Notes: generated by a model not told the origin, from the letters alone. A stretch of 64,000 nt of DNA from Minisyncoccota bacterium (GCA_028712445.1 JAQTPY010000001.1:50034-114033); one strand, 5' to 3'; counted from the stretch's first letter, positions 1-64,000 are shown. Program-made: numbers and translations.

Positions 1-615
1 CATGCCCACGGCGTTCCTCCTGTTTTAAAGGAAATTAACAAAAACATTGTTTTGGAAGACGCCACCTGCCCCTTGGTAAAAAAAACTCAACTGGTCGCAG
101 AATCTCTTTTTAAAGATAAGTATCAGGTGATAATTATAGGAGACAAAGATCACTCTGAAACAAAAGGAATATCAGGATATGCAAGGGGCAAAGCTTTAAT
201 AATCGAAAAATCTTCCGAAGTAGAAAAATTATCATTTTTCAAAAAAATAGGAGTTGTCGCTCAAACTACCCAAAATATTGAGAATGTTAAAGAAGTTTTG
301 GAAAAACTGAAAGAGAAGTCAAAAAAGATAAAATTTATCAATACCTTATGCCCCGAAGTTCAGGCCAGACAAAAAGAACTTGCTTCAATTCTGACCGACA
401 ATGACGGAATATTGGTCATCGGCTCCAGCAAATCAGCCAACACAAAAAGACTGGTTGAAACGGCGGAAAAAAGAAATAAGAAAGTCTTTTTTGCCAACTG
501 TTCCCGAGAATTGAAAAATTTAAATAACGTTAAAAAATTAGGAGTCGTATCCGGGACATCCACACCAGATTGGGTAATAAAAGAGATCAGTCAAACGCTG
601 TTGGATTTAAAATAA
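1..615 (+). CDS. ispH: 4-hydroxy-3-methylbut-2-enyl diphosphate reductase (IspH/LytB), C-terminal part. The frame is open to the window edge, so this is a 5'-partial gene.
   Basis: Translation carries IspH-like motifs (VVAQTTQ, NTLCPEV, SSKSANTKRL). The frame has no stop from nt 1, and the track ORF starts at an internal TTG. Confidence 0.6.
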   Translation, partial: HAHGVPPVLKEINKNIVLEDATCPLVKKTQLVAESLFKDKYQVIIIGDKDHSETKGISGYARGKALIIEKSSEVEKLSFFKKIGVVAQTTQNIENVKEVLEKLKEKSKKIKFINTLCPEVQARQKELASILTDNDGILVIGSSKSANTKRLVETAEKRNKKVFFANCSRELKNLNNVKKLGVVSGTSTPDWVIKEISQTLLDLK

Positions 616-643
616 CCAGTTCTTTTTATGCGCAGGAGGAAAA

Positions 644-934
644 GTGGAAGTAAATAATCTGCCTAAAGAATGGAGAAACCACAGACATGAAGTCACAGGA
701 TTAATCGCCGAAGATTACAAGCGATGGGCCAAGGGAACACCGATTATGGCAGAGGACGACTGTCCTTGCCAAATAAACGTGATCGTTGTAGAAAACGATC
801 ATGTTTGGAGAATAGACAGCCCTGAGATCACCGATATCATATTAAGATCCTTGAGAATCCCGAAAGAGTTAAGGTTGGTAAATTTATTCAACAATCCTCC
901 GGTAGATCTAACCAAAGCTCCATCTTCCAATTAA
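644..934 (+). CDS. Hypothetical protein.
   Basis: 96-aa ORF in a co-directional gap after ispH. No recognisable motif. Confidence 0.35.
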   Translation: MEVNNLPKEWRNHRHEVTGLIAEDYKRWAKGTPIMAEDDCPCQINVIVVENDHVWRIDSPEITDIILRSLRIPKELRLVNLFNNPPVDLTKAPSSN

Positions 935-952
935 GATGGAGCTTTTTTATAA

Positions 953-2200
953 CTAAAATAAGGTTTTTTGTTTGGGCTTATTTGGAACAATGCCTTTCGA
1001 AAAAATACTTATCTTCCCGTACACTCCGTCGTATCCTGGCTCTTTCTGAACCTTGCCCTCACGCACCCTTATAATTCCTTCTGTAATTTCAGGCAAAGTG
1101 GCCGCTGCCAGATCCTGCTCAGTAACATTCAATAAAATATTGAATTCCGATCCCAATTTCTCAATTAAATTATTGTGCTGCTTTAATACTTCTTTGGTTC
1201 CGATATTTTGAGCCAAAGCATCAGCCACTATTTCCTCTAAAGGCACCAAACTTCTGAAAGGAATGGCGCCTTCGGGAATAAATCCTTCTTTCTTATCGGA
1301 CAGTTTTTCCGCCCTGTTTAAAACCCCCACGGTTAACGGTTTTCCGCAGACAGGACAAGTGCCTCCGTATTTTTCTGTTTCTTGAGGTGAAAGTCTCACC
1401 TCACAATTCCTATGTCCGTCGAAATGGTATTTTCCTTCTTCGGGATAAAATTCAATTGTATAAAGAAATTTCTTTGGGTCCTTTGTTTTTATTGCCTCTA
1501 TAATTGAAGAGTAACTGACCTCTGTATCAAAAACATTGGCCTCCCTCCCTATTTTCCTGGGAGAATGAGCGTCGCTATTTGAAATTAAAGCCAATCTTCT
1601 GCCATCAGGTATTCTCCAAAGCGTCAAAGGGTCTGCGCTTAAACCAGTTTCAAGGGCATAAATATATTCTGCATATTCCCCGAAACACTCTTTAACCGAA
1701 GTGAATCCTGATTTTGACCCGAAAATCCCGAACCAGGGAGTCATGCAGTGGGCGGGTATCGCCATGCAATCCTGAGAAGAATCAAAAATAATCTTTGCCA
1801 GATCTTTTGCCCCGAGTCCCAAAATCGGCCTTCCATCAGCTTTCAGGTTTCCAATTTCAGCCAGACGACCATTTATCTTATCTACAACATCAAAGGAAGG
1901 CGCAAGAACTATTATATGAATCTTGCGCACTCTGTTGTCCTGAGAATATATGCAGCTTATTTCAGAAGTTAAGATAAAACGCGTTCCTTTTTCTTCTTTT
2001 TTCAGCTTAAACAGTCCTTCCTCTGCCGGAACCAAATTATTTTTCAAATAATCCAGCCATTGGGGATGAGTAAAATCCCCTGTTCCCATAACATTGACCC
2101 CTTTTATTCTGGCCCCCTCATCCAAGCCCTTCAGATCCATGTTTTTGGAAGTGGCTCTGGAATATTTTGAATGAATGTGAAAATCAGCAATAAATTTCAT
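953..2200 (-). CDS. Endonuclease Q-like PHP-domain nuclease with a C-terminal zinc ribbon.
   Basis: N-terminal DFHIHSKYSRATSK and MGTGD, central SNSDAHSP...GREAN, and C-terminal CPVCGK closely parallel archaeal/bacterial EndoQ (PHP fold plus Zn finger), recalled from memory. Confidence 0.7.
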   Translation of the reverse strand: MKFIADFHIHSKYSRATSKNMDLKGLDEGARIKGVNVMGTGDFTHPQWLDYLKNNLVPAEEGLFKLKKEEKGTRFILTSEISCIYSQDNRVRKIHIIVLAPSFDVVDKINGRLAEIGNLKADGRPILGLGAKDLAKIIFDSSQDCMAIPAHCMTPWFGIFGSKSGFTSVKECFGEYAEYIYALETGLSADPLTLWRIPDGRRLALISNSDAHSPRKIGREANVFDTEVSYSSIIEAIKTKDPKKFLYTIEFYPEEGKYHFDGHRNCEVRLSPQETEKYGGTCPVCGKPLTVGVLNRAEKLSDKKEGFIPEGAIPFRSLVPLEEIVADALAQNIGTKEVLKQHNNLIEKLGSEFNILLNVTEQDLAAATLPEITEGIIRVREGKVQKEPGYDGVYGKISIFSKGIVPNKPKQKTLF

Positions 2201-3336
2201 CAGAATAATTGAAAAATAGCGCCGAAAATAAAGAGAGCCATTAAAAAATAAGGGACAATCTTGGGAACGTTTATGCTATATTCCGGTTTGCGGTTTCCCA
2301 AAGTCTTGGATTTCATATAAAGCAATATGATAATTACTCCTTCAACTGCCCCGATAATGGAACCTAAAAACCCGATGACTTCCACAAATTGGCGAAATCC
2401 GGCCAAAAATAGAATCATGGGGACACCGATCACCAGAAAATTTGAAATTGTGGGCGATAGTTTGTAGTCGCAAACGCAGGTATTCCTTAAATAGAGAGCT
2501 ATTATCAAAAAGGAATCAGATATGGTGATAAAAGAAGCAAGGGCTCCCAAAAAGATTATTTGGGGGCCCAAAAAAGCAGCCAATCCCCCAAAAACGTCTT
2601 CAGAAGTGCTTTTCCCGCTTATCCCAAAAACCAAAAAGGAAAAAAGAAGGCAGAAAGGAATAATTATCAGAAAAGACGAAGTAATCACTTTCTTTAAAGA
2701 CTTTTTCTCTTCTCCTGTTTTCAATAAAGTTTTTATCTCCGGCAAGGCGCTCATCCCTGCTAAGGAAAAAAGAATTACACCGTAAGGAAGAAGCGAGTTT
2801 GAAAAATTTATCATCTCAAAATTATCGAAACTTATCTTTGGAGCTCCGAAAATGAAAATTGCAATGATAATTATAAAAAAAAGCGAATTAGTCAGGATTT
2901 CAACGGGAGCTATTAATTTTATTCCCTTCAAAATAAGTGGTGAAAAAATCAGCCAAAAAATCAAAGTGCCATAGAAGGGGCTCAAAGGAAAAATATTAGA
3001 TAAAAGAATGCTTAGAAAATCACCCCCCAAAATGATATACACCAAAAGAGATCCTCCGAGCCCTATTATGACCGAGAATGAAACTAAAACGCTTGATTTC
3101 CTGCCAAGATATTTTCTTGTCAGCCCGACCAGACGATAATCTTCTTTGGTTCTCAGCAAAACCTCTCCGAAAAAAAGATGTATTAGAACCATTGCTCCTC
3201 CTAAGATGAAAAAATAAAAAATAACGGGAGCTATCCCGCTTTTTGCAGCAATGTAAGGGAGACCAAAAATTCCAGCCCCAACTGTGGTTCCGATAAAAAC
3301 AAAAAGGGCGAACCAAAAATTCCTATTGAAAAGCAT
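2200..3336 (-). CDS. Polytopic membrane transporter, amino-acid permease-like (APC/HAAAP-type).
   Basis: 378 aa with roughly 11 hydrophobic helices. Overlaps the upstream gene by 1 nt. Confidence 0.5.
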   Translation of the reverse strand: MLFNRNFWFALFVFIGTTVGAGIFGLPYIAAKSGIAPVIFYFFILGGAMVLIHLFFGEVLLRTKEDYRLVGLTRKYLGRKSSVLVSFSVIIGLGGSLLVYIILGGDFLSILLSNIFPLSPFYGTLIFWLIFSPLILKGIKLIAPVEILTNSLFFIIIIAIFIFGAPKISFDNFEMINFSNSLLPYGVILFSLAGMSALPEIKTLLKTGEEKKSLKKVITSSFLIIIPFCLLFSFLVFGISGKSTSEDVFGGLAAFLGPQIIFLGALASFITISDSFLIIALYLRNTCVCDYKLSPTISNFLVIGVPMILFLAGFRQFVEVIGFLGSIIGAVEGVIIILLYMKSKTLGNRKPEYSINVPKIVPYFLMALFIFGAIFQLF

Positions 3337-3345
3337 AATTTATTC

Positions 3346-3756
3346 TTACTTCACTAAATAAACTTTGTATCCGTCCCTCACTCTTTCTTTTATTCTCAAA
3401 CCCACTTCTCCTCCCTTCTTGACCACCTTGACCTTCTCGTGATCGATTTCCATTGAATCCACTTTTTGAGAAAAATCCGTGTTTTCTCCTCCCACCACTC
3501 TGATATTGTCTCCGACTTTCAATGTGCCAGAAACTCCGATCACAGCCACCTTGATGTTGTCAAAATAATGGATGATTTTTCCTATTAACTTTCCCTCGGG
3601 CGTAGCCCTACGGGCGAGCCCTTTTTTTTCTTTTTTTACCGTTTTTTTAACAACAATGGCCTTCTTCGGTGTTTTTTTTACCGAAGCTTTCTTCACCGGT
3701 TTCTTTTTTGGACGAACTGCAGTCTTTTTCTTTTTTGCAATTTTCTTTGTTGGCAT
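3346..3756 (-). CDS. Lys/Ala/Pro-rich histone-H1-like N-terminus fused to a small beta-barrel domain that resembles EF-Tu/IF2 domain II.
   Basis: The first ~45 residues are a KKxxKK low-complexity stretch. The C-terminus reads GKIIHYFDNIKVAVIGVSGTLKVGDNIRVVGG...GLRI. Confidence 0.45.
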   Translation of the reverse strand: MPTKKIAKKKKTAVRPKKKPVKKASVKKTPKKAIVVKKTVKKEKKGLARRATPEGKLIGKIIHYFDNIKVAVIGVSGTLKVGDNIRVVGGENTDFSQKVDSMEIDHEKVKVVKKGGEVGLRIKERVRDGYKVYLVK

Positions 3757-3774
3757 AATTTTGTTAATTTAATT

Positions 3775-4335
3775 TTACAAACGACCTTTTTCTTTCTTCA
3801 TTAATTCAATTAAATTCTTTACCAGAACCCTGGGAGACTCACTGTAAATAATATTCATCTTTCCCCTAAAGGGACGTTTTATTATCGTCCTTATTTCGTC
3901 AGCAAGACCACCAGTTCCCTCCAAAACTCCTATTGGCTTTTCGTCTTCAAAAGCAATCGTGAATTCATTCAGGGTTCCCATTCTGCCTGAAACAACAATA
4001 ATTGCGTCCGCTGCTCTGGTCATTAAAAGATTCCTTCCCGCATAGCCAAAACCCGTATAGACGATCATGTCAAAAGCATCAATGGGCAATCTGTAGGTTT
4101 TAACATGAGAAAGAGCGGATGAGGCCGGAGAAAAACCGATAGAAATGCCTCCTGCCTCTTTGGCCCCATGGGCCGCATAATGAGGAGTTCCTGTGGTTGC
4201 TCCTGTCACCAAGACGCATCCTTGTTTGGCTATTTCTTTCCCCACTTCCTTTGCTAACTCAATCGCTCTTTTTGAGCAGAAGTTTTCGTCAGCTGCCCCG
4301 GTCACCGCAATTTTGAATTTTTCTTTGTATATCAT
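3775..4335 (-). CDS. LOG/TIGR00725-family Rossmann-fold protein (lysine-decarboxylase-like).
   Basis: KIAVTGAA...VLVTGATTG...VVSGRMGTLNEF motif arrangement. Confidence 0.55.
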   Translation of the reverse strand: MIYKEKFKIAVTGAADENFCSKRAIELAKEVGKEIAKQGCVLVTGATTGTPHYAAHGAKEAGGISIGFSPASSALSHVKTYRLPIDAFDMIVYTGFGYAGRNLLMTRAADAIIVVSGRMGTLNEFTIAFEDEKPIGVLEGTGGLADEIRTIIKRPFRGKMNIIYSESPRVLVKNLIELMKKEKGRL

Positions 4336-4367
4336 GTTTTAAATTATTTTATCACACCGGATGAAAT

Positions 4368-4397
4368 CAAAAAAGAGCAACTAAATGCTCTTTTTTG
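4368..4397. terminator. Bidirectional rho-independent terminator-like hairpin.
   Basis: caaaaaagagca-actaaa-tgctctttttt: an 11-bp perfect stem with A- and T-tracts on either side. Confidence 0.5.
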
Positions 4398-4707
4398 ATG
4401 AGGGGGGATAATCCCCGATAAAATTGACCGATTTCCCGAGTCTAGTTGGACTGACCAGGCAGCTGCTTTTTGGTCTCCTTCACCAAAGACTATTTGTCCT
4501 TTTGGGCATATAAACCCGCACCCCTCGTTAATAAGTTTAAGCCAACAATATTCTTATGTCAAATGAAGATTTTGTGGATTGGATTTTTCCCCTTATTTAT
4601 TCGGGAAATGCACAGGAAAGAACAGTTTTTTCACAATTTTTCCACAAACTTTACGGATTCTAAACAGTTTCTGCATCCAACCTCGTAAGTCGATAGTTTA
4701 AAAACAC

Positions 4708-4974
4708 TTATCTAATCTTTGATAAAATCCATTTTTGACATTTGTTTGCCCAAATAATAGACATTTCAACTTTGGCTAATTCAACGCCTTTTCCGATAAT
4801 CTTTAACTTCCCTTTGCCCAATCCTACGGTATCTATTGTAACAGTGTCGATGTCAACAATACATATTTTAAAAGTTTTACCGTAAGGATGAGAGAAATTT
4901 AAAAAACCATCTTTAATAAATAACTTTCCTCCAACGCCAAGAAAACCAATGCTTAATTTTTGATCATTTGCCAT
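4708..4974 (-). CDS. Hypothetical small protein, possibly a PH-like beta fold.
   Basis: 88-aa ORF with its own gap. No strong motif. Confidence 0.3.
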   Translation of the reverse strand: MANDQKLSIGFLGVGGKLFIKDGFLNFSHPYGKTFKICIVDIDTVTIDTVGLGKGKLKIIGKGVELAKVEMSIIWANKCQKWILSKIR

Positions 4975-5034
4975 GTTGTATGATTTTAATAATAGCCTAC
5001 AGTATTTATTTATATATAATATTAAAGATTACTG

Positions 5035-5106
5035 TGCCCCTGCTGAGAATCGAACTCGGATTTCAGCCTTCGGAGGGCTGCGCTTTATCCGTTAAGCTAC
5101 AGGGGC
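5035..5106 (-). tRNA. tRNA-Arg (anticodon CCG).
   Basis: Reverse complement folds as a cloverleaf: 7-bp acceptor GCCCCTG/CAGGGGC, anticodon loop CTCCGAA, T-loop TTCGATT with one mismatch in the T-stem. Confidence 0.8.
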
Positions 5107-5112
5107 CCCTAC

Positions 5113-5826
5113 TTACAGACGGGCAGGCTTTTCTGCGATAATATAAATGTTGGTTCGGGGGTCCTCTCCTCCTCTCCAACTCTTTTTTATCATAAATCCC
5201 GCCTTTTTAATCAAATTCTCTATCTCTTTTTTAGTGAAGCAATGGAAATAACGGTTGATCAGAATTTTCCCTTGCGAATCTTTCCAGGGAACAAAAACAT
5301 CTTTAAAATCCAATTTGGACTTTCCCAAAATCTTTAAAAAAGAATATCTTATAAATAGAGGAAGAAAATCTTTTCTTTTCCAAAAGTCCCAGACTCTCAA
5401 AAAAAGCACTCCTCCCGGCTTTAATACCCGCTTTGACTCCAAAAGATAATGCAGTTGATATTCGCAAGAAGGAATGTTATGAATAACGGATATGCTTAAT
5501 ATCTTGTCAAAAAAATTATCTTCAAAAGGCAGATCCAGGGTATTGGCTGTCTGAAACTTCCCTTTAGGATAATTTTTTAGAGCAATCTTTATCAGCTTCT
5601 CAGAAATGTCCACACCATAATAATCAACTCCTTTGTCTTTCAAAATATTATACAGTCTTCCTGAGGCGCATCCTGAATCCAAAACTCTGTCCCCCTTTTG
5701 GGCGTATCCTGTTAAAGATTTAATGTCTTCCGGAATAAAAGCCCTTGTTCTGGTGTAGCTTTCTGCCGTCAGATTGTAATTTTTCCTCGTATCTTCCAAT
5801 AGATATTTAGCGTAATTTCTATCCAT
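5113..5826 (-). CDS. Class I SAM-dependent methyltransferase.
   Basis: VLDSGCASGRL (motif I) and a methyltransferase-11-like layout. Confidence 0.6.
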   Translation of the reverse strand: MDRNYAKYLLEDTRKNYNLTAESYTRTRAFIPEDIKSLTGYAQKGDRVLDSGCASGRLYNILKDKGVDYYGVDISEKLIKIALKNYPKGKFQTANTLDLPFEDNFFDKILSISVIHNIPSCEYQLHYLLESKRVLKPGGVLFLRVWDFWKRKDFLPLFIRYSFLKILGKSKLDFKDVFVPWKDSQGKILINRYFHCFTKKEIENLIKKAGFMIKKSWRGGEDPRTNIYIIAEKPARL

Positions 5827-7384
5827 GGATATTTCAGAATCAATAATTCAAGAATTAATCATGTCCAGAGCAAAGACTTTGGACGGTTTGGCTCGGGCAA
5901 AAAGGAAAATGGCAAGAAAAAACAAAATATCCCTGCCAACCAATATTTCCTTACTTAAAAGGTATCACGAATTGATTAAAAAGGAAAAAATAAAAAAATC
6001 GAACACCCTTGAATTACTTTTAAGAACAAGGCCTATCCGATCCCTTTCAGGCATCGTCAATGTTTCTGTTTTGACCAAACCTTACCCTTGTCCGGGAAAT
6101 TGTCTTTATTGCCCACAGGAGTTGGAAATTCCCAAAAGCTATGTTTCCGGCGAGCCTGCCGTAGAAAGAGCAAAAAAACTGGGTTTTAACCCTTTTCTGC
6201 AGGTTAAAAAAAGAATTGAAATGCTGAAAGCAGAAGGGCACCCCACAGATAAAATAGAGTTAAGGATTGTCGGAGGCACATGGAGTTATTATCCCAAAAA
6301 ATACCAGGAATGGTTCGTTAAGCGTTGTTTTGAAGCCTGCAATTCCAAAAAATCAAAAGCACGGAGGTCTGACCTCCGATCATTTCAAAAACAGAACGAA
6401 AAAGCTGAACACAGAATTGTCGGCTTATCTGTTGAAACCAGGCCTGATTTTATTAATAAAAAAGAAATAGATCATTTAAGAAAACTGGGAGCAACTTTAG
6501 TAGAGCTGGGAGTCCAGTCAATCTATGATGATGTTCTGTCTTTAAATAAACGGGGGCACGGGGTGAAGGAAACCATCGAAGCCACCAAACTCTTAAAAGA
6601 TGCCGGTTTTAAGGTCCTCTATCAAATAATGCCCAACCTTCCCGGTTCAAATTTAAAAAAAGACGAAGCAATGTTCAAAGAACTGTTCTCAAACCCTGAC
6701 TTCCAGCCAGATCTACTCAAGATATATCCCTGCGCCCTCTTAAAAGAAGCTCCTTTATACAAATTCTGGAGAGAAGGCAAATACATGCCTTATTCTGAAA
6801 AAGAACTTACCGAACTGCTAAAGAAGATAAAGAAAAACATTCCCTGCTACGTTAGAATTCAGAGAATTACAAGAGACATTCCCTCTCACTTGATCGTAGC
6901 AGGGCCTGCCAGAATCTCTAACTTAAGGCAAGTCTTAATAGCAAGCATGAAAAAAGAAAATTGGTCGTGCAAATGCATAAGATGCAGGGAAATCAAAGGC
7001 GAATACGATCACAAAGAAAGGGTTTTTTTCTTGCGCCAAGATTATCAGGCCTCGCAGGGCAGGGAGATATTTTTAAGTTTTGAGAACAAAAATAGGACAA
7101 AAATTTACAGCCTCCTGCGTTTAAGAAAAACTTCTGGCAGCAAAGCGTTTATCAGAGAGGTTCATACTTACGGCCAACTAATTCCTTTAAGAAAGGACTT
7201 TGATTTATCATCCTCTCCTCAGCACAGAGGATTTGGCAAAAAACTCATTAAAGAAGCTGAAAAAATAGCAAAAAAGGAATTTAAGGCAAAAGAATTAAGC
7301 GTTATTTCCGGAGCAGGAGTGAGGGGATATTACAGAAAACTCGGATATAAGCTGAGAGATACGTACATGGTCAAAAAGATTTAA
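5825..7384 (+). CDS. elp3: Elp3-family radical SAM / GNAT protein (tRNA wobble-uridine modification homolog).
   Basis: CPGNCLYCP radical-SAM CxxxCxxC cluster, a long central domain, and a C-terminal GNAT-like region (GFGKKLIKEAE...GAGVRGYYRKLGY). Confidence 0.75.
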   Translation: MDISESIIQELIMSRAKTLDGLARAKRKMARKNKISLPTNISLLKRYHELIKKEKIKKSNTLELLLRTRPIRSLSGIVNVSVLTKPYPCPGNCLYCPQELEIPKSYVSGEPAVERAKKLGFNPFLQVKKRIEMLKAEGHPTDKIELRIVGGTWSYYPKKYQEWFVKRCFEACNSKKSKARRSDLRSFQKQNEKAEHRIVGLSVETRPDFINKKEIDHLRKLGATLVELGVQSIYDDVLSLNKRGHGVKETIEATKLLKDAGFKVLYQIMPNLPGSNLKKDEAMFKELFSNPDFQPDLLKIYPCALLKEAPLYKFWREGKYMPYSEKELTELLKKIKKNIPCYVRIQRITRDIPSHLIVAGPARISNLRQVLIASMKKENWSCKCIRCREIKGEYDHKERVFFLRQDYQASQGREIFLSFENKNRTKIYSLLRLRKTSGSKAFIREVHTYGQLIPLRKDFDLSSSPQHRGFGKKLIKEAEKIAKKEFKAKELSVISGAGVRGYYRKLGYKLRDTYMVKKI

Positions 7385-7940
7385 TCTTTTTTGCCAGTTT
7401 TCTGAAATCTTTTCTAAGAATTTCTTTGAATTTAACAAATCTCAATCCGGCTGAAGGATGAAAAGTAATAAAAAATTTCTGCTCTCCCCATTCTTTATTC
7501 AGGGTCAAAAACTCTCCCCGGCTCCTGGAAAGCGATTTTCCTTCGTTAACTATCGTGTCGAAGGCAAACCTGCCCAAAACAACTATTATTTTGGGCCTAA
7601 CAATCTCAATCTGCTTTCTCCACCAAATCTCGCAAGCTTTAATCTCGCATTTCTTGGGCTGCCTGTTGTTTGGAGGCCTGTGCTTTAAGATGGAAGTAAT
7701 GAAAACCTTATCCCTGTTAACTCCGTTTTCTTCCAGCAACTGAGTCAGCAATTTCCCCGACCTTCCAACAAACGGCTTTCCTGTTAAGCTTTCCTCTCGA
7801 CCTGGCGCTTCTCCAAAAAACATAACCTTGGCATTAGCAGGCCCTTCGCCGGGTACGGCATTTTTAGCTCCTTTCCAAAGAGGACATCTTCTGCAATTTT
7901 TAATCTCATTGTCTAATTTTTCAATTCTGCTTTTAACCAT
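7371..7940 (-). CDS. udg: Uracil-DNA glycosylase, family 4.
   Basis: CRRCPL ... GEGPANAKVMFFGEAPGREESLTGKPFVGRSGKLL is the classic family-4 UDG signature. Confidence 0.8.
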   Translation of the reverse strand: MVKSRIEKLDNEIKNCRRCPLWKGAKNAVPGEGPANAKVMFFGEAPGREESLTGKPFVGRSGKLLTQLLEENGVNRDKVFITSILKHRPPNNRQPKKCEIKACEIWWRKQIEIVRPKIIVVLGRFAFDTIVNEGKSLSRSRGEFLTLNKEWGEQKFFITFHPSAGLRFVKFKEILRKDFRKLAKKIKSF

Positions 7941-8566
7941 CTGTATTTTTTAAATTGATCTTTTTTAAAAGAAAACTTAAACCCCTCTCTCTTTAAAATC
8001 TCTCCTATTTCCTTTTTCTGTAAAGGATCAAACTCCATAAAAATCACTCCTCCTTTCTTTAAATGCTTCCTTGCTTGAGGAACAAACTTCCTTATACAGT
8101 CCATGCCTTCCTTGCCGGAAAACAAAGCCAAATGCGGATCTTTTTTTAAAACTTCCTTCTGAACTTCCTTTATCCTATTTTGAGCCACGTAAGGAGGATT
8201 GGCAAAAATATAGTCATATTTTAAATTATTCGTTTTTTTAAAAAGATCCGACTGAAGAACTCTGTATCTTTTTTTGTCGATTTTATTTTTCTTTAAGTTT
8301 TCTTTGATCTGCAGAATTGCCTCCCTGCTGATATCTATAAAATCCGCTTGGGATTTTTTAAATGATTTTAAAATGGATATCCCCATGCATCCTGTCCCTG
8401 AAAAGATATCAAGAAATTTAAACTTTTTATCTTTTTTGATTTCCCTTAAAGCTCTCTCAACCCAAAATTCAGTCTCTATTCTTGGAGAAAAAACTTTTTG
8501 AGTAATAGATATTCTGCAGTTCAGAAACTTCATTTGTTCCTTGAAATTCTGATGAGGCCCGAGCAT
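7913..8566 (-). CDS. prmC: Release-factor glutamine N5-methyltransferase (PrmC/HemK family). The real start is probably the internal Met at 8533, which abuts the Nif3 stop.
   Basis: VFSPRIETEFWVERAL, DIFSGTGCMGISIL and FANPPYV motifs. Confidence 0.65.
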   Translation of the reverse strand: MLGPHQNFKEQMKFLNCRISITQKVFSPRIETEFWVERALREIKKDKKFKFLDIFSGTGCMGISILKSFKKSQADFIDISREAILQIKENLKKNKIDKKRYRVLQSDLFKKTNNLKYDYIFANPPYVAQNRIKEVQKEVLKKDPHLALFSGKEGMDCIRKFVPQARKHLKKGGVIFMEFDPLQKKEIGEILKREGFKFSFKKDQFKKYRWLKAELKN

Positions 8567-9477
8567 GGAATGATTTCAATTCCCTGCTTTTCAAGCTCAT
8601 CTAAGAAGAGATTCATTCCGAGAGAATCTGAAGAAATGTGGCCGGCAACAACAACATTAACGCTGGCTGACTCAGCTTCTTTTTTATGGTCTTCGGAAAT
8701 ATGCATTCCAACAACCGTGCCGATTCCTGCCTGAGCCAGTTTGCCGTAAATTAGAGGGGAGGGCTCGGTGCCGCCCGTAATCTCAGCTACCGATATTTTC
8801 CCGCAGCGGTTTTCAGGGGAGCCTACAAAAATTTTAGGTCCAGCTCCCAACTCCGAAGCTTTATGGTATTCAGGAACTTCCTTTAAAATCTTAATTATTT
8901 CTGCCAATGTCTCCGGTTTTTCTCTCTCAATCAGACTTTTCAAAAAACTGGCTGCCAAATTATCAGCCGGAGTATGACAATTTATCAAATTGAAACCGAG
9001 AAGCCGGGCTGCATCCACTGCTCTTTGATGATTTAATCTGTTTATTCCTCTTGCAACTTCTCCTACTTTTTCTTTCATCAATCCTTCGGCGATGTTTATC
9101 GGCACTCCGTAAAGATTGAGAACGTCGCATTGCAACTCCATTACCTCATGGAGACTGGAAAGCCCTTTTCCTAGAGGATGATGGGAAATAATCAAATCAA
9201 TATTTCCCAGTTCTTTTGCTAAAAGAACTTCTGCGGGGTCAATATCAATCCCGACCAAAACCCTCTTTATCTCTCTGTCATCAGAAATATTAAGTATCCT
9301 TGAATCTAGATACGGATTTTCCAAAGAATCCAAATCAAATTCTCCCTTCTCTTCCTCAGAAATTCTCTCATACTTAGCCCTCTTTTTCCGTAGGAATTTT
9401 TCTACTCCTTCTTTTCCTCTCAGATCAAATTCAATCCCCTTATTTATTGCCAGTTCGTATATTTGATTTGTCTTCAT
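8530..9477 (-). CDS. Nif3-family dinuclear metal-centre protein.
   Basis: IISHHPL and VVAGHISSD motifs, ~315 aa. Confidence 0.55.
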   Translation of the reverse strand: MKTNQIYELAINKGIEFDLRGKEGVEKFLRKKRAKYERISEEEKGEFDLDSLENPYLDSRILNISDDREIKRVLVGIDIDPAEVLLAKELGNIDLIISHHPLGKGLSSLHEVMELQCDVLNLYGVPINIAEGLMKEKVGEVARGINRLNHQRAVDAARLLGFNLINCHTPADNLAASFLKSLIEREKPETLAEIIKILKEVPEYHKASELGAGPKIFVGSPENRCGKISVAEITGGTEPSPLIYGKLAQAGIGTVVGMHISEDHKKEAESASVNVVVAGHISSDSLGMNLFLDELEKQGIEIIPCSGLIRISRNK

Positions 9478-9649
9478 TTTTATTTAAATTAACCTTTTTC
9501 TGTCTCATCGCTTTATCTTTTATTGCAATCTGAGAATAGATTTCTTGAATTTTTTTCGCTTGTTCTTTTAAATCCAAAATTTCGCGTCGAATCCGCGCCT
9601 TCTCTCTGCGAATGTGTTTCTTAGTGCTCTTTGAGAATATTTTTGTCAT
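9440..9649 (-). CDS. Small basic hypothetical protein (uncertain).
   Basis: 69-aa Lys/Arg-rich ORF in the gap between atpC and nif3. It overlaps the nif3 start in another frame. Confidence 0.2.
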   Translation of the reverse strand: MTKIFSKSTKKHIRREKARIRREILDLKEQAKKIQEIYSQIAIKDKAMRQKKVNLNKNEDKSNIRTGNK

Positions 9650-9817
9650 AACATCAGTCCGTAATCAATAATCCCTGATTTTAAGCTTTTTACCTCTTCT
9701 TGTCCAATGGTCCGATTTTTTACTCCACATTTATTATCTTATCTTCTTTGAGGCAATACAAATAAGGGCATTGAAAATGTCTTTAAAAACTGGAGCTGCT
9801 TAATCTCCGGAGGCGGG

Positions 9818-10075
9818 CTAAAGTTCTTGCTTGAGATTGAAATTTTTCAAGAGAAGAGTCAGTTTATTTTGGCGAAACATTAAAATTCCTCCTTCTGCTT
9901 CAAAAGATATTTCACCTTTTAGAGTCTTTATTTTCACTCTTCCTGGCTTCAAAACGGAAATTAAAGGAATGTGATTTCGAAGAACCGAAATCCTCCCCAT
10001 CATTGTGGGCAGTCCGATGGATTTGACTTCGTCCTGGAATTCTATTTTCTGAGGAGTGATAATTTCTACTTTCAT
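9818..10075 (-). CDS. atpC: F-type ATP synthase epsilon subunit.
   Basis: 85-aa beta-sandwich-like sequence directly downstream of atpD. Confidence 0.75.
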   Translation of the reverse strand: MKVEIITPQKIEFQDEVKSIGLPTMMGRISVLRNHIPLISVLKPGRVKIKTLKGEISFEAEGGILMFRQNKLTLLLKNFNLKQEL

Positions 10076-10079
10076 TTTA

Positions 10080-12361
<2,282 letters not shown>

Positions 12362-12378
12362 AAATTATAGGCAAGCCC

Positions 12379-13887
12379 TTATTTGTCAGAAGAAATTAAA
12401 CGTCCTTTTACTTTTAAAGCAGCTTTTTCTATTTTTGCCTCGGTTTCGGAATCCAAAACTCCTTCTTTCAATTTAACAAAGACTTCCGGCATCGTTCTTT
12501 CAATCTCTTCGATCAGCTCTTCTTTAAAGCTTTGAATTTTCTTTAAATCAACTTCGTCTAAAAGCCCCTTGGTGCCAGAAAAAATAATAACTATCTCTTT
12601 TTCAATCGGAAGAGGACACAAGTCGCCTTGTTTTAATATCTCTCTCATTATTTTTCCTCTCTCAATCGTCTTTTTCGTTTGAGAATCCAACTCTTCGGTG
12701 AATTCAGAAAATCTTTCCAGTTCCTGAAACTGGGCTAAGTCCAACTTCAGGGTTGCAGCAACTTTTTTCATTGCCGGCAGCTGGGCCTGAGAACCGACCC
12801 TGGAAACAGACTTTCCGATATCAATAGCAGGCCTCTGTCCTTTGTAAAAAAGCGGCGAATCCAAGAATATCTGCCCGTCGCAAATGGAAATCACATTGGT
12901 CGGAATATATCCTGAAATGTCTCCTGCCTGAGTTTCAATGATTGGCAATGCTGTCAAAGACCCTCCTCCTTTTTCTTTTGAAAGCTTGCCTGCTCTTTCC
13001 AATAACCTTGAGTGCAAATAAAAAATATCTCCTGGATATGCCTCTCTCCCCGGCGGCCTCCTTAAAACCAAGGATATTTCCCTCCAAGCCCATGACTGCT
13101 TGGTCAAATCATCAAAAATAACCAAAGCGTTTTCTCCTTTATCCCGGAAATATTCTCCTATAGTCACGCCTGCAAAAGGAGCCAAGTATAAAAAGCTAGC
13201 CGGATCGTCGGCTGAAGCGCAAACCACGATCGTATAATCTAAGGCTCCTTTTTTCTCCAAAGTATTTATTAATCTTTTTATTTTTGATTTTTTTTGGCCG
13301 CAAGCAACATAAACGCAAACCGGTCTCTTTTTTTCCGTTTTTTGATTTAAAATCGTGTCTATGATCAGCGCTGTTTTCCCGATACCTCTGTCTCCTAAAA
13401 TCAGTTCTCTCTGTCCTCTTCCGATAGGAGTTAAAGCGTCTATCGCTAAAATCCCGGTGTGCAAAGGTTCTCTAACCGGTTCTCTTTCAAAAACCGAGGG
13501 ACTCGTTCTTTCAATAGGCAAAAACTCTCCTGTTTTAATCTCTCCTTTTTCATCCAGAGGCCTCCCCAAAGGATCAATTACTCTGCCTAAAAGCTTTTCT
13601 CCGACAGGAACCGTCAACGTCTTTTTGGTCCTTTTAACCATATCTCCCTCTTTTAACCCCTCGCCGCGATCCAGCAAGGCAATACCCGTTTCGCTTTCTT
13701 CAAGATTTAAAACCAAACCGAAACTATTCCTGCTCTCAAATTCCACAATTTCAAAATTTTCCACTCCCTCCAGTCCTGATGCTTTGACTATGCCGTCTTT
13801 TATTTCAAGAATCTCACCGATTTCTTCTATCTTGGGTTTGAGCTTTAATTCCTCTAATTTCTTTTTAAAATCTTCTACTCTTTCCAT
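12379..13887 (-). CDS. atpA: F-type ATP synthase alpha subunit.
   Basis: GDRGIGKTALIIDTILNQ Walker A. Confidence 0.95.
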   Translation of the reverse strand: MERVEDFKKKLEELKLKPKIEEIGEILEIKDGIVKASGLEGVENFEIVEFESRNSFGLVLNLEESETGIALLDRGEGLKEGDMVKRTKKTLTVPVGEKLLGRVIDPLGRPLDEKGEIKTGEFLPIERTSPSVFEREPVREPLHTGILAIDALTPIGRGQRELILGDRGIGKTALIIDTILNQKTEKKRPVCVYVACGQKKSKIKRLINTLEKKGALDYTIVVCASADDPASFLYLAPFAGVTIGEYFRDKGENALVIFDDLTKQSWAWREISLVLRRPPGREAYPGDIFYLHSRLLERAGKLSKEKGGGSLTALPIIETQAGDISGYIPTNVISICDGQIFLDSPLFYKGQRPAIDIGKSVSRVGSQAQLPAMKKVAATLKLDLAQFQELERFSEFTEELDSQTKKTIERGKIMREILKQGDLCPLPIEKEIVIIFSGTKGLLDEVDLKKIQSFKEELIEEIERTMPEVFVKLKEGVLDSETEAKIEKAALKVKGRLISSDK

Positions 13888-13932
13888 GTTTAATAATTTT
13901 TTAATTTAATAATTTTCATAATCAAGTTTTGC

Positions 13933-14319
13933 TTAAAGGCAGGTTTTAAATTCGTTTAAAAAATCTTTAACTGAAGCTTTTATTAAAACATTTTCTGTTT
14001 TTACCCTGAAGCCACCAATAAGATTCTGATCAATAATTATATCTACTTCTTTGCCTTTGAATTTTTCTGAAAGGAAACTTTTTATTTTTTTAATTAAATC
14101 CGACTTCTGATCTTTGGCCAAAAAAAGTTTAATTCTCTGCCTTCTAGAAATCATTTCTTCAAATTTCTCTATCACTTTTGGTAAAAGATATTCTTTTTTG
14201 CGCTCCTTTAAAATACGTCTGAGATTTTCAGCCAATTTATTTTTCTCTTCTTCTTTTTTTCCTTCCTGCGCCAAAAAAAGAGCTTCTGCCAAATTTGAGA
14301 TGTACTTTTTTGTGTTCAT
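13933..14319 (-). CDS. atpH: F-type ATP synthase delta subunit (OSCP).
   Basis: Position in the operon and ~128-aa size. Confidence 0.65.
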   Translation of the reverse strand: MNTKKYISNLAEALFLAQEGKKEEEKNKLAENLRRILKERKKEYLLPKVIEKFEEMISRRQRIKLFLAKDQKSDLIKKIKSFLSEKFKGKEVDIIIDQNLIGGFRVKTENVLIKASVKDFLNEFKTCL

Positions 14320-14326
14320 TGGTGGT

Positions 14327-14812
14327 TTATTTTAGATCAGCAAGAATACCCTCTATCAGCTTCTGATCCTTTTTGAGATCTATTTTTTCCCCCAGAATTT
14401 TTTCAGACAAAAAGACTGCTAACTCTTTGGCTTCGTTTTTTTGCGTTTCCTTCTGTCTTTTTTTCTCCTCTTCCAACAATTTTTGGGCGGCCGTGATCAT
14501 TTTTTTCTTCTCTTCTTCGGCCGCCGCAACAATGGTGCCAGCTTTCACGTTGGCTCTTTCTTCGACTTCCTTAAAAGCTCTCCTTGCTTCTTCCTCCCCG
14601 CTTTTCTTTATTTTTTCAGAAAGGCTTCGGGTTTCTTGGAGAGTTTTTTCGGCTTCAACAGACTTTTTGACCCCCTCCTCTATCTTCTGCCTTCTTTTTT
14701 CCAAAACATTAAAGAAAGGTTTGTAAGCAAACCGTTTTAAGACATATAAGAGGATGGCAAAATTAATCAGCTGACCAACTAAAATTTTCCAATTAATACC
14801 TAATCCTTCCAT
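14327..14812 (-). CDS. atpF: F-type ATP synthase subunit b.
   Basis: N-terminal TM helix followed by a long charged coiled coil. Confidence 0.75.
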   Translation of the reverse strand: MEGLGINWKILVGQLINFAILLYVLKRFAYKPFFNVLEKRRQKIEEGVKKSVEAEKTLQETRSLSEKIKKSGEEEARRAFKEVEERANVKAGTIVAAAEEEKKKMITAAQKLLEEEKKRQKETQKNEAKELAVFLSEKILGEKIDLKKDQKLIEGILADLK

Positions 14813-14834
14813 AAAAGATTTTTACTTAAATTGA

Positions 14835-15340
<506 letters not shown>

Positions 15341-15351
<11 letters not shown>

Positions 15352-16081
15352 TTTGTGTAGCTGTATGATAAAAGATTACTGTTAAAGAAAAGAAGATGAA
15401 AGCCTGTATAAACGACACTAAAACTTCCAAAAAAAGGAAGGGGAGAGGCATGACGTAAGCAAAAAGATAAGAGATGACCATTAAAAGAACCTCCCCGGCA
15501 AAAAGATTGCCAAAAAGTCTGAAAGTCAAGGAAATAATCCTGCTGAACTCCCCCAGTCCTTCCAGAATTCCAACAAAAAATAAAATAGGACTCCTGAAAT
15601 TGAAAAACTTTTTTGAATAAGAAAAAAATCCAAGCTTGCATAAAGCCGCAATATTAACATAGGCCATGGCAAAAGCAGCCAGAGCAAAGGTGAAATTCAG
15701 ATCTGAGCTGGGAGACCTTATAAAATGAATTACTCCTACGCCGGGAACCAGCTCAATTAAATTAGAGGATAGTATTAAAAAGAAAAGAGTTGCTGCTAAA
15801 GGAAAAATTTCTTTACTCTTTGTTCTCGATCCCGTGATTGAATCTGTGAATTGGAAAAGGGTTTCCAGAGCCCATTCCACAAAATTCTGGACCTTGTGAG
15901 GAATAATCCTTAAATTTCTAAGAGACAACGAAAAAAGGGCTGCTATGCCCAGACTTAAAATTAAAACCAAAATATAAGTATTTGTAATTGATATTCCCGC
16001 AACTTCTACCACTTCTTCAGTTGGGATGCTAATTTCAGGTAAATACATAATCAATTTGGTGTTTTTTTCAAAACTTAGCAA
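15341..16081 (-). CDS. atpB: F-type ATP synthase subunit a.
   Basis: FRLFGNLFAGEVLL conserved arginine-containing helix. Confidence 0.85.
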
Positions 16082-16150
16082 AAGCTGGGGAAAGTATTAA
16101 GTTTTGAAAATACCCAAACAAAAGAAAGATACCTCAATTTCGAAAAATTG

Positions 16151-17347
16151 TCAACTGTTTAAAAGTTTTGACAATTCTTCTTTGGCGATTTTTCTGTCAT
16201 CCCAGGGGATCTTTTTTCCTCCTTTAACGCACATCCAGGGCTCGCATCCCTTGCCCGTGGTTAAAACAGCATCACCAATCATGGCTGATGTTATTGCCTC
16301 CCTTATTGCTTCCCTTCTGTCTAAAATAATTCTTACTTTTTTCTTATCTTTTATCCCTGAAATGATTTCCTGGGTGATTTTTTCAGGATCTTCGTCGTAT
16401 GGATCTTCATTGGTTAAAATTATCTCCTGACAATGATTTTCCGCAATTTCTCCCATTTTAGGCCTTTTCCATTTATCTCTTCCCCCTCCCGCCGACCCTA
16501 ACACGCAAATTTTCCTCGAAAACTCAAAGGATTTATAAACTTTTTCCAAAGCGTCGGGAACATGGGCATAATCCACTATTATTCTGAATGGACGTTCAGC
16601 CACTACTTCCATTCTACCGGGCAGCCCTTCAATTTTTTCAACCGCCTTTTTGCAAACCCCTAAGTTTATTCCCTGAGAAACACCTGCGCTGATTGCCGCC
16701 AAGGCATTGTACGTATTAAAACTTCCCAACAGCTTGATTTTTAGTTCCAAAGCCCGATTATTTATATCTCCCTGCTCTAATCCGTAAGTATATTTTTTTC
16801 TTGCAGAAAATTGCATAAAATAATCTGAATATTTGTCATCTCTGTTTATTATATGTACTCCTTTGACCGCCTGAAAAAGTCTTCCTTTTGCTTTCTTATA
16901 ATTCTCAAATCCTCCATGGCGCTCTATGTGTTCTGGAGATAGATTGGTAAAAACCGCTGTATTGAAATTTATGAATCTGTGGCGGTGCTGAATGATTCCT
17001 TCCGAGGTCACTTCCAAAATTGCAAATTTGCATCCTGAAACTACAGCTTCTTTTAAAAACTTCTGTATTTTCAATCGGCCAGGCATTGTCATTTTCAAAT
17101 TGTTTGGCTTCTCTGCATTGTTTATCTTGAATCTGATTGAAGACAAGGAAGCTACCTTAAAACCAGCTTCTAAAAAAATCTGGTGACAGAATTCCACAAC
17201 AGTAGATTTTCCTTTTGTGCCGGTTACTCCGATAACGATAAGTTTTCTTGAAGGAAAACCGTAAACTAAAGCTCCCGAAAAAACCAAAAGATAATGATAC
17301 CAACTTAACAAAAAGGGAGGGATGAAGCGTTTGATTAATTCTTTCAT
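16151..17347 (-). CDS. murE: Mur ligase-family protein, MurE-like, with a short N-terminus.
   Basis: GVTGTKGKST P-loop and DYAHVPDALEK, which matches the MurE DYAHTPDAL motif. Confidence 0.55.
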   Translation of the reverse strand: MKELIKRFIPPFLLSWYHYLLVFSGALVYGFPSRKLIVIGVTGTKGKSTVVEFCHQIFLEAGFKVASLSSIRFKINNAEKPNNLKMTMPGRLKIQKFLKEAVVSGCKFAILEVTSEGIIQHRHRFINFNTAVFTNLSPEHIERHGGFENYKKAKGRLFQAVKGVHIINRDDKYSDYFMQFSARKKYTYGLEQGDINNRALELKIKLLGSFNTYNALAAISAGVSQGINLGVCKKAVEKIEGLPGRMEVVAERPFRIIVDYAHVPDALEKVYKSFEFSRKICVLGSAGGGRDKWKRPKMGEIAENHCQEIILTNEDPYDEDPEKITQEIISGIKDKKKVRIILDRREAIREAITSAMIGDAVLTTGKGCEPWMCVKGGKKIPWDDRKIAKEELSKLLNS

Positions 17348-17478
17348 GCGTTTGGTTCTTAATTAAAGTTTAAAGGAATAATCTCAAAATGTAAATTTTT
17401 GCAATAGATAAAATTTATTTGAAAATTACCTTGAGATAAAGTCAATTTTAAGTTAAAATATTAAGTTGTTAAAGCAAA

Positions 17479-19416
17479 ATGTTTAGCTTAAAATCTTTTT
17501 ACAAGCCGACTGGAGATCAGCCGCAGGCAATTGAAAAACTGACTCAAAACATAATGGCTGGGGCAAAACACCAAGTGCTTTTGGGCGTCACGGGATCAGG
17601 AAAGACATTCACCACGGCCAAGGTCATAGAAAAATTAGAAAAACCGGCTCTAATCATATCTCACAATAAAACTCTGGCTGCCCAACTTTACCAGGAATTT
17701 AAAGATTATTTTCCCAACAATGCAGTTCATTATTTTGTCAGCTACTTTGATTACTACCAGCCTGAAGCGTATATACCTCAAACAGATACATATATTGAAA
17801 AAGATTCCAAGGTTAACGAAGAAATTGACCGTTTAAGACATGCGGCCACCCAGGATGTTTTAACCAGAAAAGATACGATAGTAATAGCTTCTGTTTCCTG
17901 TATCTATAATATAGGCTCGCCTGAAGATTATCAAAAAGTTTCTTTGGAAATAAAAGTGGGTCAAAAAATAAAAAGGAATCATTTCATCTCCCGCCTGACA
18001 GATCTCCAATATCAAAGAAACGATGTTGATTTTAAACCCGCCACCTTCAGGGTGAGAGGAAACGCAATTGACGTATATCTGGTCACGGGTAAGGAAATTA
18101 TAAGAATCGAATTTTTTGGAGACGAAATTGAAAAAGTCTCTTCAGCCTTTCCCGAAATAGAACCTAAATTCAAACTCCTGGATTCCAAATTTCATCTCTT
18201 TCCCGGCCATTTCTGGGTCACGCCTCAGGAAAAACTAAACATTGCCATAGAAAACATAGAAATTGAATTGCAGGAACAATTAAAAAAATTTCAAAAAGAG
18301 AATAAATTGCTCGAGGCCCAGAGACTAGAACAAAGAACAAATTATGACCTTGAAATGATGAAGGAGACGGGGTTTTGTCATGGAATAGAAAACTACTCAA
18401 GATATCTTGAGTTCAGAGAACCAGGAAAAGCCCCTTACACCTTAATAGACTATTTCCCAAAAGACTTTTTAGTTTTCATCGACGAGTCTCACATGACCCT
18501 CCCCCAAATAAGGGCCATGTCTGTCCAGGACAAAGCAAGAAAAAAAACTTTGGTTGAACACGGGTTCCGCCTGCCTTCCGCCATAGATAATCGGCCCTTA
18601 ACCTATGCTGAATTTGAAGAAAAAACTGAACGGAAAATCTATGTTTCCGCCACGCCCGCCAAAGAAGAAAGAATGAAATCAGAAAACTTTATCGTTGAGC
18701 AATTGATCAGACCAACTGGCCTTTTAGAGCCCCGGATTGAAATAAAACCAAGCACGGACCAGATGGAAGATTTGATAGGAAAAATCAAAAAAAGGATCGA
18801 AAAAAATCAAAAAACTTTAATTTTAACTCTGACTAAAAGGATGGCTGAAGCTTTGTCTGAATATCTTATTGAAAAAGGAATCAAAACTCAATGGCTGCAC
18901 GCTGAAATTAAGGCCCTGGAAAGACCGCAGATATTAAAAGATCTGAGAGAGGGAAAGTACGACGTTTTGGTGGGAATCAATCTTTTGAGAGAAGGGCTAG
19001 ATCTTCCTGAGGTTTCTTTGGTGGCAATCCTGGATGCCGACAAGGAAGGATTTTTAAGGAACGAAACCACTTTAATTCAAACCATGGGAAGAGCTGCGCG
19101 CCATCAAGAAGGATGCGTCATTCTCTATGCGGACAAAATGACAAAATCAATGGAGGCGGCAATTAGTGAAATTAAAAGGAGGAGAAAAATTCAGGAAGAT
19201 TATAATAAAAAACACAACATGACTCCTCAGCCGATTCGCAAAGAAATTAAAGCCTGGCCATTCTCAAAAAAAGAGGAGGTCTTCTCTGAATTCGAATCAA
19301 TCCGTGACATTAGACTCCTTGAAAAGGAAATGAAGGAAGCGGCGGAAGGATTGGATTTTGAAAGAGCAGCCGAGATAAGGGACTTGATAAAAAAGCTGAA
19401 ATCTGGTAGTTTATAG
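17479..19416 (+). CDS. uvrB: Excinuclease ABC subunit B.
   Basis: GVTGSGKTFT, helicase motifs, and a C-terminal UVR domain (ERAAEIRDLIKKL). TAG stop. Confidence 0.95.
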   Translation: MFSLKSFYKPTGDQPQAIEKLTQNIMAGAKHQVLLGVTGSGKTFTTAKVIEKLEKPALIISHNKTLAAQLYQEFKDYFPNNAVHYFVSYFDYYQPEAYIPQTDTYIEKDSKVNEEIDRLRHAATQDVLTRKDTIVIASVSCIYNIGSPEDYQKVSLEIKVGQKIKRNHFISRLTDLQYQRNDVDFKPATFRVRGNAIDVYLVTGKEIIRIEFFGDEIEKVSSAFPEIEPKFKLLDSKFHLFPGHFWVTPQEKLNIAIENIEIELQEQLKKFQKENKLLEAQRLEQRTNYDLEMMKETGFCHGIENYSRYLEFREPGKAPYTLIDYFPKDFLVFIDESHMTLPQIRAMSVQDKARKKTLVEHGFRLPSAIDNRPLTYAEFEEKTERKIYVSATPAKEERMKSENFIVEQLIRPTGLLEPRIEIKPSTDQMEDLIGKIKKRIEKNQKTLILTLTKRMAEALSEYLIEKGIKTQWLHAEIKALERPQILKDLREGKYDVLVGINLLREGLDLPEVSLVAILDADKEGFLRNETTLIQTMGRAARHQEGCVILYADKMTKSMEAAISEIKRRRKIQEDYNKKHNMTPQPIRKEIKAWPFSKKEEVFSEFESIRDIRLLEKEMKEAAEGLDFERAAEIRDLIKKLKSGSL

Positions 19417-19436
19417 AAGCGCATCGTTATAAAATT

Positions 19437-19700
19437 ATGGCAATAATAAAATCTGCAAAAAAAGCCCTTCGTCAAAGCATTAAGAGAAGAGCTAAAAATA
19501 TAAAAAAGAGGAGAGTTCTGAAAGACCTTTTAAGAGAGGTTAAAGATTTGTTGGCTGAAAAGAAAAATGAAGAGATAAAAAAGCTTCTGCCTAAAATCTA
19601 CAAAACTTTGGATAAGGCCGCCAAAAGCGGAATCATCAAAAAAGGAAATGCTGATCGAAAGAAGTCTAAAATAACCCTGGCTGTTTCCCGCAAATCGTAG
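19437..19700 (+). CDS. rpsT: 30S ribosomal protein S20.
   Basis: MAIIKSAKKALRQSIKRRAKN start, 87 aa. Confidence 0.85.
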   Translation: MAIIKSAKKALRQSIKRRAKNIKKRRVLKDLLREVKDLLAEKKNEEIKKLLPKIYKTLDKAAKSGIIKKGNADRKKSKITLAVSRKS

Positions 19701-19710
19701 GGTTTGCGTT

Positions 19711-20670
19711 TTAGATATCGCAAAGCAGGGAATCGATAGCAACTTCTGGCTTCAACTTGCCTGTTTTAATAGAAAAATCTGCCTGAAAAATCTTCTGGTA
19801 GATTTTTTTTAATTCAGGAAAGGAAAACTTCTGGGCCAGTTCCCAGCTTTTTCTTAAAACAAAAGGTTTTAATCCTGTTGCCTTAACGGCGTGATAATAA
19901 GGATAATTTTTATCAATCAAGTCCCTGACTAAAAGAAGATTTCTGAATTGATAATTTATCATATAAATAAGGTAAACGGGACTATCTCCTTTTTCCAGAT
20001 GATTGTGCATTAAAGATATGGCTTTTTTTCTATTTTTCTGAGCTATGGCGTCTATGGCTTCAAAAATATCCAGATCAATCTTGGGACTGACCAACAGATC
20101 TATATCTTTTGACCCGATTACATCCTTTCCTTTAAAACTGGCTAGTTTTTTGATTTCATTCTCCATCTGCCAGAGATCTGATCCTACATATTCGATCAAT
20201 TTTTTCTGAACCTCTTTGCCGGCCCTTCCTCCGAATTTAGCAAATTCATCATCAACCCAGGTTTCCAACTTTTCTCCTTCCAAGGGTTGAAATTCTTGAG
20301 TCTTGGCTTCTTTTTTAAGATATTTCAAAAACCGGTCTCTGGCGTCAACCTTACTCCCTTGGAAAAATACAATTATATTTTCTCCGAAAGAAAATTTCTT
20401 TGTATTTTCAAGAAAGTCATCTTTGAATTTTTGATTTAAAAAAGCATCTGCCAAAACTATCAACTTCTTTTCGGCAAAAATGGAGCTTTGCTGCAATTCG
20501 TTCTTAAGGTCCAAGAAAGATAAATTTTTTGCATCAAAATATCTTAAAGACAAACCCTTTTTGTTGGCTTTTTTGTATTCTTCGATTATTTCGTTTAATT
20601 TCTGGCGAGAACTGAAAGTATCTTCACCGTAAAGAAAGATGATCATACGCAAACTTTTTATTTCTGACAA
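19711..20670 (-). CDS. holA: DNA polymerase III delta subunit.
   Basis: N-terminal IIFLYGEDTF...I.EY pattern and a length of 319 aa. Confidence 0.55.
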   Translation of the reverse strand: MSEIKSLRMIIFLYGEDTFSSRQKLNEIIEEYKKANKKGLSLRYFDAKNLSFLDLKNELQQSSIFAEKKLIVLADAFLNQKFKDDFLENTKKFSFGENIIVFFQGSKVDARDRFLKYLKKEAKTQEFQPLEGEKLETWVDDEFAKFGGRAGKEVQKKLIEYVGSDLWQMENEIKKLASFKGKDVIGSKDIDLLVSPKIDLDIFEAIDAIAQKNRKKAISLMHNHLEKGDSPVYLIYMINYQFRNLLLVRDLIDKNYPYYHAVKATGLKPFVLRKSWELAQKFSFPELKKIYQKIFQADFSIKTGKLKPEVAIDSLLCDI

Positions 20671-21536
20671 GAAGGACAGTAATGGGCTGATCTGCCATCA
20701 ATCTTAATTCTTTTTACAACTCCTCCGCAGCGGCCGGGACACGGCTCCCCTGTTTTTCGATATACCTTTCTTGCTTTATCATAATACCCTTTTTCGCCGT
20801 CAATCCGCCTGTAATCAGAAAATGATTCTCCGCCCAGCCTTATAGCTAGAGACAATATTTTCTTTGTTGCCTTGTAGATTCTTTTTAACTCAAATTCGGA
20901 AAGTTGGGAAACGTCTCTTAGGGGAGAAATTTTTGCGGCAAAAAGTATCTCGTCTGAATAAATATTGCCGATTCCCACCAATAACCGCTGATCCATTAAA
21001 ATTTTCTTGATCTTTCCTTTTTTTCCTTTAAAACGCTCTTTAAAATCATTGAAGGCAAAAGATGGGCTCAGAGGCTCCGGCCCCAGTAAATTAAATTCCT
21101 TTGAATTTTCCAATTCTCCTTTATCCCAAAGTTCAGCTTTGGCAAATTTCCTAAGATCAGACAAGGCCAACATCTTCCCGTTGTCCAAAAAGAAAATAAG
21201 ATGGATATAAGTGTTGATTTTATCAGAAAGAGGCCCCTTAGGAGGAATCCAATGATTATTTGTTTTTTGCCATTTGCCCAAAAGGAAATGGCCGGTCAAT
21301 TTTTGATGGACTAGCAAAACTTTCCCGTCAGAAAGATTAAAAATAATATTTTTCCCTCTCCGTCGAATGTTCTCTATTCCCCTTCCCTTAAGCCCTTTTT
21401 TAAACAGTTCGAAATTTTCGGGCTTTTTGATTATTTTCGGAGAATCAGTCCAAACATCAACAAAGATCCGTTTGCGGATCTTTGCATTTAAATCTCTGAC
21501 GATTGTCTCTACTTCAGGAAGCTCGGGCATTATCAC
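20658..21536 (-). CDS. mutM: Formamidopyrimidine-DNA glycosylase.
   Basis: MPELPEVETI N-terminus and a C-terminal CPSCQK zinc finger. Confidence 0.85.
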   Translation of the reverse strand: MIMPELPEVETIVRDLNAKIRKRIFVDVWTDSPKIIKKPENFELFKKGLKGRGIENIRRRGKNIIFNLSDGKVLLVHQKLTGHFLLGKWQKTNNHWIPPKGPLSDKINTYIHLIFFLDNGKMLALSDLRKFAKAELWDKGELENSKEFNLLGPEPLSPSFAFNDFKERFKGKKGKIKKILMDQRLLVGIGNIYSDEILFAAKISPLRDVSQLSEFELKRIYKATKKILSLAIRLGGESFSDYRRIDGEKGYYDKARKVYRKTGEPCPGRCGGVVKRIKIDGRSAHYCPSCQK

Positions 21537-21901
21537 TTAATGATATTTTTTATCTTTTCAATTATTTCACCCGGAGTAAAATGAGCTTTAATCAGATAGT
21601 CTGCTGCCCCCAGCTTCAAACCTCTTTCTACGTCTTCTTTTTGGCCAAGATTAGACAAAATTATAACTGGAATGGGAGGATTTTCTTTATCGGCCCTCAT
21701 TCTGGTTAAAACTTCGAATCCATCTATGCCTGGCAAAATGAGATCCAATAAAATTATGTCCGGCTTCTCTTCTTTTGCTTTTTTGACCCCCTCTTCACCA
21801 TCGATTGCTTCGACTATTTCATAACCCTCTTTCAAAAGCTTCTGAGAAATCAGTTCTCTCAAAAATTTGTCGTCTTCAATTATAAGGATTTTGATTTTCA
21901 T
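21533..21901 (-). CDS. Stand-alone response-regulator receiver domain protein.
   Basis: KILIIEDD ... DLILPGIDG ... K, 122 aa with no output domain. Confidence 0.7.
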   Translation of the reverse strand: MKIKILIIEDDKFLRELISQKLLKEGYEIVEAIDGEEGVKKAKEEKPDIILLDLILPGIDGFEVLTRMRADKENPPIPVIILSNLGQKEDVERGLKLGAADYLIKAHFTPGEIIEKIKNIIK

Positions 21902-21961
21902 ATGCGTCCTTGGTTTCGAAGAATTTTCATGACCATAAATTATTTAAGAATTTATCATGCT

Positions 21962-22369
21962 TTATAAAGGAAGCTGTTTTCTTACCTTGGCGATCACTTC
22001 CTGAGGATTAAAATCTGTTTTTACCAGCCAGTCTTTGGCCCCTAGCTTCTGAGCCCGGTCTATTTCCACCGGCTGTCCCGAATTGGAAATAATTATAATA
22101 GGAATCTTATTCAAAGATTCGTCTCTGCTCATTTCCTCCATTACTTCATATCCTCCCTTTTTAGGCATGATGATGTCTAGGAGAACCAGGTCGGGAATAA
22201 ATTCTTTCATCATATCTAACCCTTCCTCGCCATTCCGAGCCACTGAAATATCGTACCCCTCCTGGGCAAGTTTCCTCTGCAGAAGATCCAGCATTATTTC
22301 TTCGTCCTCAATCAATAAAATTTTATTGTTTGAATTGTTTTTCTTTTTCATGCTGATTGGCCCTAGCAA
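21962..22369 (-). CDS. Stand-alone response-regulator receiver domain protein.
   Basis: ILLIEDEE ... DIIMPKKGG, 135 aa. Confidence 0.7.
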   Translation of the reverse strand: MLGPISMKKKNNSNNKILLIEDEEIMLDLLQRKLAQEGYDISVARNGEEGLDMMKEFIPDLVLLDIIMPKKGGYEVMEEMSRDESLNKIPIIIISNSGQPVEIDRAQKLGAKDWLVKTDFNPQEVIAKVRKQLPL

Positions 22370-22382
22370 TCTTTAATTTATT

Positions 22383-24020
22383 CTAGAATTCTTTTAGAAA
22401 TTCTTCAAATTCTTTTTTCACAGGAATGGTGAAATAGAAAGCAGTTCCTTTTTTTTCTTCCGACTCAAACCAAATTTTCCCGCCATGAGCATCAATGATG
22501 TTCTTTGAAAGAAAAACTCCAAGCCCCGATCCTTCAGTTTCCATTCTGATGACGTTTGATCCTCTGAAGAATTTGCTGAAAATCCGGCCTTGCTGATCCT
22601 TGGGGATTCCCACGCCAGTATCTGAAATTTCAAAAAGAATCTCTTTTTTATAATCTTTCAACGAAATTGATATTTGCCCTCCGGGGAGAGTATATTTTAT
22701 GGCATTTTCCAATAAGTTTTGAATTACCAGCCTCATTTTCTCAACATCAATTAAAATCTTAGGAAACTTGTCGCCTGGTTTTTTAAACACCACTTTGATG
22801 TTTTTTCTCTTAGCTTCTTCTTTATGAGAATTCACTACAAAATTAATAACACTCCCAAAATCAGAAAGAGTGGGTTTGAAAAGGTATTTCCCTTCTTCAA
22901 TTCTGGTTACGTCTAAAAGATCGTTGATCAGAGCTATCATTCTCTCATTGCTTTGATAGGCCTTGCCGATCAGATCTTTTTGTCCTTCATTGATTTCTCC
23001 CATGTCCCCCTCAAGAAACATCTGAAGAGACCATTTGATGGCGGCCAAAGGTGTTCTTAATTGGTGGGCAGACAGCGAAACAAATTCAGTCTTCATGGCT
23101 TCTATCGTCTTTTCTCTCGTGATGTCATGAAGGATAATCAAGGTTCCCAAGGCAATGCTCCCTAGAATCATGGAGGAGGCCGACACTTCTATTGTCAGAT
23201 TCTTATCTAAAACCAGTTCTCTTCTGAAAACCTTGTCTTCTTTTTTAAGAATATCTATTAAATTGACAAGTGTCGGCACGCCAGTCAAATCAAAAATGTT
23301 TTTACCTACTACATCTTTTGATGCTATGTTAAAAAATTTCTCTGCCTGGGGATTCGCCAAAGAAACCTTTTTTTCGAAATCCAGAACAATAAGCCCGTCA
23401 GAAAAATTTTTAATTATGGCTAATGTTTTATTCCTCTCCTCCTCCGCTCTTTTGCGGGACTCCTCGACATCCTCAAGAATGTTCATTAAAGCTCTTCTCG
23501 AGTTTTGCAATTCTCCTGTTCGATCTTCAACCTCTTTTTCAAGCCCCTCCCTTAATTTTTTTTCGCTTGAAATATCTGTAAGAGCAACAAAACATCCTAT
23601 TAAACTGCCCTTGTCGTCTTTTCTGGCAGCGATTGAAAGAGCAACTGGAATTTTTTCTTCTTTCTTCGTAGTTAAAGCCACTTCTCTTAAATGCGCTCTT
23701 TCCTCTTGTCCGATTGAAATAATCGTTTTCTTTAATAGTTCTTTTTCAAAGAAAATTCCTTCCAAGGGCTCTCCGACTATTTCCAAAGTCTGATAGCCCG
23801 TCATTCTTTCAAACGCTTTATTGATATTGACTATTATTCCTGCAGGATTAATCGTGCAGACAGCCAAGGGAAGAAAAAGGGAAAGATCCCTCATATAGCC
23901 CTCCAAATCGTTTAGATCCTCTTTGACTCCTTGGAGTTCCTTTTTTAATGTTTCTCTGGAAACAATTTTTTTGGAGACTTTTTCTTCAATCATTTTTAAA
24001 TTTCCATTGCAAAGCAGCAA
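22383..24020 (-). CDS. PAS-domain sensor histidine kinase.
   Basis: Two PAS-like segments, an S-helix (EDRTGELQNSRRALMNILEDVEESRK), an H-box (SAHQLRTPL), and N/G1/G2 HATPase motifs (NLLENAIKYT, DTGVGI, GSGLGV). Confidence 0.75.
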   Translation of the reverse strand: MLLCNGNLKMIEEKVSKKIVSRETLKKELQGVKEDLNDLEGYMRDLSLFLPLAVCTINPAGIIVNINKAFERMTGYQTLEIVGEPLEGIFFEKELLKKTIISIGQEERAHLREVALTTKKEEKIPVALSIAARKDDKGSLIGCFVALTDISSEKKLREGLEKEVEDRTGELQNSRRALMNILEDVEESRKRAEEERNKTLAIIKNFSDGLIVLDFEKKVSLANPQAEKFFNIASKDVVGKNIFDLTGVPTLVNLIDILKKEDKVFRRELVLDKNLTIEVSASSMILGSIALGTLIILHDITREKTIEAMKTEFVSLSAHQLRTPLAAIKWSLQMFLEGDMGEINEGQKDLIGKAYQSNERMIALINDLLDVTRIEEGKYLFKPTLSDFGSVINFVVNSHKEEAKRKNIKVVFKKPGDKFPKILIDVEKMRLVIQNLLENAIKYTLPGGQISISLKDYKKEILFEISDTGVGIPKDQQGRIFSKFFRGSNVIRMETEGSGLGVFLSKNIIDAHGGKIWFESEEKKGTAFYFTIPVKKEFEEFLKEF

Positions 24021-24027
24021 GCTTCGC

Positions 24028-24654
24028 TTACTCCCATTTTATTACAAATTCATCATAATGGTCGCCTTTAAAAACACATTTCGTTTCTTTGATTGTTCTT
24101 GTTTCTCTGCCGCTCCCTTCTTTATTTCTCTGGACATACTGGCCTATCCTCAAAAAATAACCTGCAAAATAGACGCAAAGAATAGGATGAATTTTAAAAT
24201 TCTTTAACCGAATAATGAAATGCTTTTTCTCTTTACTGTATTCATAAGGTTCTATTTCTCCTCTGGTATAATGTTTTTCCCAGTATTTGGGAGATTCCTT
24301 AAAAGTTCTTTGAGAAGAGAGAAAGTATTTCATGAGCAGTTTTACTATAAAAGAGTATTTGGGAGCTGAATTCCCCAATTCAAAAATTTCCTTATCTCCC
24401 CAACTCAAGGCGTCTTTTATAGCCAACAATGAAACCACTCTCAGCCCTAAAGGATACCACTCTGTCGCCTTAATTTCTTCGTAATCCAAACTCACTCCCC
24501 ATTCCTTTATTTTATTCTTTAATAAGCTTTTGAATTCTTCTCCTCCTTTATCTCTGACATACTCAAAGTCAGTCAAAAATACTTGTCCTCTCACTTCACC
24601 GGGGAGCTTAAGCAAGCGTTCTATTTCATTTTTTACTGACTGATCTCCTGACAT
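24028..24654 (-). CDS. Hypothetical protein linked to the two-component module.
   Basis: 208-aa ORF overlapping the upstream gene by 29 nt. No clear motif. Confidence 0.35.
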   Translation of the reverse strand: MSGDQSVKNEIERLLKLPGEVRGQVFLTDFEYVRDKGGEEFKSLLKNKIKEWGVSLDYEEIKATEWYPLGLRVVSLLAIKDALSWGDKEIFELGNSAPKYSFIVKLLMKYFLSSQRTFKESPKYWEKHYTRGEIEPYEYSKEKKHFIIRLKNFKIHPILCVYFAGYFLRIGQYVQRNKEGSGRETRTIKETKCVFKGDHYDEFVIKWE

Positions 24655-25981
24655 TTTTTTGTTCTAAATTGGGTTTATTAATTTTTTCCAGTTGACCTTT
24701 AAGCTTCCTTATCTCTTCTTTCAGGTTTATCATTCTCAACTCTCTTCCAACGGCCAGCTTATTAAACCTCTCCAGTTCATCTATTTTTTCTTCCAATTCT
24801 CTGGTTCGTTCCTCAACCTGAGCCTCAAGGTTTCGGGAAAGATCGCTTAATTCCCTTGTTCTGGCTATGATCTTAATTTCAAGGGAAGCTCGCGCCGTCT
24901 CAGCTTCATCCTGAGCATCGAGCAGCTTAAACCGGTTTTTTTGCAAATTTTGGGTTACGAAACCTACAATAATTGTAATTATCAAAACAGAAATTATGTC
25001 TTCTAAAGGAGAAAAAAATCTTTTGTCGGGATAATTAAAAAGCAGAAAAAAATAGCTTAACAAAGAAACCGCTCCTGAAAACAAGATCATTTTTAGATCG
25101 TGAAAAAAGCTGAACAAAATAAAAATTAAAGCAGCCCCTGTAAAAAAAGTTTTTCCTAATTCCGGGGCCAGAAAGAAAATGATTATTGTGGCCTCAGATA
25201 AAACCGCCAGACTCACTACATATTTTGTTAAATAAAGAAAAGATTTTGCTCCGAGTATCATTAAGACAGAGAGATAGAAGAAAACTCCTATAGTAAAAAG
25301 AGAAGAAAACTCCTGCCAGCTGAAAATTTGATGATTAAAAAGCAGTAAAACGCCCCTTGCGGCCAAAACAAAAACAAGGAGAAGAGAAAGCATCATCAAG
25401 GAAGATCTCGCGATATTTACTTCTTTTTCTTTAAGATAATAATCTTTAAAAGAATATCTTAACTTTTCAACGTTGTTGCAGAAATTATCTATTTTCTTTT
25501 TCCCGTATTCGGAGAAGCAGCTCCGTCTTTTAAAACCGCTGGAAAGAAGAAGAGTGTCTATTGTTTTTCCTTCTCTTTTTGAAACCACTGAAGCAAAATC
25601 ATAATCAAGAAGGAAAGCCGAAAATAAATACCATTCAAGTTGGGGAAGCAAAAATGTTGTCGCAAAAAAACCGATGTTTTTATATTTTATTCCTCTAACA
25701 ATTTTTAGGTATTTAACAACCGGTGAAGAAAGGGAGGTCCAGTTTGGACTTCCTATGCAAATTAAATCATACTTTGAAACATCATTGATTTTTAAAGGAA
25801 TAATTTCGCAGTCTTTTTTAAAAAGCTTCGAAATCCACCAGCCAAAAAAACTTTTTTCTTTTACCGGCTTAATAATTTCAACATCTACTTCGTGCTCTCT
25901 CTTTCTAAATCTGTCCTCCAGCACCTGAGCCAATTTTGCGGTTTGCCCGGTTTTTGAATAATATGCAATTAGAATTTTCAT
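24626..25981 (-). CDS. Flavodoxin-like domain fused to a multi-TM domain and a C-terminal signalling-helix coiled coil.
   Basis: MKILIAYYSKTGQTAKLA flavodoxin start, about 6 hydrophobic helices, then EERTRELEEKIDELERFNKLAVGRELRMINLKEEI. Confidence 0.5.
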   Translation of the reverse strand: MKILIAYYSKTGQTAKLAQVLEDRFRKREHEVDVEIIKPVKEKSFFGWWISKLFKKDCEIIPLKINDVSKYDLICIGSPNWTSLSSPVVKYLKIVRGIKYKNIGFFATTFLLPQLEWYLFSAFLLDYDFASVVSKREGKTIDTLLLSSGFKRRSCFSEYGKKKIDNFCNNVEKLRYSFKDYYLKEKEVNIARSSLMMLSLLLVFVLAARGVLLLFNHQIFSWQEFSSLFTIGVFFYLSVLMILGAKSFLYLTKYVVSLAVLSEATIIIFFLAPELGKTFFTGAALIFILFSFFHDLKMILFSGAVSLLSYFFLLFNYPDKRFFSPLEDIISVLIITIIVGFVTQNLQKNRFKLLDAQDEAETARASLEIKIIARTRELSDLSRNLEAQVEERTRELEEKIDELERFNKLAVGRELRMINLKEEIRKLKGQLEKINKPNLEQKNVRRSVSKK

Positions 25982-26000
25982 GCAATATGTTTTTCTAATT

Positions 26001-26927
26001 CTACCATAACTTCAAATTCTGCCCAGCGGCTTTTTTTTCTACGCTCCCCGGCAACCTCTTAACCAAGCTGTAAAATCCCAATTTTTCCAAAGACTCAATC
26101 ACTTTTTCTTTTTTATAGTCTTTCCATTTTTTTTCTTCAAAAGAGAAGTCCAGGGGAACTTCTTTTTCTATCATAACCAATTCTTTAGAAAGAAATGCCT
26201 GCTTTTTGTTTTGAATTAATTTTTCTTTTACTTTTGGCGCGATCTTTTTGGCATTTTCCGTTCCCTTGTCTATTTCGTCATATAAATTTTCCAAACTGCC
26301 GAAAGCCAAAATCAAGCTGAGTGCTGTTTTTTCTCCGATTCCCTGAACGCCAGGAATATTGTCTGAAACGTCTCCTTTCAGAGACTTGAAGTCCACAAGT
26401 TGCTGAGGAGAAAGGCCGCCGTATTTCTCTCGAGTCAGCTCCTGGTCATAAAGAAGAGTATCCTTAACTCCTTTTCTTAAAACATAGACTTTGATTCTTT
26501 CGTTTATTAATTGCAGAATGTCGCAGTCTCCGCTGACCACAATTGCCTCTTTCTGGGGCGATTCGAGAGTTATCCTGCTTATCGTTCCAATAATATCGTC
26601 TGCTTCATACCCTTTTTTTTCAAGGATCGGCACGTTGAATGCTTCCAATATTTCCTTAATCTTTGGAATCTGCTGATAAAACTCGTCTGGCGCTTTTTTT
26701 CTCGTTGCCTTATATTCTTTATATTTTTCGTGACGGATTGTCGGAGAAGGAAAATCAAAAGCAGCAACGATGTATTTTGGATCAAATTCTTGGACAACTT
26801 TAAAAAAAACCAGCAAAAATCCATAGACTGCATTCACCAACTCTCCGCTCTTTGAAGACAGGGCCGGCAAAGCGTGGTAAGCCCGGTGGAGGACCGAATT
26901 TGAATCAATAATCAAAACTCTTTCCAT
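26001..26927 (-). CDS. Stand-alone 5'-3' exonuclease / flap endonuclease (Pol I N-terminal-domain-like).
   Basis: LIIDSNSVLHRAYHAL ... GDVSDNIPGVQGIGEKTA. Confidence 0.8.
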   Translation of the reverse strand: MERVLIIDSNSVLHRAYHALPALSSKSGELVNAVYGFLLVFFKVVQEFDPKYIVAAFDFPSPTIRHEKYKEYKATRKKAPDEFYQQIPKIKEILEAFNVPILEKKGYEADDIIGTISRITLESPQKEAIVVSGDCDILQLINERIKVYVLRKGVKDTLLYDQELTREKYGGLSPQQLVDFKSLKGDVSDNIPGVQGIGEKTALSLILAFGSLENLYDEIDKGTENAKKIAPKVKEKLIQNKKQAFLSKELVMIEKEVPLDFSFEEKKWKDYKKEKVIESLEKLGFYSLVKRLPGSVEKKAAGQNLKLW

Positions 26928-26936
26928 AAAATCTTT

Positions 26937-27389
26937 TTATCTGCATAAAAATTTTAATCTTCTTCTTTTTTTACCAAGAAATTGAAATTCTATTTTTAAG
27001 AAACCTTTCGGAAGCAGCTTTTCTGCTTTCTCCACCCATTCAACGGCAATAATGTTTTCTGGTTTAGAAATTATTTCTTTTAATCCTAACTCTTTAAAAT
27101 CTTTGATTCCTTCCATCCTATAACAATCAATGTGATAAAAATTTTTAAATTTTTTGGACTTAATTTTGAATCTCTTTAATAAGACGAATGTGGGACTCGT
27201 GATTTTGTCTTTTATTCCAAGACCCGAAGCAAACCCCTGAACAAAAGTAGTCTTTCCTCCTCCAAGATCTCCTTTCAGGCCGACAATAAAAGCTTTCGAA
27301 AAACAGGGATGGCTGATTATTTCCTGAGCCAAATTCTTTGCTATTTTTTTAGTTTGCTCAGGATTGACGCTTTCAATTTCAGTTTTCAT
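26937..27389 (-). CDS. tsaE: tRNA t6A37 biosynthesis ATPase TsaE.
   Basis: GDLGGGKTTFVQGFASGLG ... SPTF. Confidence 0.7.
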   Translation of the reverse strand: MKTEIESVNPEQTKKIAKNLAQEIISHPCFSKAFIVGLKGDLGGGKTTFVQGFASGLGIKDKITSPTFVLLKRFKIKSKKFKNFYHIDCYRMEGIKDFKELGLKEIISKPENIIAVEWVEKAEKLLPKGFLKIEFQFLGKKRRRLKFLCR

Positions 27390-27475
27390 TTTAATGTGAA
27401 ATAATTCATTGACTTCCTCAACTGTTTAAGCTAATTTGAATCAATTACTCCATTGTTTTATCATTTTACCTCTTC

Positions 27476-28792
27476 ATGGCTGAGATTTCAAAAAAAGAAA
27501 AAAAAGGGTTGTCTTTTTCTCCCGAAAAAATAAAATTACTCAAAAAAGAAATCCAAGATATTTTTTCCTTGAAGAAATCTGTTGAAGAAGCTGTAAATAA
27601 AAATACTTCCGAAGCAGTCGAAAGTATTTTTTTTGGAGCGATCGGACTTGGAGCATCAGATGTCCATATTGAACCCGAAGGAGGGTCGGCGAAAATAAGA
27701 TTAAGAATGGATGGGATACTACACGACGTAATTGAGTTGCAGGAAAAAATCCAAAGAGATCTCCTTGCCAGAATCAAACTTTTAGCTGGAATGAAATTAA
27801 ACGTTAACGATCGGCCTCAAGACGGTCGATTCAGTATTTTTCTAGAAGAATCCGAAAAAGAAAAGATCTCTGTTGAAGTCAGGGTTTCCACTTTGCCTGC
27901 AGAATTTGGAGAAGCAACCGTCATGAGAATATTGAACCCTAAAAGCTTGATTAGCTTGGAAGAGTTGGGATTGAGAAAAGATCTTTATGAACTTTTTGTA
28001 AAAGAAATCCATAAGCCCAACGGGATGATAATCATCACTGGTCCAACCGGATCTGGAAAAACAACTACTCTTTATGCTTTTTTAAACAAAATAAAAAGCA
28101 CGGAAACAAAAATAATTACAATTGAAGACCCCATTGAATATCATTTGAACGGAATCTCTCAGACCCAAGTAAACCCCAGCCAGGGATATGATTTTGCATC
28201 GGGGCTCCAGTCGATAATGAGACAGGACCCGGATGTTATCCTGGTGGGAGAGATAAGAGATCCTAAAACTTGCCAAATTTCAATCCAAGCCGCTCTTACC
28301 GGTCACCTTGTTTTTTCCACTCTCCACACCAATGACGCCGCTGGAACGGTTTCCCGGTTAATAAGTCTTGAAGGGGATGTCAAAAACATCGGACCAGCAA
28401 TCAATTTAGCTGTTGCCCAGAGATTAGTAAGAAAAGTTTGCAAAAAATGTTCAAGACAAAGAACGCTTTCGGCTGAAGAACTCAAAAAAATAAAAAACAC
28501 TCTTCCCGAAAATCTTCAAAATGAATACAAATTAAATCCTTTGTCCAAAATATCGGAAATCAAGGGTTGTGAAAACTGCAATAATACAGGATATAAGGGG
28601 AGAGTTGGAATATTTGAAGCAATTGTTTTTAATGATGAAATTGAAAAATTTATTTTAGAAAACCCCTCGATTGCTGCTTTTAAGGAAAAGGTCGTAAAAG
28701 AGGGGATGACAACCATGAAACAAGACGGGTTCGTTAAAGTACTGGAAGGAGTGACAACGATAGAAGAGGTTGAAAAAACGACCGGAGATTAA
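27476..28792 (+). CDS. pilB: GspE/PilB-family secretion ATPase (type IV pilus assembly type) lacking the N-terminal domains.
   Basis: GPTGSGKTTTLYAF Walker A, Asp/His boxes, and the tetracysteine CKKC...CENC. Confidence 0.75.
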   Translation: MAEISKKEKKGLSFSPEKIKLLKKEIQDIFSLKKSVEEAVNKNTSEAVESIFFGAIGLGASDVHIEPEGGSAKIRLRMDGILHDVIELQEKIQRDLLARIKLLAGMKLNVNDRPQDGRFSIFLEESEKEKISVEVRVSTLPAEFGEATVMRILNPKSLISLEELGLRKDLYELFVKEIHKPNGMIIITGPTGSGKTTTLYAFLNKIKSTETKIITIEDPIEYHLNGISQTQVNPSQGYDFASGLQSIMRQDPDVILVGEIRDPKTCQISIQAALTGHLVFSTLHTNDAAGTVSRLISLEGDVKNIGPAINLAVAQRLVRKVCKKCSRQRTLSAEELKKIKNTLPENLQNEYKLNPLSKISEIKGCENCNNTGYKGRVGIFEAIVFNDEIEKFILENPSIAAFKEKVVKEGMTTMKQDGFVKVLEGVTTIEEVEKTTGD

Positions 28793-28965
28793 GAACCTTG
28801 ATACTGTGCGCAATTAAAAAATTAGCCGCAGAGCTGGGGGCTACTTGGTATGAAACAAAGTTTAGAGTTTTCTCGAGGAGTAGTCCAGCCGGAACCAAAC
28901 TATCCAACTAAAGAAAGCTCCCAGCCCCCAGCTTTACGGCTAATACCATCCTATTCTAATATATT

Positions 28966-29763
28966 ATGTATTTTTTGTCAAGGCCCGATTGGAGATGGGA
29001 CAATTTAATCTTTCTGAAAGTCCTATCCATCCTTTTTTTCATAATTTCTCCCCTGTTCCCTTTTAGGGTTATGGCAGAAAATGGGACGAATATTTTCTTT
29101 AGCGAAATCGCCTGGATGGGAAGCGAAAACTCTTATGCTGACGAATGGATTGAATTATATAATAATTCTGATGAAAAAATTAACCTTTTAGGATGGACAT
29201 TAAAATCAGATAATGGATTGAAAATAAACCTTCTGGGCGAAATTGTTCCGAAAGGTTTTTTCTTGCTTGAAAGAACTGACGACGATACTGTAAAAGATAT
29301 ACCTTCTGATCAAATTTATAAAGGGAACCTCGGAAACTCCGGAGGAAAAATTACAATCTATGACGACTCGGGGCTTGAAATTGACTCCTTAAACTGCTCT
29401 CTGGGATGGTTTAAAGGAAACAATTCTGCAAAACAAACCATGGAAAGAATTAGATTCGAAGGTCTAAGCGGTCCGTCTGATTGGCAAGACAGCAAGCTTC
29501 CGGGAGGAACTCCAAAAAATAAAAACAGTTCAGGAGCAATAATTTCGTCTGAGATTAGCGCAAAAAATGTTCCCGATCTTTCTCTTGCCACCATTGCGTC
29601 AGAAACAAAAGACTCTATCCAAAACAAAGAAAACTATTTAGCTTTTGCGGCAACTAAGATTCAATTTAAAAAATCCCCGAATTCGTTCTTTTTTGTTCTT
29701 CCCTTGATTTTATCTTTATTTTCAGCAATAATGGTGCTATTCTTAAGACGTAGCTTATCTTAA
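28966..29763 (+). CDS. Lamin-tail-domain (LTD) surface protein with a C-terminal TM anchor.
   Basis: N-terminal signal/TM, IFFSEIAWMGSENSYADEWIELYN ... GWTLKS core, and a C-terminal hydrophobic helix. Confidence 0.55.
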   Translation: MYFLSRPDWRWDNLIFLKVLSILFFIISPLFPFRVMAENGTNIFFSEIAWMGSENSYADEWIELYNNSDEKINLLGWTLKSDNGLKINLLGEIVPKGFFLLERTDDDTVKDIPSDQIYKGNLGNSGGKITIYDDSGLEIDSLNCSLGWFKGNNSAKQTMERIRFEGLSGPSDWQDSKLPGGTPKNKNSSGAIISSEISAKNVPDLSLATIASETKDSIQNKENYLAFAATKIQFKKSPNSFFFVLPLILSLFSAIMVLFLRRSLS

Positions 29764-29768
29764 AAAAC

Positions 29769-30503
29769 ATGTCAGGTCATTCTCATTTTTCCACAATTAA
29801 ACACAAGAAAGCGGCTGAGGACGCTAAAAGAAGCAAAACTTTTTCAAAACTTACTCAGTTGATAATAGTGGCTACTAAAGAGAAGGGTGGCGTTGCTGAA
29901 ACCAACCCGAAATTAAAGTTGGCCATAGAACAGGCCAAAGCAGCCAACATGCCTTCGGAGAACATCGAAAGAGCTATAAAAAAAGGAACCGGAGAGCTGG
30001 CTGCAGAAAAGCTTGAGGAAGTGGCTTTCGAGGCTTACGGTCCGGGAGGGATTGCTATCATCATTGAGGGCATTACTGATAACAAAAATCGCACTTTAGG
30101 AGAAATAAAACAGATATTAAATCAGGCAAACGGAAAACTGGTGACAGAAGGCTCTGTCAGATGGATGTTTGAAAGGAAAGGAATAATCACTATGAGTCTT
30201 GAAGAAAATCAAATCGCCTGGCCCAACAGAGAAGATCTGGAATTAGCTCTTATTGAAGCCGGAGCTGAAGATGTTTACTTTAAAGAAGATTATATTGACC
30301 TTCATACAAAAGCCGAAGATCTGGAAAAAGTGAAAAAAGCTCTCGAAGAAAAGAGTATAAAAATCGAGTCTGCTTCTTTGGGGTGGACAGCAAAAGAAGA
30401 AATTGCCGTTGACCAAGAAACCAAAGAAAATTGCTTAAAACTTTTTGAAACTTTGGATGACAATGACTCCATCCAAGGGGTTTACTCAAACCTCAGAGTC
30501 TAA
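29769..30503 (+). CDS. yebC: YebC/PmpR-family transcriptional regulator.
   Basis: MSGHSHFSTIKHKK start, 244 aa, upstream of ruvC. Confidence 0.85.
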   Translation: MSGHSHFSTIKHKKAAEDAKRSKTFSKLTQLIIVATKEKGGVAETNPKLKLAIEQAKAANMPSENIERAIKKGTGELAAEKLEEVAFEAYGPGGIAIIIEGITDNKNRTLGEIKQILNQANGKLVTEGSVRWMFERKGIITMSLEENQIAWPNREDLELALIEAGAEDVYFKEDYIDLHTKAEDLEKVKKALEEKSIKIESASLGWTAKEEIAVDQETKENCLKLFETLDDNDSIQGVYSNLRV

Positions 30504-30521
30504 CTGAAATCTAAAAGCACA

Positions 30522-31007
30522 ATGATAATTTTAGGAATTGATCCTGGAACCGCCACTACAGGGTACGGAGTAATAGATAATTTAGTGGAAGGCAAAAAAA
30601 AGTTTAAACATATTGAAAACGGGATCATTAAAACGCCCCCGACGGCTTCTGCCCCTGATCGCTTGTGTATGATAAATGCGCAGCTGGTCAAAATAATTAA
30701 AAAGCATTCGCCGGAGATTTTGGTTTTAGAAAAACTATTTTTTTTCAGAAATCTCAAAACTGCACTCCCTGTCAGCCAGGCAATCGGGGTGGTTATGTTC
30801 ACCGCCGCTAAAAACAAATTGCCTATTTTCCAATTCACTCCTCTGCAAGTAAAACTGATTGTCACTGGTTTTGGCAAGGCTGAAAAAAAAGAGGTCCAAA
30901 AAAGGATCACCAAAATACTTAAATTAAAGGAAATCCCCAAGCCCGATGACGCCGCCGATGCTCTGGCAGTGGCTCTGGCTTTCTGTTTAAAAAAAGAGAC
31001 GGTTTAA
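30522..31007 (+). CDS. ruvC: Holliday junction resolvase RuvC.
   Basis: MIILGIDPGTATTGYGVID and a C-terminal DDAADALAVAL. Confidence 0.85.
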   Translation: MIILGIDPGTATTGYGVIDNLVEGKKKFKHIENGIIKTPPTASAPDRLCMINAQLVKIIKKHSPEILVLEKLFFFRNLKTALPVSQAIGVVMFTAAKNKLPIFQFTPLQVKLIVTGFGKAEKKEVQKRITKILKLKEIPKPDDAADALAVALAFCLKKETV

Positions 31008-31012
31008 GACTC

Positions 31013-31040
31013 TTGACAAGGTTTCAAATATAAATACAAT
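31013..31040 (+). promoter_or_regulatory. Near-consensus sigma70 promoter (TTGACA-N16-TACAAT).
   Basis: TTGACA at 31013-31018, a 16-nt spacer, and TACAAT at 31035-31040. Confidence 0.4.
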
Positions 31041-31176
31041 CATAATCATGAAACTGAAACCCTCCCTCAAAAATTAATTAAATGGGAGGAAAAGGTCGAG
31101 CCTTAAAACATGAAAATCCGCGCCATGCGGACAATCTCCAATTTAACGGAGACACTAAAATTAAAAACATAGAAAC

Positions 31177-31371
31177 ATGATTTACGAAGCAGGGGTCATC
31201 AACCCATTTATAGCTTCTGAGGATGAAGAAGGGGTTGGAGAGGAAATATCAGAAGAAACTACCAACTTCGAAGAAGACGAAACAGAAGGTGAGGGCGAAA
31301 GCGCCGAACTTGACGAAGATTTTCCTTCCGAAGAAGAAGAGGAAGAAGGCTCATCTGAATTAGAAGAATAA
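31177..31371 (+). CDS. Small, highly acidic peptide (uncertain).
   Basis: 64-aa ORF, Glu/Asp-rich, bracketed by the promoter above and the terminator below. Confidence 0.3.
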   Translation: MIYEAGVINPFIASEDEEGVGEEISEETTNFEEDETEGEGESAELDEDFPSEEEEEEGSSELEE

Positions 31372-31408
31372 GGACTTTAATCCTAACGGAATAAATTCAA
31401 CTATAAAA

Positions 31409-31440
31409 ACACCCCGCTTATTTGCGGGGTGTTTGTTTTT
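31409..31440. terminator. Bidirectional rho-independent terminator.
   Basis: acaccccgc-ttattt-gcggggtgt followed by ttgttttt on the plus strand. Read on the minus strand it has a T-run after tyrS. Confidence 0.65.
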
Positions 31441-32647
31441 AAGATATTTTGACGAACTTCCTTTTTCCCACCTGGACAAGCAATCCTTTTTTTATTTCTA
31501 TCTTGGCTTTCCAGTCCTCCTCAACTTTGCCTCCTATCTTCACTCCTTTTTGAACAATCATTCTCTTAGCTTCAGCTTTTGAAGAAACCAATTTTGCTTC
31601 AACAAGCAAATCTAGAATGTCCATTTCTTTTTCTTTGATGGGAACCTCGGGAATTTCCGACGGCAAACTGTTTTCTTTAAACACGCTTTCGAACTCTTCT
31701 TCTGCTTCTTTTGCCTCCTTTTCTCCGTGGCAAATTTCTACGATCTTTTTTGCCAGCATAGCTTTAGCGTCTCTGGGATTTGTCTTATTGTCTTTAATGT
31801 CCTTCTCTATCTTTCTAACGTCTTCTTCTGGAACATTTGTGCAGAGATCAAAGCCCGGGATAATTGATTCGTCCGGCCAGCTCATAATTTTGCCGTACAT
31901 GTCTTTCGGATCGTCATCCATATTCACCGCATTTCCCTCGGTCTTTCCCATCTTCTTTCCTTCGGGGCCCGTTAAAAGCTTCATTCCGAGAACAAACTTC
32001 TCTTTGTTTTTTAGGACTTTCATTAAATCTCTGCCGCAAAGCATATTGAAAAGCTGGTCTTTCCCTCCCACCTCTAAATCCACGTTCATGGCTACGCTGT
32101 CATATGCTTGAGCTAAAGGATAAAGGAATTCATGGAGGAATATCGGCTTCTTTTCCTTCAGCCTCTCCTGGAACATATCCCTGATTATCATCTGCTGGAC
32201 AGTGAAGTTTGAGGCCAGCTCTATTATATCCACAAAAGTCAGCTTGTCTGACCATTGACTATTGTACATTATCTTCGCAGGATTCTTTCCTTCAAAATCA
32301 AGGACTTTAGCAGCCATTTTCTTATAATTTCTGGCATTTGATTCAACCTCTTCCCTTGTTAATTTCTTTCTGGCAGCTGTTTTGTCTGTAGGATCTCCTA
32401 TCATTCCCGTAAAATCTCCTATAAGCATGATCACCTCGTGCCCCAGCTTCTGGAATTGAGCCAGCTTTCTTAAGGTGATCATGTGTCCGATGTGAAGGCG
32501 AGGAGAAGAAGGGTCATACCCGCAGTAAAGTTTTAAACGGGATCCTTTAACTAATTTCTTTTTCAAGCTTTCTGAAGAAGGGTAGATTATTTCCACCCCC
32601 CGGCTTAAAAGCTCCTCTATTTTCTGAGCGTCAGTATCTGTTTTCAT
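31439..32647 (-). CDS. tyrS: Tyrosine--tRNA ligase.
   Basis: PRLHIGH, KMGKT (the KMSKS equivalent), and a C-terminal S4-like domain. Confidence 0.8.
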   Translation of the reverse strand: MKTDTDAQKIEELLSRGVEIIYPSSESLKKKLVKGSRLKLYCGYDPSSPRLHIGHMITLRKLAQFQKLGHEVIMLIGDFTGMIGDPTDKTAARKKLTREEVESNARNYKKMAAKVLDFEGKNPAKIMYNSQWSDKLTFVDIIELASNFTVQQMIIRDMFQERLKEKKPIFLHEFLYPLAQAYDSVAMNVDLEVGGKDQLFNMLCGRDLMKVLKNKEKFVLGMKLLTGPEGKKMGKTEGNAVNMDDDPKDMYGKIMSWPDESIIPGFDLCTNVPEEDVRKIEKDIKDNKTNPRDAKAMLAKKIVEICHGEKEAKEAEEEFESVFKENSLPSEIPEVPIKEKEMDILDLLVEAKLVSSKAEAKRMIVQKGVKIGGKVEEDWKAKIEIKKGLLVQVGKRKFVKIS

Positions 32648-32679
32648 AATTTATTCATTTTAATACAATTATTATTTAA

Positions 32680-34731
32680 TTGCCAACTCGTTTTAATTTT
32701 AGTAGAATTAGAAAGAATTCGGAAAACCTTCTGATGAAATTCAATTTTTCAAAGACTCCTTTCAAAGCAAAATTTTTCCATCTCCGGGGAGTTATAAAAA
32801 CTTTTCTGCTGCTCTTTTCTTTTGGCGTTTTTGGTTTTTTTGTGATTTTTATTCTCTATGCCAAAGACCTTCCCAGGCCAGAAAGGTTCACTGAAAAACA
32901 ATTCATCCAATCCACTAAAATCTATGATCGGACTGGTGAAGTTTTGCTTTATGAAATTTACGGGGAGGAAAAAAGGACTTTGATTCCTTTTGACCAAATG
33001 CCCGAATATTTAAAGAAGGCCGTCATTGCCACGGAAGACGCTGATTTTTACAGCCATTTTGGCATTGACCTGAAGGGAATTTTAAGATCTGTCCTGATTA
33101 ATCTCAGGATTGGCTCCCTGACCTACGGCGGCTCCACTCTCAACCAGCAGCTCATACGGTCCACCTTTTTTTCAACTGAAAAAACGGCGGAAAGAAAGAT
33201 AAGGGAAATGATCCTGGCTCTGGAGCTAGACAGAAGGTATTCTAAAAACCAGATCTTTGAATGGTATTTAAACCAAGTTCCTTTCGGATTAAATAATTAC
33301 GGGGTGGAAGCTGCCAGTCAGACGTATTTTCAAAAACCGGCTTCTCAGATAAGCATCGAGGAAGCGGCTGTTTTGGCGGCCCTGATTCAAGCTCCCACTA
33401 AATATTCCCCTTATGGAGAAAACAAAGATCTCCTTTTAAAAAGAAAGGACTATGTTTTAAACAGAATGAGAGAAGAGGGATATATCTCTTCTGAAGAAGA
33501 GAAAGAAGCTAAGGAAAAAGAAATTGTTTTTAACAAGAGACCCATCCAAATTAAAGCTCCTTATTTTACTCTCTGGGTTAAAGACCAGCTGGAAAAGGAG
33601 TATGGCCAGGATTTTTTAATGAGGAACGGGTTGAAAATTTATACTTCTTTGGATTGGGAGATGCAAAAAATAGCTGAGGAAACAGCTTCATCCACTTCAA
33701 AAATAATAAGAAATTACAACGCTTATAATGAAGGACTGGTAGCGCTTAACCCCAAAACCGGTGAAGTTTTAGCAATGACCGTAGGAAACGGGGATTATTA
33801 CGCAGAACCCTATCCAAAAGGGTGCCAGTCGGGAGTGAGCTGTCTTTTTGATCCTAAATACAATGTTGTCACCGGCACTGAAAGAAATCCAGGACGGCAA
33901 CCAGGATCGGCATTTAAGCCGTTTGTTTATGCTACCGCCTTCAAAAAAGGATTTGACGATGGAACAGTGGTTATGGATGAGCCAACTAATTTCGGCTCCT
34001 GGGGGGATCAGGAATCTTACATTCCCCAAAATTACGACGGGCTCTTCAGGGGAGCAGTCACCCTCAGACAGTCTTTAGCTCAGTCTTTGAATGTTCCTTC
34101 GGTTAAGGTTCTGCTCGAGCTTGCCGATTCTCCGGAAAAATTCAGAAAAGCAGGAGAAGAACCTGATTCAATTAAAACTGCGAAGGATCTGGGAATCACT
34201 ACTTTAAAGCCCCCTTACGGGCCTGCTTTGGTCCTGGGAGGTTGGGAAGTTAAGCTTTTGGACATGACTTCAGCTTACGGCGGTTTTGCCTCTAATGGCC
34301 TTGTAGTGCCTCCTGTTTCAATTTTAAAAATTGTTGACAGCCAGGGAAATATACTTAAAGAAAATAAGAAAACATTAAAAAGAGTTCTGCCCGAAAATGC
34401 AGCCCTTCTCATAAACAGCATTCTCTCAGACAATGAAGCTCGGGCTCCTATGTTCGGTTTAAACTCCAATCTCTATTTCCCGGGATACGAAGTGGCTGCC
34501 AAAACAGGAACCACTCAGGACTATAAAGACACCTGGACAATAGGATATACTCCTTCCATTGTTGTCGGAACTTGGGCTGGGAACAGCAATAATGAATCTG
34601 TCGGGGAGAAGCCGGCAGTCTCTGTCGCAGGATATGTTTTCCGCTCTTTCATGGAAAAAGCATTGACCATGGTCCCCAAAGAAGATTTTAAAAAACCTGG
34701 CTCTGGCCAACCAGGACAACCATCTTTCTAA
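32680..34731 (+). CDS. Class A penicillin-binding protein (glycosyltransferase plus transpeptidase).
   Basis: EDADFYSHFGID GT51 motif, SAFKP (SxxK), SxN and KTG(T) motifs. Confidence 0.85.
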   Translation: MPTRFNFSRIRKNSENLLMKFNFSKTPFKAKFFHLRGVIKTFLLLFSFGVFGFFVIFILYAKDLPRPERFTEKQFIQSTKIYDRTGEVLLYEIYGEEKRTLIPFDQMPEYLKKAVIATEDADFYSHFGIDLKGILRSVLINLRIGSLTYGGSTLNQQLIRSTFFSTEKTAERKIREMILALELDRRYSKNQIFEWYLNQVPFGLNNYGVEAASQTYFQKPASQISIEEAAVLAALIQAPTKYSPYGENKDLLLKRKDYVLNRMREEGYISSEEEKEAKEKEIVFNKRPIQIKAPYFTLWVKDQLEKEYGQDFLMRNGLKIYTSLDWEMQKIAEETASSTSKIIRNYNAYNEGLVALNPKTGEVLAMTVGNGDYYAEPYPKGCQSGVSCLFDPKYNVVTGTERNPGRQPGSAFKPFVYATAFKKGFDDGTVVMDEPTNFGSWGDQESYIPQNYDGLFRGAVTLRQSLAQSLNVPSVKVLLELADSPEKFRKAGEEPDSIKTAKDLGITTLKPPYGPALVLGGWEVKLLDMTSAYGGFASNGLVVPPVSILKIVDSQGNILKENKKTLKRVLPENAALLINSILSDNEARAPMFGLNSNLYFPGYEVAAKTGTTQDYKDTWTIGYTPSIVVGTWAGNSNNESVGEKPAVSVAGYVFRSFMEKALTMVPKEDFKKPGSGQPGQPSF

Positions 34732-34733
34732 AC

Positions 34734-34762
34734 AAAAAAGGGCGGTTAAGCCCTCTTTTTTA
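34734..34762. terminator. Bidirectional terminator between pbp and dnaN.
   Basis: aaaaaagggc-ggttaa-gccctctttttt. Confidence 0.55.
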
Positions 34763-34777
34763 TTAACCTATTTAACA

Positions 34778-35923
34778 TTATCCTGCCTTGATGGGCATTA
34801 CCAGATACAGATAACTGTCTTCGTTTTTTGATTTCAGGACTCCTGCTTTTTCTGAACCATTAAGGCCAAAAACCACCTCTTTTTTCTTGTCTCCGGAAAT
34901 CATGTTCAGGAGGCCGTCTAACAAAAAGCGGTAGTTAAAAGACGTCTCGCAGGGCTTTCCCTCTATTTTTGCAGCCACTGAGCTGTTATACTCCCCAACA
35001 TCCGGATTCTGGCTGAAAATATTGAGCAATCCCTTTTCCGGATCTGCTTTTAATTTAACTTCGTTTATTTTCCCTGAAAAAAGAGAGGCCATTTTAATCT
35101 GGTTGGCAAATTCATCCGCAGCCAAAGCGATCTTCGTTTCGTAGGTCTTAGGAATAATCTCTGTATAATTAGGATAATCCCCTTCAATTAAACGGGAAGT
35201 AAGCTGAATCTGAGGATGATTTGTTTCAGAAAGAAGACTTTCGAATAAAACCTGATTCGGAGAAAAATAGATCGACATGCTGCCTTCTTTGTCTCCAAAA
35301 ATATTAATCACTTCCTTGGCCGCTCTTTGAGGGAGAATAAAAGAATAGTCTTTGGTTATTTTGGAAGCTGAATCAGGCAAGAATAATTTCTTTTCTCCTA
35401 ATCTAAAACTGTCAGTGGCTGTCATCGTCACTTGGTTTCCTTGAAAGAGAAAATAGACCCCGGAAATTTCCACCTTAGTTGAAGATAAGCTGGCGATATC
35501 CACAACCTTGCTTAAACTTTGGCAGAACAGCTGATTCCCAACCACTATCTTTTCTTCTGTGGAAATTTTGGGAATAATTGGAAACTCTTCAGGATCGACC
35601 CCTTTTATCAGGGTTTTATAATTATCCGATTCAATTTCCAGATTTAAATCTTTAACACCAAATTGTATCGGTTTATTGGGGAGAAGATTAATAAAACTTG
35701 AAAGAATTTTTGCAGGAACTGCAATTTTTCCTTCTTTTTCAGTTTTAACCAAAGACCACCAGTTAATTCCGATTTCCAAATCCGTGGTAGTCAGATTAAT
35801 AAAGTTTTTTTCTGTTTTAATTAAGACCGTGTCTAAAATTGGCAGAGTCAAAGATCTGCCCGCGACCCGTTCAACAACACTAATACCTTCTTTTAATTTA
35901 TCTTTTAATATTATTGTTTTCAT
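34778..35923 (-). CDS. dnaN: DNA polymerase III beta sliding clamp.
   Basis: MKTIILKDKLKEGISVVERVAG...LPILDTVLI and 381 aa. Confidence 0.85.
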   Translation of the reverse strand: MKTIILKDKLKEGISVVERVAGRSLTLPILDTVLIKTEKNFINLTTTDLEIGINWWSLVKTEKEGKIAVPAKILSSFINLLPNKPIQFGVKDLNLEIESDNYKTLIKGVDPEEFPIIPKISTEEKIVVGNQLFCQSLSKVVDIASLSSTKVEISGVYFLFQGNQVTMTATDSFRLGEKKLFLPDSASKITKDYSFILPQRAAKEVINIFGDKEGSMSIYFSPNQVLFESLLSETNHPQIQLTSRLIEGDYPNYTEIIPKTYETKIALAADEFANQIKMASLFSGKINEVKLKADPEKGLLNIFSQNPDVGEYNSSVAAKIEGKPCETSFNYRFLLDGLLNMISGDKKKEVVFGLNGSEKAGVLKSKNEDSYLYLVMPIKAG

Positions 35924-36025
35924 TGTGTAAAACTTTTTCCTTAAAGCTAATTTGTTCTTAAATTATCTAGTTGTTTCACGGTTTAAAATTTGGGGAAAAA
36001 AATTAAGTCGCCATTTATCCCCAGC

Positions 36026-37375
36026 TTATGCAGTGTATATGCGTTGTTTAATTAAGTTAATTTCGTTTGAAAAGTTCTCATCTTTTTCTAATTCTTTCAC
36101 AATTTTTCCACAGGCGTGGATTGCGGTTGTGTGGTCTTTTCCCCCAAATTTTCTGCCAATAAAAGGATAGGAACTTTTTAATTCTTCCCTCAAAAGGAAC
36201 ATGGCAATCTGGCGGGGCCTAACAATCTCTTTTTTTCTGGAAGAAGAGAGCAATTCCTTTTCTCTAAGATCATAGAATTCAGCCACGGTTTGAATGATTT
36301 TTGCCGGATTGGCCAATTTGCTGGGAGAAATTAGGATGTTTTTTAAAAGAGATTTTATTGTCTCTAATTCAGGTATCTGGTTGTTTATTCTCTGATAGGC
36401 AATTATTCTGTTTAAAGCCCCCTCCAACTCTCTAATGTTTCTTTGGATATTAGCTGCAATATAATCAAGGATTTCATCAGAAAGATTGACTCCTTTTTCT
36501 AAGCTTTTTGTTTTTAAAATTGCCACTCTCATTTCATAATCAGGATAACTGATGTCTCCGATCATTCCTCCTTCAAATCGAGACCTGAGCCTTTCTGCTA
36601 AGGCGGGAATGGCTTTGGGAGGACGGTCAGAAGAGAGGATTATCTGTTTGTTCGTTTCATATAAAGCGTTAAAGGTATGAAAAAATTCTTCTTGGGTTTT
36701 TTCCTTTCCGGCCAGGAATTGGATGTCGTCTAAAATCAAAATATCAAAAGCCCTGTATTTTGCTTTGAAATTTTCAACGTCTTGGTTCCTAATTGAGGAA
36801 ACCAGGCCTGCGGTAAATTTTTCAGTAGGGATATATTTGATCTTTTTTTGCGGGAAGTTTTTGATAACTGCATTTCCTATGGACTGTAAAAGATGGGTCT
36901 TCCCGAGTCCTACCCCGCCGTATATAAAAAGAGGATTATAAACAAGCCCGGGCTTCTGAGATACTGCCCAGGCGGCTGCGTGGGCTAATTCGTTAGAAGG
37001 ACCCACTACAAAATTTTCAAAGTTATATTTAGGATTAAGGTTGGTTTCTCTGTCTACCTGAAGTTCTTCAAATTCCATCTGACCGGGGACAGTAAGGGGA
37101 GGCAATTCTTTTTTTACCGCTCTTACTTCGGCCTTGCCCACAGAATATTTAACTTCTTTGATTTCCTTGTCAAGGTTGAACAAAATTTTTAGAATCGTTT
37201 TTCCGTATTTATTTTCCAGCCATTCCTTAGCAAAAGAATTAGGGACAGAGACCATTATTTGGCCATCCTTAGAGGAGACAATATTTGTCTCCTTAAACCA
37301 AGTGGCAAAATTGGCTTGGGATATATTTAATTGAATTTGGGCAAGAACCGCTTGCCAAAGCTCTTCTTTTGTCAT
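36026..37375 (-). CDS. dnaA: Chromosomal replication initiator DnaA.
   Basis: GGVGLGKTHLLQ Walker A, the ILLIDDIQFL box, and a C-terminal DNA-binding domain. Confidence 0.95.
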   Translation of the reverse strand: MTKEELWQAVLAQIQLNISQANFATWFKETNIVSSKDGQIMVSVPNSFAKEWLENKYGKTILKILFNLDKEIKEVKYSVGKAEVRAVKKELPPLTVPGQMEFEELQVDRETNLNPKYNFENFVVGPSNELAHAAAWAVSQKPGLVYNPLFIYGGVGLGKTHLLQSIGNAVIKNFPQKKIKYIPTEKFTAGLVSSIRNQDVENFKAKYRAFDILILDDIQFLAGKEKTQEEFFHTFNALYETNKQIILSSDRPPKAIPALAERLRSRFEGGMIGDISYPDYEMRVAILKTKSLEKGVNLSDEILDYIAANIQRNIRELEGALNRIIAYQRINNQIPELETIKSLLKNILISPSKLANPAKIIQTVAEFYDLREKELLSSSRKKEIVRPRQIAMFLLREELKSSYPFIGRKFGGKDHTTAIHACGKIVKELEKDENFSNEINLIKQRIYTA

Positions 37376-37587
37376 ATCACGAATGTCATATCACGAAAAG
37401 CTAGTTAACATTTCCCATGATAACACATGTCAAATTAAAATAGAATTAACGTAAAATACGAATAAAATAAAGTATTCTGTTGAAAAAATGAGGAAAAAGT
37501 GTGCAAAACTAGGAGACTTTTTATGGCTTAAATCGCAACGATCGGCAAATTGACTTATCTCTGCCTTGTTGCTAAAATAAACCCACT
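37376..37587. promoter_or_regulatory. Candidate oriC / dnaA control region.
   Basis: Sits between divergent dnaA and rpmH. It contains an AT-rich stretch and degenerate DnaA-box-like 9-mers (tgataacac, ttatctctg). Confidence 0.35.
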
Positions 37588-37725
37588 ATGTCTATTACTT
37601 ACCACGGAAAAAGAAAAAAAAGAAGTAGGACGCATGGCTTCATGAAAAGAATGGAAACAAAGTTCGGAAAGAGGGTTCTCTCTAAACGAAGAGCTAAGGG
37701 AAGAAAGAAATTAGTAACCGTTTAA
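37588..37725 (+). CDS. rpmH: 50S ribosomal protein L34 (not in the ORF track because it is under 60 aa).
   Basis: Translates to MSITYHGKRKKRSRTHGFMKRMETKFGKRVLSKRRAKGRKKLVTV with a TAA stop. Confidence 0.85.
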   Translation: MSITYHGKRKKRSRTHGFMKRMETKFGKRVLSKRRAKGRKKLVTV

Positions 37726-37741
37726 AGCGTTTCAAGGTCAG

Positions 37742-38083
37742 ATGTTGTCTAAAGAAAACCGGCTTCAGAAAAAGAAGGATTTTGAGAATGTTTTTAAGCA
37801 AGGAAAAAGCTATAAAGAAAAGTTTCTAATTTTAAAAACAGCAAAAAATGATCTCAACGTCCCCCGTTTCGGTTTTGTTGTATCTCAGAAGGTTTCCAAA
37901 AAAGCCACCATCAGAAATAAAATTAGGAGAAGGTTGAAGGTAATTCTGTCTGGCGAGCTGAAAAACGAAGCAATCGGCGGGAAAGATTTTCTTTTTATTG
38001 CCTTGCCAGGATTGGCAAACAAAGATTTTGAGGAGCTGAGAGAGATTTTTTCCAAAGTTTACAAAAAATCAAAAAGCGCATGA
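37742..38083 (+). CDS. rnpA: RNase P protein component.
   Basis: Position after rpmH, 113 basic aa, and a TGA stop overlapping the yidD ATG. Confidence 0.8.
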
Positions 38084-38289
38084 TCAAAAAAATCTTTTTA
38101 AATACAATCACGTTTTATCAAAAATTTATTTCCCCTGTTTTGGGAAAAAATTGCAGATTTTATCCAAGCTGCTCAAATTACGCTCTTGTGGCTATGGAAA
38201 AATACGGTTTGCTCAAAGGGATGATTTTAGCGACAAAAAGACTATTAAAGTGCCATCCTCTGCATAGCGGAGGCATAGATTTACCCTAA
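38080..38289 (+). CDS. yidD: Membrane protein insertion efficiency factor YidD.
   Basis: [22 protein letters not shown]...HGGIDLP. Confidence 0.85.
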
Positions 38290-39023
38290 TGGAATTTTTT
38301 AAAGAAATTTTTATTACAGTTTTGTACCAGCCATTGTTTAACGCTCTGGTTTTTCTTTATCAGTATTTGCCTGGGAAAGACTTTGGAGTGGCCATTATTG
38401 TTTTGACGCTTTTAATAAGGATTTTAGTTTATCCTTTAATGGTAAAATCCTTGAAGTCCCAAAAGCAGGGAATGGAGCTTCAGCCAAAAATAAAAGAGAT
38501 TCAGAATAAATATAAGGACGATAAGGAAAAACAGACCAAAGCATTAATGGAGCTTTATCAGAAAGAAAAGATCAATCCTTTCGGCGGATGTCTGCCCCTT
38601 TTGGTCCAGCTCCCCATTCTTATTGCCCTTTATCGGGTTTTTTGGAGAGGACTAGATCCGGGTACTCTTAATTATCTTTACAGTTTTGTTCCTAATCCGG
38701 GAGTAATCGACCCTAATTTTATTGGATTAATAAATCTGTCTCAGCCCAACATGGTCATTACCGTGATTGCCGGGTTTCTTCAGTTTCTCCAGGGAAAAAT
38801 GTTTGCCCCTAAAATGGGAGGATCTTCCGGAGACGGGAAGAAAGACCTTATGTCAGACATAATGAAAAAGCAAACAATCTATTTTTTTCCTTTAATTACA
38901 GTTGTGTTTCTATTTAGACTCCCCTCGGCAATTGGTATTTACTGGATAGTGACAACCCTGTTTTCTATTGGACAACAATATTTCATTTTTAAGCAGAAAA
39001 AAAATGAGCCAGAAAAATCTTAA
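38289..39023 (+). CDS. yidC: Membrane protein insertase YidC (short form).
   Basis: Conserved YidC/Oxa1 core (CLPLLVQLPILIALY), 244 aa. Confidence 0.8.
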   Translation: MEFFKEIFITVLYQPLFNALVFLYQYLPGKDFGVAIIVLTLLIRILVYPLMVKSLKSQKQGMELQPKIKEIQNKYKDDKEKQTKALMELYQKEKINPFGGCLPLLVQLPILIALYRVFWRGLDPGTLNYLYSFVPNPGVIDPNFIGLINLSQPNMVITVIAGFLQFLQGKMFAPKMGGSSGDGKKDLMSDIMKKQTIYFFPLITVVFLFRLPSAIGIYWIVTTLFSIGQQYFIFKQKKNEPEKS

Positions 39024-39462
39024 TGTAATAAAAAAAGCAATTCAAGAATTTTTTGAAAAAGCTAATTTTGAGGTGGACATAGAAAGCGTGAAAGAAAGTG
39101 AAGATACTGTTTTTGTGAGTTTAAAAATGGAAGAACCCCAGGTTTTAATCGGGGAAGGAGGGCAAACCCTAAACGAACTTCAGCATCTTTTAAAGCTCAT
39201 AATAAAAAGAAAAGCGGAAAGCTTGTTCTATTTAGATTTGGATATCAATAACTACAAGAAAAAAAAGATAGAATATCTCAAGGAATTGGCCGTATCTACG
39301 GCAAATGAAGTTTCTTTAATGAGAAAAGAAAAAGAACTTCCTCCAATGACGGCTTATGAGAGAAGGGTCGTTCATATGGAATTGGCTAGCAGAGAAGATG
39401 TGATGACGGAAAGTATTGGAGAGGAACCGGAAAGAAGATTGATAATTAAACCTCGTCCTTAG
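39004..39462 (+). CDS. jag: Jag/KhpB-like RNA-binding protein (KH plus R3H). Start set at the internal ATG at 39004; the track ORF begins at 38968.
   Basis: C-terminal R3H-like motif (YERRVVHMELA) and the conserved position after yidC. Confidence 0.65.
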   Translation: MSQKNLNVIKKAIQEFFEKANFEVDIESVKESEDTVFVSLKMEEPQVLIGEGGQTLNELQHLLKLIIKRKAESLFYLDLDINNYKKKKIEYLKELAVSTANEVSLMRKEKELPPMTAYERRVVHMELASREDVMTESIGEEPERRLIIKPRP

Positions 39463-39464
39463 TA

Positions 39465-39857
39465 TTAAAAATTTAAATTGGGTGAGTCCAACATCAAAAC
39501 GTCGGGATTGACGATACGAAGCAAAATTACAGATCCCAACAAAAGAAGAATTCCGATCAAAGCAGATTTGATTATATCGGTGGCATCTTTTTGAGTAGTT
39601 GGGTTGCCGGAAGAAGACATGTATTTGATTCCGCCATAGACTATCATTGTAAAAGCCAAAAGACCTGAGATGGCAACGGCAAAATTAAAAATATATTGTA
39701 TCAATTGGGGAAGGGTGGCTACAAGATTCCCGTTCTCAGAAATTTTCACGCCTCCTGGCAGTTCTGGCCAATCGATTTCCGCCCTTAGGGCGAGAAGAGC
39801 AAAAAGCTCTTTTTTTGTTTTCAGAAACTTCATCATGATCTTTAGACAATATAACAT
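39465..39857 (-). CDS. VirB2/TrbC-like T4SS pilin candidate (signal peptide plus a two-TM hairpin).
   Basis: Signal-like N-terminus (KFLKTKKELFALLALRA), then FNFAVAISGLLAFTMIVYGGIKYMSSSGNP...IIKSALIGILLLLGSVILL. The topology is typical of Gram-positive/CPR T4SS pilins. Last gene of the T4SS-like block. Confidence 0.5.
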   Translation of the reverse strand: MLYCLKIMMKFLKTKKELFALLALRAEIDWPELPGGVKISENGNLVATLPQLIQYIFNFAVAISGLLAFTMIVYGGIKYMSSSGNPTTQKDATDIIKSALIGILLLLGSVILLRIVNPDVLMLDSPNLNF

Positions 39858-39885
39858 TTTTTCTTTTACATTAAAAATCTCAATT

Positions 39886-40263
39886 TCACATTAATAATCT
39901 TATAAGCCACGTGGGCAGAATGTCGCTGACTCCGGGGATTCTTTCTATAATGAAAGGCATAATCATCCCCTGGAAAGGTATTTTTGCTATTAAAGCCAGT
40001 AGAACTATAAAAATCACTTCCAGGAGCAGCTCCCAGGTCAAGGTATCTATGCCCAACCCCGGAATTAAATCTATTAACTCCATTATGCCAGCAAAAAAGA
40101 GCAAGATTATTCCTCCGGGCGAAAAAAGAACGTCTTGAGGGATTTTTTTAAACCATTTGCCGCGGGACCCTGTTTTTCTTCCCGGAGTATTTGTGTTTTG
40201 GACGTCGGCCTCAGGTTGGACAGGATTTTGAACAGGAGTCAGGTTGTCGTTTTTTTCTGCCAT
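39886..40263 (-). CDS. Small membrane protein of the T4SS-like cluster.
   Basis: 125 aa with a low-complexity N-terminus and 2-3 hydrophobic helices. Sits between virB4 and the pilin gene. Confidence 0.4.
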   Translation of the reverse strand: MAEKNDNLTPVQNPVQPEADVQNTNTPGRKTGSRGKWFKKIPQDVLFSPGGIILLFFAGIMELIDLIPGLGIDTLTWELLLEVIFIVLLALIAKIPFQGMIMPFIIERIPGVSDILPTWLIRLLM

Positions 40264-40266
40264 GAA

Positions 40267-42048
40267 TTATTGCGAACCTTTGGCTCTTTTGATTTTTATT
40301 AATTCTTCAGGGGAAGTAGTGATAAACTGATCTTCGACATAGGAAGCGACAACTTTAATTGCCACATGTTTCTGGCCTGCAAAAAATATTCCTTCTCCCA
40401 CTTCTGCTTCCAATAGGGTGTTTTTTTCTTCTTGGGTTAAATTGAAAGTTTCCTGGAGAATATCTATTGTCGCCGGGCTTTGTTTCATTAAAATTTGCAT
40501 AGAAGAGTTGGTGATTATGGGTTTTCCATAATCAGATTTCATAAAATCTCCCACATCCTGGGTAATAGTCGTCACTCCAAGCCAATATTTTCTTGCCCTT
40601 TTGCAAATGCCATAAAGGAAAGAAGCTCCGTCATCAGATTGAACCATCCACCATGCTTCATCGACAACCAATATCCTCTTTTTTAATTCTGATCTGACTT
40701 TATTCCAGATATATCTCATAATAATGAACATTGCCATCGGGCGCAGCTCATCTTCCATGTCTCTTATTCCGAAAACAACGAAAGGAACGTCTGTGGAAAT
40801 ATTGGTGGGCTGGTTAAAGAAGCTGGCGAAACTGCCTTCGGTGAATTTTTTAACTCTTCGGACCAGAGACTCAGACCCCTCCATTCCGTTTAAAACTTCC
40901 TCAAGGTCAGACATTAAAGGGATTTTTTCTTTCCAAGTTAAAGGATCGCTTTCGGGAGTAATGTCTTTTAAGGCATAGGTTTGACTCAAGGCCTGGTCAA
41001 TAATGGCATCTTCTTCCGGGGTTAATCCCCCAAGCATTATTCTTAATAACCCTACCAAGTTGATAATATTTGAACGCAAAACTTCTTCGGGCCTCTCGTC
41101 TTCTCTTGGAGCGGGCAAGTCAAAAGGATTAATGTGGTTGGGAGAAGAGAGAGACATATTAAAGAAGGAACCGCCAACTCCTTCAGCCAGATGCTTGTAT
41201 TCATTTTCCGGATCAAGAACAATTACGTCTGACCCCATCATTAAAGAGCGGAGGATTTCCAGTTTTATCGCGTAGGATTTTCCGGAACCTGATTTTGCAA
41301 AAACAATGGAGTTTGCGTTTTCCAGACTGAAACGGTCAAACAATATTAAAGAATTATTGTGCAGATTTATTCCGTACAATATTCCGTCATTTGAGCTCAG
41401 GTCAAAGGAAACAAAAGGAAAAGAGCTCGAAAGAGAACCTGTGTCCATGGTGGTGTGAACGTTAACCTGGTCTAGTCCGTAAGGGGCGGTGGAATTAAAC
41501 CCTTCTTCCTGCTGGTAGAGAGCAGGCTTTATATATATTAATCTTGATTCCAATATTGACCTTAAGGTGGTTTCAACGTTCTTTATTTCCTCTAAGGTTT
41601 TTCCGTAAACCGTAAGATAGAGCCCGAATTCAAACATTCTTTCCTGGGCAGTCATTAATTTATCTCTCAACATCTCAAGGTCTTGGTAGGCCACCTCTAG
41701 GGCAGGATCCCTCACCTCCCCTTTTTCTTGTTTATCTATAAGCTCGGCTTCAACTTCAGTCACTCTTTTTCTTAATTTTTTCAATACTGTTCCTGTGTCA
41801 ATCGGGGTGATATGCAAGCTGATATCCATAGGAGTGTCGAGGTTGATTACCGGGGCAAACCAGGCGGTATTAAGATATCTGGGGTATGAAAAAATAAAGA
41901 AAGATTTTGCGAATCTTTTGCCAAACTCCAAATGATCGGGTTTTACAACAATAGAAGACGGGGCAATAATGTCTTTGGAATCAAGGGCATTTGCCTCAAA
42001 TAGTTTTTCAGGCTCAACGCTCTTCTTTTTAAAAAATGGAAAAGGCAT
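40267..42048 (-). CDS. virB4: VirB4/TraC/PrgJ-family T4SS ATPase, C-terminal 593-aa portion (central and ATPase domains).
   Basis: FIFSYPRYLNTAWFAPV segment, Walker A VFAKSGSGKSY, Walker B ILVVDEAWWM, and C-terminal motifs. Confidence 0.8.
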   Translation of the reverse strand: MPFPFFKKKSVEPEKLFEANALDSKDIIAPSSIVVKPDHLEFGKRFAKSFFIFSYPRYLNTAWFAPVINLDTPMDISLHITPIDTGTVLKKLRKRVTEVEAELIDKQEKGEVRDPALEVAYQDLEMLRDKLMTAQERMFEFGLYLTVYGKTLEEIKNVETTLRSILESRLIYIKPALYQQEEGFNSTAPYGLDQVNVHTTMDTGSLSSSFPFVSFDLSSNDGILYGINLHNNSLILFDRFSLENANSIVFAKSGSGKSYAIKLEILRSLMMGSDVIVLDPENEYKHLAEGVGGSFFNMSLSSPNHINPFDLPAPREDERPEEVLRSNIINLVGLLRIMLGGLTPEEDAIIDQALSQTYALKDITPESDPLTWKEKIPLMSDLEEVLNGMEGSESLVRRVKKFTEGSFASFFNQPTNISTDVPFVVFGIRDMEDELRPMAMFIIMRYIWNKVRSELKKRILVVDEAWWMVQSDDGASFLYGICKRARKYWLGVTTITQDVGDFMKSDYGKPIITNSSMQILMKQSPATIDILQETFNLTQEEKNTLLEAEVGEGIFFAGQKHVAIKVVASYVEDQFITTSPEELIKIKRAKGSQ

Positions 42049-42060
42049 AAATTCTTTAAT

Positions 42061-42678
42061 CTATTTTGTTATTTCCGGTGGAATTTCAGGATAATATCCC
42101 ACTTCTGATTCTTCGGGATGAAAAAGACTCCAAAACAACTCAATTAATTCAGGAGTGTTTAGGTGGCTGCACTGCAGGCCGCATCTTCTTAATCCTAAAG
42201 CGACAAATTCCATTCTCTGCCAAAGCTGGGATTTAGCTCTTTGAAAGTCGTCTTCCGTGGGCGTTGCAGTATTTGATTTTGTTCCAGGAATATTAAGAAC
42301 GTAAAATGGAACCAAAACATAGAAGGTTTTAGATAAAATCTGGCCTCCGGCAATAAGTTCTTTGATGAATTTCTGATATTCTTCAGTTTGTATTTTTAAG
42401 AGTTCGTTTTGCTGTTTTTGGGCCAAATCGCCAACTTTGTCTATGTATCCTGTAATGTTTAAAATTCTGGACTGGATAACGATTTCCAAGGGGAAATCCA
42501 GGGAATTTAAAAAGTTCTGGAATTGGAAAATGGTGGCTTCCTGTTCTTCAGCTGATTTTAAAGCAAAGTTTTGCGAGGACACGTTTAAAACTCCACGTAA
42601 AGATTTGTTCTTTAAATAGACAACCCCTTCTCTTATTTGTTCTATTTGTAAAAATTGTTGAGTGGATGATGAGGGCAT
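42061..42678 (-). CDS. virB4: VirB4/PrgJ N-terminal domain as a separate 205-aa ORF. It is in frame with 40267..42048 and separated from it only by a TAG plus 4 codons.
   Basis: GVVYLKNKSLRGVLNVSSQNFALKSAEEQEATIFQFQNFLNSLDFPLEIVIQSR matches the N-terminus of Gram-positive VirB4 proteins. Confidence 0.6.
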   Translation of the reverse strand: MPSSSTQQFLQIEQIREGVVYLKNKSLRGVLNVSSQNFALKSAEEQEATIFQFQNFLNSLDFPLEIVIQSRILNITGYIDKVGDLAQKQQNELLKIQTEEYQKFIKELIAGGQILSKTFYVLVPFYVLNIPGTKSNTATPTEDDFQRAKSQLWQRMEFVALGLRRCGLQCSHLNTPELIELFWSLFHPEESEVGYYPEIPPEITK

Positions 42679-42680
42679 GG

Positions 42681-42998
42681 TCAGGTTTTGGTTTTTAATT
42701 CGTATCTTTTATCTTGCTGTTTTTTCTTTTTCCAGATGTACATTTTAGGAGCGATAAAAAATTTTAAGACACTGCCAAGGGCCACTATAAAAGGACGGCC
42801 GTTGACTTTTATAAAAGACATGGCCAACGCTCCGCCGATAACAAAAACAGCAGCAATATAAAAGACAGGTCTGGGCAAAATGAAGTAAAGCAAAAAACAA
42901 ATTCCTCCTGCTCCGGCAATAAAAAGAAATTGGTTGAAGGTAAAAGGCCCAAATATTTTAGACTCGTATTCAATAAATTGTGGGACTGTAAAGCGCAT
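42681..42998 (-). CDS. PrgI-family (VirB3-like) small membrane protein.
   Basis: RFTVPQFIEYESKIFGPFTFNQFLFIAGAG plus two TM helices. Immediately upstream of virB4, as in Gram-positive T4SS loci. Confidence 0.55.
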   Translation of the reverse strand: MRFTVPQFIEYESKIFGPFTFNQFLFIAGAGGICFLLYFILPRPVFYIAAVFVIGGALAMSFIKVNGRPFIVALGSVLKFFIAPKMYIWKKKKQQDKRYELKTKT

Positions 42999-43015
42999 AA
43001 ATTAGTTTTTATTTT

Positions 43016-43522
43016 TTAGTCAATTTGTTCTCTATAACTATCGCTGGACGCAGATCTCTCTTTGACTATTGGGTTGGCTGTTTTCATCTGCAAACCGATT
43101 TCTTTCGGAACAAAAACTTTCTTTTTAGGAAGATTTTTTTCCTCAGAAACTTCGGGTTTGATTTCTTCTATGATCTTCTCTTCCGCCTTTTTATTTTTTT
43201 GAGAATAAAGAATTTCCAAAGATGCTTTTACCGGGAAGAATACATATCTGTTTATTTCTTCGGCAATTTGTTTTGCCTTTTCTTTTTCAACGTCCAGTTC
43301 TTTTTCAATCCTTTCTTGGAAGTTTTCCGGCGGCAAAATACCCAACAAAACCTCTCCAACCAACAGGGAGATGTCTGAAGGAAGATCAACCTCGTTCTTT
43401 TCGCAGACATTCCCAATGCTTTCAGCGGTGGAAGGCGAAAGCAAAGCTTCTTTGAGCTCTTGGGGGAGTTTTTCGTACAACTCCCAGTTTTTTTTAATAT
43501 TTTCTTGAGATAAGGTTGTCAT
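43016..43522 (-). CDS. Hypothetical cytoplasmic protein of the T4SS-like cluster.
   Basis: 168-aa acidic ORF between the virB6-like and prgI-like genes. Confidence 0.4.
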   Translation of the reverse strand: MTTLSQENIKKNWELYEKLPQELKEALLSPSTAESIGNVCEKNEVDLPSDISLLVGEVLLGILPPENFQERIEKELDVEKEKAKQIAEEINRYVFFPVKASLEILYSQKNKKAEEKIIEEIKPEVSEEKNLPKKKVFVPKEIGLQMKTANPIVKERSASSDSYREQID

Positions 43523-43589
43523 ATTGACATTTTTTAATAAATATGTTAATATTAGAACCAGAAAAATTTAATAAAGGAGGACTAATATC

Positions 43590-43976
43590 GTGGAATGGTG
43601 GGTATGGCTAATAATCGCAGGAGCTCTCGTTCTGGTAATCCTGGCTTTCTCCGGCAACACAACGGTTAAAAAGGTGATCAGGGCCAAGAAGGAGACACCT
43701 CCCCCGGCTCCGGAAGACCCTACGGAGGAAGAAAGAATCAGGTCCCGTATCCGGGAAGAACAAAGGATAGCGGCTTACTATCAGGGGCTTCTTTCTCCCG
43801 AACCGACAGACGTAAAGGGATTGGGGGAAAGGTTAAGGACTCTTCGTCTTCAGGGGAAACTTCTTTCTCAGCAGTATGAAAACAAAGAGCTTGAGAAGAA
43901 GATCCTGGCTGCCACTGAAGCCGCGGAAAAAAGCAATGAGGGATGGGAGCAAAAAATCAACGAGGGGAAACCATAG
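43590..43976 (+). CDS. Single-pass membrane-anchored Pro-rich protein (GTG start).
   Basis: A strong AAAGGAGG SD sits 9 nt before GTG. N-terminal TM WWVWLIIAGALVLVILAF. Convergent with the virB6-like gene. Confidence 0.45.
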   Translation: MEWWVWLIIAGALVLVILAFSGNTTVKKVIRAKKETPPPAPEDPTEEERIRSRIREEQRIAAYYQGLLSPEPTDVKGLGERLRTLRLQGKLLSQQYENKELEKKILAATEAAEKSNEGWEQKINEGKP

Positions 43977-43994
43977 CTAGCACTTTGCTATCTA

Positions 43995-44027
43995 GGGGTA
44001 GAAGGAAACTTCTACCCCCTATTTTTT
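43995..44027. terminator. Bidirectional terminator between the two convergent genes.
   Basis: ggggtagaag-gaaa-cttctacccc followed by ctatttttt. Confidence 0.65.
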
Positions 44028-44052
44028 ATAAGAACAAACCTTATTTTCTTTT

Positions 44053-46743
44053 TTATATTAATTTTTTATATTTTGCCAATTCTGCTTTTAGTTTTGCGTC
44101 TCCGTCGATTGTTTTTATCAGTTGAGTTAATTCGCCAGCTCTTTTTATTTGATTATTTGAGATTTCCGCAGGTATTGCCTGGCCCTTGTCTCGCATGGCC
44201 ACAATCACTTTTCCTAATTTTTTTGCTATTTCAGAACCTTCTACAAATTTTTTGATCTGTGGATTGTCTTCAAGTATTTTGTGAGCGTCAAGCTCTCGTT
44301 TCACGTCGCCCTTCCCTTTTTGCTTGCTCAATGTTTCTTTATATCGCTGCAACTGCCCTCTTGACAAAGGATCACTGTCGATAAAATCTCTGGCTTTAAA
44401 TATTTCTTCGTTTCTTTCTATTATCTGTTTTTGGATATCTTCTTTGGCAGGAACCTGTCCGTCAGCTATCGCTTTAAGTATGGAATTTTCATCACTGTCA
44501 ACGCTTTTTTGGTTTTCGATATATTCATTTAGCGGAGAATTGCTTTCCAAGATCTGTTTGGCGGCGACATTTCTTCCGAAATCTTTTTCATCGACGCCGG
44601 CAATTCCTACTCCAAGAGTTAAAGCAGGAGTGTCTATCAAGAACTTTGCTGCTTTGGCATTTCTCATTTTGTGGATTGTTTTTGTTTCAGGAAGTTTTGT
44701 GTTTGGGTTAATTTCAGTCCAAGATGTTTCTTCTATTTCCGTGAACCAATCAAGACCTTTTTTCTTAGCTTCGTTTATATAATCATCAGCGAATGGGGAA
44801 CCGAATTCTTCAACCATTTTACTGATCTTTTTGCCATCATAATTCTTGAGTATAGATTCTCTTATCGTCATTTCTTCTTTCCCAGTATCAGGATTAGTTG
44901 TTTTTGTTAACCAAGATCCGTCTTTAAAATCTTTAACCTCATCTCCACTTGTCTCAGCCCATATTTTATCAGTAAGCGTTCCGTATTTTGCCTGTTCTTC
45001 GGCGCTTAGTTCAAATCCCATCTTAGCCAAGTCATCATTGTTGAGGGTGTGCATAAAGCCCCTGGCCATCCTTTCGGCATCATCTTTTTTGCCAAGCCTG
45101 TTTGATGAAGCGGCTGAGGAGATGATTTCTTCTTTGCTTAATCTGCCCCTCTCAAACATATCCCAGACTCGTTTTTTGCTTTCTTTTCCTGCTTCAATTC
45201 CGCCGGCAATCAGACCGGTTAATTTTTCTTTATTGCCCAATCTTTTGGCCGCCATGATTTTTCTTTCCAGATTTTCAGGATCCTTAACGTCTTTTGCGTC
45301 TTTTTTGCCCACCTCAACCCCTGCCATGGTTTTTTCGCCAACGGTTGTGCCAGCCACCCTGTAACCAAAGTCAATCATGTTTCCTGCTCCTAGCCGCATT
45401 TTGTTTAACAAACCTACTTTTTGACCGCTGGCCACTTTCGCCCTTAAATCTTCTCTGGTATTTTGAGTGAATTCTCTCAAACCCCTGTCAGTTCTGCTCC
45501 TTAGCGCGCTCAAGCCCTTCTTTTTGGCCCAATTAAGCCCTTTATTTCCCCACTGGAGAACCGCTTCTGTTCCCCCGCCAGAGAATTTCAAAGTCACGAC
45601 GAAGCCGATTATCATAAAAGCAATAAAGGCGATCAAGACAAACGCGCCATTCATTATATAAGTAACGGGAGATATTATGATTTGCATAATTCCTTCTGCC
45701 CCTGTTTCGGTTATTTTAGGATAAGGTATGTCGGCCTTGGTTAAACGTCCCGCCAAGTAAAGGAAGAATCCTCCTATTGCTCCGATAAAAGACCATTGGA
45801 TGAAATAATTCAACCACATTTTGAAGACTTTTTGGGTGGTGGGTAGAATTTGGCAAAACCAGGCGATAGGGGCCAAGATGACCAAAATCCACAAAGCAAC
45901 TATTCTTATTGCAAAAATGGCAACATAAAGCAAAATAACGATTCCAGCCATAATCCCGAAAAGACTCATCATTACGGTGTCTATTATAAGAGTTATTATT
46001 TGTTGGGGATTTAGATATTTAACAAAAATATCCAAAATACTCGTCCATGTCTTAGTCGGTTCTATTTGAGTAATTTCCTCTCCATCTATGATAATGGTCG
46101 ATGTTTCGGGTTGCATTTGGTCAGCTAGGCCAGTAAAGACTGAAACAAAATCACCCAAAGGAGTTTTATTAAAGAACGTCATAAAATTATCTCCCAAATT
46201 TCCGATTAAAAAGTGTCGGGTTACTATATTGGCAATATCAATCACTATCCCGCAGAATACGGGAACAAAGTTTATTAAAAGAATAACGATGAGAAATTTG
46301 GGTAGAAGTTTTTTTAATCCATAGTTTTCTCTTCTTAAAATAGTGGCTATGGCAATTACAACCAAAACCAAAATAAAAATTAAATTTGCCAGCCCTGTAG
46401 TAACTCTTAGTCCTTCATCAACAATACCGCCACGGGTTGCGGAAAGAGAAACGAACGCCTCGCTGGTGACAAAGGTCAAAAGAGAAGTGCAAAGGGAGTA
46501 GAACGCAAATGACGATAAAGTTATAATTGTCGTTCCGACGATGATGATGGTTATCGGCATACCAAAAAACATCAAAAGAGGCAAATATTTTATATAGTCG
46601 CCAACGTCCATAATCCCTTTCCAGATATCGCTAAGACCGGCAGCGTTGGCAAAGTTAATTGTTGCAAAACTAAACAACAAAATTAACCCGAAACAAGAAA
46701 CTAAGGTTTTTTTGTTTGCTGAAAGTTTTTTGATCAGATCCAT
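44053..46743 (-). CDS. VirB6/TrbL-like polytopic membrane protein with a ~500-aa hydrophilic C-terminal extension.
   Basis: Signal peptide, then about 9 TM helices over ~400 aa, then a long Lys/Glu-rich soluble tail. First gene of the block. Confidence 0.55.
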   Translation of the reverse strand: MDLIKKLSANKKTLVSCFGLILLFSFATINFANAAGLSDIWKGIMDVGDYIKYLPLLMFFGMPITIIIVGTTIITLSSFAFYSLCTSLLTFVTSEAFVSLSATRGGIVDEGLRVTTGLANLIFILVLVVIAIATILRRENYGLKKLLPKFLIVILLINFVPVFCGIVIDIANIVTRHFLIGNLGDNFMTFFNKTPLGDFVSVFTGLADQMQPETSTIIIDGEEITQIEPTKTWTSILDIFVKYLNPQQIITLIIDTVMMSLFGIMAGIVILLYVAIFAIRIVALWILVILAPIAWFCQILPTTQKVFKMWLNYFIQWSFIGAIGGFFLYLAGRLTKADIPYPKITETGAEGIMQIIISPVTYIMNGAFVLIAFIAFMIIGFVVTLKFSGGGTEAVLQWGNKGLNWAKKKGLSALRSRTDRGLREFTQNTREDLRAKVASGQKVGLLNKMRLGAGNMIDFGYRVAGTTVGEKTMAGVEVGKKDAKDVKDPENLERKIMAAKRLGNKEKLTGLIAGGIEAGKESKKRVWDMFERGRLSKEEIISSAASSNRLGKKDDAERMARGFMHTLNNDDLAKMGFELSAEEQAKYGTLTDKIWAETSGDEVKDFKDGSWLTKTTNPDTGKEEMTIRESILKNYDGKKISKMVEEFGSPFADDYINEAKKKGLDWFTEIEETSWTEINPNTKLPETKTIHKMRNAKAAKFLIDTPALTLGVGIAGVDEKDFGRNVAAKQILESNSPLNEYIENQKSVDSDENSILKAIADGQVPAKEDIQKQIIERNEEIFKARDFIDSDPLSRGQLQRYKETLSKQKGKGDVKRELDAHKILEDNPQIKKFVEGSEIAKKLGKVIVAMRDKGQAIPAEISNNQIKRAGELTQLIKTIDGDAKLKAELAKYKKLI

Positions 46744-46762
46744 GCAAATAAAATATTAATCC

Positions 46763-46771
46763 ATTATACCA
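46763..46771 (-). promoter_or_regulatory. Extended -10 element (TGgTATAAT) upstream of the virB6-like gene.
   Basis: Reverse complement of attatacca, ~20 nt upstream of the ATG. Confidence 0.35.
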
Positions 46772-46791
46772 AAGCTGTTTCATCGCGCAAC

Positions 46792-46823
46792 AAAAAAAGG
46801 GCTAACAAGATTCTTGTTAGCCC
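46792..46823 (-). terminator. Rho-independent terminator after the 180-aa OB-fold gene.
   Basis: gggctaacaag-att-cttgttagccc with a T-run on the minus strand. Confidence 0.55.
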
Positions 46824-46846
46824 CAAGCCAACTAATGGTGCCGAAG

Positions 46847-47389
46847 TTAGTTGACTATTTTGCATTCGGCAAGCTCCACCCATGTGTCGGAGCTGCCCTT
46901 AAACACTCCCTGCACTATTACTGTGTCTCCCACCTTTACGCCGGTCGGGATAGTATTGAAGACGCATTGTACTTTGCTGAAAGATCCTGCCCAAAGCCAG
47001 ACTACCACGCTGTCTGAAAGCGTGTGGATTTCCTTGACAGTGCCCTTCACTAGCAACTCCTTATCTTTATATGCCGATGGATTGTTGTGACCTTCTTTGA
47101 AAATCTGATCAGCATACATTAGAGGGGGAGCAGAAGAAGGAGATGAAGGAGTGTCAGTAATTGTGGGTTTAGACAAAGTTGGTGGGCTGGTCGGCGGAGC
47201 TTTCGGAGTTGCTATGGGCGTGTTTGTTGAGGTTATAGCAACCGTAGGCGCAGAAGCACTAGCTTCGGGATTCATTGCGATTGCTTCTGACGTTGGCGTT
47301 GTCGCTGCGGTGTTGAAGGCAAAGAAGCCCCCAGCTGCAGCCAATAATATTGCGGAGAAGATTATTATAAAAACAAATCTTTTTTTCAC
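46847..47389 (-). CDS. Secreted or anchored protein: signal/TM, a Pro/Thr/Ser-rich linker, and a C-terminal OB-fold-like domain.
   Basis: N-terminal hydrophobic helix, ~70 aa of PTS-rich low complexity, then KELLVKGTVKEI...VVVWLW...VKVGDTVIVQGVF. Confidence 0.45.
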   Translation of the reverse strand: MKKRFVFIIIFSAILLAAAGGFFAFNTAATTPTSEAIAMNPEASASAPTVAITSTNTPIATPKAPPTSPPTLSKPTITDTPSSPSSAPPLMYADQIFKEGHNNPSAYKDKELLVKGTVKEIHTLSDSVVVWLWAGSFSKVQCVFNTIPTGVKVGDTVIVQGVFKGSSDTWVELAECKIVN

Positions 47390-47541
47390 TGGACACCTCC
47401 TTTTTCAGATGAAATTCGATGCTGTTTATACCCTACCAGAAATTTTGCGTTTTGTCAATAGTCAATAAGGATGTTCAGTTTTTAAACCAAATTTAACTTT
47501 CTACTTTGATTATTGCACAGTTTTCCTTCCTTTGGCAAAAA

Positions 47542-49746
47542 TTAAATAGGAAACTGCCACCATTTGCCAAAGATCTCAATTTGGAATCCCAGTAATGACA
47601 AGAGGAAAGTGACAATAAACCAGGCAGAAAAGACGATCAAAAATCCTTTGCCAAATGATTTCCAAATAGATTTGATTTTGCTCAAGGTGCCAGAATCCCC
47701 CATGGCAGTGTAATAAATTATGCCAGAGCCAGTCACCAGGAAAATCAATAAAATAGGAATCAGGGTCCAGAGGACAAAATCAAGAATGTTTCTGAAAATG
47801 TAGAAAATATCTTTAAATTCGCAAGGCCTGTGATCGTCATAAGGGGTGTCTGGGGAGTCGCAGTTCCTTCCGCAAGGAACCAGCCCTTTTTTGCATTCTT
47901 TATCTCCAGGAACCAAATTGAAAGAGAAATTGGCCCATTCTCCGGCGTCTTGGCAGTCTTTATCCAAGCAGGCCTTGACAGACCAGGAGTAGTTTTGAAA
48001 ATTTAAGTTCCCGGTTTCAAGAAAAGTTGAGTTCGTCCCAACAATGCCTTCGGGGCCTCCCGAAATCTTGTATTGATAATAGTTGGCTCCTTCCACAGGA
48101 TTCCAGGAAAGGTTTTTTTGATAAGAAATTAATTCTCCGCCGTTTGAGGGTTCAGGATTTGCCACTTGGGGAAGAGTGAAAGTAGTGAAATTTTTTACAG
48201 AGGAATTTCCGCAGATTTTAGCTTCCCTGTCAGCACAGGTTTTAAGAGCTAACCAATAGTTCGTTTTCGTTTTAAGGAGAGGATAATCGGCCAAAGGATT
48301 GGCTCCCGCGAAAGGAAGGAGGCCTGAAGACAAAATTTGAGAAAAGCTTCCATTAGATGAAAGCTCATAATAATAAGAGGCGGCTGCCGGCATTTGGTCA
48401 AAAGTCAAAGAAACGGGAATTAAGGGGAGCCCCTGGTTTCCGAAAGGGCTGATTTTAATGTTTGTTGGAGGAGCCCCTGTGGTTTTGAAAGTCAAGTTAT
48501 TAAAAATTTGTTCGCAATTGTTCCCTTTTTCGTCCCAACAAGAACTTAACTTCAAGGTGTAGCCTTGATTAAGTTCAAGTTTGTTCCAGATATCGCTGAA
48601 AGGAACGGAAGTGATTTCTCCCGAAGTGGTGGCGCTTATTATCGTCAGGCCGTTTTTTAAAATTTCATATCTGTAGGAGAGCACCCCTTTCAGCCCCATT
48701 GATTCCCAGGAGATGGAGTTTGAAAGATTGACCGTGTCTGAGTCTTTGGGGAAATTGATCACGGGAGCAAGAAGGTTCAGAGTGCCTGTGTTTATTTTCC
48801 AATATTGACTGAAATCTCCGCACTCTGAACCTTCTTGATTTTCCTTGCATTTTTCTCCGCAATCAGTGCCGTCCGCATTCAAACAGGCGGCGATTTCCCA
48901 AGAATAATCACTAAGCTTGGTAAAAATATCTGTCCCATATTCTATTTCCGAACTTTCAATGTTTTCTTTTTCATCGATGGGAACGGGAAAAAATATCTTT
49001 CCGTCTTTGTACAGCTTAAGAAAATATGATTCAGCGTCATTTACTGAGCACCAGTCAAGTTTCACTGGCACGGAAGTGTTTTGGGCGCTCTCTTCCCCTT
49101 GCCAGTCGGGGTCTTTCGGCGAAACTAGTTCTGGCGCCAGAGAGGTTTTTAAATTCCAGTTGCTGGAATTTCCACAGTTGGTTCCGTTGGCGTTGCAGCA
49201 AGCAGAGACATCCCAGTTATAAGAAGAATTGGAGTCAAGAAGACAAGAACCATTGTCTTCTTGGACATCATATTCAGATTTATTAATTATTTTTGAGACT
49301 ATCTTGTTGTAAATATTAATTACGTAAGATTTAGGTCCGGTAGACTCTCCCCAGCCTGCCACGTCGTTCCAATCCAGTTTTACGGGCAGCTTAATATTAT
49401 TTTTATCTACGCTTTTTGAAGACTGGTCTGAATAATAGGGATTATCGTAATACCTGTCGCCAGAAGGGGTTTCCAAGCATTCTCCCTGACAGGAACAGGA
49501 AGGCGGAGAGGCGCTGCATCTTTCCCAGGATTGGCATTCCTGGACTAATATGTCTTCGCATTCGCTTCCTCCACAGCAGGGCTCCCCGGGAGTCACGTAG
49601 CGGAGCTCTCCTTCGCAGCCTCCGGCGCAGTAATAATATCCTCCGCAGGGGCAAGGGATGCATTTTTCCCCCTCAGCTTTTGCTTGCTGAAAAAATAAAA
49701 AAATAAAAAACAGTAAAATAAAAAATATGAAAAACTTTTTCATCAT
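47542..49746 (-). CDS. Large Cys-rich surface protein: signal peptide, a CxC-rich module, about 5 tandem beta-sandwich-like repeats each closed by a Cys pair, and a C-terminal pilin-like 2-TM hairpin.
   Basis: Repeats end in ..SACCNANGTNCG.., ..AACLNADGTDCG.., ..SSCWDEKGNNCE.., ..KTCADREAKICG.., ..KACLDKDCQDAG... The C-terminus reads LLIFLVTGSGIIYYTAMGDSGTLSKIKSIWKSFGKGFLIVFSAWFIVTFLL. The start overlaps the ksgA stop (TAATG). Confidence 0.55.
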   Translation of the reverse strand: MMKKFFIFFILLFFIFLFFQQAKAEGEKCIPCPCGGYYYCAGGCEGELRYVTPGEPCCGGSECEDILVQECQSWERCSASPPSCSCQGECLETPSGDRYYDNPYYSDQSSKSVDKNNIKLPVKLDWNDVAGWGESTGPKSYVINIYNKIVSKIINKSEYDVQEDNGSCLLDSNSSYNWDVSACCNANGTNCGNSSNWNLKTSLAPELVSPKDPDWQGEESAQNTSVPVKLDWCSVNDAESYFLKLYKDGKIFFPVPIDEKENIESSEIEYGTDIFTKLSDYSWEIAACLNADGTDCGEKCKENQEGSECGDFSQYWKINTGTLNLLAPVINFPKDSDTVNLSNSISWESMGLKGVLSYRYEILKNGLTIISATTSGEITSVPFSDIWNKLELNQGYTLKLSSCWDEKGNNCEQIFNNLTFKTTGAPPTNIKISPFGNQGLPLIPVSLTFDQMPAAASYYYELSSNGSFSQILSSGLLPFAGANPLADYPLLKTKTNYWLALKTCADREAKICGNSSVKNFTTFTLPQVANPEPSNGGELISYQKNLSWNPVEGANYYQYKISGGPEGIVGTNSTFLETGNLNFQNYSWSVKACLDKDCQDAGEWANFSFNLVPGDKECKKGLVPCGRNCDSPDTPYDDHRPCEFKDIFYIFRNILDFVLWTLIPILLIFLVTGSGIIYYTAMGDSGTLSKIKSIWKSFGKGFLIVFSAWFIVTFLLSLLGFQIEIFGKWWQFPI

Positions 49747-50585
49747 TAATCTATTCTATATGTTTTTAATAAATTCAGCCAATCTTCCAGCTCTAATGTT
49801 TCGGCCCTTCTTTTAGGTTCAATCTTATTTTCAATCAGCCAGGTCCCGACTTTCTCTTTACTCAGATTAAGTTTGTTTGAGAGGTTGTTTATCAATTGTT
49901 TTCTCGGTTGGGAAAATCCAGCTTTTACGATTTTAAAAAATGAATCCCTGTTTTTTTCCTTTAATAATGGCTCTCTAAAAGGAAGAATCTTTATCACTGC
50001 AGCGTCAACGTTGGGTTCCGGCCAAAAGAATTTTCCAGGGACGTAAGAAATGATTTTAGGATTTGCGTAAATCTGGACAGAAACCGCTAAAATATTCATT
50101 CCAGGCGGTTTAGAGCATATTTTTTTTCCAACTTCCTTCTGAATTGTAAAAACCATGCTTTCAGGAGGGTTTTCAGATTCCAGAAATCTTCTGATTAGGG
50201 GAGAAGTTAAATAAAAAGGCAGATTGCCGGCTACTTTGTATTTTTCATTTTGGACACCGAGACTTCCCAGATCCACTCTTAAAGCATCTCCCTCTATTAC
50301 CTCTACATTATTAAGCCCTGCCAGAGTTTCTTTCAAAATTTCTATCATTGTCCGGTCTTTTTCTATGGCTACTACCTTTTTAGCTTTTCTTGCCAGTTCT
50401 TGGGTTAAGACTCCCAGCCCGGGTCCGATTTCTAATACCAATTCATCAGATTGGAGATCTAAAGCTTCGGTAAGTTTTTCTATAGTCGATCTATTCAATA
50501 AAAAATTCTGCCCCAATCCTTTAGAGGGGCGAGCCAGATGGTTTTTCAGGATGTTTTTAATGTCAGATTTGGAAAAAAGATCCAT
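49746..50585 (-). CDS. rsmA: 16S rRNA (adenine1518/1519-N6)-dimethyltransferase.
   Basis: GQNFL, LEIGPGLG and the NLPY motif context. Confidence 0.85.
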   Translation of the reverse strand: MDLFSKSDIKNILKNHLARPSKGLGQNFLLNRSTIEKLTEALDLQSDELVLEIGPGLGVLTQELARKAKKVVAIEKDRTMIEILKETLAGLNNVEVIEGDALRVDLGSLGVQNEKYKVAGNLPFYLTSPLIRRFLESENPPESMVFTIQKEVGKKICSKPPGMNILAVSVQIYANPKIISYVPGKFFWPEPNVDAAVIKILPFREPLLKEKNRDSFFKIVKAGFSQPRKQLINNLSNKLNLSKEKVGTWLIENKIEPKRRAETLELEDWLNLLKTYRID

Positions 50586-50593
50586 ATTTAAAG

Positions 50594-51790
50594 GTGTACA
50601 AATTGTGGATAAAAAGCTTGACTGAGGAGCCTATTTTTATTATACTATTACAAGTCAATATGAAACGCAAAAGCAAGGGGCTCTTGAGGTGGAGAAAGAG
50701 TCTCAAAAAGCTAAAAAAGTATTTTGAAGGGTCTCTAGAAGATCCTTTCTTCTGTTTTGGAGCAGCCGCTTTATTTTTATTCATTATTGTCTGCTTGAAT
50801 CCGGGAAATATTTCCGGATCCTCAGAAAGCAGAGAGAATCTTTCTTTAGCAGCCCTTTCCCAGGTTTTAATAGATGAATCTGGCGATAAAAACCAGTTTG
50901 CCGGCTTGTCTGCCAAGAAAACTTTAATTGAATCTCCGGGTTTTCTTTTGGTCGGAAATTCCAGCTTAAAGGCAGTCACTTCACCTAGCGCTCTTTCCCC
51001 TCAGATTTTAGGAGCTTTAGTTGGCGATGTTGAATCTTATGACAATGAAAAGAGTGTTCGTGAATACGCCGTTGAGTCGGGAGACACCCTTTGGTCTATT
51101 GCCGACAGATTCGGCATATCAATAGATACCATTCTTTGGGCGAATGATCTAAATAAGAACACTTTGCTTAAAGAAGGGCAACGATTGATAATTCTTCCTG
51201 TTTCAGGCGTCATTCACCATGTTAAGTCCGGAGACACCATATCCGTTGTCGCTCAAAAGTATAAAGGAAAGACAGAAGATGTTATAGCGTACAATAATCT
51301 TTCTAACGAAGGAGATATTTACGTCGGAGACATATTGGTTATTCCTGGCGGGAAAATGCCAAAAGTAACCTATCCCAGTTCACCCAATGTTCCTTTGGCT
51401 GACAGCTACTTTATTTGTCCAATCGGTTCTCCTTGCCGCATTACGCAAGGTCTCCATTTCTATAACGCTGTTGATTTCAGCCATGGAAAATGCGGCGAAG
51501 TGATTTATGCTGCAGCTGCCGGGACCGTCCAGAGGGTTAACATGACAAATTCCACTTACAGGCTGGCAAATAACGGGTATGGAAGCCACATGACCATATT
51601 GCATCCCAATGGAGCAGTCACTTATTACGGGCACATTGCCGCTATTCTGGTAAATACGGGAGACAAAGTTTCCCAGGGCCAGCCTATAGCTTTGATGGGA
51701 GGAAAACCTGGCACTGCTGGAGCAGGGAAATCAACAGGTTGTCATCTTCATTTCGGAGTTTCAGGAGCTAGAAATCCTTTTGCGAGATAG
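50594..51790 (+). CDS. LysM-domain M23 family peptidase. The start may be the internal Met at 50657.
   Basis: Two LysM repeats (GDTLWSIADRFGI, GDTISVVAQKYKG) and an M23 HxxxD...HLH core (HMTILHPNG...CHLHF). Confidence 0.8.
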   Translation: MYKLWIKSLTEEPIFIILLQVNMKRKSKGLLRWRKSLKKLKKYFEGSLEDPFFCFGAAALFLFIIVCLNPGNISGSSESRENLSLAALSQVLIDESGDKNQFAGLSAKKTLIESPGFLLVGNSSLKAVTSPSALSPQILGALVGDVESYDNEKSVREYAVESGDTLWSIADRFGISIDTILWANDLNKNTLLKEGQRLIILPVSGVIHHVKSGDTISVVAQKYKGKTEDVIAYNNLSNEGDIYVGDILVIPGGKMPKVTYPSSPNVPLADSYFICPIGSPCRITQGLHFYNAVDFSHGKCGEVIYAAAAGTVQRVNMTNSTYRLANNGYGSHMTILHPNGAVTYYGHIAAILVNTGDKVSQGQPIALMGGKPGTAGAGKSTGCHLHFGVSGARNPFAR

Positions 51791-51807
51791 AAAGAAAAAA
51801 GTAAAAA

Positions 51808-51837
51808 GACACGGAGGTTAGACCTCCGTGTCTTTTT
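51808..51837. terminator. Bidirectional terminator.
   Basis: gacacggagg-ttaga-cctccgtgtc followed by ttttt. Confidence 0.65.
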
Positions 51838-51853
51838 GATGCTAAAAGAAGAG

Positions 51854-52240
51854 TTAGGTTTCTTTTCTTGTTTTTTCACATTTCAGGCAGAGTTTTGCTG
51901 CAGGATAGGCCCGCAATCTCTCTTCTTCAATTTCCTGGTTGCAGTTCTCGCACTTTCCGTAGATTCCTTTTTTGATTTTTTCTAAAGCTCCATTTATTTC
52001 TTGCAAGTGTGATTCTAAACTGTGCTCCATTGAAAGCAATTTACTGTATTCTTCAACTTCGTCTGCTGCCTGCTCTTCCGCCATGCTGCCGGTGTCTCCG
52101 GATCCCATTTTAGGAAAGCGGGTATCCCAATCACCTTTAAGATTTTTATCTTTGTCTGCAAATTTGGCCAATTGGCTTTCAATATTTGCTTTATCTTCCT
52201 CCAGTTTCTTTTTTAATTCTTCAATTAATTCTTTTTTCAT
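51854..52240 (-). CDS. DksA/TraR-family C4 zinc-finger protein.
   Basis: A coiled coil and a C-terminal CENCNQEI...CLKCE. Confidence 0.7.
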   Translation of the reverse strand: MKKELIEELKKKLEEDKANIESQLAKFADKDKNLKGDWDTRFPKMGSGDTGSMAEEQAADEVEEYSKLLSMEHSLESHLQEINGALEKIKKGIYGKCENCNQEIEEERLRAYPAAKLCLKCEKTRKET

Positions 52241-52302
52241 CTATTTTTATTGCGTAAGCAACGTTTTTAATTTAACCGGCGTCATTAATTATAATTTATA
52301 TA

Positions 52303-53322
52303 TCATTCTATTAGGGAATCAAAATATTCCCAGTCAAAATTCCAAGGATCTGTTTTGGTGCTAGAAATGTTTTCATGTCCAAGAATATTGTTTGAGACGA
52401 GAGGATGGTTACTTTTTAAATATCGCGTGAGCTCAGCTAGAGCTTCGTACTGAGCGGGGCTGGGGGAGTCGGTATTTTTATAAATCAATTCAATGCCGAT
52501 CGAAAAGTTGTTGATGACATTTTTTCTGGCGCCATCGGGCATTACGCCGGTGCCTGCATGATAAGCCACATCTTTCTCGGGAGCCAGACTGTAGATTATT
52601 CCGTTTCTGTCTATTAAATAATGAGAGGCGACTTTGTATATTCTGAATTCTTCAATTACCTTATCTACGCTGTAAACATCCCCTCCCAAAGCGTTGTAGG
52701 CAGAGTGGATTATTAAAGTGTCTATGGTTCTGGGAGTTTTAGGAGTGTAATGTCCCCAGCTTAGGATTCTGTTTATGGTTGAGGGACCAGTTTCCTTTTC
52801 GGGTTCAGAATCCTGAGGTTCTTCTTCGGCTGGCGGATTTTCCTCTTCAGGTTCGCTGCTTGTTGCTTCGCCGCCGGCAGGGATAACTGTTTCAGGAGGA
52901 TTTTCATTCAAGGGTTCATTGTTTGCTGGCTCATTTTTCTGAGGAGACTCTTTTGCAGAGTTGTTTGCAAACAAAAACCAGTAGATTGAAAGTCCAATCA
53001 AAAAAATAAAGATAATTATGCCTGCCCGGATAATGATTTTCAGAAAAGCTGTATTTTTTCCTGCTGATTTGGGAATCAGCAATCCCGGCTCTTCGGGTTT
53101 TTTTTCTTGAGGCCCGAGAGAGGGTGAGAGAGTGACCGGTTTTCCTTCCGTATTTAACGAAGCGATTCTTTCTTTTTCTTTCTGAGCTTCATTTTCTCTC
53201 AGTCCGGCCACTTCTTTTTCCATAGTGCTTATCTCCTCTCTTTTCAAGAATTCTTTTTTCTCTCCCTCAGTCGGCTGATTTTCCTGAGGCAAGTCAGGTT
53301 TTTTAATGTCAGAAAAATTCAC
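52303..53322 (-). CDS. N-acetylmuramoyl-L-alanine amidase (Amidase_2/PGRP type) with an N-terminal TM and a Pro/Glu-rich linker.
   Basis: LIIHSA...VASHYLIDRNG...AYHAG core. Confidence 0.65.
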   Translation of the reverse strand: MNFSDIKKPDLPQENQPTEGEKKEFLKREEISTMEKEVAGLRENEAQKEKERIASLNTEGKPVTLSPSLGPQEKKPEEPGLLIPKSAGKNTAFLKIIIRAGIIIFIFLIGLSIYWFLFANNSAKESPQKNEPANNEPLNENPPETVIPAGGEATSSEPEEENPPAEEEPQDSEPEKETGPSTINRILSWGHYTPKTPRTIDTLIIHSAYNALGGDVYSVDKVIEEFRIYKVASHYLIDRNGIIYSLAPEKDVAYHAGTGVMPDGARKNVINNFSIGIELIYKNTDSPSPAQYEALAELTRYLKSNHPLVSNNILGHENISSTKTDPWNFDWEYFDSLIE

Positions 53323-53356
53323 CTTGGAAACAAAGAAACAGTTTAAAGTTATAATA

Positions 53357-55492
53357 TTAACTTTTTTTAGCTTCCTTCAGGGACAGATTTATTCTTCCCT
53401 GCTCATCGATTGAAATTACTTTAACAGGGATCATATCCCCTATTTTAACAATATCTTCTACTTTGTTCACGCGATAGTCGGCAAGCTGGGATATGTGAAC
53501 GAGTCCTTCCTGTCCGGGGAGGATTTCAACGAATGCTCCGAAGGCCAGTATTCTTTTTACTTTTCCCTGAAATATTTCTCCCTCTTTTACTTCATGTGTG
53601 ATGTTTTTGATCCATTCTTCAGCTTTTTGGGCTGCAGTTTCTTTCTCTCCCGTAATAAAGATTCTTCCTGAATCTTCAATGTCAATTGAAACTCCGCATT
53701 CATCGATGATTTCATTGATCACCTTTCCGCCCGGACCAATCACCTCCCTTATCTTTTCGGGATTAATTTGGAGGACTATTATTCTTGGAGCGTAAGGGGA
53801 AAGCTGGGCTCTGGGTTTATCTATCACTTTTGATACCTCCTTTAATATTTCCAATCTTGCTTTTTTGGCCTGTTCCAGAGTTTTTTCAATGATTTCATCT
53901 CCTATGCCCTCTATTTTAACATCCATCTGAATTGCGCAAATCCCCTTTTCTGTTCCAGCTACTTTAAAGTCCATGTCTCCATGATGGTCTTCAGGGCCCT
54001 GAATATCGGTAATGATTTTGTATTTTCCTTTGTAATCAGCCATAAGTCCCAGCGAAATTCCAGTGACAGGTCTTTTAATAGGAACTCCGGCATCCATTAA
54101 GGCCATGCTTGAAGCTGTAGTTGCAGCCATTGAGGTAGAGCCGTTTGAAGAAAGAATTTCAGTGACGATTCTGATTGTGTAAGGAAAATCTTCAACCGAA
54201 GGAACAACTGATGCCAGGGCTTTTTCTCCAAGCATTCCGTGTCCTATTTCTCTTCGGCCGGGCCCTCTCATTGGCTTTACTTCGCCCGAGGAATAAGGGG
54301 GAAAATTGTAGTGATGCATAAATCGTTTTTTCCCCTTGATTTCCATTCCTTCAAGCAGTTTTACATCTCCGGGGGCTCCCAGGGTCAGAATGGAAAGAGC
54401 TTTTGTTTGTCCTCTGACAAAAAGGCCGGAACCGTGAGTTCTGGGCAAAAGCCCCACTTCGCCTTCAATCTTTCTCAGCTCGTCCAATTTTCTTCCATCG
54501 CATCTTTTGTCAGAGTTGATTATATTGTCATGAATGATTCTGTCTGTTTCGTTGTGAAAAAAAGAAGTGACGTATTTTTGTTTGCCCAAGCCGGGATATT
54601 TCCCTTCGACGAACACCATGGCCTCTTCTTTCAATTCATTGATTCCCTTTTCTCTCTGGCCCTTTTCTCTTTGAAATACGGCTTTTTCAAGTTTGTCTCC
54701 GATGAATTCTTTAATTTCTTTTTTCAACTGTTCATCGATCAGAGATTCTGTTATCTGGGATTTTTCAACCCCAACTTTTTTTGCTATATCTTTTTCAAAA
54801 TCGATTATCTTTTTCAGTTCAGGTTTGGCAATTTTAATGGCTCCAATAACGGTTTTTTCTTCAACCTCATCACCTTCATTTTCCATCATATTGATTAAAA
54901 TTCTATCATCTTCTTTGTTTCCTAGAAATTTAGCTGAGTCTGATTCCAAAGCAGCTAAAGCTAATTCAAAATTGCTTTCTTCTCTTTCCTGATAAGTGGG
55001 GTTGAGAATAAAGTTCCCGTCTTTTCCTCCCACTCGCAAGGAGGCGATGGGCCCTTTCCATGGAATATTTGAAACAGAAAGGGCTAAAGATGCGGCAATA
55101 AGGCCTAAAGTATCGGGATCATTTTCCCCATCCCACGAAAGACAGGTGACAACCACTTGGACTTCTTTTTTTAAGTTTTTGGGGAAACAAGGCCTGATTG
55201 CTCTGTCGATAAATCTTGCAACCAGTATTGCTTCGTCAGAAGGCCTGCCTTCTCTTCTCAAAAATCTTGAACCCAATATTTTTCCTGCAGCATAATATCT
55301 TTCCTCGTATTCTACGGTCAGGGGAAAGAAATCTGCTCCTTCTCTTTCATTTTCAGACATGACAGCAGTAGCTAAAACCATGGTTCCGCCGTATTGGACA
55401 ATGGCGGATCCGGAAGCTTGTTCAGCCAAATCTCTCAGTTCAACCTTAAGCTCTTTTCCTCCGATTTCCAATTTGAATGTTTCTTTTTTCAT
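53357..55492 (-). CDS. pnp: Polyribonucleotide nucleotidyltransferase.
   Basis: Two RNase PH-like domains, a KH domain and a C-terminal S1 domain. 711 aa. Confidence 0.9.
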   Translation of the reverse strand: MKKETFKLEIGGKELKVELRDLAEQASGSAIVQYGGTMVLATAVMSENEREGADFFPLTVEYEERYYAAGKILGSRFLRREGRPSDEAILVARFIDRAIRPCFPKNLKKEVQVVVTCLSWDGENDPDTLGLIAASLALSVSNIPWKGPIASLRVGGKDGNFILNPTYQEREESNFELALAALESDSAKFLGNKEDDRILINMMENEGDEVEEKTVIGAIKIAKPELKKIIDFEKDIAKKVGVEKSQITESLIDEQLKKEIKEFIGDKLEKAVFQREKGQREKGINELKEEAMVFVEGKYPGLGKQKYVTSFFHNETDRIIHDNIINSDKRCDGRKLDELRKIEGEVGLLPRTHGSGLFVRGQTKALSILTLGAPGDVKLLEGMEIKGKKRFMHHYNFPPYSSGEVKPMRGPGRREIGHGMLGEKALASVVPSVEDFPYTIRIVTEILSSNGSTSMAATTASSMALMDAGVPIKRPVTGISLGLMADYKGKYKIITDIQGPEDHHGDMDFKVAGTEKGICAIQMDVKIEGIGDEIIEKTLEQAKKARLEILKEVSKVIDKPRAQLSPYAPRIIVLQINPEKIREVIGPGGKVINEIIDECGVSIDIEDSGRIFITGEKETAAQKAEEWIKNITHEVKEGEIFQGKVKRILAFGAFVEILPGQEGLVHISQLADYRVNKVEDIVKIGDMIPVKVISIDEQGRINLSLKEAKKS

Positions 55493-55544
55493 CTTTTTAT
55501 CTCAGTTCTTTTTATTGTTTTTTTATTTATTTTAATTCAGGTTC

Positions 55545-56057
55545 TTATTTTGGTGTTTTAAGCAGATATTTTGCAGGGGATTCTCCCAGATCAATGAATT
55601 CATCAGCCTTCTCTTTTATTTTTGCCGAAGCCGATCTGCCGAAAGCTATCACTTCGACTCTCTTTCCCTGATTTTGCAAAAATTCAACTAGCTGAAAAAA
55701 ATCACCGTCTCCTGAGGCCAGGACGATGGTGTCTACGCTTGGAGCGATTCTGATTGCGTCCACGGTAATGCCAACGTCCCAGTCAGCTTTTTTTATTCCT
55801 CCAAAAAATTCCTGGAGATCTCTTTCCCGGGTTTCTATTCCTTGTTCGATTAAAGCTTCAAAAAAGGGTTTTTCTTCACCGGTCTTTGTTTTGACAACAT
55901 AAGCGAAAGCTCTGATCAGACTTCTGTTTGAGACAGCCAGTTTGAGAATGGCGCCGAAATTTACTCTCGCGCCAAAGAGATTCTTGGCTGAATGATATAA
56001 ATTTTGAACATCTATTAAAACGGCTACTCTTTGCCCGCTGTGTTTTACTATAGACAT
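55545..56057 (-). CDS. NYN/LabA-like domain protein.
   Basis: VAVLIDVQNLYHSA ... VLASGDGDF. Confidence 0.65.
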   Translation of the reverse strand: MSIVKHSGQRVAVLIDVQNLYHSAKNLFGARVNFGAILKLAVSNRSLIRAFAYVVKTKTGEEKPFFEALIEQGIETRERDLQEFFGGIKKADWDVGITVDAIRIAPSVDTIVLASGDGDFFQLVEFLQNQGKRVEVIAFGRSASAKIKEKADEFIDLGESPAKYLLKTPK

Positions 56058-56060
56058 AGT

Positions 56061-56327
56061 TTACTTTTTCAACCCTATTTTTTTAACCAAAGAGTTGTAT
56101 CTTCTCGTCCCCTCTTTTTTGAGAAAATTCAAAAGGCTTCTTCTTTGGGAAACCATTTGCAGCAATCCCCTTTTTGAGTGCACATCTTTAGGATTCTTTT
56201 TTAAATGCAAAAGAAGTCTTTTTATCTCTTCGGTCAGCAAAGCCACCTGGACCTCGGGAGATCCTGTGTCCACATCGTGAAGCTTGTATTTTGATATTAT
56301 CTTTGATTTATCTTCTGTGCTTAGCAT
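56061..56327 (-). CDS. rpsO: 30S ribosomal protein S15.
   Basis: [14 protein letters not shown] ... conserved S15 sequence, 88 aa. Confidence 0.9.
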
Positions 56328-56366
56328 ATTAGTTTATAGTTTTTAGTTAGTAGTTTTTAGTTTAGA
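56328..56366 (-). repeat. Tandem TAnnAAC heptamer repeats immediately 5' of the rpsO start codon.
   Basis: Minus-strand reading: TAAAC TAAAAAC TACTAAC TAAAAAC TATAAAC TAAT then ATG. Confidence 0.6.
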
Positions 56367-56368
56367 CT

Positions 56369-56444
56369 TGGTGCCCCCGCCGCGACTCGGACGCGGAACC
56401 ACTTCCTTAAGAGGGAATTGCTCTACCAATTGAGCTACGGGGGC
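56369..56444 (-). tRNA. tRNA-Lys (anticodon CTT) with an encoded 3' CCA.
   Basis: Reverse complement: GCCCCCG acceptor, D-arm GCTCAATTGGTAGAGC, anticodon loop CTCTTAA, T-arm CCGCG-TCCGAGT-CGCGG, ends ACCA. Confidence 0.8.
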
Positions 56445-56457
56445 AAGTCCTCCGCTA

Positions 56458-56529
56458 TGCCCCCGGAAGGACTCGAACCCTCACTCCAAGATCCGAAGTC
56501 TTGTACGCTATCCATTACGTTACGGGGGC
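56458..56529 (-). tRNA. tRNA-Arg (anticodon TCG). CCA is not encoded.
   Basis: Reverse complement: acceptor GCCCCCG/CGGGGGC, anticodon arm CAAGA-CTTCGGA-TCTTG, T-loop TTCGAGT, 4-nt variable loop. Confidence 0.7.
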
Positions 56530-56607
56530 CAGATTTTTGTTAGACTGGAATATCGTTATTCTACCAGATTGATTGAAAAAAACAAGTTTTTAAGATAAAA
56601 TGAGTGA

Positions 56608-58080
56608 ATGCAGATTCCAAGAGAAGTAAAATCAGTGATCGAAAATCTCCAAAAAGCGGGCTTTGAGGCCTTTGTTGTGGGAGGGTGTGTGAGGGATTTT
56701 CTCAGAAACAAGAAGCCCAAAGACTGGGATGTCACAACCAGCGCCAAGCCCGAAGAAATTCAGAAAGTTTTTCCTAACAGTTTCTATGAAAACAAATTTT
56801 TAACCGTAACTGTCCAGTTGGAGAGCAAGGAAGAATCTCTCAGGGAAATAGAGATCACGACTTATAGGGCTGAGGCAAAATATTCAGACAAGAGACACCC
56901 GGACGAAATCAGATTTGCCAAAACTCTGGAGGAAGATTTAAAAAGAAGGGATTTTACAGTAAACGCATTAGCTATGATTCCCGCCTCGCGGGACTCTGGC
57001 AATCTGCAGATTGTAGACTATTTTAACGGGCAAGACGATCTTGAAAAAAAGATTATCAGGGCTGTGGGCAATGCCGAGGAAAGATTTTCCGAAGATGCTT
57101 TGAGAATGATGAGGGCTGTCAGGTTTGCTGTCACTTTGGGAGAAAACTGGCAGATTGAAAAGAAAACGGCTCAAGCCATTCTGGACAACGCAGAATCTTT
57201 AAAGTTGATTTCCAATGAGAGAATAAGGGAGGAATTGGTTAAAATAATCGATTCAGAAGGGGCCTCCAAGGGCATAGAGCTTTTGAGAGAACTTGAGCTT
57301 TTAAAATACATTATTCCCGAACTGGAAGAGGGTTATGGCGTGGGACAGAACAAACATCATATTTACAACATCTATGAGCATAGCTTAAAATCGTTAGAAT
57401 ATGCGGCCAAGCAGGGGTTTAACAGATATGTTAAAATAGCTTCTCTCTTGCACGATGTAGGAAAGCCAAGAACAAAGAGCGGGGAGGGAGCAGATTCCAC
57501 TTTTTATGGACATGAAATAGTGGGAGCCAGAATGGCGAGCAGAATTTTAGACCGGCTGAAATTTTCAAAAAAAGATGCAGAAAAGATCACAAAACTCGTA
57601 AGATATCATCTCTTTTATTACAATGTGGGCGAAGTTTCAGAAAGTTCAGTCAGGAGATTGCTTAGAAAGGTTGGGTCAGAAAGCATCGAAGAGTTGCTTC
57701 AGGTGAGGCTTGCTGACAGGATAGGGTCAGGCGTGCCGAAAGCTGAGCCATACAAATTGAGACATTTAAGATATGTTTTAGACAAGGTTTCTCACGATCC
57801 CATATCGGTTAAAATGCTTAAGGTTTCAGGCAACGATGTGATGAAAATTTTAGAAATTGAGCCTGGTCCCAAGATAGGACAGATATTAGATGTCCTATTA
57901 GGATATGTTCTTAATGAGCCGGAAAAAAATACAAGAGAATTTCTTGAAGAAAAAATAAAGGAATTGGGAAAATTGTCTGGAACTGAATTAAATAAAATAG
58001 CCCAGAAGGCTGAGAAAGAAAGAGAAAAAGTAGAAATAAAAAAAGACGAAATGACTAAACAAAAATATTGGGTGACATAA
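56608..58080 (+). CDS. cca: CCA-adding tRNA nucleotidyltransferase / poly(A) polymerase family with an HD domain.
   Basis: GGCVRD ... DFT(V)NA head domain and a central HD motif (LLHDVGK). Confidence 0.8.
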   Translation: MQIPREVKSVIENLQKAGFEAFVVGGCVRDFLRNKKPKDWDVTTSAKPEEIQKVFPNSFYENKFLTVTVQLESKEESLREIEITTYRAEAKYSDKRHPDEIRFAKTLEEDLKRRDFTVNALAMIPASRDSGNLQIVDYFNGQDDLEKKIIRAVGNAEERFSEDALRMMRAVRFAVTLGENWQIEKKTAQAILDNAESLKLISNERIREELVKIIDSEGASKGIELLRELELLKYIIPELEEGYGVGQNKHHIYNIYEHSLKSLEYAAKQGFNRYVKIASLLHDVGKPRTKSGEGADSTFYGHEIVGARMASRILDRLKFSKKDAEKITKLVRYHLFYYNVGEVSESSVRRLLRKVGSESIEELLQVRLADRIGSGVPKAEPYKLRHLRYVLDKVSHDPISVKMLKVSGNDVMKILEIEPGPKIGQILDVLLGYVLNEPEKNTREFLEEKIKELGKLSGTELNKIAQKAEKEREKVEIKKDEMTKQKYWVT

Positions 58081-58086
58081 ATTTTA

Positions 58087-58157
58087 CGGGGTATAGTGTA
58101 ATAGCAGCACGAGTCCTTCGGGAGGATTTAGCTCCAGTGCAAATCTGGATACCCCGA
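58087..58157 (+). other. tRNA-like hairpin: an 8-bp closing stem cggggtat/ataccccg, an internal cUUCGg tetraloop, and a T-arm-like CCAG-TGCAAAT-CTGG. Not a canonical tRNA.
   Basis: Seen directly in the sequence. Its 3' end contains the 10-nt motif gataccccga that recurs at 59163. Confidence 0.35.
58148..58157 (+). repeat. Direct repeat copy 1 (gataccccga).
   Basis: Identical 10-mer (plus Ya) found again at 59163..59172, flanking the nuclease gene. Confidence 0.55.
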
Positions 58158-58159
58158 CA

Positions 58160-59062
58160 TTAAGCAGAGAAAATCTTTAATTTTTCTTCTAGATCAATTT
58201 TAGGGTATAAATCTTGAGGATAGATTTCTATTAGTTTTATGTTGTGTTTTTGGCACAATTCTTTTTTTCTTTGGACAGATCGATCGTACTTGGGGCTATC
58301 ACTCGCCAAACCAAAATATTCAATGAAAATCATTTTGTTTTTTAAAACCACACTCCAGTCAGCTCTGTGATGAGTATTGGGGTAAGGAGTATTTCTTTGA
58401 TGTGCAATTCTATTTTCAAATAGCCAATTATCAATCAATAGTTCCGAAACGGAGTCGCAAGGGTGTCCATCGATAGACTTAGCGGTCATTCGTTTGTACA
58501 TCCTTTGATTATGAGAGCGATTTGGCTGTAATCCTGAGGATAATATGGTTTTATTCCACGATCCGAAGAATCTTATTCCGGCACCCTTAAGGCTTCCCAT
58601 TTCCCGTTGAGTGGGGACTCTTTTAAAATTCTCAAAAAAGTCATTTATGATTTTTATAATATTTTCTGGAGTGTAATATCCTATTTTTCCTCTTCTTCCC
58701 ACGTTTCCCAATCTTCGGCATCCTAAAGAGCAAAACTTTTGGTTAAGGCTTTTTGGAAACAAGCGGCCACATGTTAAGCATTTTTTAAATTCACTTCGTT
58801 TTTTAGGATGATTTTTGTTATTTATTGTTGCTGCGCAAGATTGAGAACAATAGTTATGGTTAGAAATATCATTTAAAACTCTTTCAAAAGACTTGCCACA
58901 ATTTTCACAGGTTAAAATTTTTCGTTTTTTTTTATGTTCAGATTGACATTTCTTCGAACAGAAAGTCTTCCAGCTAAGCTTTAAACTTTCGTTATAACGT
59001 CCCGTGCTTCGGAAAAATGGCTTTTTGCACGTCGCACAAAATATTTTTTTCAGTTCAGCCAT
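58160..59062 (-). CDS. Multi-zinc-ribbon protein with a C-terminal Vsr/DUF559-like (PD-(D/E)xK) endonuclease domain.
   Basis: Several CxxC...CxxC pairs N-terminally. The C-terminus reads SVSELLIDNWL...RIAHQRN...HRADWSVVLKNKMIFIEYFG, resembling the DUF559 TxxE...RQ...DF...IE.DG pattern. Confidence 0.45.
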   Translation of the reverse strand: MAELKKIFCATCKKPFFRSTGRYNESLKLSWKTFCSKKCQSEHKKKRKILTCENCGKSFERVLNDISNHNYCSQSCAATINNKNHPKKRSEFKKCLTCGRLFPKSLNQKFCSLGCRRLGNVGRRGKIGYYTPENIIKIINDFFENFKRVPTQREMGSLKGAGIRFFGSWNKTILSSGLQPNRSHNQRMYKRMTAKSIDGHPCDSVSELLIDNWLFENRIAHQRNTPYPNTHHRADWSVVLKNKMIFIEYFGLASDSPKYDRSVQRKKELCQKHNIKLIEIYPQDLYPKIDLEEKLKIFSA

Positions 59063-59162
59063 GATTTATTTACTATTTTGATTTTTTCAATTAGTATAGA
59101 ATAAACTTAGACCATTATCTTATTCTAGCACAGTTGGGGAGCGAGGAATAGATTCAATTTTT

Positions 59163-59172
59163 GATACCCCGA
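59163..59172 (+). repeat. Direct repeat copy 2 (gataccccga).
   Basis: Exact 10-mer repeat of 58148..58157. Confidence 0.55.
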
Positions 59173-59199
59173 TAATTTAGAATTAATCTATTAAAACAT

Positions 59200-60084
59200 A
59201 TGGAAAACGTCAAAAAACCAATAGGCATAGTGGTTGATGAAGCAGCTGACTTAACCAAGGAGATAATTGATAAATACAATATAGGGGTGGTTCCTCTGAA
59301 TGTTCACTGGCCAGAAATCGAGAATATTCCTGGAGATAATATTTATCAAAAAATCAAAGAATTGGAAAAAAGAGGAGACAAGAGTTTCGGTAAAACCTCC
59401 CAACCATCCCCCAAAGCTTTTATTGATGTTTTCACTCGGCAGCTTGATTCCTTTGAGGAAATAATTTCTCTTTCCATTACTTCAAAGCATTCGGGCACCT
59501 ACAACTCCGCCTGCCAGGCAAAAAAGTTTATGGGAGAGAACGGGAACAGAATCTTTCCGGTAGATACTCTTAATGCTTCAGCCGGAACTTCTTTGATCGT
59601 CTTTAAATTAATTGATTTGGTTGAAAAGGGATTGAAGACAGAAGCCATATTAAAGGAATTGGAAGTTTTTATGTCTCAGATCCGCCTTTACATTTTAGTT
59701 GAAAGCCCAAGCAGGCTTGAAGCTTCAGGACGTCTTTCTCCAATGCTGGCTAATTGGTTCAGAAATTTTCAGAAAATGGGAATCAGGCCGCTGCTTGGTT
59801 TTAAAGAAGGAAAATTGGGGCCAATCGGAGTTAAAAAATCAAAAGACATGGTGAGCACTTTATTGGACGAATATGAGGGAAAGACAAAATCTTTCAGATC
59901 TGAGAATAAGAAGATATGGGTTGCCATTACCCATGGCGATGATGTGGCCGGAGCAGAAAAATTAAAAGGATTGCTTGAGGGGTTGGGAAACGTGGAAGTT
60001 AAGCTCGTTAATTTAGCTGATAACGTTTTGGGAACTTTGGTTGGCCCGGGAGCATTGGTTTTGGCTTGGGCTCCCGCAGGTTAA
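59200..60084 (+). CDS. fakB: DegV-family fatty-acid-binding protein (FakB-like).
   Basis: IGIVVDEAADL N-terminus and DegV-like length and motifs (SLSITSKHSGTYNSA). Confidence 0.7.
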   Translation: MENVKKPIGIVVDEAADLTKEIIDKYNIGVVPLNVHWPEIENIPGDNIYQKIKELEKRGDKSFGKTSQPSPKAFIDVFTRQLDSFEEIISLSITSKHSGTYNSACQAKKFMGENGNRIFPVDTLNASAGTSLIVFKLIDLVEKGLKTEAILKELEVFMSQIRLYILVESPSRLEASGRLSPMLANWFRNFQKMGIRPLLGFKEGKLGPIGVKKSKDMVSTLLDEYEGKTKSFRSENKKIWVAITHGDDVAGAEKLKGLLEGLGNVEVKLVNLADNVLGTLVGPGALVLAWAPAG

Positions 60085-60105
60085 TTTAAGGGCTTTAAAT
60101 TTCAT

Positions 60106-60176
60106 GGGGATATAGTAAAACGGCATTACGCAGCATTCGCATTGCTGAGGTCCGGGTTCAATTCCCGGTATCTCCA
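60106..60176 (+). tRNA. tRNA-Ala (anticodon CGC) with a G3:U70 pair.
   Basis: GGGGATA acceptor pairing with TATCTCC (G3-U70), anticodon loop TTCGCAT, T-arm CCGGG-TTCAATT-CCCGG. Confidence 0.75.
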
Positions 60177-60181
60177 CATTT

Positions 60182-62473
60182 ATGGAAGCATTTTGGATAA
60201 TAATCAGTTATATCGCAGGTTCTATTCCTTTTGGTTACATAATATCCAAATTCTCAGGAAAGAACATCTTAGAGGTGGGATGGAAAAAGACTTCAGGATC
60301 CAATGTTTTTAAAAATGTTGGAAAGAAGCAGGGAGTTTTAACCGGCCTATTTGATGTCGCCAAAGGTTATTTGGTGGTTTTTCTAGCTCAAAAATTAGGA
60401 TTTTCTTTGGAAATTCAAGTTTTTTCCGGCTTGGCTGCGATAGTCGGACACAATTGGTCAATTTTCTTAAAATTTTCTGGGGGCAGAGGGATAGGGACCT
60501 TCGGAGGAGTGGTTCTGGCTTTCTCTCCGCAGATTCTCGGAATAATAATTATTCCTTTCCTGATCATTTCTTTAATTTGGAATGCCGCAATCGGCACTCT
60601 TTTTATCTTGTTTTTGATAATATTTTTGTTTTTTTATCCCCCTCAATTTTTAAATTCAAAGGAAGTTGAAAGCTGCGGTTTGCTAACATTGTTTTCTCTC
60701 TTCCCCATATTTCTTAAAAGATTGAGTCCCCTGAAGGAACTGAAATTTGGAACCATGGTTTTGAACCGTTTGATTTTTGACGATAATGAACCGCATGGTT
60801 TTAGAATAAACAAATTCATTGCCGCTGTAAGAAAGGGGTCAGCAAAGCCCATCAAGGATACCCTTCTGGCGCCCCCTCAAATTACTTGGAAGGTGGCTCA
60901 ATATGGAGCCAGAGCCGCAAGTAAAGGAGCGAAGGTGGCCAAAGACGGTTTTAGAAAATATCTTCTAGGTGTTTCAGAAAAGCAAGTTTTGGAAATCAAT
61001 GCTTTTGATTTCAAAAACATGATGATTGCTGCTTCAAAAAAAATAGTCCTCCATCAAGAAGATATAAACAAAATAAATGTTTTTCCCGTTGCAGATAAAG
61101 ACACGGGATACAACCTGGCAGCTACTCTTTTGGGAATAGAAGGAACGCTTTCTCAGAAAAATTACGGAGATTTCCGTGAATTGGCTAAAGATATGAACGA
61201 AGCTGCTATGATAAATGCCAGAGGAAATGTAGGCATGATTTCTACAGGATATTTTGTTGAGCTTCTCGAAAGAATAAAACATCTGGAGTCTTTAGATGCC
61301 TTTCATTTGGCGTTTGCAATGCAAAGAGGAATTAAAGCGGCCCGGGAATCGATTGCCGAGCCGGTTGAGGGTACGATTCTCGACGCAATAGAAGCTGCTG
61401 GCGAAAAAGCCTTGGAGCTGTCTAGAAATCAGAAAGAAAAAAACATAATCAAGGTTCTGGACGAAGCTTACAGGGCCAGCCAATCAGCTCTGGAAAAAAC
61501 TCCGGAAAAACTGAAGATTCTGAAAGAAAACAATGTGGTGGATGCGGGGGCATTGGGGTTTGTTAAGATTTTGGAAGGATGGCTGGACAGCTTAAAAGGA
61601 AATAAAATTGAAATCAAACAGGAGGCAGGTCCTGCCGAACAACCGAAAGCCGAAGAAGAACTGAAGCTCAGATACGAAGTGGTGGCTCTTTTTAAAAGAT
61701 CCGAGGACATGAATCAGGAATCGTTAAAGGAGGAGCTTTCTTGTTTGGGCGACAGTCTGGAAGTAATCGCTTCGGATGATAAAATCAAATTTCACATTCA
61801 TTGCTCTGACCCCGACCTGATTGTAGAAAAAATCAAGGGGTTCCCAGATGTCCAATTTAAAGTGGAGGATATGCAATCCTCAGAGACTTTGGCTAAAAAC
61901 CCCCTGGGTTTGATAGTCGACTCAGAGATTATTAATTCGGGTCCTAATCCTTCTTTTAAAGATTTTTTGGCTGCCTATCAGAGGGAATTGGCTAAATATG
62001 AGAAAATTTTAGTGATCACAGTTTCTTCTAAAAAATCAGGATCTTACAGCGCAGCCAGGATTGCCCGTTCCACTTTCAGAAAGCCCGAGAAAACAAATAT
62101 TTATGTTTTTGATTCTTTTACTTTGTCCACCGCCGAAAAAATAGTTGTTTTGAAAGCCCGGGAACTAATCGGTCTCGGAAAATCAATGGAGGAAATAATT
62201 GAAGAGCTGAAAGTCTTTTGTTTAAAAATAAGGATGCTGGCCACTCCTCAAAAAGATTTTTCCCTGATTGAAAAAATAGGATTCAGGCCTTTATTTGAAC
62301 TCAAGAACGGAGCTTTTAAAATTTCCAAAATAGTTTTAGGAAGCAACCCAAAAGAAATTTTAGCCAGAGAGATTAAGTCCTGCCAGAGCAAAAGAAAGAT
62401 CACAGGCGTTATTTACGGGTCAGACGCAAAAGCAAAGAATTTGGAAGTGGCTTTTTGCTTGATTGACAATTAA
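60182..62473 (+). CDS. plsY-fakA: Fusion protein: N-terminal PlsY (glycerol-3-phosphate acyltransferase, acyl-phosphate dependent) joined to a FakA/YloV-like fatty-acid kinase (DAK2 domain plus a DegV-like C-terminus).
   Basis: Residues 1-200: AGSIPFGYII...SGSNVFKNVG...GHNWSIFLKFSGGRGIGT (PlsY). Then VADKDTGYNL / ARGNVGMISTGYF (DAK2), then C-terminal KILVITVSSKKSGSYSAA (DegV-like). Confidence 0.65.
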   Translation: MEAFWIIISYIAGSIPFGYIISKFSGKNILEVGWKKTSGSNVFKNVGKKQGVLTGLFDVAKGYLVVFLAQKLGFSLEIQVFSGLAAIVGHNWSIFLKFSGGRGIGTFGGVVLAFSPQILGIIIIPFLIISLIWNAAIGTLFILFLIIFLFFYPPQFLNSKEVESCGLLTLFSLFPIFLKRLSPLKELKFGTMVLNRLIFDDNEPHGFRINKFIAAVRKGSAKPIKDTLLAPPQITWKVAQYGARAASKGAKVAKDGFRKYLLGVSEKQVLEINAFDFKNMMIAASKKIVLHQEDINKINVFPVADKDTGYNLAATLLGIEGTLSQKNYGDFRELAKDMNEAAMINARGNVGMISTGYFVELLERIKHLESLDAFHLAFAMQRGIKAARESIAEPVEGTILDAIEAAGEKALELSRNQKEKNIIKVLDEAYRASQSALEKTPEKLKILKENNVVDAGALGFVKILEGWLDSLKGNKIEIKQEAGPAEQPKAEEELKLRYEVVALFKRSEDMNQESLKEELSCLGDSLEVIASDDKIKFHIHCSDPDLIVEKIKGFPDVQFKVEDMQSSETLAKNPLGLIVDSEIINSGPNPSFKDFLAAYQRELAKYEKILVITVSSKKSGSYSAARIARSTFRKPEKTNIYVFDSFTLSTAEKIVVLKARELIGLGKSMEEIIEELKVFCLKIRMLATPQKDFSLIEKIGFRPLFELKNGAFKISKIVLGSNPKEILAREIKSCQSKRKITGVIYGSDAKAKNLEVAFCLIDN

Positions 62474-62569
62474 AGTTATTCTGTTAAAATGAAGATGTTC
62501 CGCAATCTTGCGGATTCTTTTTTAGCGTTAAGCTAAAAACAAGCTCCGCTTATTTTTAATACAAACAAT

Positions 62570-63823
62570 ATGATGGACATAAAGAATTTTACTTCAGCAA
62601 TCGCTCAAATCGCAGAGGAAAAAGGAATCAAACCTGAAAAAGTTTTGGAAACCATCGAAATGGCAATTGCTGCGGCCTACAAAAAAGATTACGGGAAAAA
62701 GGGTCAAATAATCAAAGCCAAGCTTAATCCTGAAACGGGAGGAGTTAATTTTTGGCAGGTAAAGAAAGTTGTTGAGGAAAGCATGCTCTATACCGAAGAG
62801 GAGCTGGAAGAATTAAATGATCAGAATCCGGCAGCCGACATGGAGGAAGGCGAAGACGGCAAGAAGGTGCGCTTTAATCCCGAAAAACATATAATGGTTG
62901 CTGACGCCAAGAAAATAAACTCTAAAATCAAAGTTGGAGAAGATTTGGAACTTCCTTTGGAAACAAAAGCGGATTACGGAAGGATTGCCGCTCAGACAGC
63001 AAAGCAAGTGATTTTGCAGAGAATAAGGGAGGCGGAAAAAGAGAGCGTTTTCAGTGAATTCAAATCCAAAGAAGGAGAATTGATTTCCGGCATCGTTCAG
63101 AGAATTGAAGGAAGGAATGTTTTTATGGATATTGGAAAAACTTTAGGCATGCTTCCCAAGGAAGAGCAGGTTCCCGGAGAGTTTTATCGTCCGGGCCAAA
63201 GATTAAAAGTGTTTGTTTTGAAAGTGGAAGAAACTCCCAGAGGAGCTGTTATTTTCTTGTCGAGAGCTTATCCTAAAATCATTTCAAAGCTTTTTGAGCT
63301 CGAGGTTCCTGAGATTTTAGCCGATCAAGTTCAGATAAAATCAATAGCCAGAGAGGCCGGTTCAAGATCGAAGATCGCCGTGGCCTCAACTCAGGAAGGA
63401 ATAGATCCCATAGGGGCCATGGTGGGCCAGAGAGGAACAAGAGTTATGGCTGTCATTAATGAGCTGGGCGGGGAAAAGATTGATATTATTGAATATTCCG
63501 ACGAGTCGGAAAGATATCTTGCCAATGCTCTTTCTCCGGCCAAAGTTGTTGGCGTTAAAATAATGCCGAAAAACAAAGCCATTGTAATTGTTCCTGAAGA
63601 CCAGCTGTCTTTAGCTATAGGAAAGGATGGGCAGAATGTCAGGCTGGCTGCCAAATTGACGGGTTGGAAAATAGATGTAAAAGCTGAGGGGCATGAAGAT
63701 GATGTTGCTGAGGGGACAGAAGAAGCGGCAGTTGAGGAAGTCAAAGAAGAGTCTGCAGATAAAGAGAAAGAAGAAGAAACCAAAGAAAAGAAGTCCAAAA
63801 AGAAAAAAGAAACTGAAGACTAA
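62570..63823 (+). CDS. nusA: Transcription termination/antitermination factor NusA with an acidic C-terminal tail.
   Basis: N-terminal domain, S1 and two KH regions (GSRSKIAVAS...GIDPIGAMVGQRG), 417 aa. Confidence 0.85.
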   Translation: MMDIKNFTSAIAQIAEEKGIKPEKVLETIEMAIAAAYKKDYGKKGQIIKAKLNPETGGVNFWQVKKVVEESMLYTEEELEELNDQNPAADMEEGEDGKKVRFNPEKHIMVADAKKINSKIKVGEDLELPLETKADYGRIAAQTAKQVILQRIREAEKESVFSEFKSKEGELISGIVQRIEGRNVFMDIGKTLGMLPKEEQVPGEFYRPGQRLKVFVLKVEETPRGAVIFLSRAYPKIISKLFELEVPEILADQVQIKSIAREAGSRSKIAVASTQEGIDPIGAMVGQRGTRVMAVINELGGEKIDIIEYSDESERYLANALSPAKVVGVKIMPKNKAIVIVPEDQLSLAIGKDGQNVRLAAKLTGWKIDVKAEGHEDDVAEGTEEAAVEEVKEESADKEKEEETKEKKSKKKKETED

Positions 63824-63865
63824 TAACTAAAAACTAAAAACTACTAACTATTAATAACTAAAAAC
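63824..63865 (+). repeat. Tandem TAnnAAC heptamer repeats immediately 5' of the hppA start codon.
   Basis: TAAC TAAAAAC TAAAAAC TACTAAC TATTAATAAC TAAAAAC then ATG. Shares the 18-mer ACTAAAAACTACTAACTA with the rpsO leader. Confidence 0.6.
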
Positions 63866-64000
63866 ATGTTGCTGATCCCGATCATCGTTTCCATTTTTTC
63901 TTTACTTTTTTCCTATTTCCTGATCAGAGACATTAATAGGGCCGAAGCAGGTTCGGGAAAAATGATAGAAGTTTCTCAAGCTATCAGAGAAGGAGCGATG
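63866..64000 (+). CDS. hppA: Membrane-bound proton- or sodium-translocating pyrophosphatase, N-terminal fragment (3'-partial at the window edge).
   Basis: MLLIPIIVSIFSLLFSYFLIRDINRAEAGSGKMIEVSQAIREGAM resembles the H+-PPase N-terminus (TM1 plus the ...M.EI..AI.EGA motif). Confidence 0.5.
   Translation, partial: MLLIPIIVSIFSLLFSYFLIRDINRAEAGSGKMIEVSQAIREGAM

What the first reader, a model, noticed from the sequence alone, without database searches (positions are those of the whole stretch)
59200..62473. Exogenous fatty-acid activation module: FakB (DegV), then a PlsY-FakA fusion, with tRNA-Ala in between
FakA/FakB phosphorylate free fatty acids to acyl-phosphate, which is exactly the substrate PlsY uses to acylate glycerol-3-phosphate. 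Here PlsY is covalently fused to a FakA-like kinase (DAK2 plus DegV-like C-terminus), directly downstream of a FakB-like binding protein. For an organism that probably cannot make fatty acids de novo, the fusion would channel scavenged host fatty acids straight into phospholipid synthesis. PlsY and FakA are normally separate proteins, so the fusion is architecturally unusual.
Basis: partly seen in the sequence, partly recalled or inferred. Interest (0 to 1): 0.6.

Follow-up and report, generated by a model that had tools for sequence, protein, structure and literature searches.

The report
Membrane-anchored fatty-acid kinase fused to PlsY
An ultrasmall Paceibacterota (CPR) bacterium encodes one protein joining a divergent PlsY-type membrane acyltransferase to a fatty-acid kinase, next to a fatty-acid carrier gene, which offers a concrete and testable answer to how these bacteria, which lack the usual PlsX route, turn scavenged fatty acids into membrane lipid.

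Summary
ORF 59200-60084 is a DegV/FakB-type protein, tRNA-Ala(CGC) lies at 60106-60177, and ORF 60182-62473 is one uninterrupted 763-aa protein made of a PlsY-family domain, FakA_N (Dak2), FakA_M and a DegV-like C-terminus. It is not a frameshift artefact. At least 120 non-redundant proteins and 15 species-level genomes, all Paceibacteria, share the architecture, and an independent assembly gives identical DNA.

Three corrections apply.
1. In the family the C-terminal domain is a complete FakB-like DegV domain, not canonical FakA_C. The family is therefore a PlsY-FakA(N+M)-FakB triple fusion.
2. In this window that domain is eroded. About 100 aa are deleted and the Thr, Arg and His motifs are lost, so the upstream standalone DegV is the likely fatty-acid carrier.
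3. The fused PlsY belongs to a divergent paralogue class ("class C"). It keeps the acyl-phosphate site but replaces the whole glycerol-3-phosphate pocket (S35W, R45K, K104R, no His177 or Asn180). The acyl acceptor is therefore not established.

Only a 2017 aside on two PlsY-DegV fusions comes close in the literature. CPR papers explicitly ask where acyl-phosphate comes from without PlsX. I class this as a new variant of a known kind, of moderate to high interest.

The parts
59200..60084 (+). Standalone DegV/FakB-type fatty-acid-binding protein (294 aa; NCBI MDD5144624.1). It keeps the Thr (TSQPS), Ser (SKHSGTY) and Arg (SGRL) motifs. The carboxylate-binding His is Leu (TLVGPG).
   Evidence: Pfam DegV E 3.5e-44; TIGR00762 173.6 bits against cut-off 99.7. 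End-to-end matches to solved DegV/FakB structures. Motif table. Orthologues sit in the same position, with L, I or V at the His site, in L003, L004, L005 and L015.
60106..60177 (+). tRNA-Ala(CGC). It is a conserved syntenic landmark directly upstream of the fusion gene, and its 3' end lies 4 nt before the fusion's ATG.
   Evidence: ARAGORN. The same tRNA-Pro(cgg)...tRNA-Ala(cgc)-fusion order is found in L003-L006, L008, L011, L012 and L015. Sequence read directly.
60182..60781 (+). PlsY-family seven-helix membrane domain (residues 1-200), of the divergent 'class C'. The acyl-phosphate site is kept (S40, H90, G100-G101-R102-G103). The G3P pocket is replaced (W34, K36, K44, R102, and no His or Asn in residues 159-192).
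   Evidence: Pfam PF02660 107 bits. Below the NCBIfam PlsY equivalog cut-off, 96 against 137. phmmer alignment to aaPlsY 5xj5. 104-sequence alignment scored against the mutagenesis table of Li et al. 2017. AF2 pLDDT above 90 and Foldseek TM 0.71 to 5xj5. Positive-inside count 15 against 0 K/R.
60782..60994 (+). Conserved basic linker or tether (residues 201-271; motifs NRLIFDxxE, FRIxK, PP..W..A.(F/Y)G), partly disordered.
   Evidence: Conserved columns in A1 and A2. AF2 pLDDT below 50 for residues 223-264.
60995..61612 (+). FakA_N (Dak2/DhaL-type) ATP-Mg2+ kinase domain (residues 272-477), with N299, D305, D307, T308, N349 and D454 conserved.
   Evidence: Pfam Dak2 E 2e-29. phmmer to S. aureus FakA_N and S. 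suis FakA. Residue roles from PMC9136124. These residues are invariant in the 71-sequence alignment. Foldseek TM 0.96, rmsd 1.3 A.
61667..61879 (+). FakA middle (dimerisation / Zn-site) domain (residues 496-566). His538-x-His540 are kept. The Cys of the Cys-His-His cluster is absent ('RYEVV').
   Evidence: Pfam FakA-like_M E 7.6e-12. Alignment to 7w7h_A. Literature on the triad or zinc finger.
61889..62473 (+). Eroded DegV-derived C-terminal domain (residues 570-763). Four in-frame deletions total about 100 aa. They remove strand beta-1 and the Thr motif, the GGR (Arg173-equivalent) loop, and the C-terminal HxGPG motif. Only the SxxSG motif remains.
   Evidence: Alignments A1 and A2. Custom HMM matches positions 39-241 of 287 only. 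Motif table: window 'DGPPSGS------' against 'DTSPSGAGRHGPG' in relatives. Pfam DegV match is partial, and TIGR00762 scores 71 against cut-off 99.7. AF2 pLDDT about 80 falling to about 50.
62499..62514 (+). Terminator-like hairpin with a T-run, 26 nt after the fusion's stop codon. No such signal lies between DegV, the tRNA and the fusion.
   Evidence: Consensus scan. This is weak evidence, because the number of such sites in the region is not above the shuffled expectation.

Best explanation
This locus encodes a membrane-anchored, two-gene fatty-acid activation and acyl-transfer machine of a Paceibacterota (CPR) bacterium.

Proposed mechanism:
1. The soluble DegV protein (59200-60084) picks up a free fatty acid, as FakB does.
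2. It presents the carboxylate to the FakA_N/FakA_M kinase part of the 763-aa protein. That protein is held on the cytoplasmic face of the membrane by its N-terminal PlsY-family domain and probably dimerises through FakA_M.
3. ATP-dependent phosphorylation gives acyl-phosphate.
4. The tethered PlsY-family domain uses the acyl-phosphate at once to acylate a glycerol-phosphate-type acceptor, so the labile intermediate never has to diffuse. No PlsX, ACP or CoA is needed.

History: the protein descends from a triple fusion, PlsY(class C)-FakA(N+M)-FakB(DegV), that arose once in a Paceibacteria sublineage. In this genome the fused FakB domain has lost its fatty-acid-binding motifs through deletions. 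It now most likely acts as an inert relic or, like canonical FakA_C, as a docking surface for the standalone DegV.

Shown: domain identities, folds, topology, conservation of the kinase and acyl-phosphate sites, erosion of the fused DegV domain, synteny and phyletic spread.
Inferred: the enzymatic activities, channelling, the docking role of the relic domain and the identity of the acyl acceptor.
For: - Domain content and order; folds.
- Kinase residues N299, D305, D307, T308, N349 and D454 are invariant.
- The acyl-phosphate-binding residues of PlsY are kept (T41->S, which retains 45% activity in aaPlsY; H92; the loop-3 GG[K/R]G).
- Topology is N-out, C-in, which places the kinase in the cytoplasm.
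- S. aureus FakA_N+L without FakA_C is still an active kinase on free FakB, with a 10-fold higher KM. FakA_C is itself a FakB-like domain that docks FakB and lacks the Arg.
- The standalone DegV keeps the Thr, Ser and Arg motifs.
- The same division of labour, a degenerate fused DegV domain plus intact standalone DegVs, recurs in Minisyncoccales including cultivated M. archaeiphilus.
- The fak-like genes cluster with plsY paralogues throughout Paceibacteria.
- The triple fusions form one clade.
- DegV, tRNA-Ala and the fusion are syntenic in several species.
- CPR relatives (Nealsonbacteria) have PlsY and PlsC but no PlsX or ACP. L003 and L017 are Nealsonbacteria that carry the fused or adjacent form.
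Against: - The fused PlsY domain lacks all residues of the aaPlsY G3P pocket (S35W, N37K, R45K, K104R, no His177 or Asn180). In aaPlsY such changes cost more than 90% of activity. G3P may therefore not be the acceptor.
- The Cys of the FakA_M Cys-His-His cluster, needed for activity in S. aureus and S. suis, is absent.
- The standalone DegV has Leu in place of the carboxylate-binding His.
- The relic C-domain may not fold. AF2 confidence is only moderate and may be inflated by the alignment.
- pTM is 0.46, so there is no information on inter-domain geometry.
- There are no biochemical data for any member.
- I could not determine whether a canonical class-A PlsY exists elsewhere in this genome.
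Confidence: 0.62

Rival explanations
1. The chemistry up to acyl-phosphate is the same, but the class-C PlsY domain is not a G3P acyltransferase. It transfers the acyl group to another acceptor, such as 1-acyl-G3P (the sn-2 step, replacing an acyl-ACP- or acyl-CoA-dependent PlsC) or a scavenged lysophospholipid or glycerophosphodiester. A canonical class-A PlsY elsewhere in the genome would do the G3P step.
For: - The whole G3P pocket is replaced, yet the replacements (W34, K36, K44, R102, T139, K179, R180) are nearly invariant across about 45 fused and unfused class-C sequences. That means a selected, different site rather than decay.
- Class C co-occurs with a fully canonical class-A PlsY in the same gene cluster in many relatives (L020, L038-L064 and others).
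- CPR lack ACP and PlsX, so PlsC has no obvious acyl donor. CPR are enriched in lysolipids.
Against: - No class-A PlsY lies within 10 kb of any triple-fusion locus or in the 64-kb window. Class C might therefore be the only PlsY there and have to use G3P.
- The pocket stays basic, which is compatible with a phosphate-bearing acceptor including G3P bound differently.
- There is no experimental precedent for a PlsY-family enzyme with another acceptor.
Confidence: 0.25
2. The PlsY-like domain is no longer an acyltransferase. It serves only as a membrane anchor, or as a lateral gate for extracting fatty acids from the bilayer, for a membrane-tethered fatty-acid kinase. The acyl-phosphate is released for other enzymes.
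For: Loss of the G3P-pocket residues and of motif 3. FakB is known to exchange fatty acids at the membrane surface.
Against: The acyl-phosphate site residues (H90, S40, N41, loop 3 GGRG) and many other polar intramembrane residues are invariant. That is unnecessary for a mere anchor. Class C also exists widely as a standalone 216-226-aa protein, so it has a function of its own.
Confidence: 0.08
3. The window's gene is a decaying copy. The deletions in the C-terminal domain mark loss of function of the whole protein in this lineage.
For: Four in-frame deletions remove about 100 aa and three of four FakB motifs. This is unique among the 16 triple fusions surveyed, and among the 120 nearest clusters none that is not a fragment or the same sequence is as short.
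Against: There is no stop or frameshift in 2.3 kb. The first 570 residues keep every family-invariant and catalytic residue. All deletions are in frame and confined to the one domain that is dispensable for catalysis in S. aureus FakA. An intact standalone DegV lies directly upstream. Comparable erosion occurs in L066, L069 and all Minisyncoccales kinases.
Confidence: 0.05

Closest known systems
Fatty acid kinase FakA/FakB feeding PlsY (Staphylococcus aureus, Streptococcus; PDB 7W7H, 7RM7, 6W6B, 5WOO)
   Same: A Dak2-type ATP domain with the same Mg2+/nucleotide residues, a FakA middle domain with the His-x-His pair, a DegV-family fatty-acid carrier with the Thr/Ser/Arg motifs, and acyl-phosphate as the expected product used by a PlsY-family enzyme.
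   Different: Here the kinase is covalently joined to the membrane acyltransferase. The canonical FakA_C docking domain is replaced by a true DegV domain, which is intact in the family and eroded in this window. The Cys of the Cys-His-His cluster is missing. The carrier lacks the conserved His. No PlsX or ACP branch is expected.
PlsY-DegV fusions of Bellilinea caldifistulae and Thermanaerothrix daxensis (UniProt A0A0P6X7I7, A0A0P6XUK7), noted by Li et al. 2017 (PMC5700162)
   Same: A DegV/FakB-type domain fused C-terminally to PlsY. The authors read it as evidence for acyl-phosphate channelling between FakB and PlsY.
   Different: As described, those two proteins have no kinase (Dak2/FakA_M) module between PlsY and DegV. 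They come from thermophilic Anaerolineae and were explained by heat-lability of acyl-phosphate. I could not retrieve their sequences, so the class of their PlsY is untested.
FakA(N+M)-DegV two-module proteins (about 590-615 aa) of other Paceibacteria, Minisyncoccales (including Minisyncoccus archaeiphilus PMX.108) and Bacteroidales MAGs
   Same: The same kinase plus DegV-derived C-domain architecture, and the clear evolutionary source of the triple fusion. In Patescibacteria they are clustered with class A, B and C plsY genes and standalone degV genes.
   Different: No PlsY domain in the same polypeptide. In Minisyncoccales the DegV-like domain has degenerated by substitution. In Bacteroidales it is intact and the Cys is kept.
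Canonical PlsY, acyl-phosphate:glycerol-3-phosphate acyltransferase (Aquifex aeolicus, PDB 5XJ5-5XJ9)
   Same: The seven-helix fold (TM 0.71, 30% identity), N-out/C-in topology, and the acyl-phosphate 'phosphate hole' (His92, loop 3) with the Thr41-type hydroxyl.
   Different: The G3P phosphate clamp and 2-OH binders are all replaced: Ser35, Arg45, Lys104, Asn180 and His177 become Trp, Lys, Arg, no Asn and no His. Asn37 becomes Lys. A roughly 70-aa basic linker and 500 further residues follow TM7.

Membership tests
PlsY (PF02660 / TIGR00023, acyl-phosphate:G3P acyltransferase) | Sequence match to the family model above the curated threshold | tested here: inconclusive
   Pfam PF02660 scores 107.3 bits against a gathering score of 24.1, so that is met. 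The NCBIfam equivalog TIGR00023 scores 96.2 against cut-off 137.2, and all PRK144xx models are below their cut-offs, so those are not met.
PlsY (PF02660 / TIGR00023, acyl-phosphate:G3P acyltransferase) | Seven-transmembrane-helix PlsY fold, N-terminus outside and C-terminus cytoplasmic | tested here: met
   The AF2 model has 7 helices at pLDDT above 90. Foldseek to 5xj5 gives TM 0.71. K+R count is 15 in predicted cytoplasmic loops against 0 in outer loops.
PlsY (PF02660 / TIGR00023, acyl-phosphate:G3P acyltransferase) | Acyl-phosphate site: Thr41 hydroxyl, His92, loop-3 G-G-K-G-V-A backbone | tested here: met
   S40, H90 and G100-G101-R102-G103-I104-G105 are conserved in all class-C sequences.
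PlsY (PF02660 / TIGR00023, acyl-phosphate:G3P acyltransferase) | G3P pocket: phosphate clamp Ser35, Arg45, Lys104, Asn180, plus His177 (and Ser142, Asn37) | tested here: not met
   The window has W34, K44 and R102, no His or Asn anywhere in residues 159-192, and K36 for Asn37. Class-A paralogues in related loci keep all of these residues.
PlsY (PF02660 / TIGR00023, acyl-phosphate:G3P acyltransferase) | Catalyses G3P + acyl-phosphate -> lysoPA | not testable with these tools
   Needs an enzyme assay or complementation.
FakA (fatty acid kinase catalytic subunit; NF038248 / TIGR03599 YloV) | Dak2/DhaL-type N-domain with Asn32, Asp38, Asp40, Thr41, Asn82, Asp185 (S. aureus numbering) | tested here: met
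   N299, D305, D307, T308, N349 and D454 are invariant in 71 sequences. Foldseek TM 0.96, rmsd 1.3 A to 7RM7/8VIT.
FakA (fatty acid kinase catalytic subunit; NF038248 / TIGR03599 YloV) | Middle domain with the Cys-His-His cluster (catalytic triad or zinc finger) | tested here: inconclusive
   PF21645 is matched. H538 and H540 are invariant, but the Cys position is lost ('RYEVV' against 'GYCTE'). A few family members (P0104, P0120, L017) keep Cys.
FakA (fatty acid kinase catalytic subunit; NF038248 / TIGR03599 YloV) | Canonical FakA_C FakB-docking domain, and a full-length match to the FakA/YloV models | tested here: not met
   The YloV and FakA models match only their first ~300 of 530-549 positions. 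Scores are 238 against 396 and 146 against 975. The match to full-length FakA 7w7h_A ends at residue 318-321. The C-domain is PF02645 DegV.
FakB / DegV (PF02645, TIGR00762) - standalone ORF 59200-60084 | Full-length DegV match above the curated cut-offs | tested here: met
   Pfam 151.7 bits against 27; TIGR00762 173.6 against 99.7. End-to-end matches to DegV/FakB structures. It is below the FakB1 equivalog cut-off, 95.7 against 350.
FakB / DegV (PF02645, TIGR00762) - standalone ORF 59200-60084 | Carboxylate-binding Thr, Ser and His plus the essential Arg (S. suis T61, S93, H264, R170) | tested here: inconclusive
   Thr (TSQPS), Ser (HSGT) and Arg (SGRL) are present. His is Leu, as in the syntenic orthologues of L003, L004, L005 and L015.
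FakB / DegV - fused C-terminal domain of the window protein (residues 570-763) | Complete DegV fold with the Thr, Ser, Arg and His motifs | tested here: not met
   It matches only profile positions 62-159 of 280 (Pfam), or 39-241 of 287 (family HMM). TIGR00762 scores 71 against 99.7. The Thr, Arg and His motifs are deleted. In 13 of the 15 other triple fusions all four motifs are present.

The most novel reading that the evidence does not exclude
The class-C PlsY domain that became fused to the kinase is a previously unrecognised acyl-phosphate-dependent acyltransferase with a remodelled acceptor pocket. It would acylate lysophosphatidate at sn-2, or re-acylate scavenged lysophospholipids. Together with a canonical class-A PlsY, this would give Patescibacteria a complete ACP- and CoA-independent route from host fatty acids or lysolipids to diacyl membrane lipids. 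The triple fusion would then be a one-polypeptide 'bind, phosphorylate, transfer' machine and natural proof of acyl-phosphate channelling.
Probability: 0.25. Interest if true: 0.85.

Novelty: new variant of a known kind. Interest (0 to 1): 0.62.

Why it matters
Patescibacteria/CPR make up a large share of bacterial diversity, lack fatty-acid synthesis, and still have ordinary ester-lipid membranes. Three papers state the gap directly:
- Probst et al. 2020: without PlsX, the source of acyl-phosphate for PlsY is unknown.
- The PNAS 2024 perspective: lipid uptake mechanisms "have not been identified".
- The IJSEM 2025 paper: how the only cultivated Minisyncoccus acquires fatty acids "remains unclear".

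The fak-plsY clusters, and in this lineage their fusion into one protein, give a specific gene-level answer. It can be tested by heterologous expression.

For lipid enzymology, a natural PlsY-FakA-FakB polypeptide is the strongest genomic argument so far that labile acyl-phosphate is handed over directly rather than released. The series from intact to eroded DegV domain shows how a substrate-carrier domain can turn into a docking domain, as canonical FakA_C presumably once did.

The remodelled acceptor site of class-C PlsY points to an uncharacterised enzyme activity. In practice, the current annotation ('glycerol-3-phosphate acyltransferase') hides the kinase and may name the wrong acceptor.

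Tried and rejected
- Frameshift or missed stop as the origin of the fusion. Rejected: continuous ORF, conserved linker, more than 120 homologues with the same architecture, and an identical independent assembly.
- C-terminal domain as canonical FakA_C. Rejected: the FakA/YloV models and 7w7h_A stop at about residue 320, and family members match DegV end to end with all FakB motifs.
- Standalone DegV as a compensation specific to the eroded window copy. Rejected: L003, L004, L005 and L015 have the same upstream DegV with an intact fused DegV.
- Several independent fusion events. Not supported: all triple fusions form one clade in an NJ tree of the kinase domain. This is a distance tree without support values.
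- Extending the genomic context beyond the window to look for a canonical PlsY, PlsC, PlsX or fab genes. Failed: the NCBI contig is not retrievable through the look-up of encoding contigs, which gave only short Logan contigs.
- Looking for other lipid genes in the window. None among the 40 largest ORFs, which are origin-region housekeeping genes. Smaller ORFs were not scanned.
- Literature search for a prior description of a PlsY-FakA fusion, or of Fak in CPR (seven searches). Only the 2017 PlsY-DegV aside was found. The library lacks most subscription-journal papers, so this is not exhaustive. Broussard et al. 2016 on FakB residues could not be opened.
- Promoter and terminator scan. Site counts are not above the shuffled expectation, so operon structure remains an inference.
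- AF2 inter-domain geometry. pTM 0.46, so not interpretable.

Full report
**1. The observation**

- ORF 59200-60084 (+, 294 aa) is a full-length DegV-family protein. Pfam gives E 3.5e-44, and TIGR00762 gives 173.6 bits against a cut-off of 99.7.
- ARAGORN places tRNA-Ala(CGC) at 60106-60177.
- ORF 60182-62473 (+, 763 aa) is a single frame with four Pfam domains in order: G3P_acyltransf/PlsY (8-165), Dak2 (302-468), FakA-like_M (496-566) and a partial DegV match (589-688).

The fusion is real.
- The 120 best non-redundant homologues all carry the same four Pfam domains.
- Fifteen species-level genomes carry it as one ORF.
- The inter-domain linker is conserved.
- A Logan assembly of run SRR22315508 is identical to the window over 3352 nt.

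An AlphaFold2 model built on 71 homologues has mean pLDDT 81.5. Foldseek recovers S. aureus FakA_N (TM 0.96, rmsd 1.3 A), Aquifex PlsY (TM 0.71) and FakB/DegV structures (TM about 0.5).

Exact look-up shows that the window is part of a 197-kb contig of a deposited MAG, "Candidatus Paceibacterota bacterium". There the fusion (MDD5144625.1) is annotated only as "glycerol-3-phosphate acyltransferase".

**2. What the family is**

The NCBIfam FakA and YloV models, and the solved full-length FakA (7W7H), align only to their first ~300-320 residues. What follows in the family is not the canonical FakA C-domain. It is a complete DegV domain.
- Pfam profile positions 3-279 of 280 are matched, with E 1e-46 to 1e-53.
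- It matches solved FakB1, FakB2 and DegV structures end to end.
- In 13 of 16 triple fusions it keeps all four functional motifs: the Thr of TSxPS, the Ser of SxLSG, the Arg of GGR and the His of HxGPG. These are the residues that bind the fatty-acid carboxylate (H264, T61, S93), plus the Arg that is essential for phosphotransfer.

The family is therefore a triple fusion, PlsY-FakA(N+M)-FakB.

This makes mechanistic sense. In S. aureus, FakA_C is a FakB-like domain whose job is to dock FakB. FakA_N+L alone is an active kinase with a ten-fold higher KM for FakB. Tethering FakB covalently removes the need for a docking domain.

**3. What is special about the window copy**

Most relatives are 814-920 aa. 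The window protein is 763 aa, and the only shorter entries are a fragment and the same sequence with another start. The missing ~100 residues are four in-frame deletions, all inside the DegV domain. They remove:
- strand beta-1 and the Thr motif;
- the loop with the GGR arginine;
- the C-terminal HxGPG segment.

Only the SxxSG motif remains. The family HMM matches positions 39-241 of 287 only. The domain therefore cannot present a fatty acid as FakB does.

The upstream standalone DegV keeps the Thr, Ser and Arg motifs and is the obvious carrier.

The relic may still fold (pLDDT about 80, falling to about 50). It could serve as a docking surface like FakA_C, which also lacks the Arg. That role is inference.

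The standalone DegV is not a special compensation. It sits in the same tRNA-Pro/tRNA-Ala slot in L003, L004, L005 and L015, where the fused domain is intact.

The same end state recurs in all Minisyncoccales loci, including cultivated Minisyncoccus archaeiphilus. There the fused DegV-like domain is degenerate ('DIEISNN--NCPE') and 2-3 intact degV genes follow it.

**4. The kinase**

The Mg2+/nucleotide ligands of S. aureus FakA_N are Asn32, Asp38, Asp40, Thr41, Asn82 and Asp185. They correspond to N299, D305, D307, T308, N349 and D454, all invariant in the 71-sequence alignment.

In the middle domain the His-x-His pair (H538, H540) is invariant. The Cys of the Cys-His-His cluster is missing here and in most relatives. 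That cluster has been called a catalytic triad in one study and a zinc finger in another. This is an unexplained departure.

**5. The PlsY domain is not canonical**

I aligned 104 PlsY domains from the window and 80 related loci with Aquifex PlsY. I then read off the residues that Li et al. 2017 defined by structure and mutagenesis. Three classes emerge.
- **Class A** keeps everything: S35, N37, T41, R45, H92, K104, H177, N180, R183 and E189.
- **Class B** has T41->L and lacks motif 3.
- **Class C** reads W35, K37, S41, K45, H92 and GGRG, and has 'KRLSP' where motif 3 should be.

Every fused PlsY, including the window's, is class C.
- The acyl-phosphate site is kept: S40 (T41S retains 45% activity in aaPlsY), H90 and the loop-3 backbone.
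- The G3P phosphate clamp (Ser35, Arg45, Lys104, Asn180) and the 2-OH ligand His177 are all replaced.
- Residues 159-192 contain no His or Asn at all, so this conclusion does not depend on the alignment.

In aaPlsY such substitutions cost more than 90% of activity and raise the G3P Km 5- to 36-fold. The replacements are themselves nearly invariant across about 45 fused and unfused class-C sequences. This is a selected, different site, not decay.

The domain scores above Pfam's threshold but below the NCBIfam PlsY equivalog cut-off. I therefore file it as a PlsY-family acyl-phosphate-binding membrane enzyme whose acceptor is unproven.

Topology is N-out, C-in: seven helices, with 15 K/R in the predicted cytoplasmic loops against none outside. 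It matches the cytoplasm-facing active site of aaPlsY, so the kinase is cytoplasmic.

**6. Evolutionary and genomic context**
- FakA(N+M)-DegV proteins without PlsY (about 590-615 aa) are widespread in Paceibacteria and Minisyncoccales. They also occur in Bacteroidales MAGs.
- In Patescibacteria they sit in clusters with plsY genes. The Minisyncoccales pattern is plsY(A) - about 1.3 kb - fakA(N+M)-degV* - degV - degV - plsY(B) - plsY(C). Other genomes have plsY directly before (L017) or after (L026, L033, L066, L069) the kinase gene.
- In an NJ tree of the kinase domain rooted on Bacteroidales, all triple fusions form one clade. L017 (split) and L016 (cut by the contig end) lie inside it, and the window is nested within it. 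That fits a single fusion event.
- The family has at least 120 clusters at 90% identity, but only about five representatives at 50% identity among 1.84 billion. It is compact.
- Synteny is conserved: tRNA-Lys, tRNA-Arg, the CCA-adding enzyme gene, tRNA-Pro, an optional degV, tRNA-Ala, then the fusion.
- The 64-kb window is the replication-origin region. It holds dnaA, dnaN, the F-ATPase operon, a Mur ligase, a PBP, PilB, YidC, PNPase and NusA. No fab, acpP, plsX, plsC or cdsA is found among the 40 largest ORFs.

**7. How it most likely works**

See the best explanation. In short, DegV binds a fatty acid and the membrane-tethered kinase phosphorylates it. The adjoining PlsY-family domain then takes the acyl-phosphate and acylates a glycerol-phosphate-type acceptor, without PlsX, ACP or CoA.
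- Shown: identities, folds, site conservation, topology and context.
- Inferred: all activities, the hand-over and the acceptor.

The main rival is that class C uses a different acceptor. It keeps the same first steps.

**8. Comparison with what is known, and novelty**
- The Fak-PlsY pathway is well characterised in Firmicutes.
- Li et al. 2017 noted two PlsY-DegV fusions in thermophilic Anaerolineae. They took them as a hint of FakB-to-PlsY channelling.
- I found no paper describing a PlsY-FakA(-FakB) fusion, the class-C PlsY, or a Fak system in CPR. The library is incomplete, so this is not proof of absence.
- CPR papers pose the matching question. [quoted passage not shown] Loci L003 and L017 are Nealsonbacteria and carry exactly this module.
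- Reviews state that lipid uptake mechanisms are unidentified, and that fatty-acid acquisition by M. archaeiphilus is unclear.

I class the finding as a new variant of a known kind. The chemistry is known. What is new:
- an undescribed three-in-one architecture;
- a divergent acyltransferase class;
- within this window, a derived state in which the fused carrier domain has decayed.

Interest is moderate to high. The finding makes an acknowledged open question directly testable.

Noticed in passing
L049 7976-15365 (Minisyncoccus archaeiphilus PMX.108, NZ_AP038758.1); likewise L038-L064: A conserved cluster with three distinct PlsY paralogue classes: A canonical; B with T41->L and no motif 3; C with a remodelled G3P pocket. 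They flank a FakA(N+M)-degenerate-DegV gene and 2-3 intact degV genes. The organism parasitises an archaeon whose lipids are not fatty-acid based, so the substrate source is puzzling. The species description does not mention the cluster.
   Followed up: partly
L068, L070, L072, L074-L080 (Bacteroidales and Sphingobacteriia MAGs): About 600-aa FakA(N+M) proteins fused to an intact DegV/FakB domain. All four FakB motifs and the Cys of 'RYCTE' are kept. This looks like a natural FakA-FakB fusion outside Patescibacteria.
   Followed up: partly
window 60177-60182; also L015 (1-nt gap), L011, L004, L008: The fusion's start codon lies 4 nt after the 3' end of tRNA-Ala, with no room for a Shine-Dalgarno sequence. 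Similar abutment occurs in several relatives. This suggests co-transcription with the tRNA and a nearly leaderless mRNA after tRNA 3' processing.
   Followed up: partly
window 58160-59062 (-): A 300-aa Cys-rich ORF with a borderline match to the homing-endonuclease-associated HNH_repeat (E 2e-05, 25.3 bits against cut-off 26). It lies between tRNA-Pro and degV. It is absent from this slot in L003, L005 and L015, so it may be a mobile insertion.
   Followed up: no
window 59200-60084; L003 9797-10684, L004 477-1364, L005 7577-8470, L015 9803-10687: The standalone DegV subfamily in the tRNA-Pro/tRNA-Ala slot always has L, I or V in place of the carboxylate-binding His of FakB (HxGPG), while keeping the Thr, Ser and Arg motifs. 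About 13 of 77 standalone DegVs surveyed share this trait. The effect on ligand binding is unknown.
   Followed up: partly
L017 6252-9055 (Ca. Nealsonbacteria CG11): PlsY (223 aa, with intermediate motif T35, Q37, T41, R45) and FakA(N+M)-DegV (638 aa, with the basic linker at its N-terminus) are separate ORFs 220 nt apart. Yet they nest inside the triple-fusion clade. This is either a secondary split or a sequencing frameshift.
   Followed up: no
L066 9980-11653, L069 9980-11620: FakA(N+M)-DegV proteins whose DegV domain lacks its first ~65-70 positions and all FakB motifs. This is independent erosion by deletion, similar to the window.
   Followed up: partly
window 34781-37375 (-), GC-skew turn near 36-38 kb: dnaA and dnaN with a change of cumulative GC-skew trend. 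The window probably spans the chromosomal replication origin.
   Followed up: no
window 40270-49746 (-): A TraG/VirB4-like P-loop ATPase (40270-42048) followed by large ORFs with no Pfam match (44056-46743, 896 aa; 47545-49746, 734 aa). This may be part of the Patescibacteria type IV secretion-like or surface apparatus.
   Followed up: no
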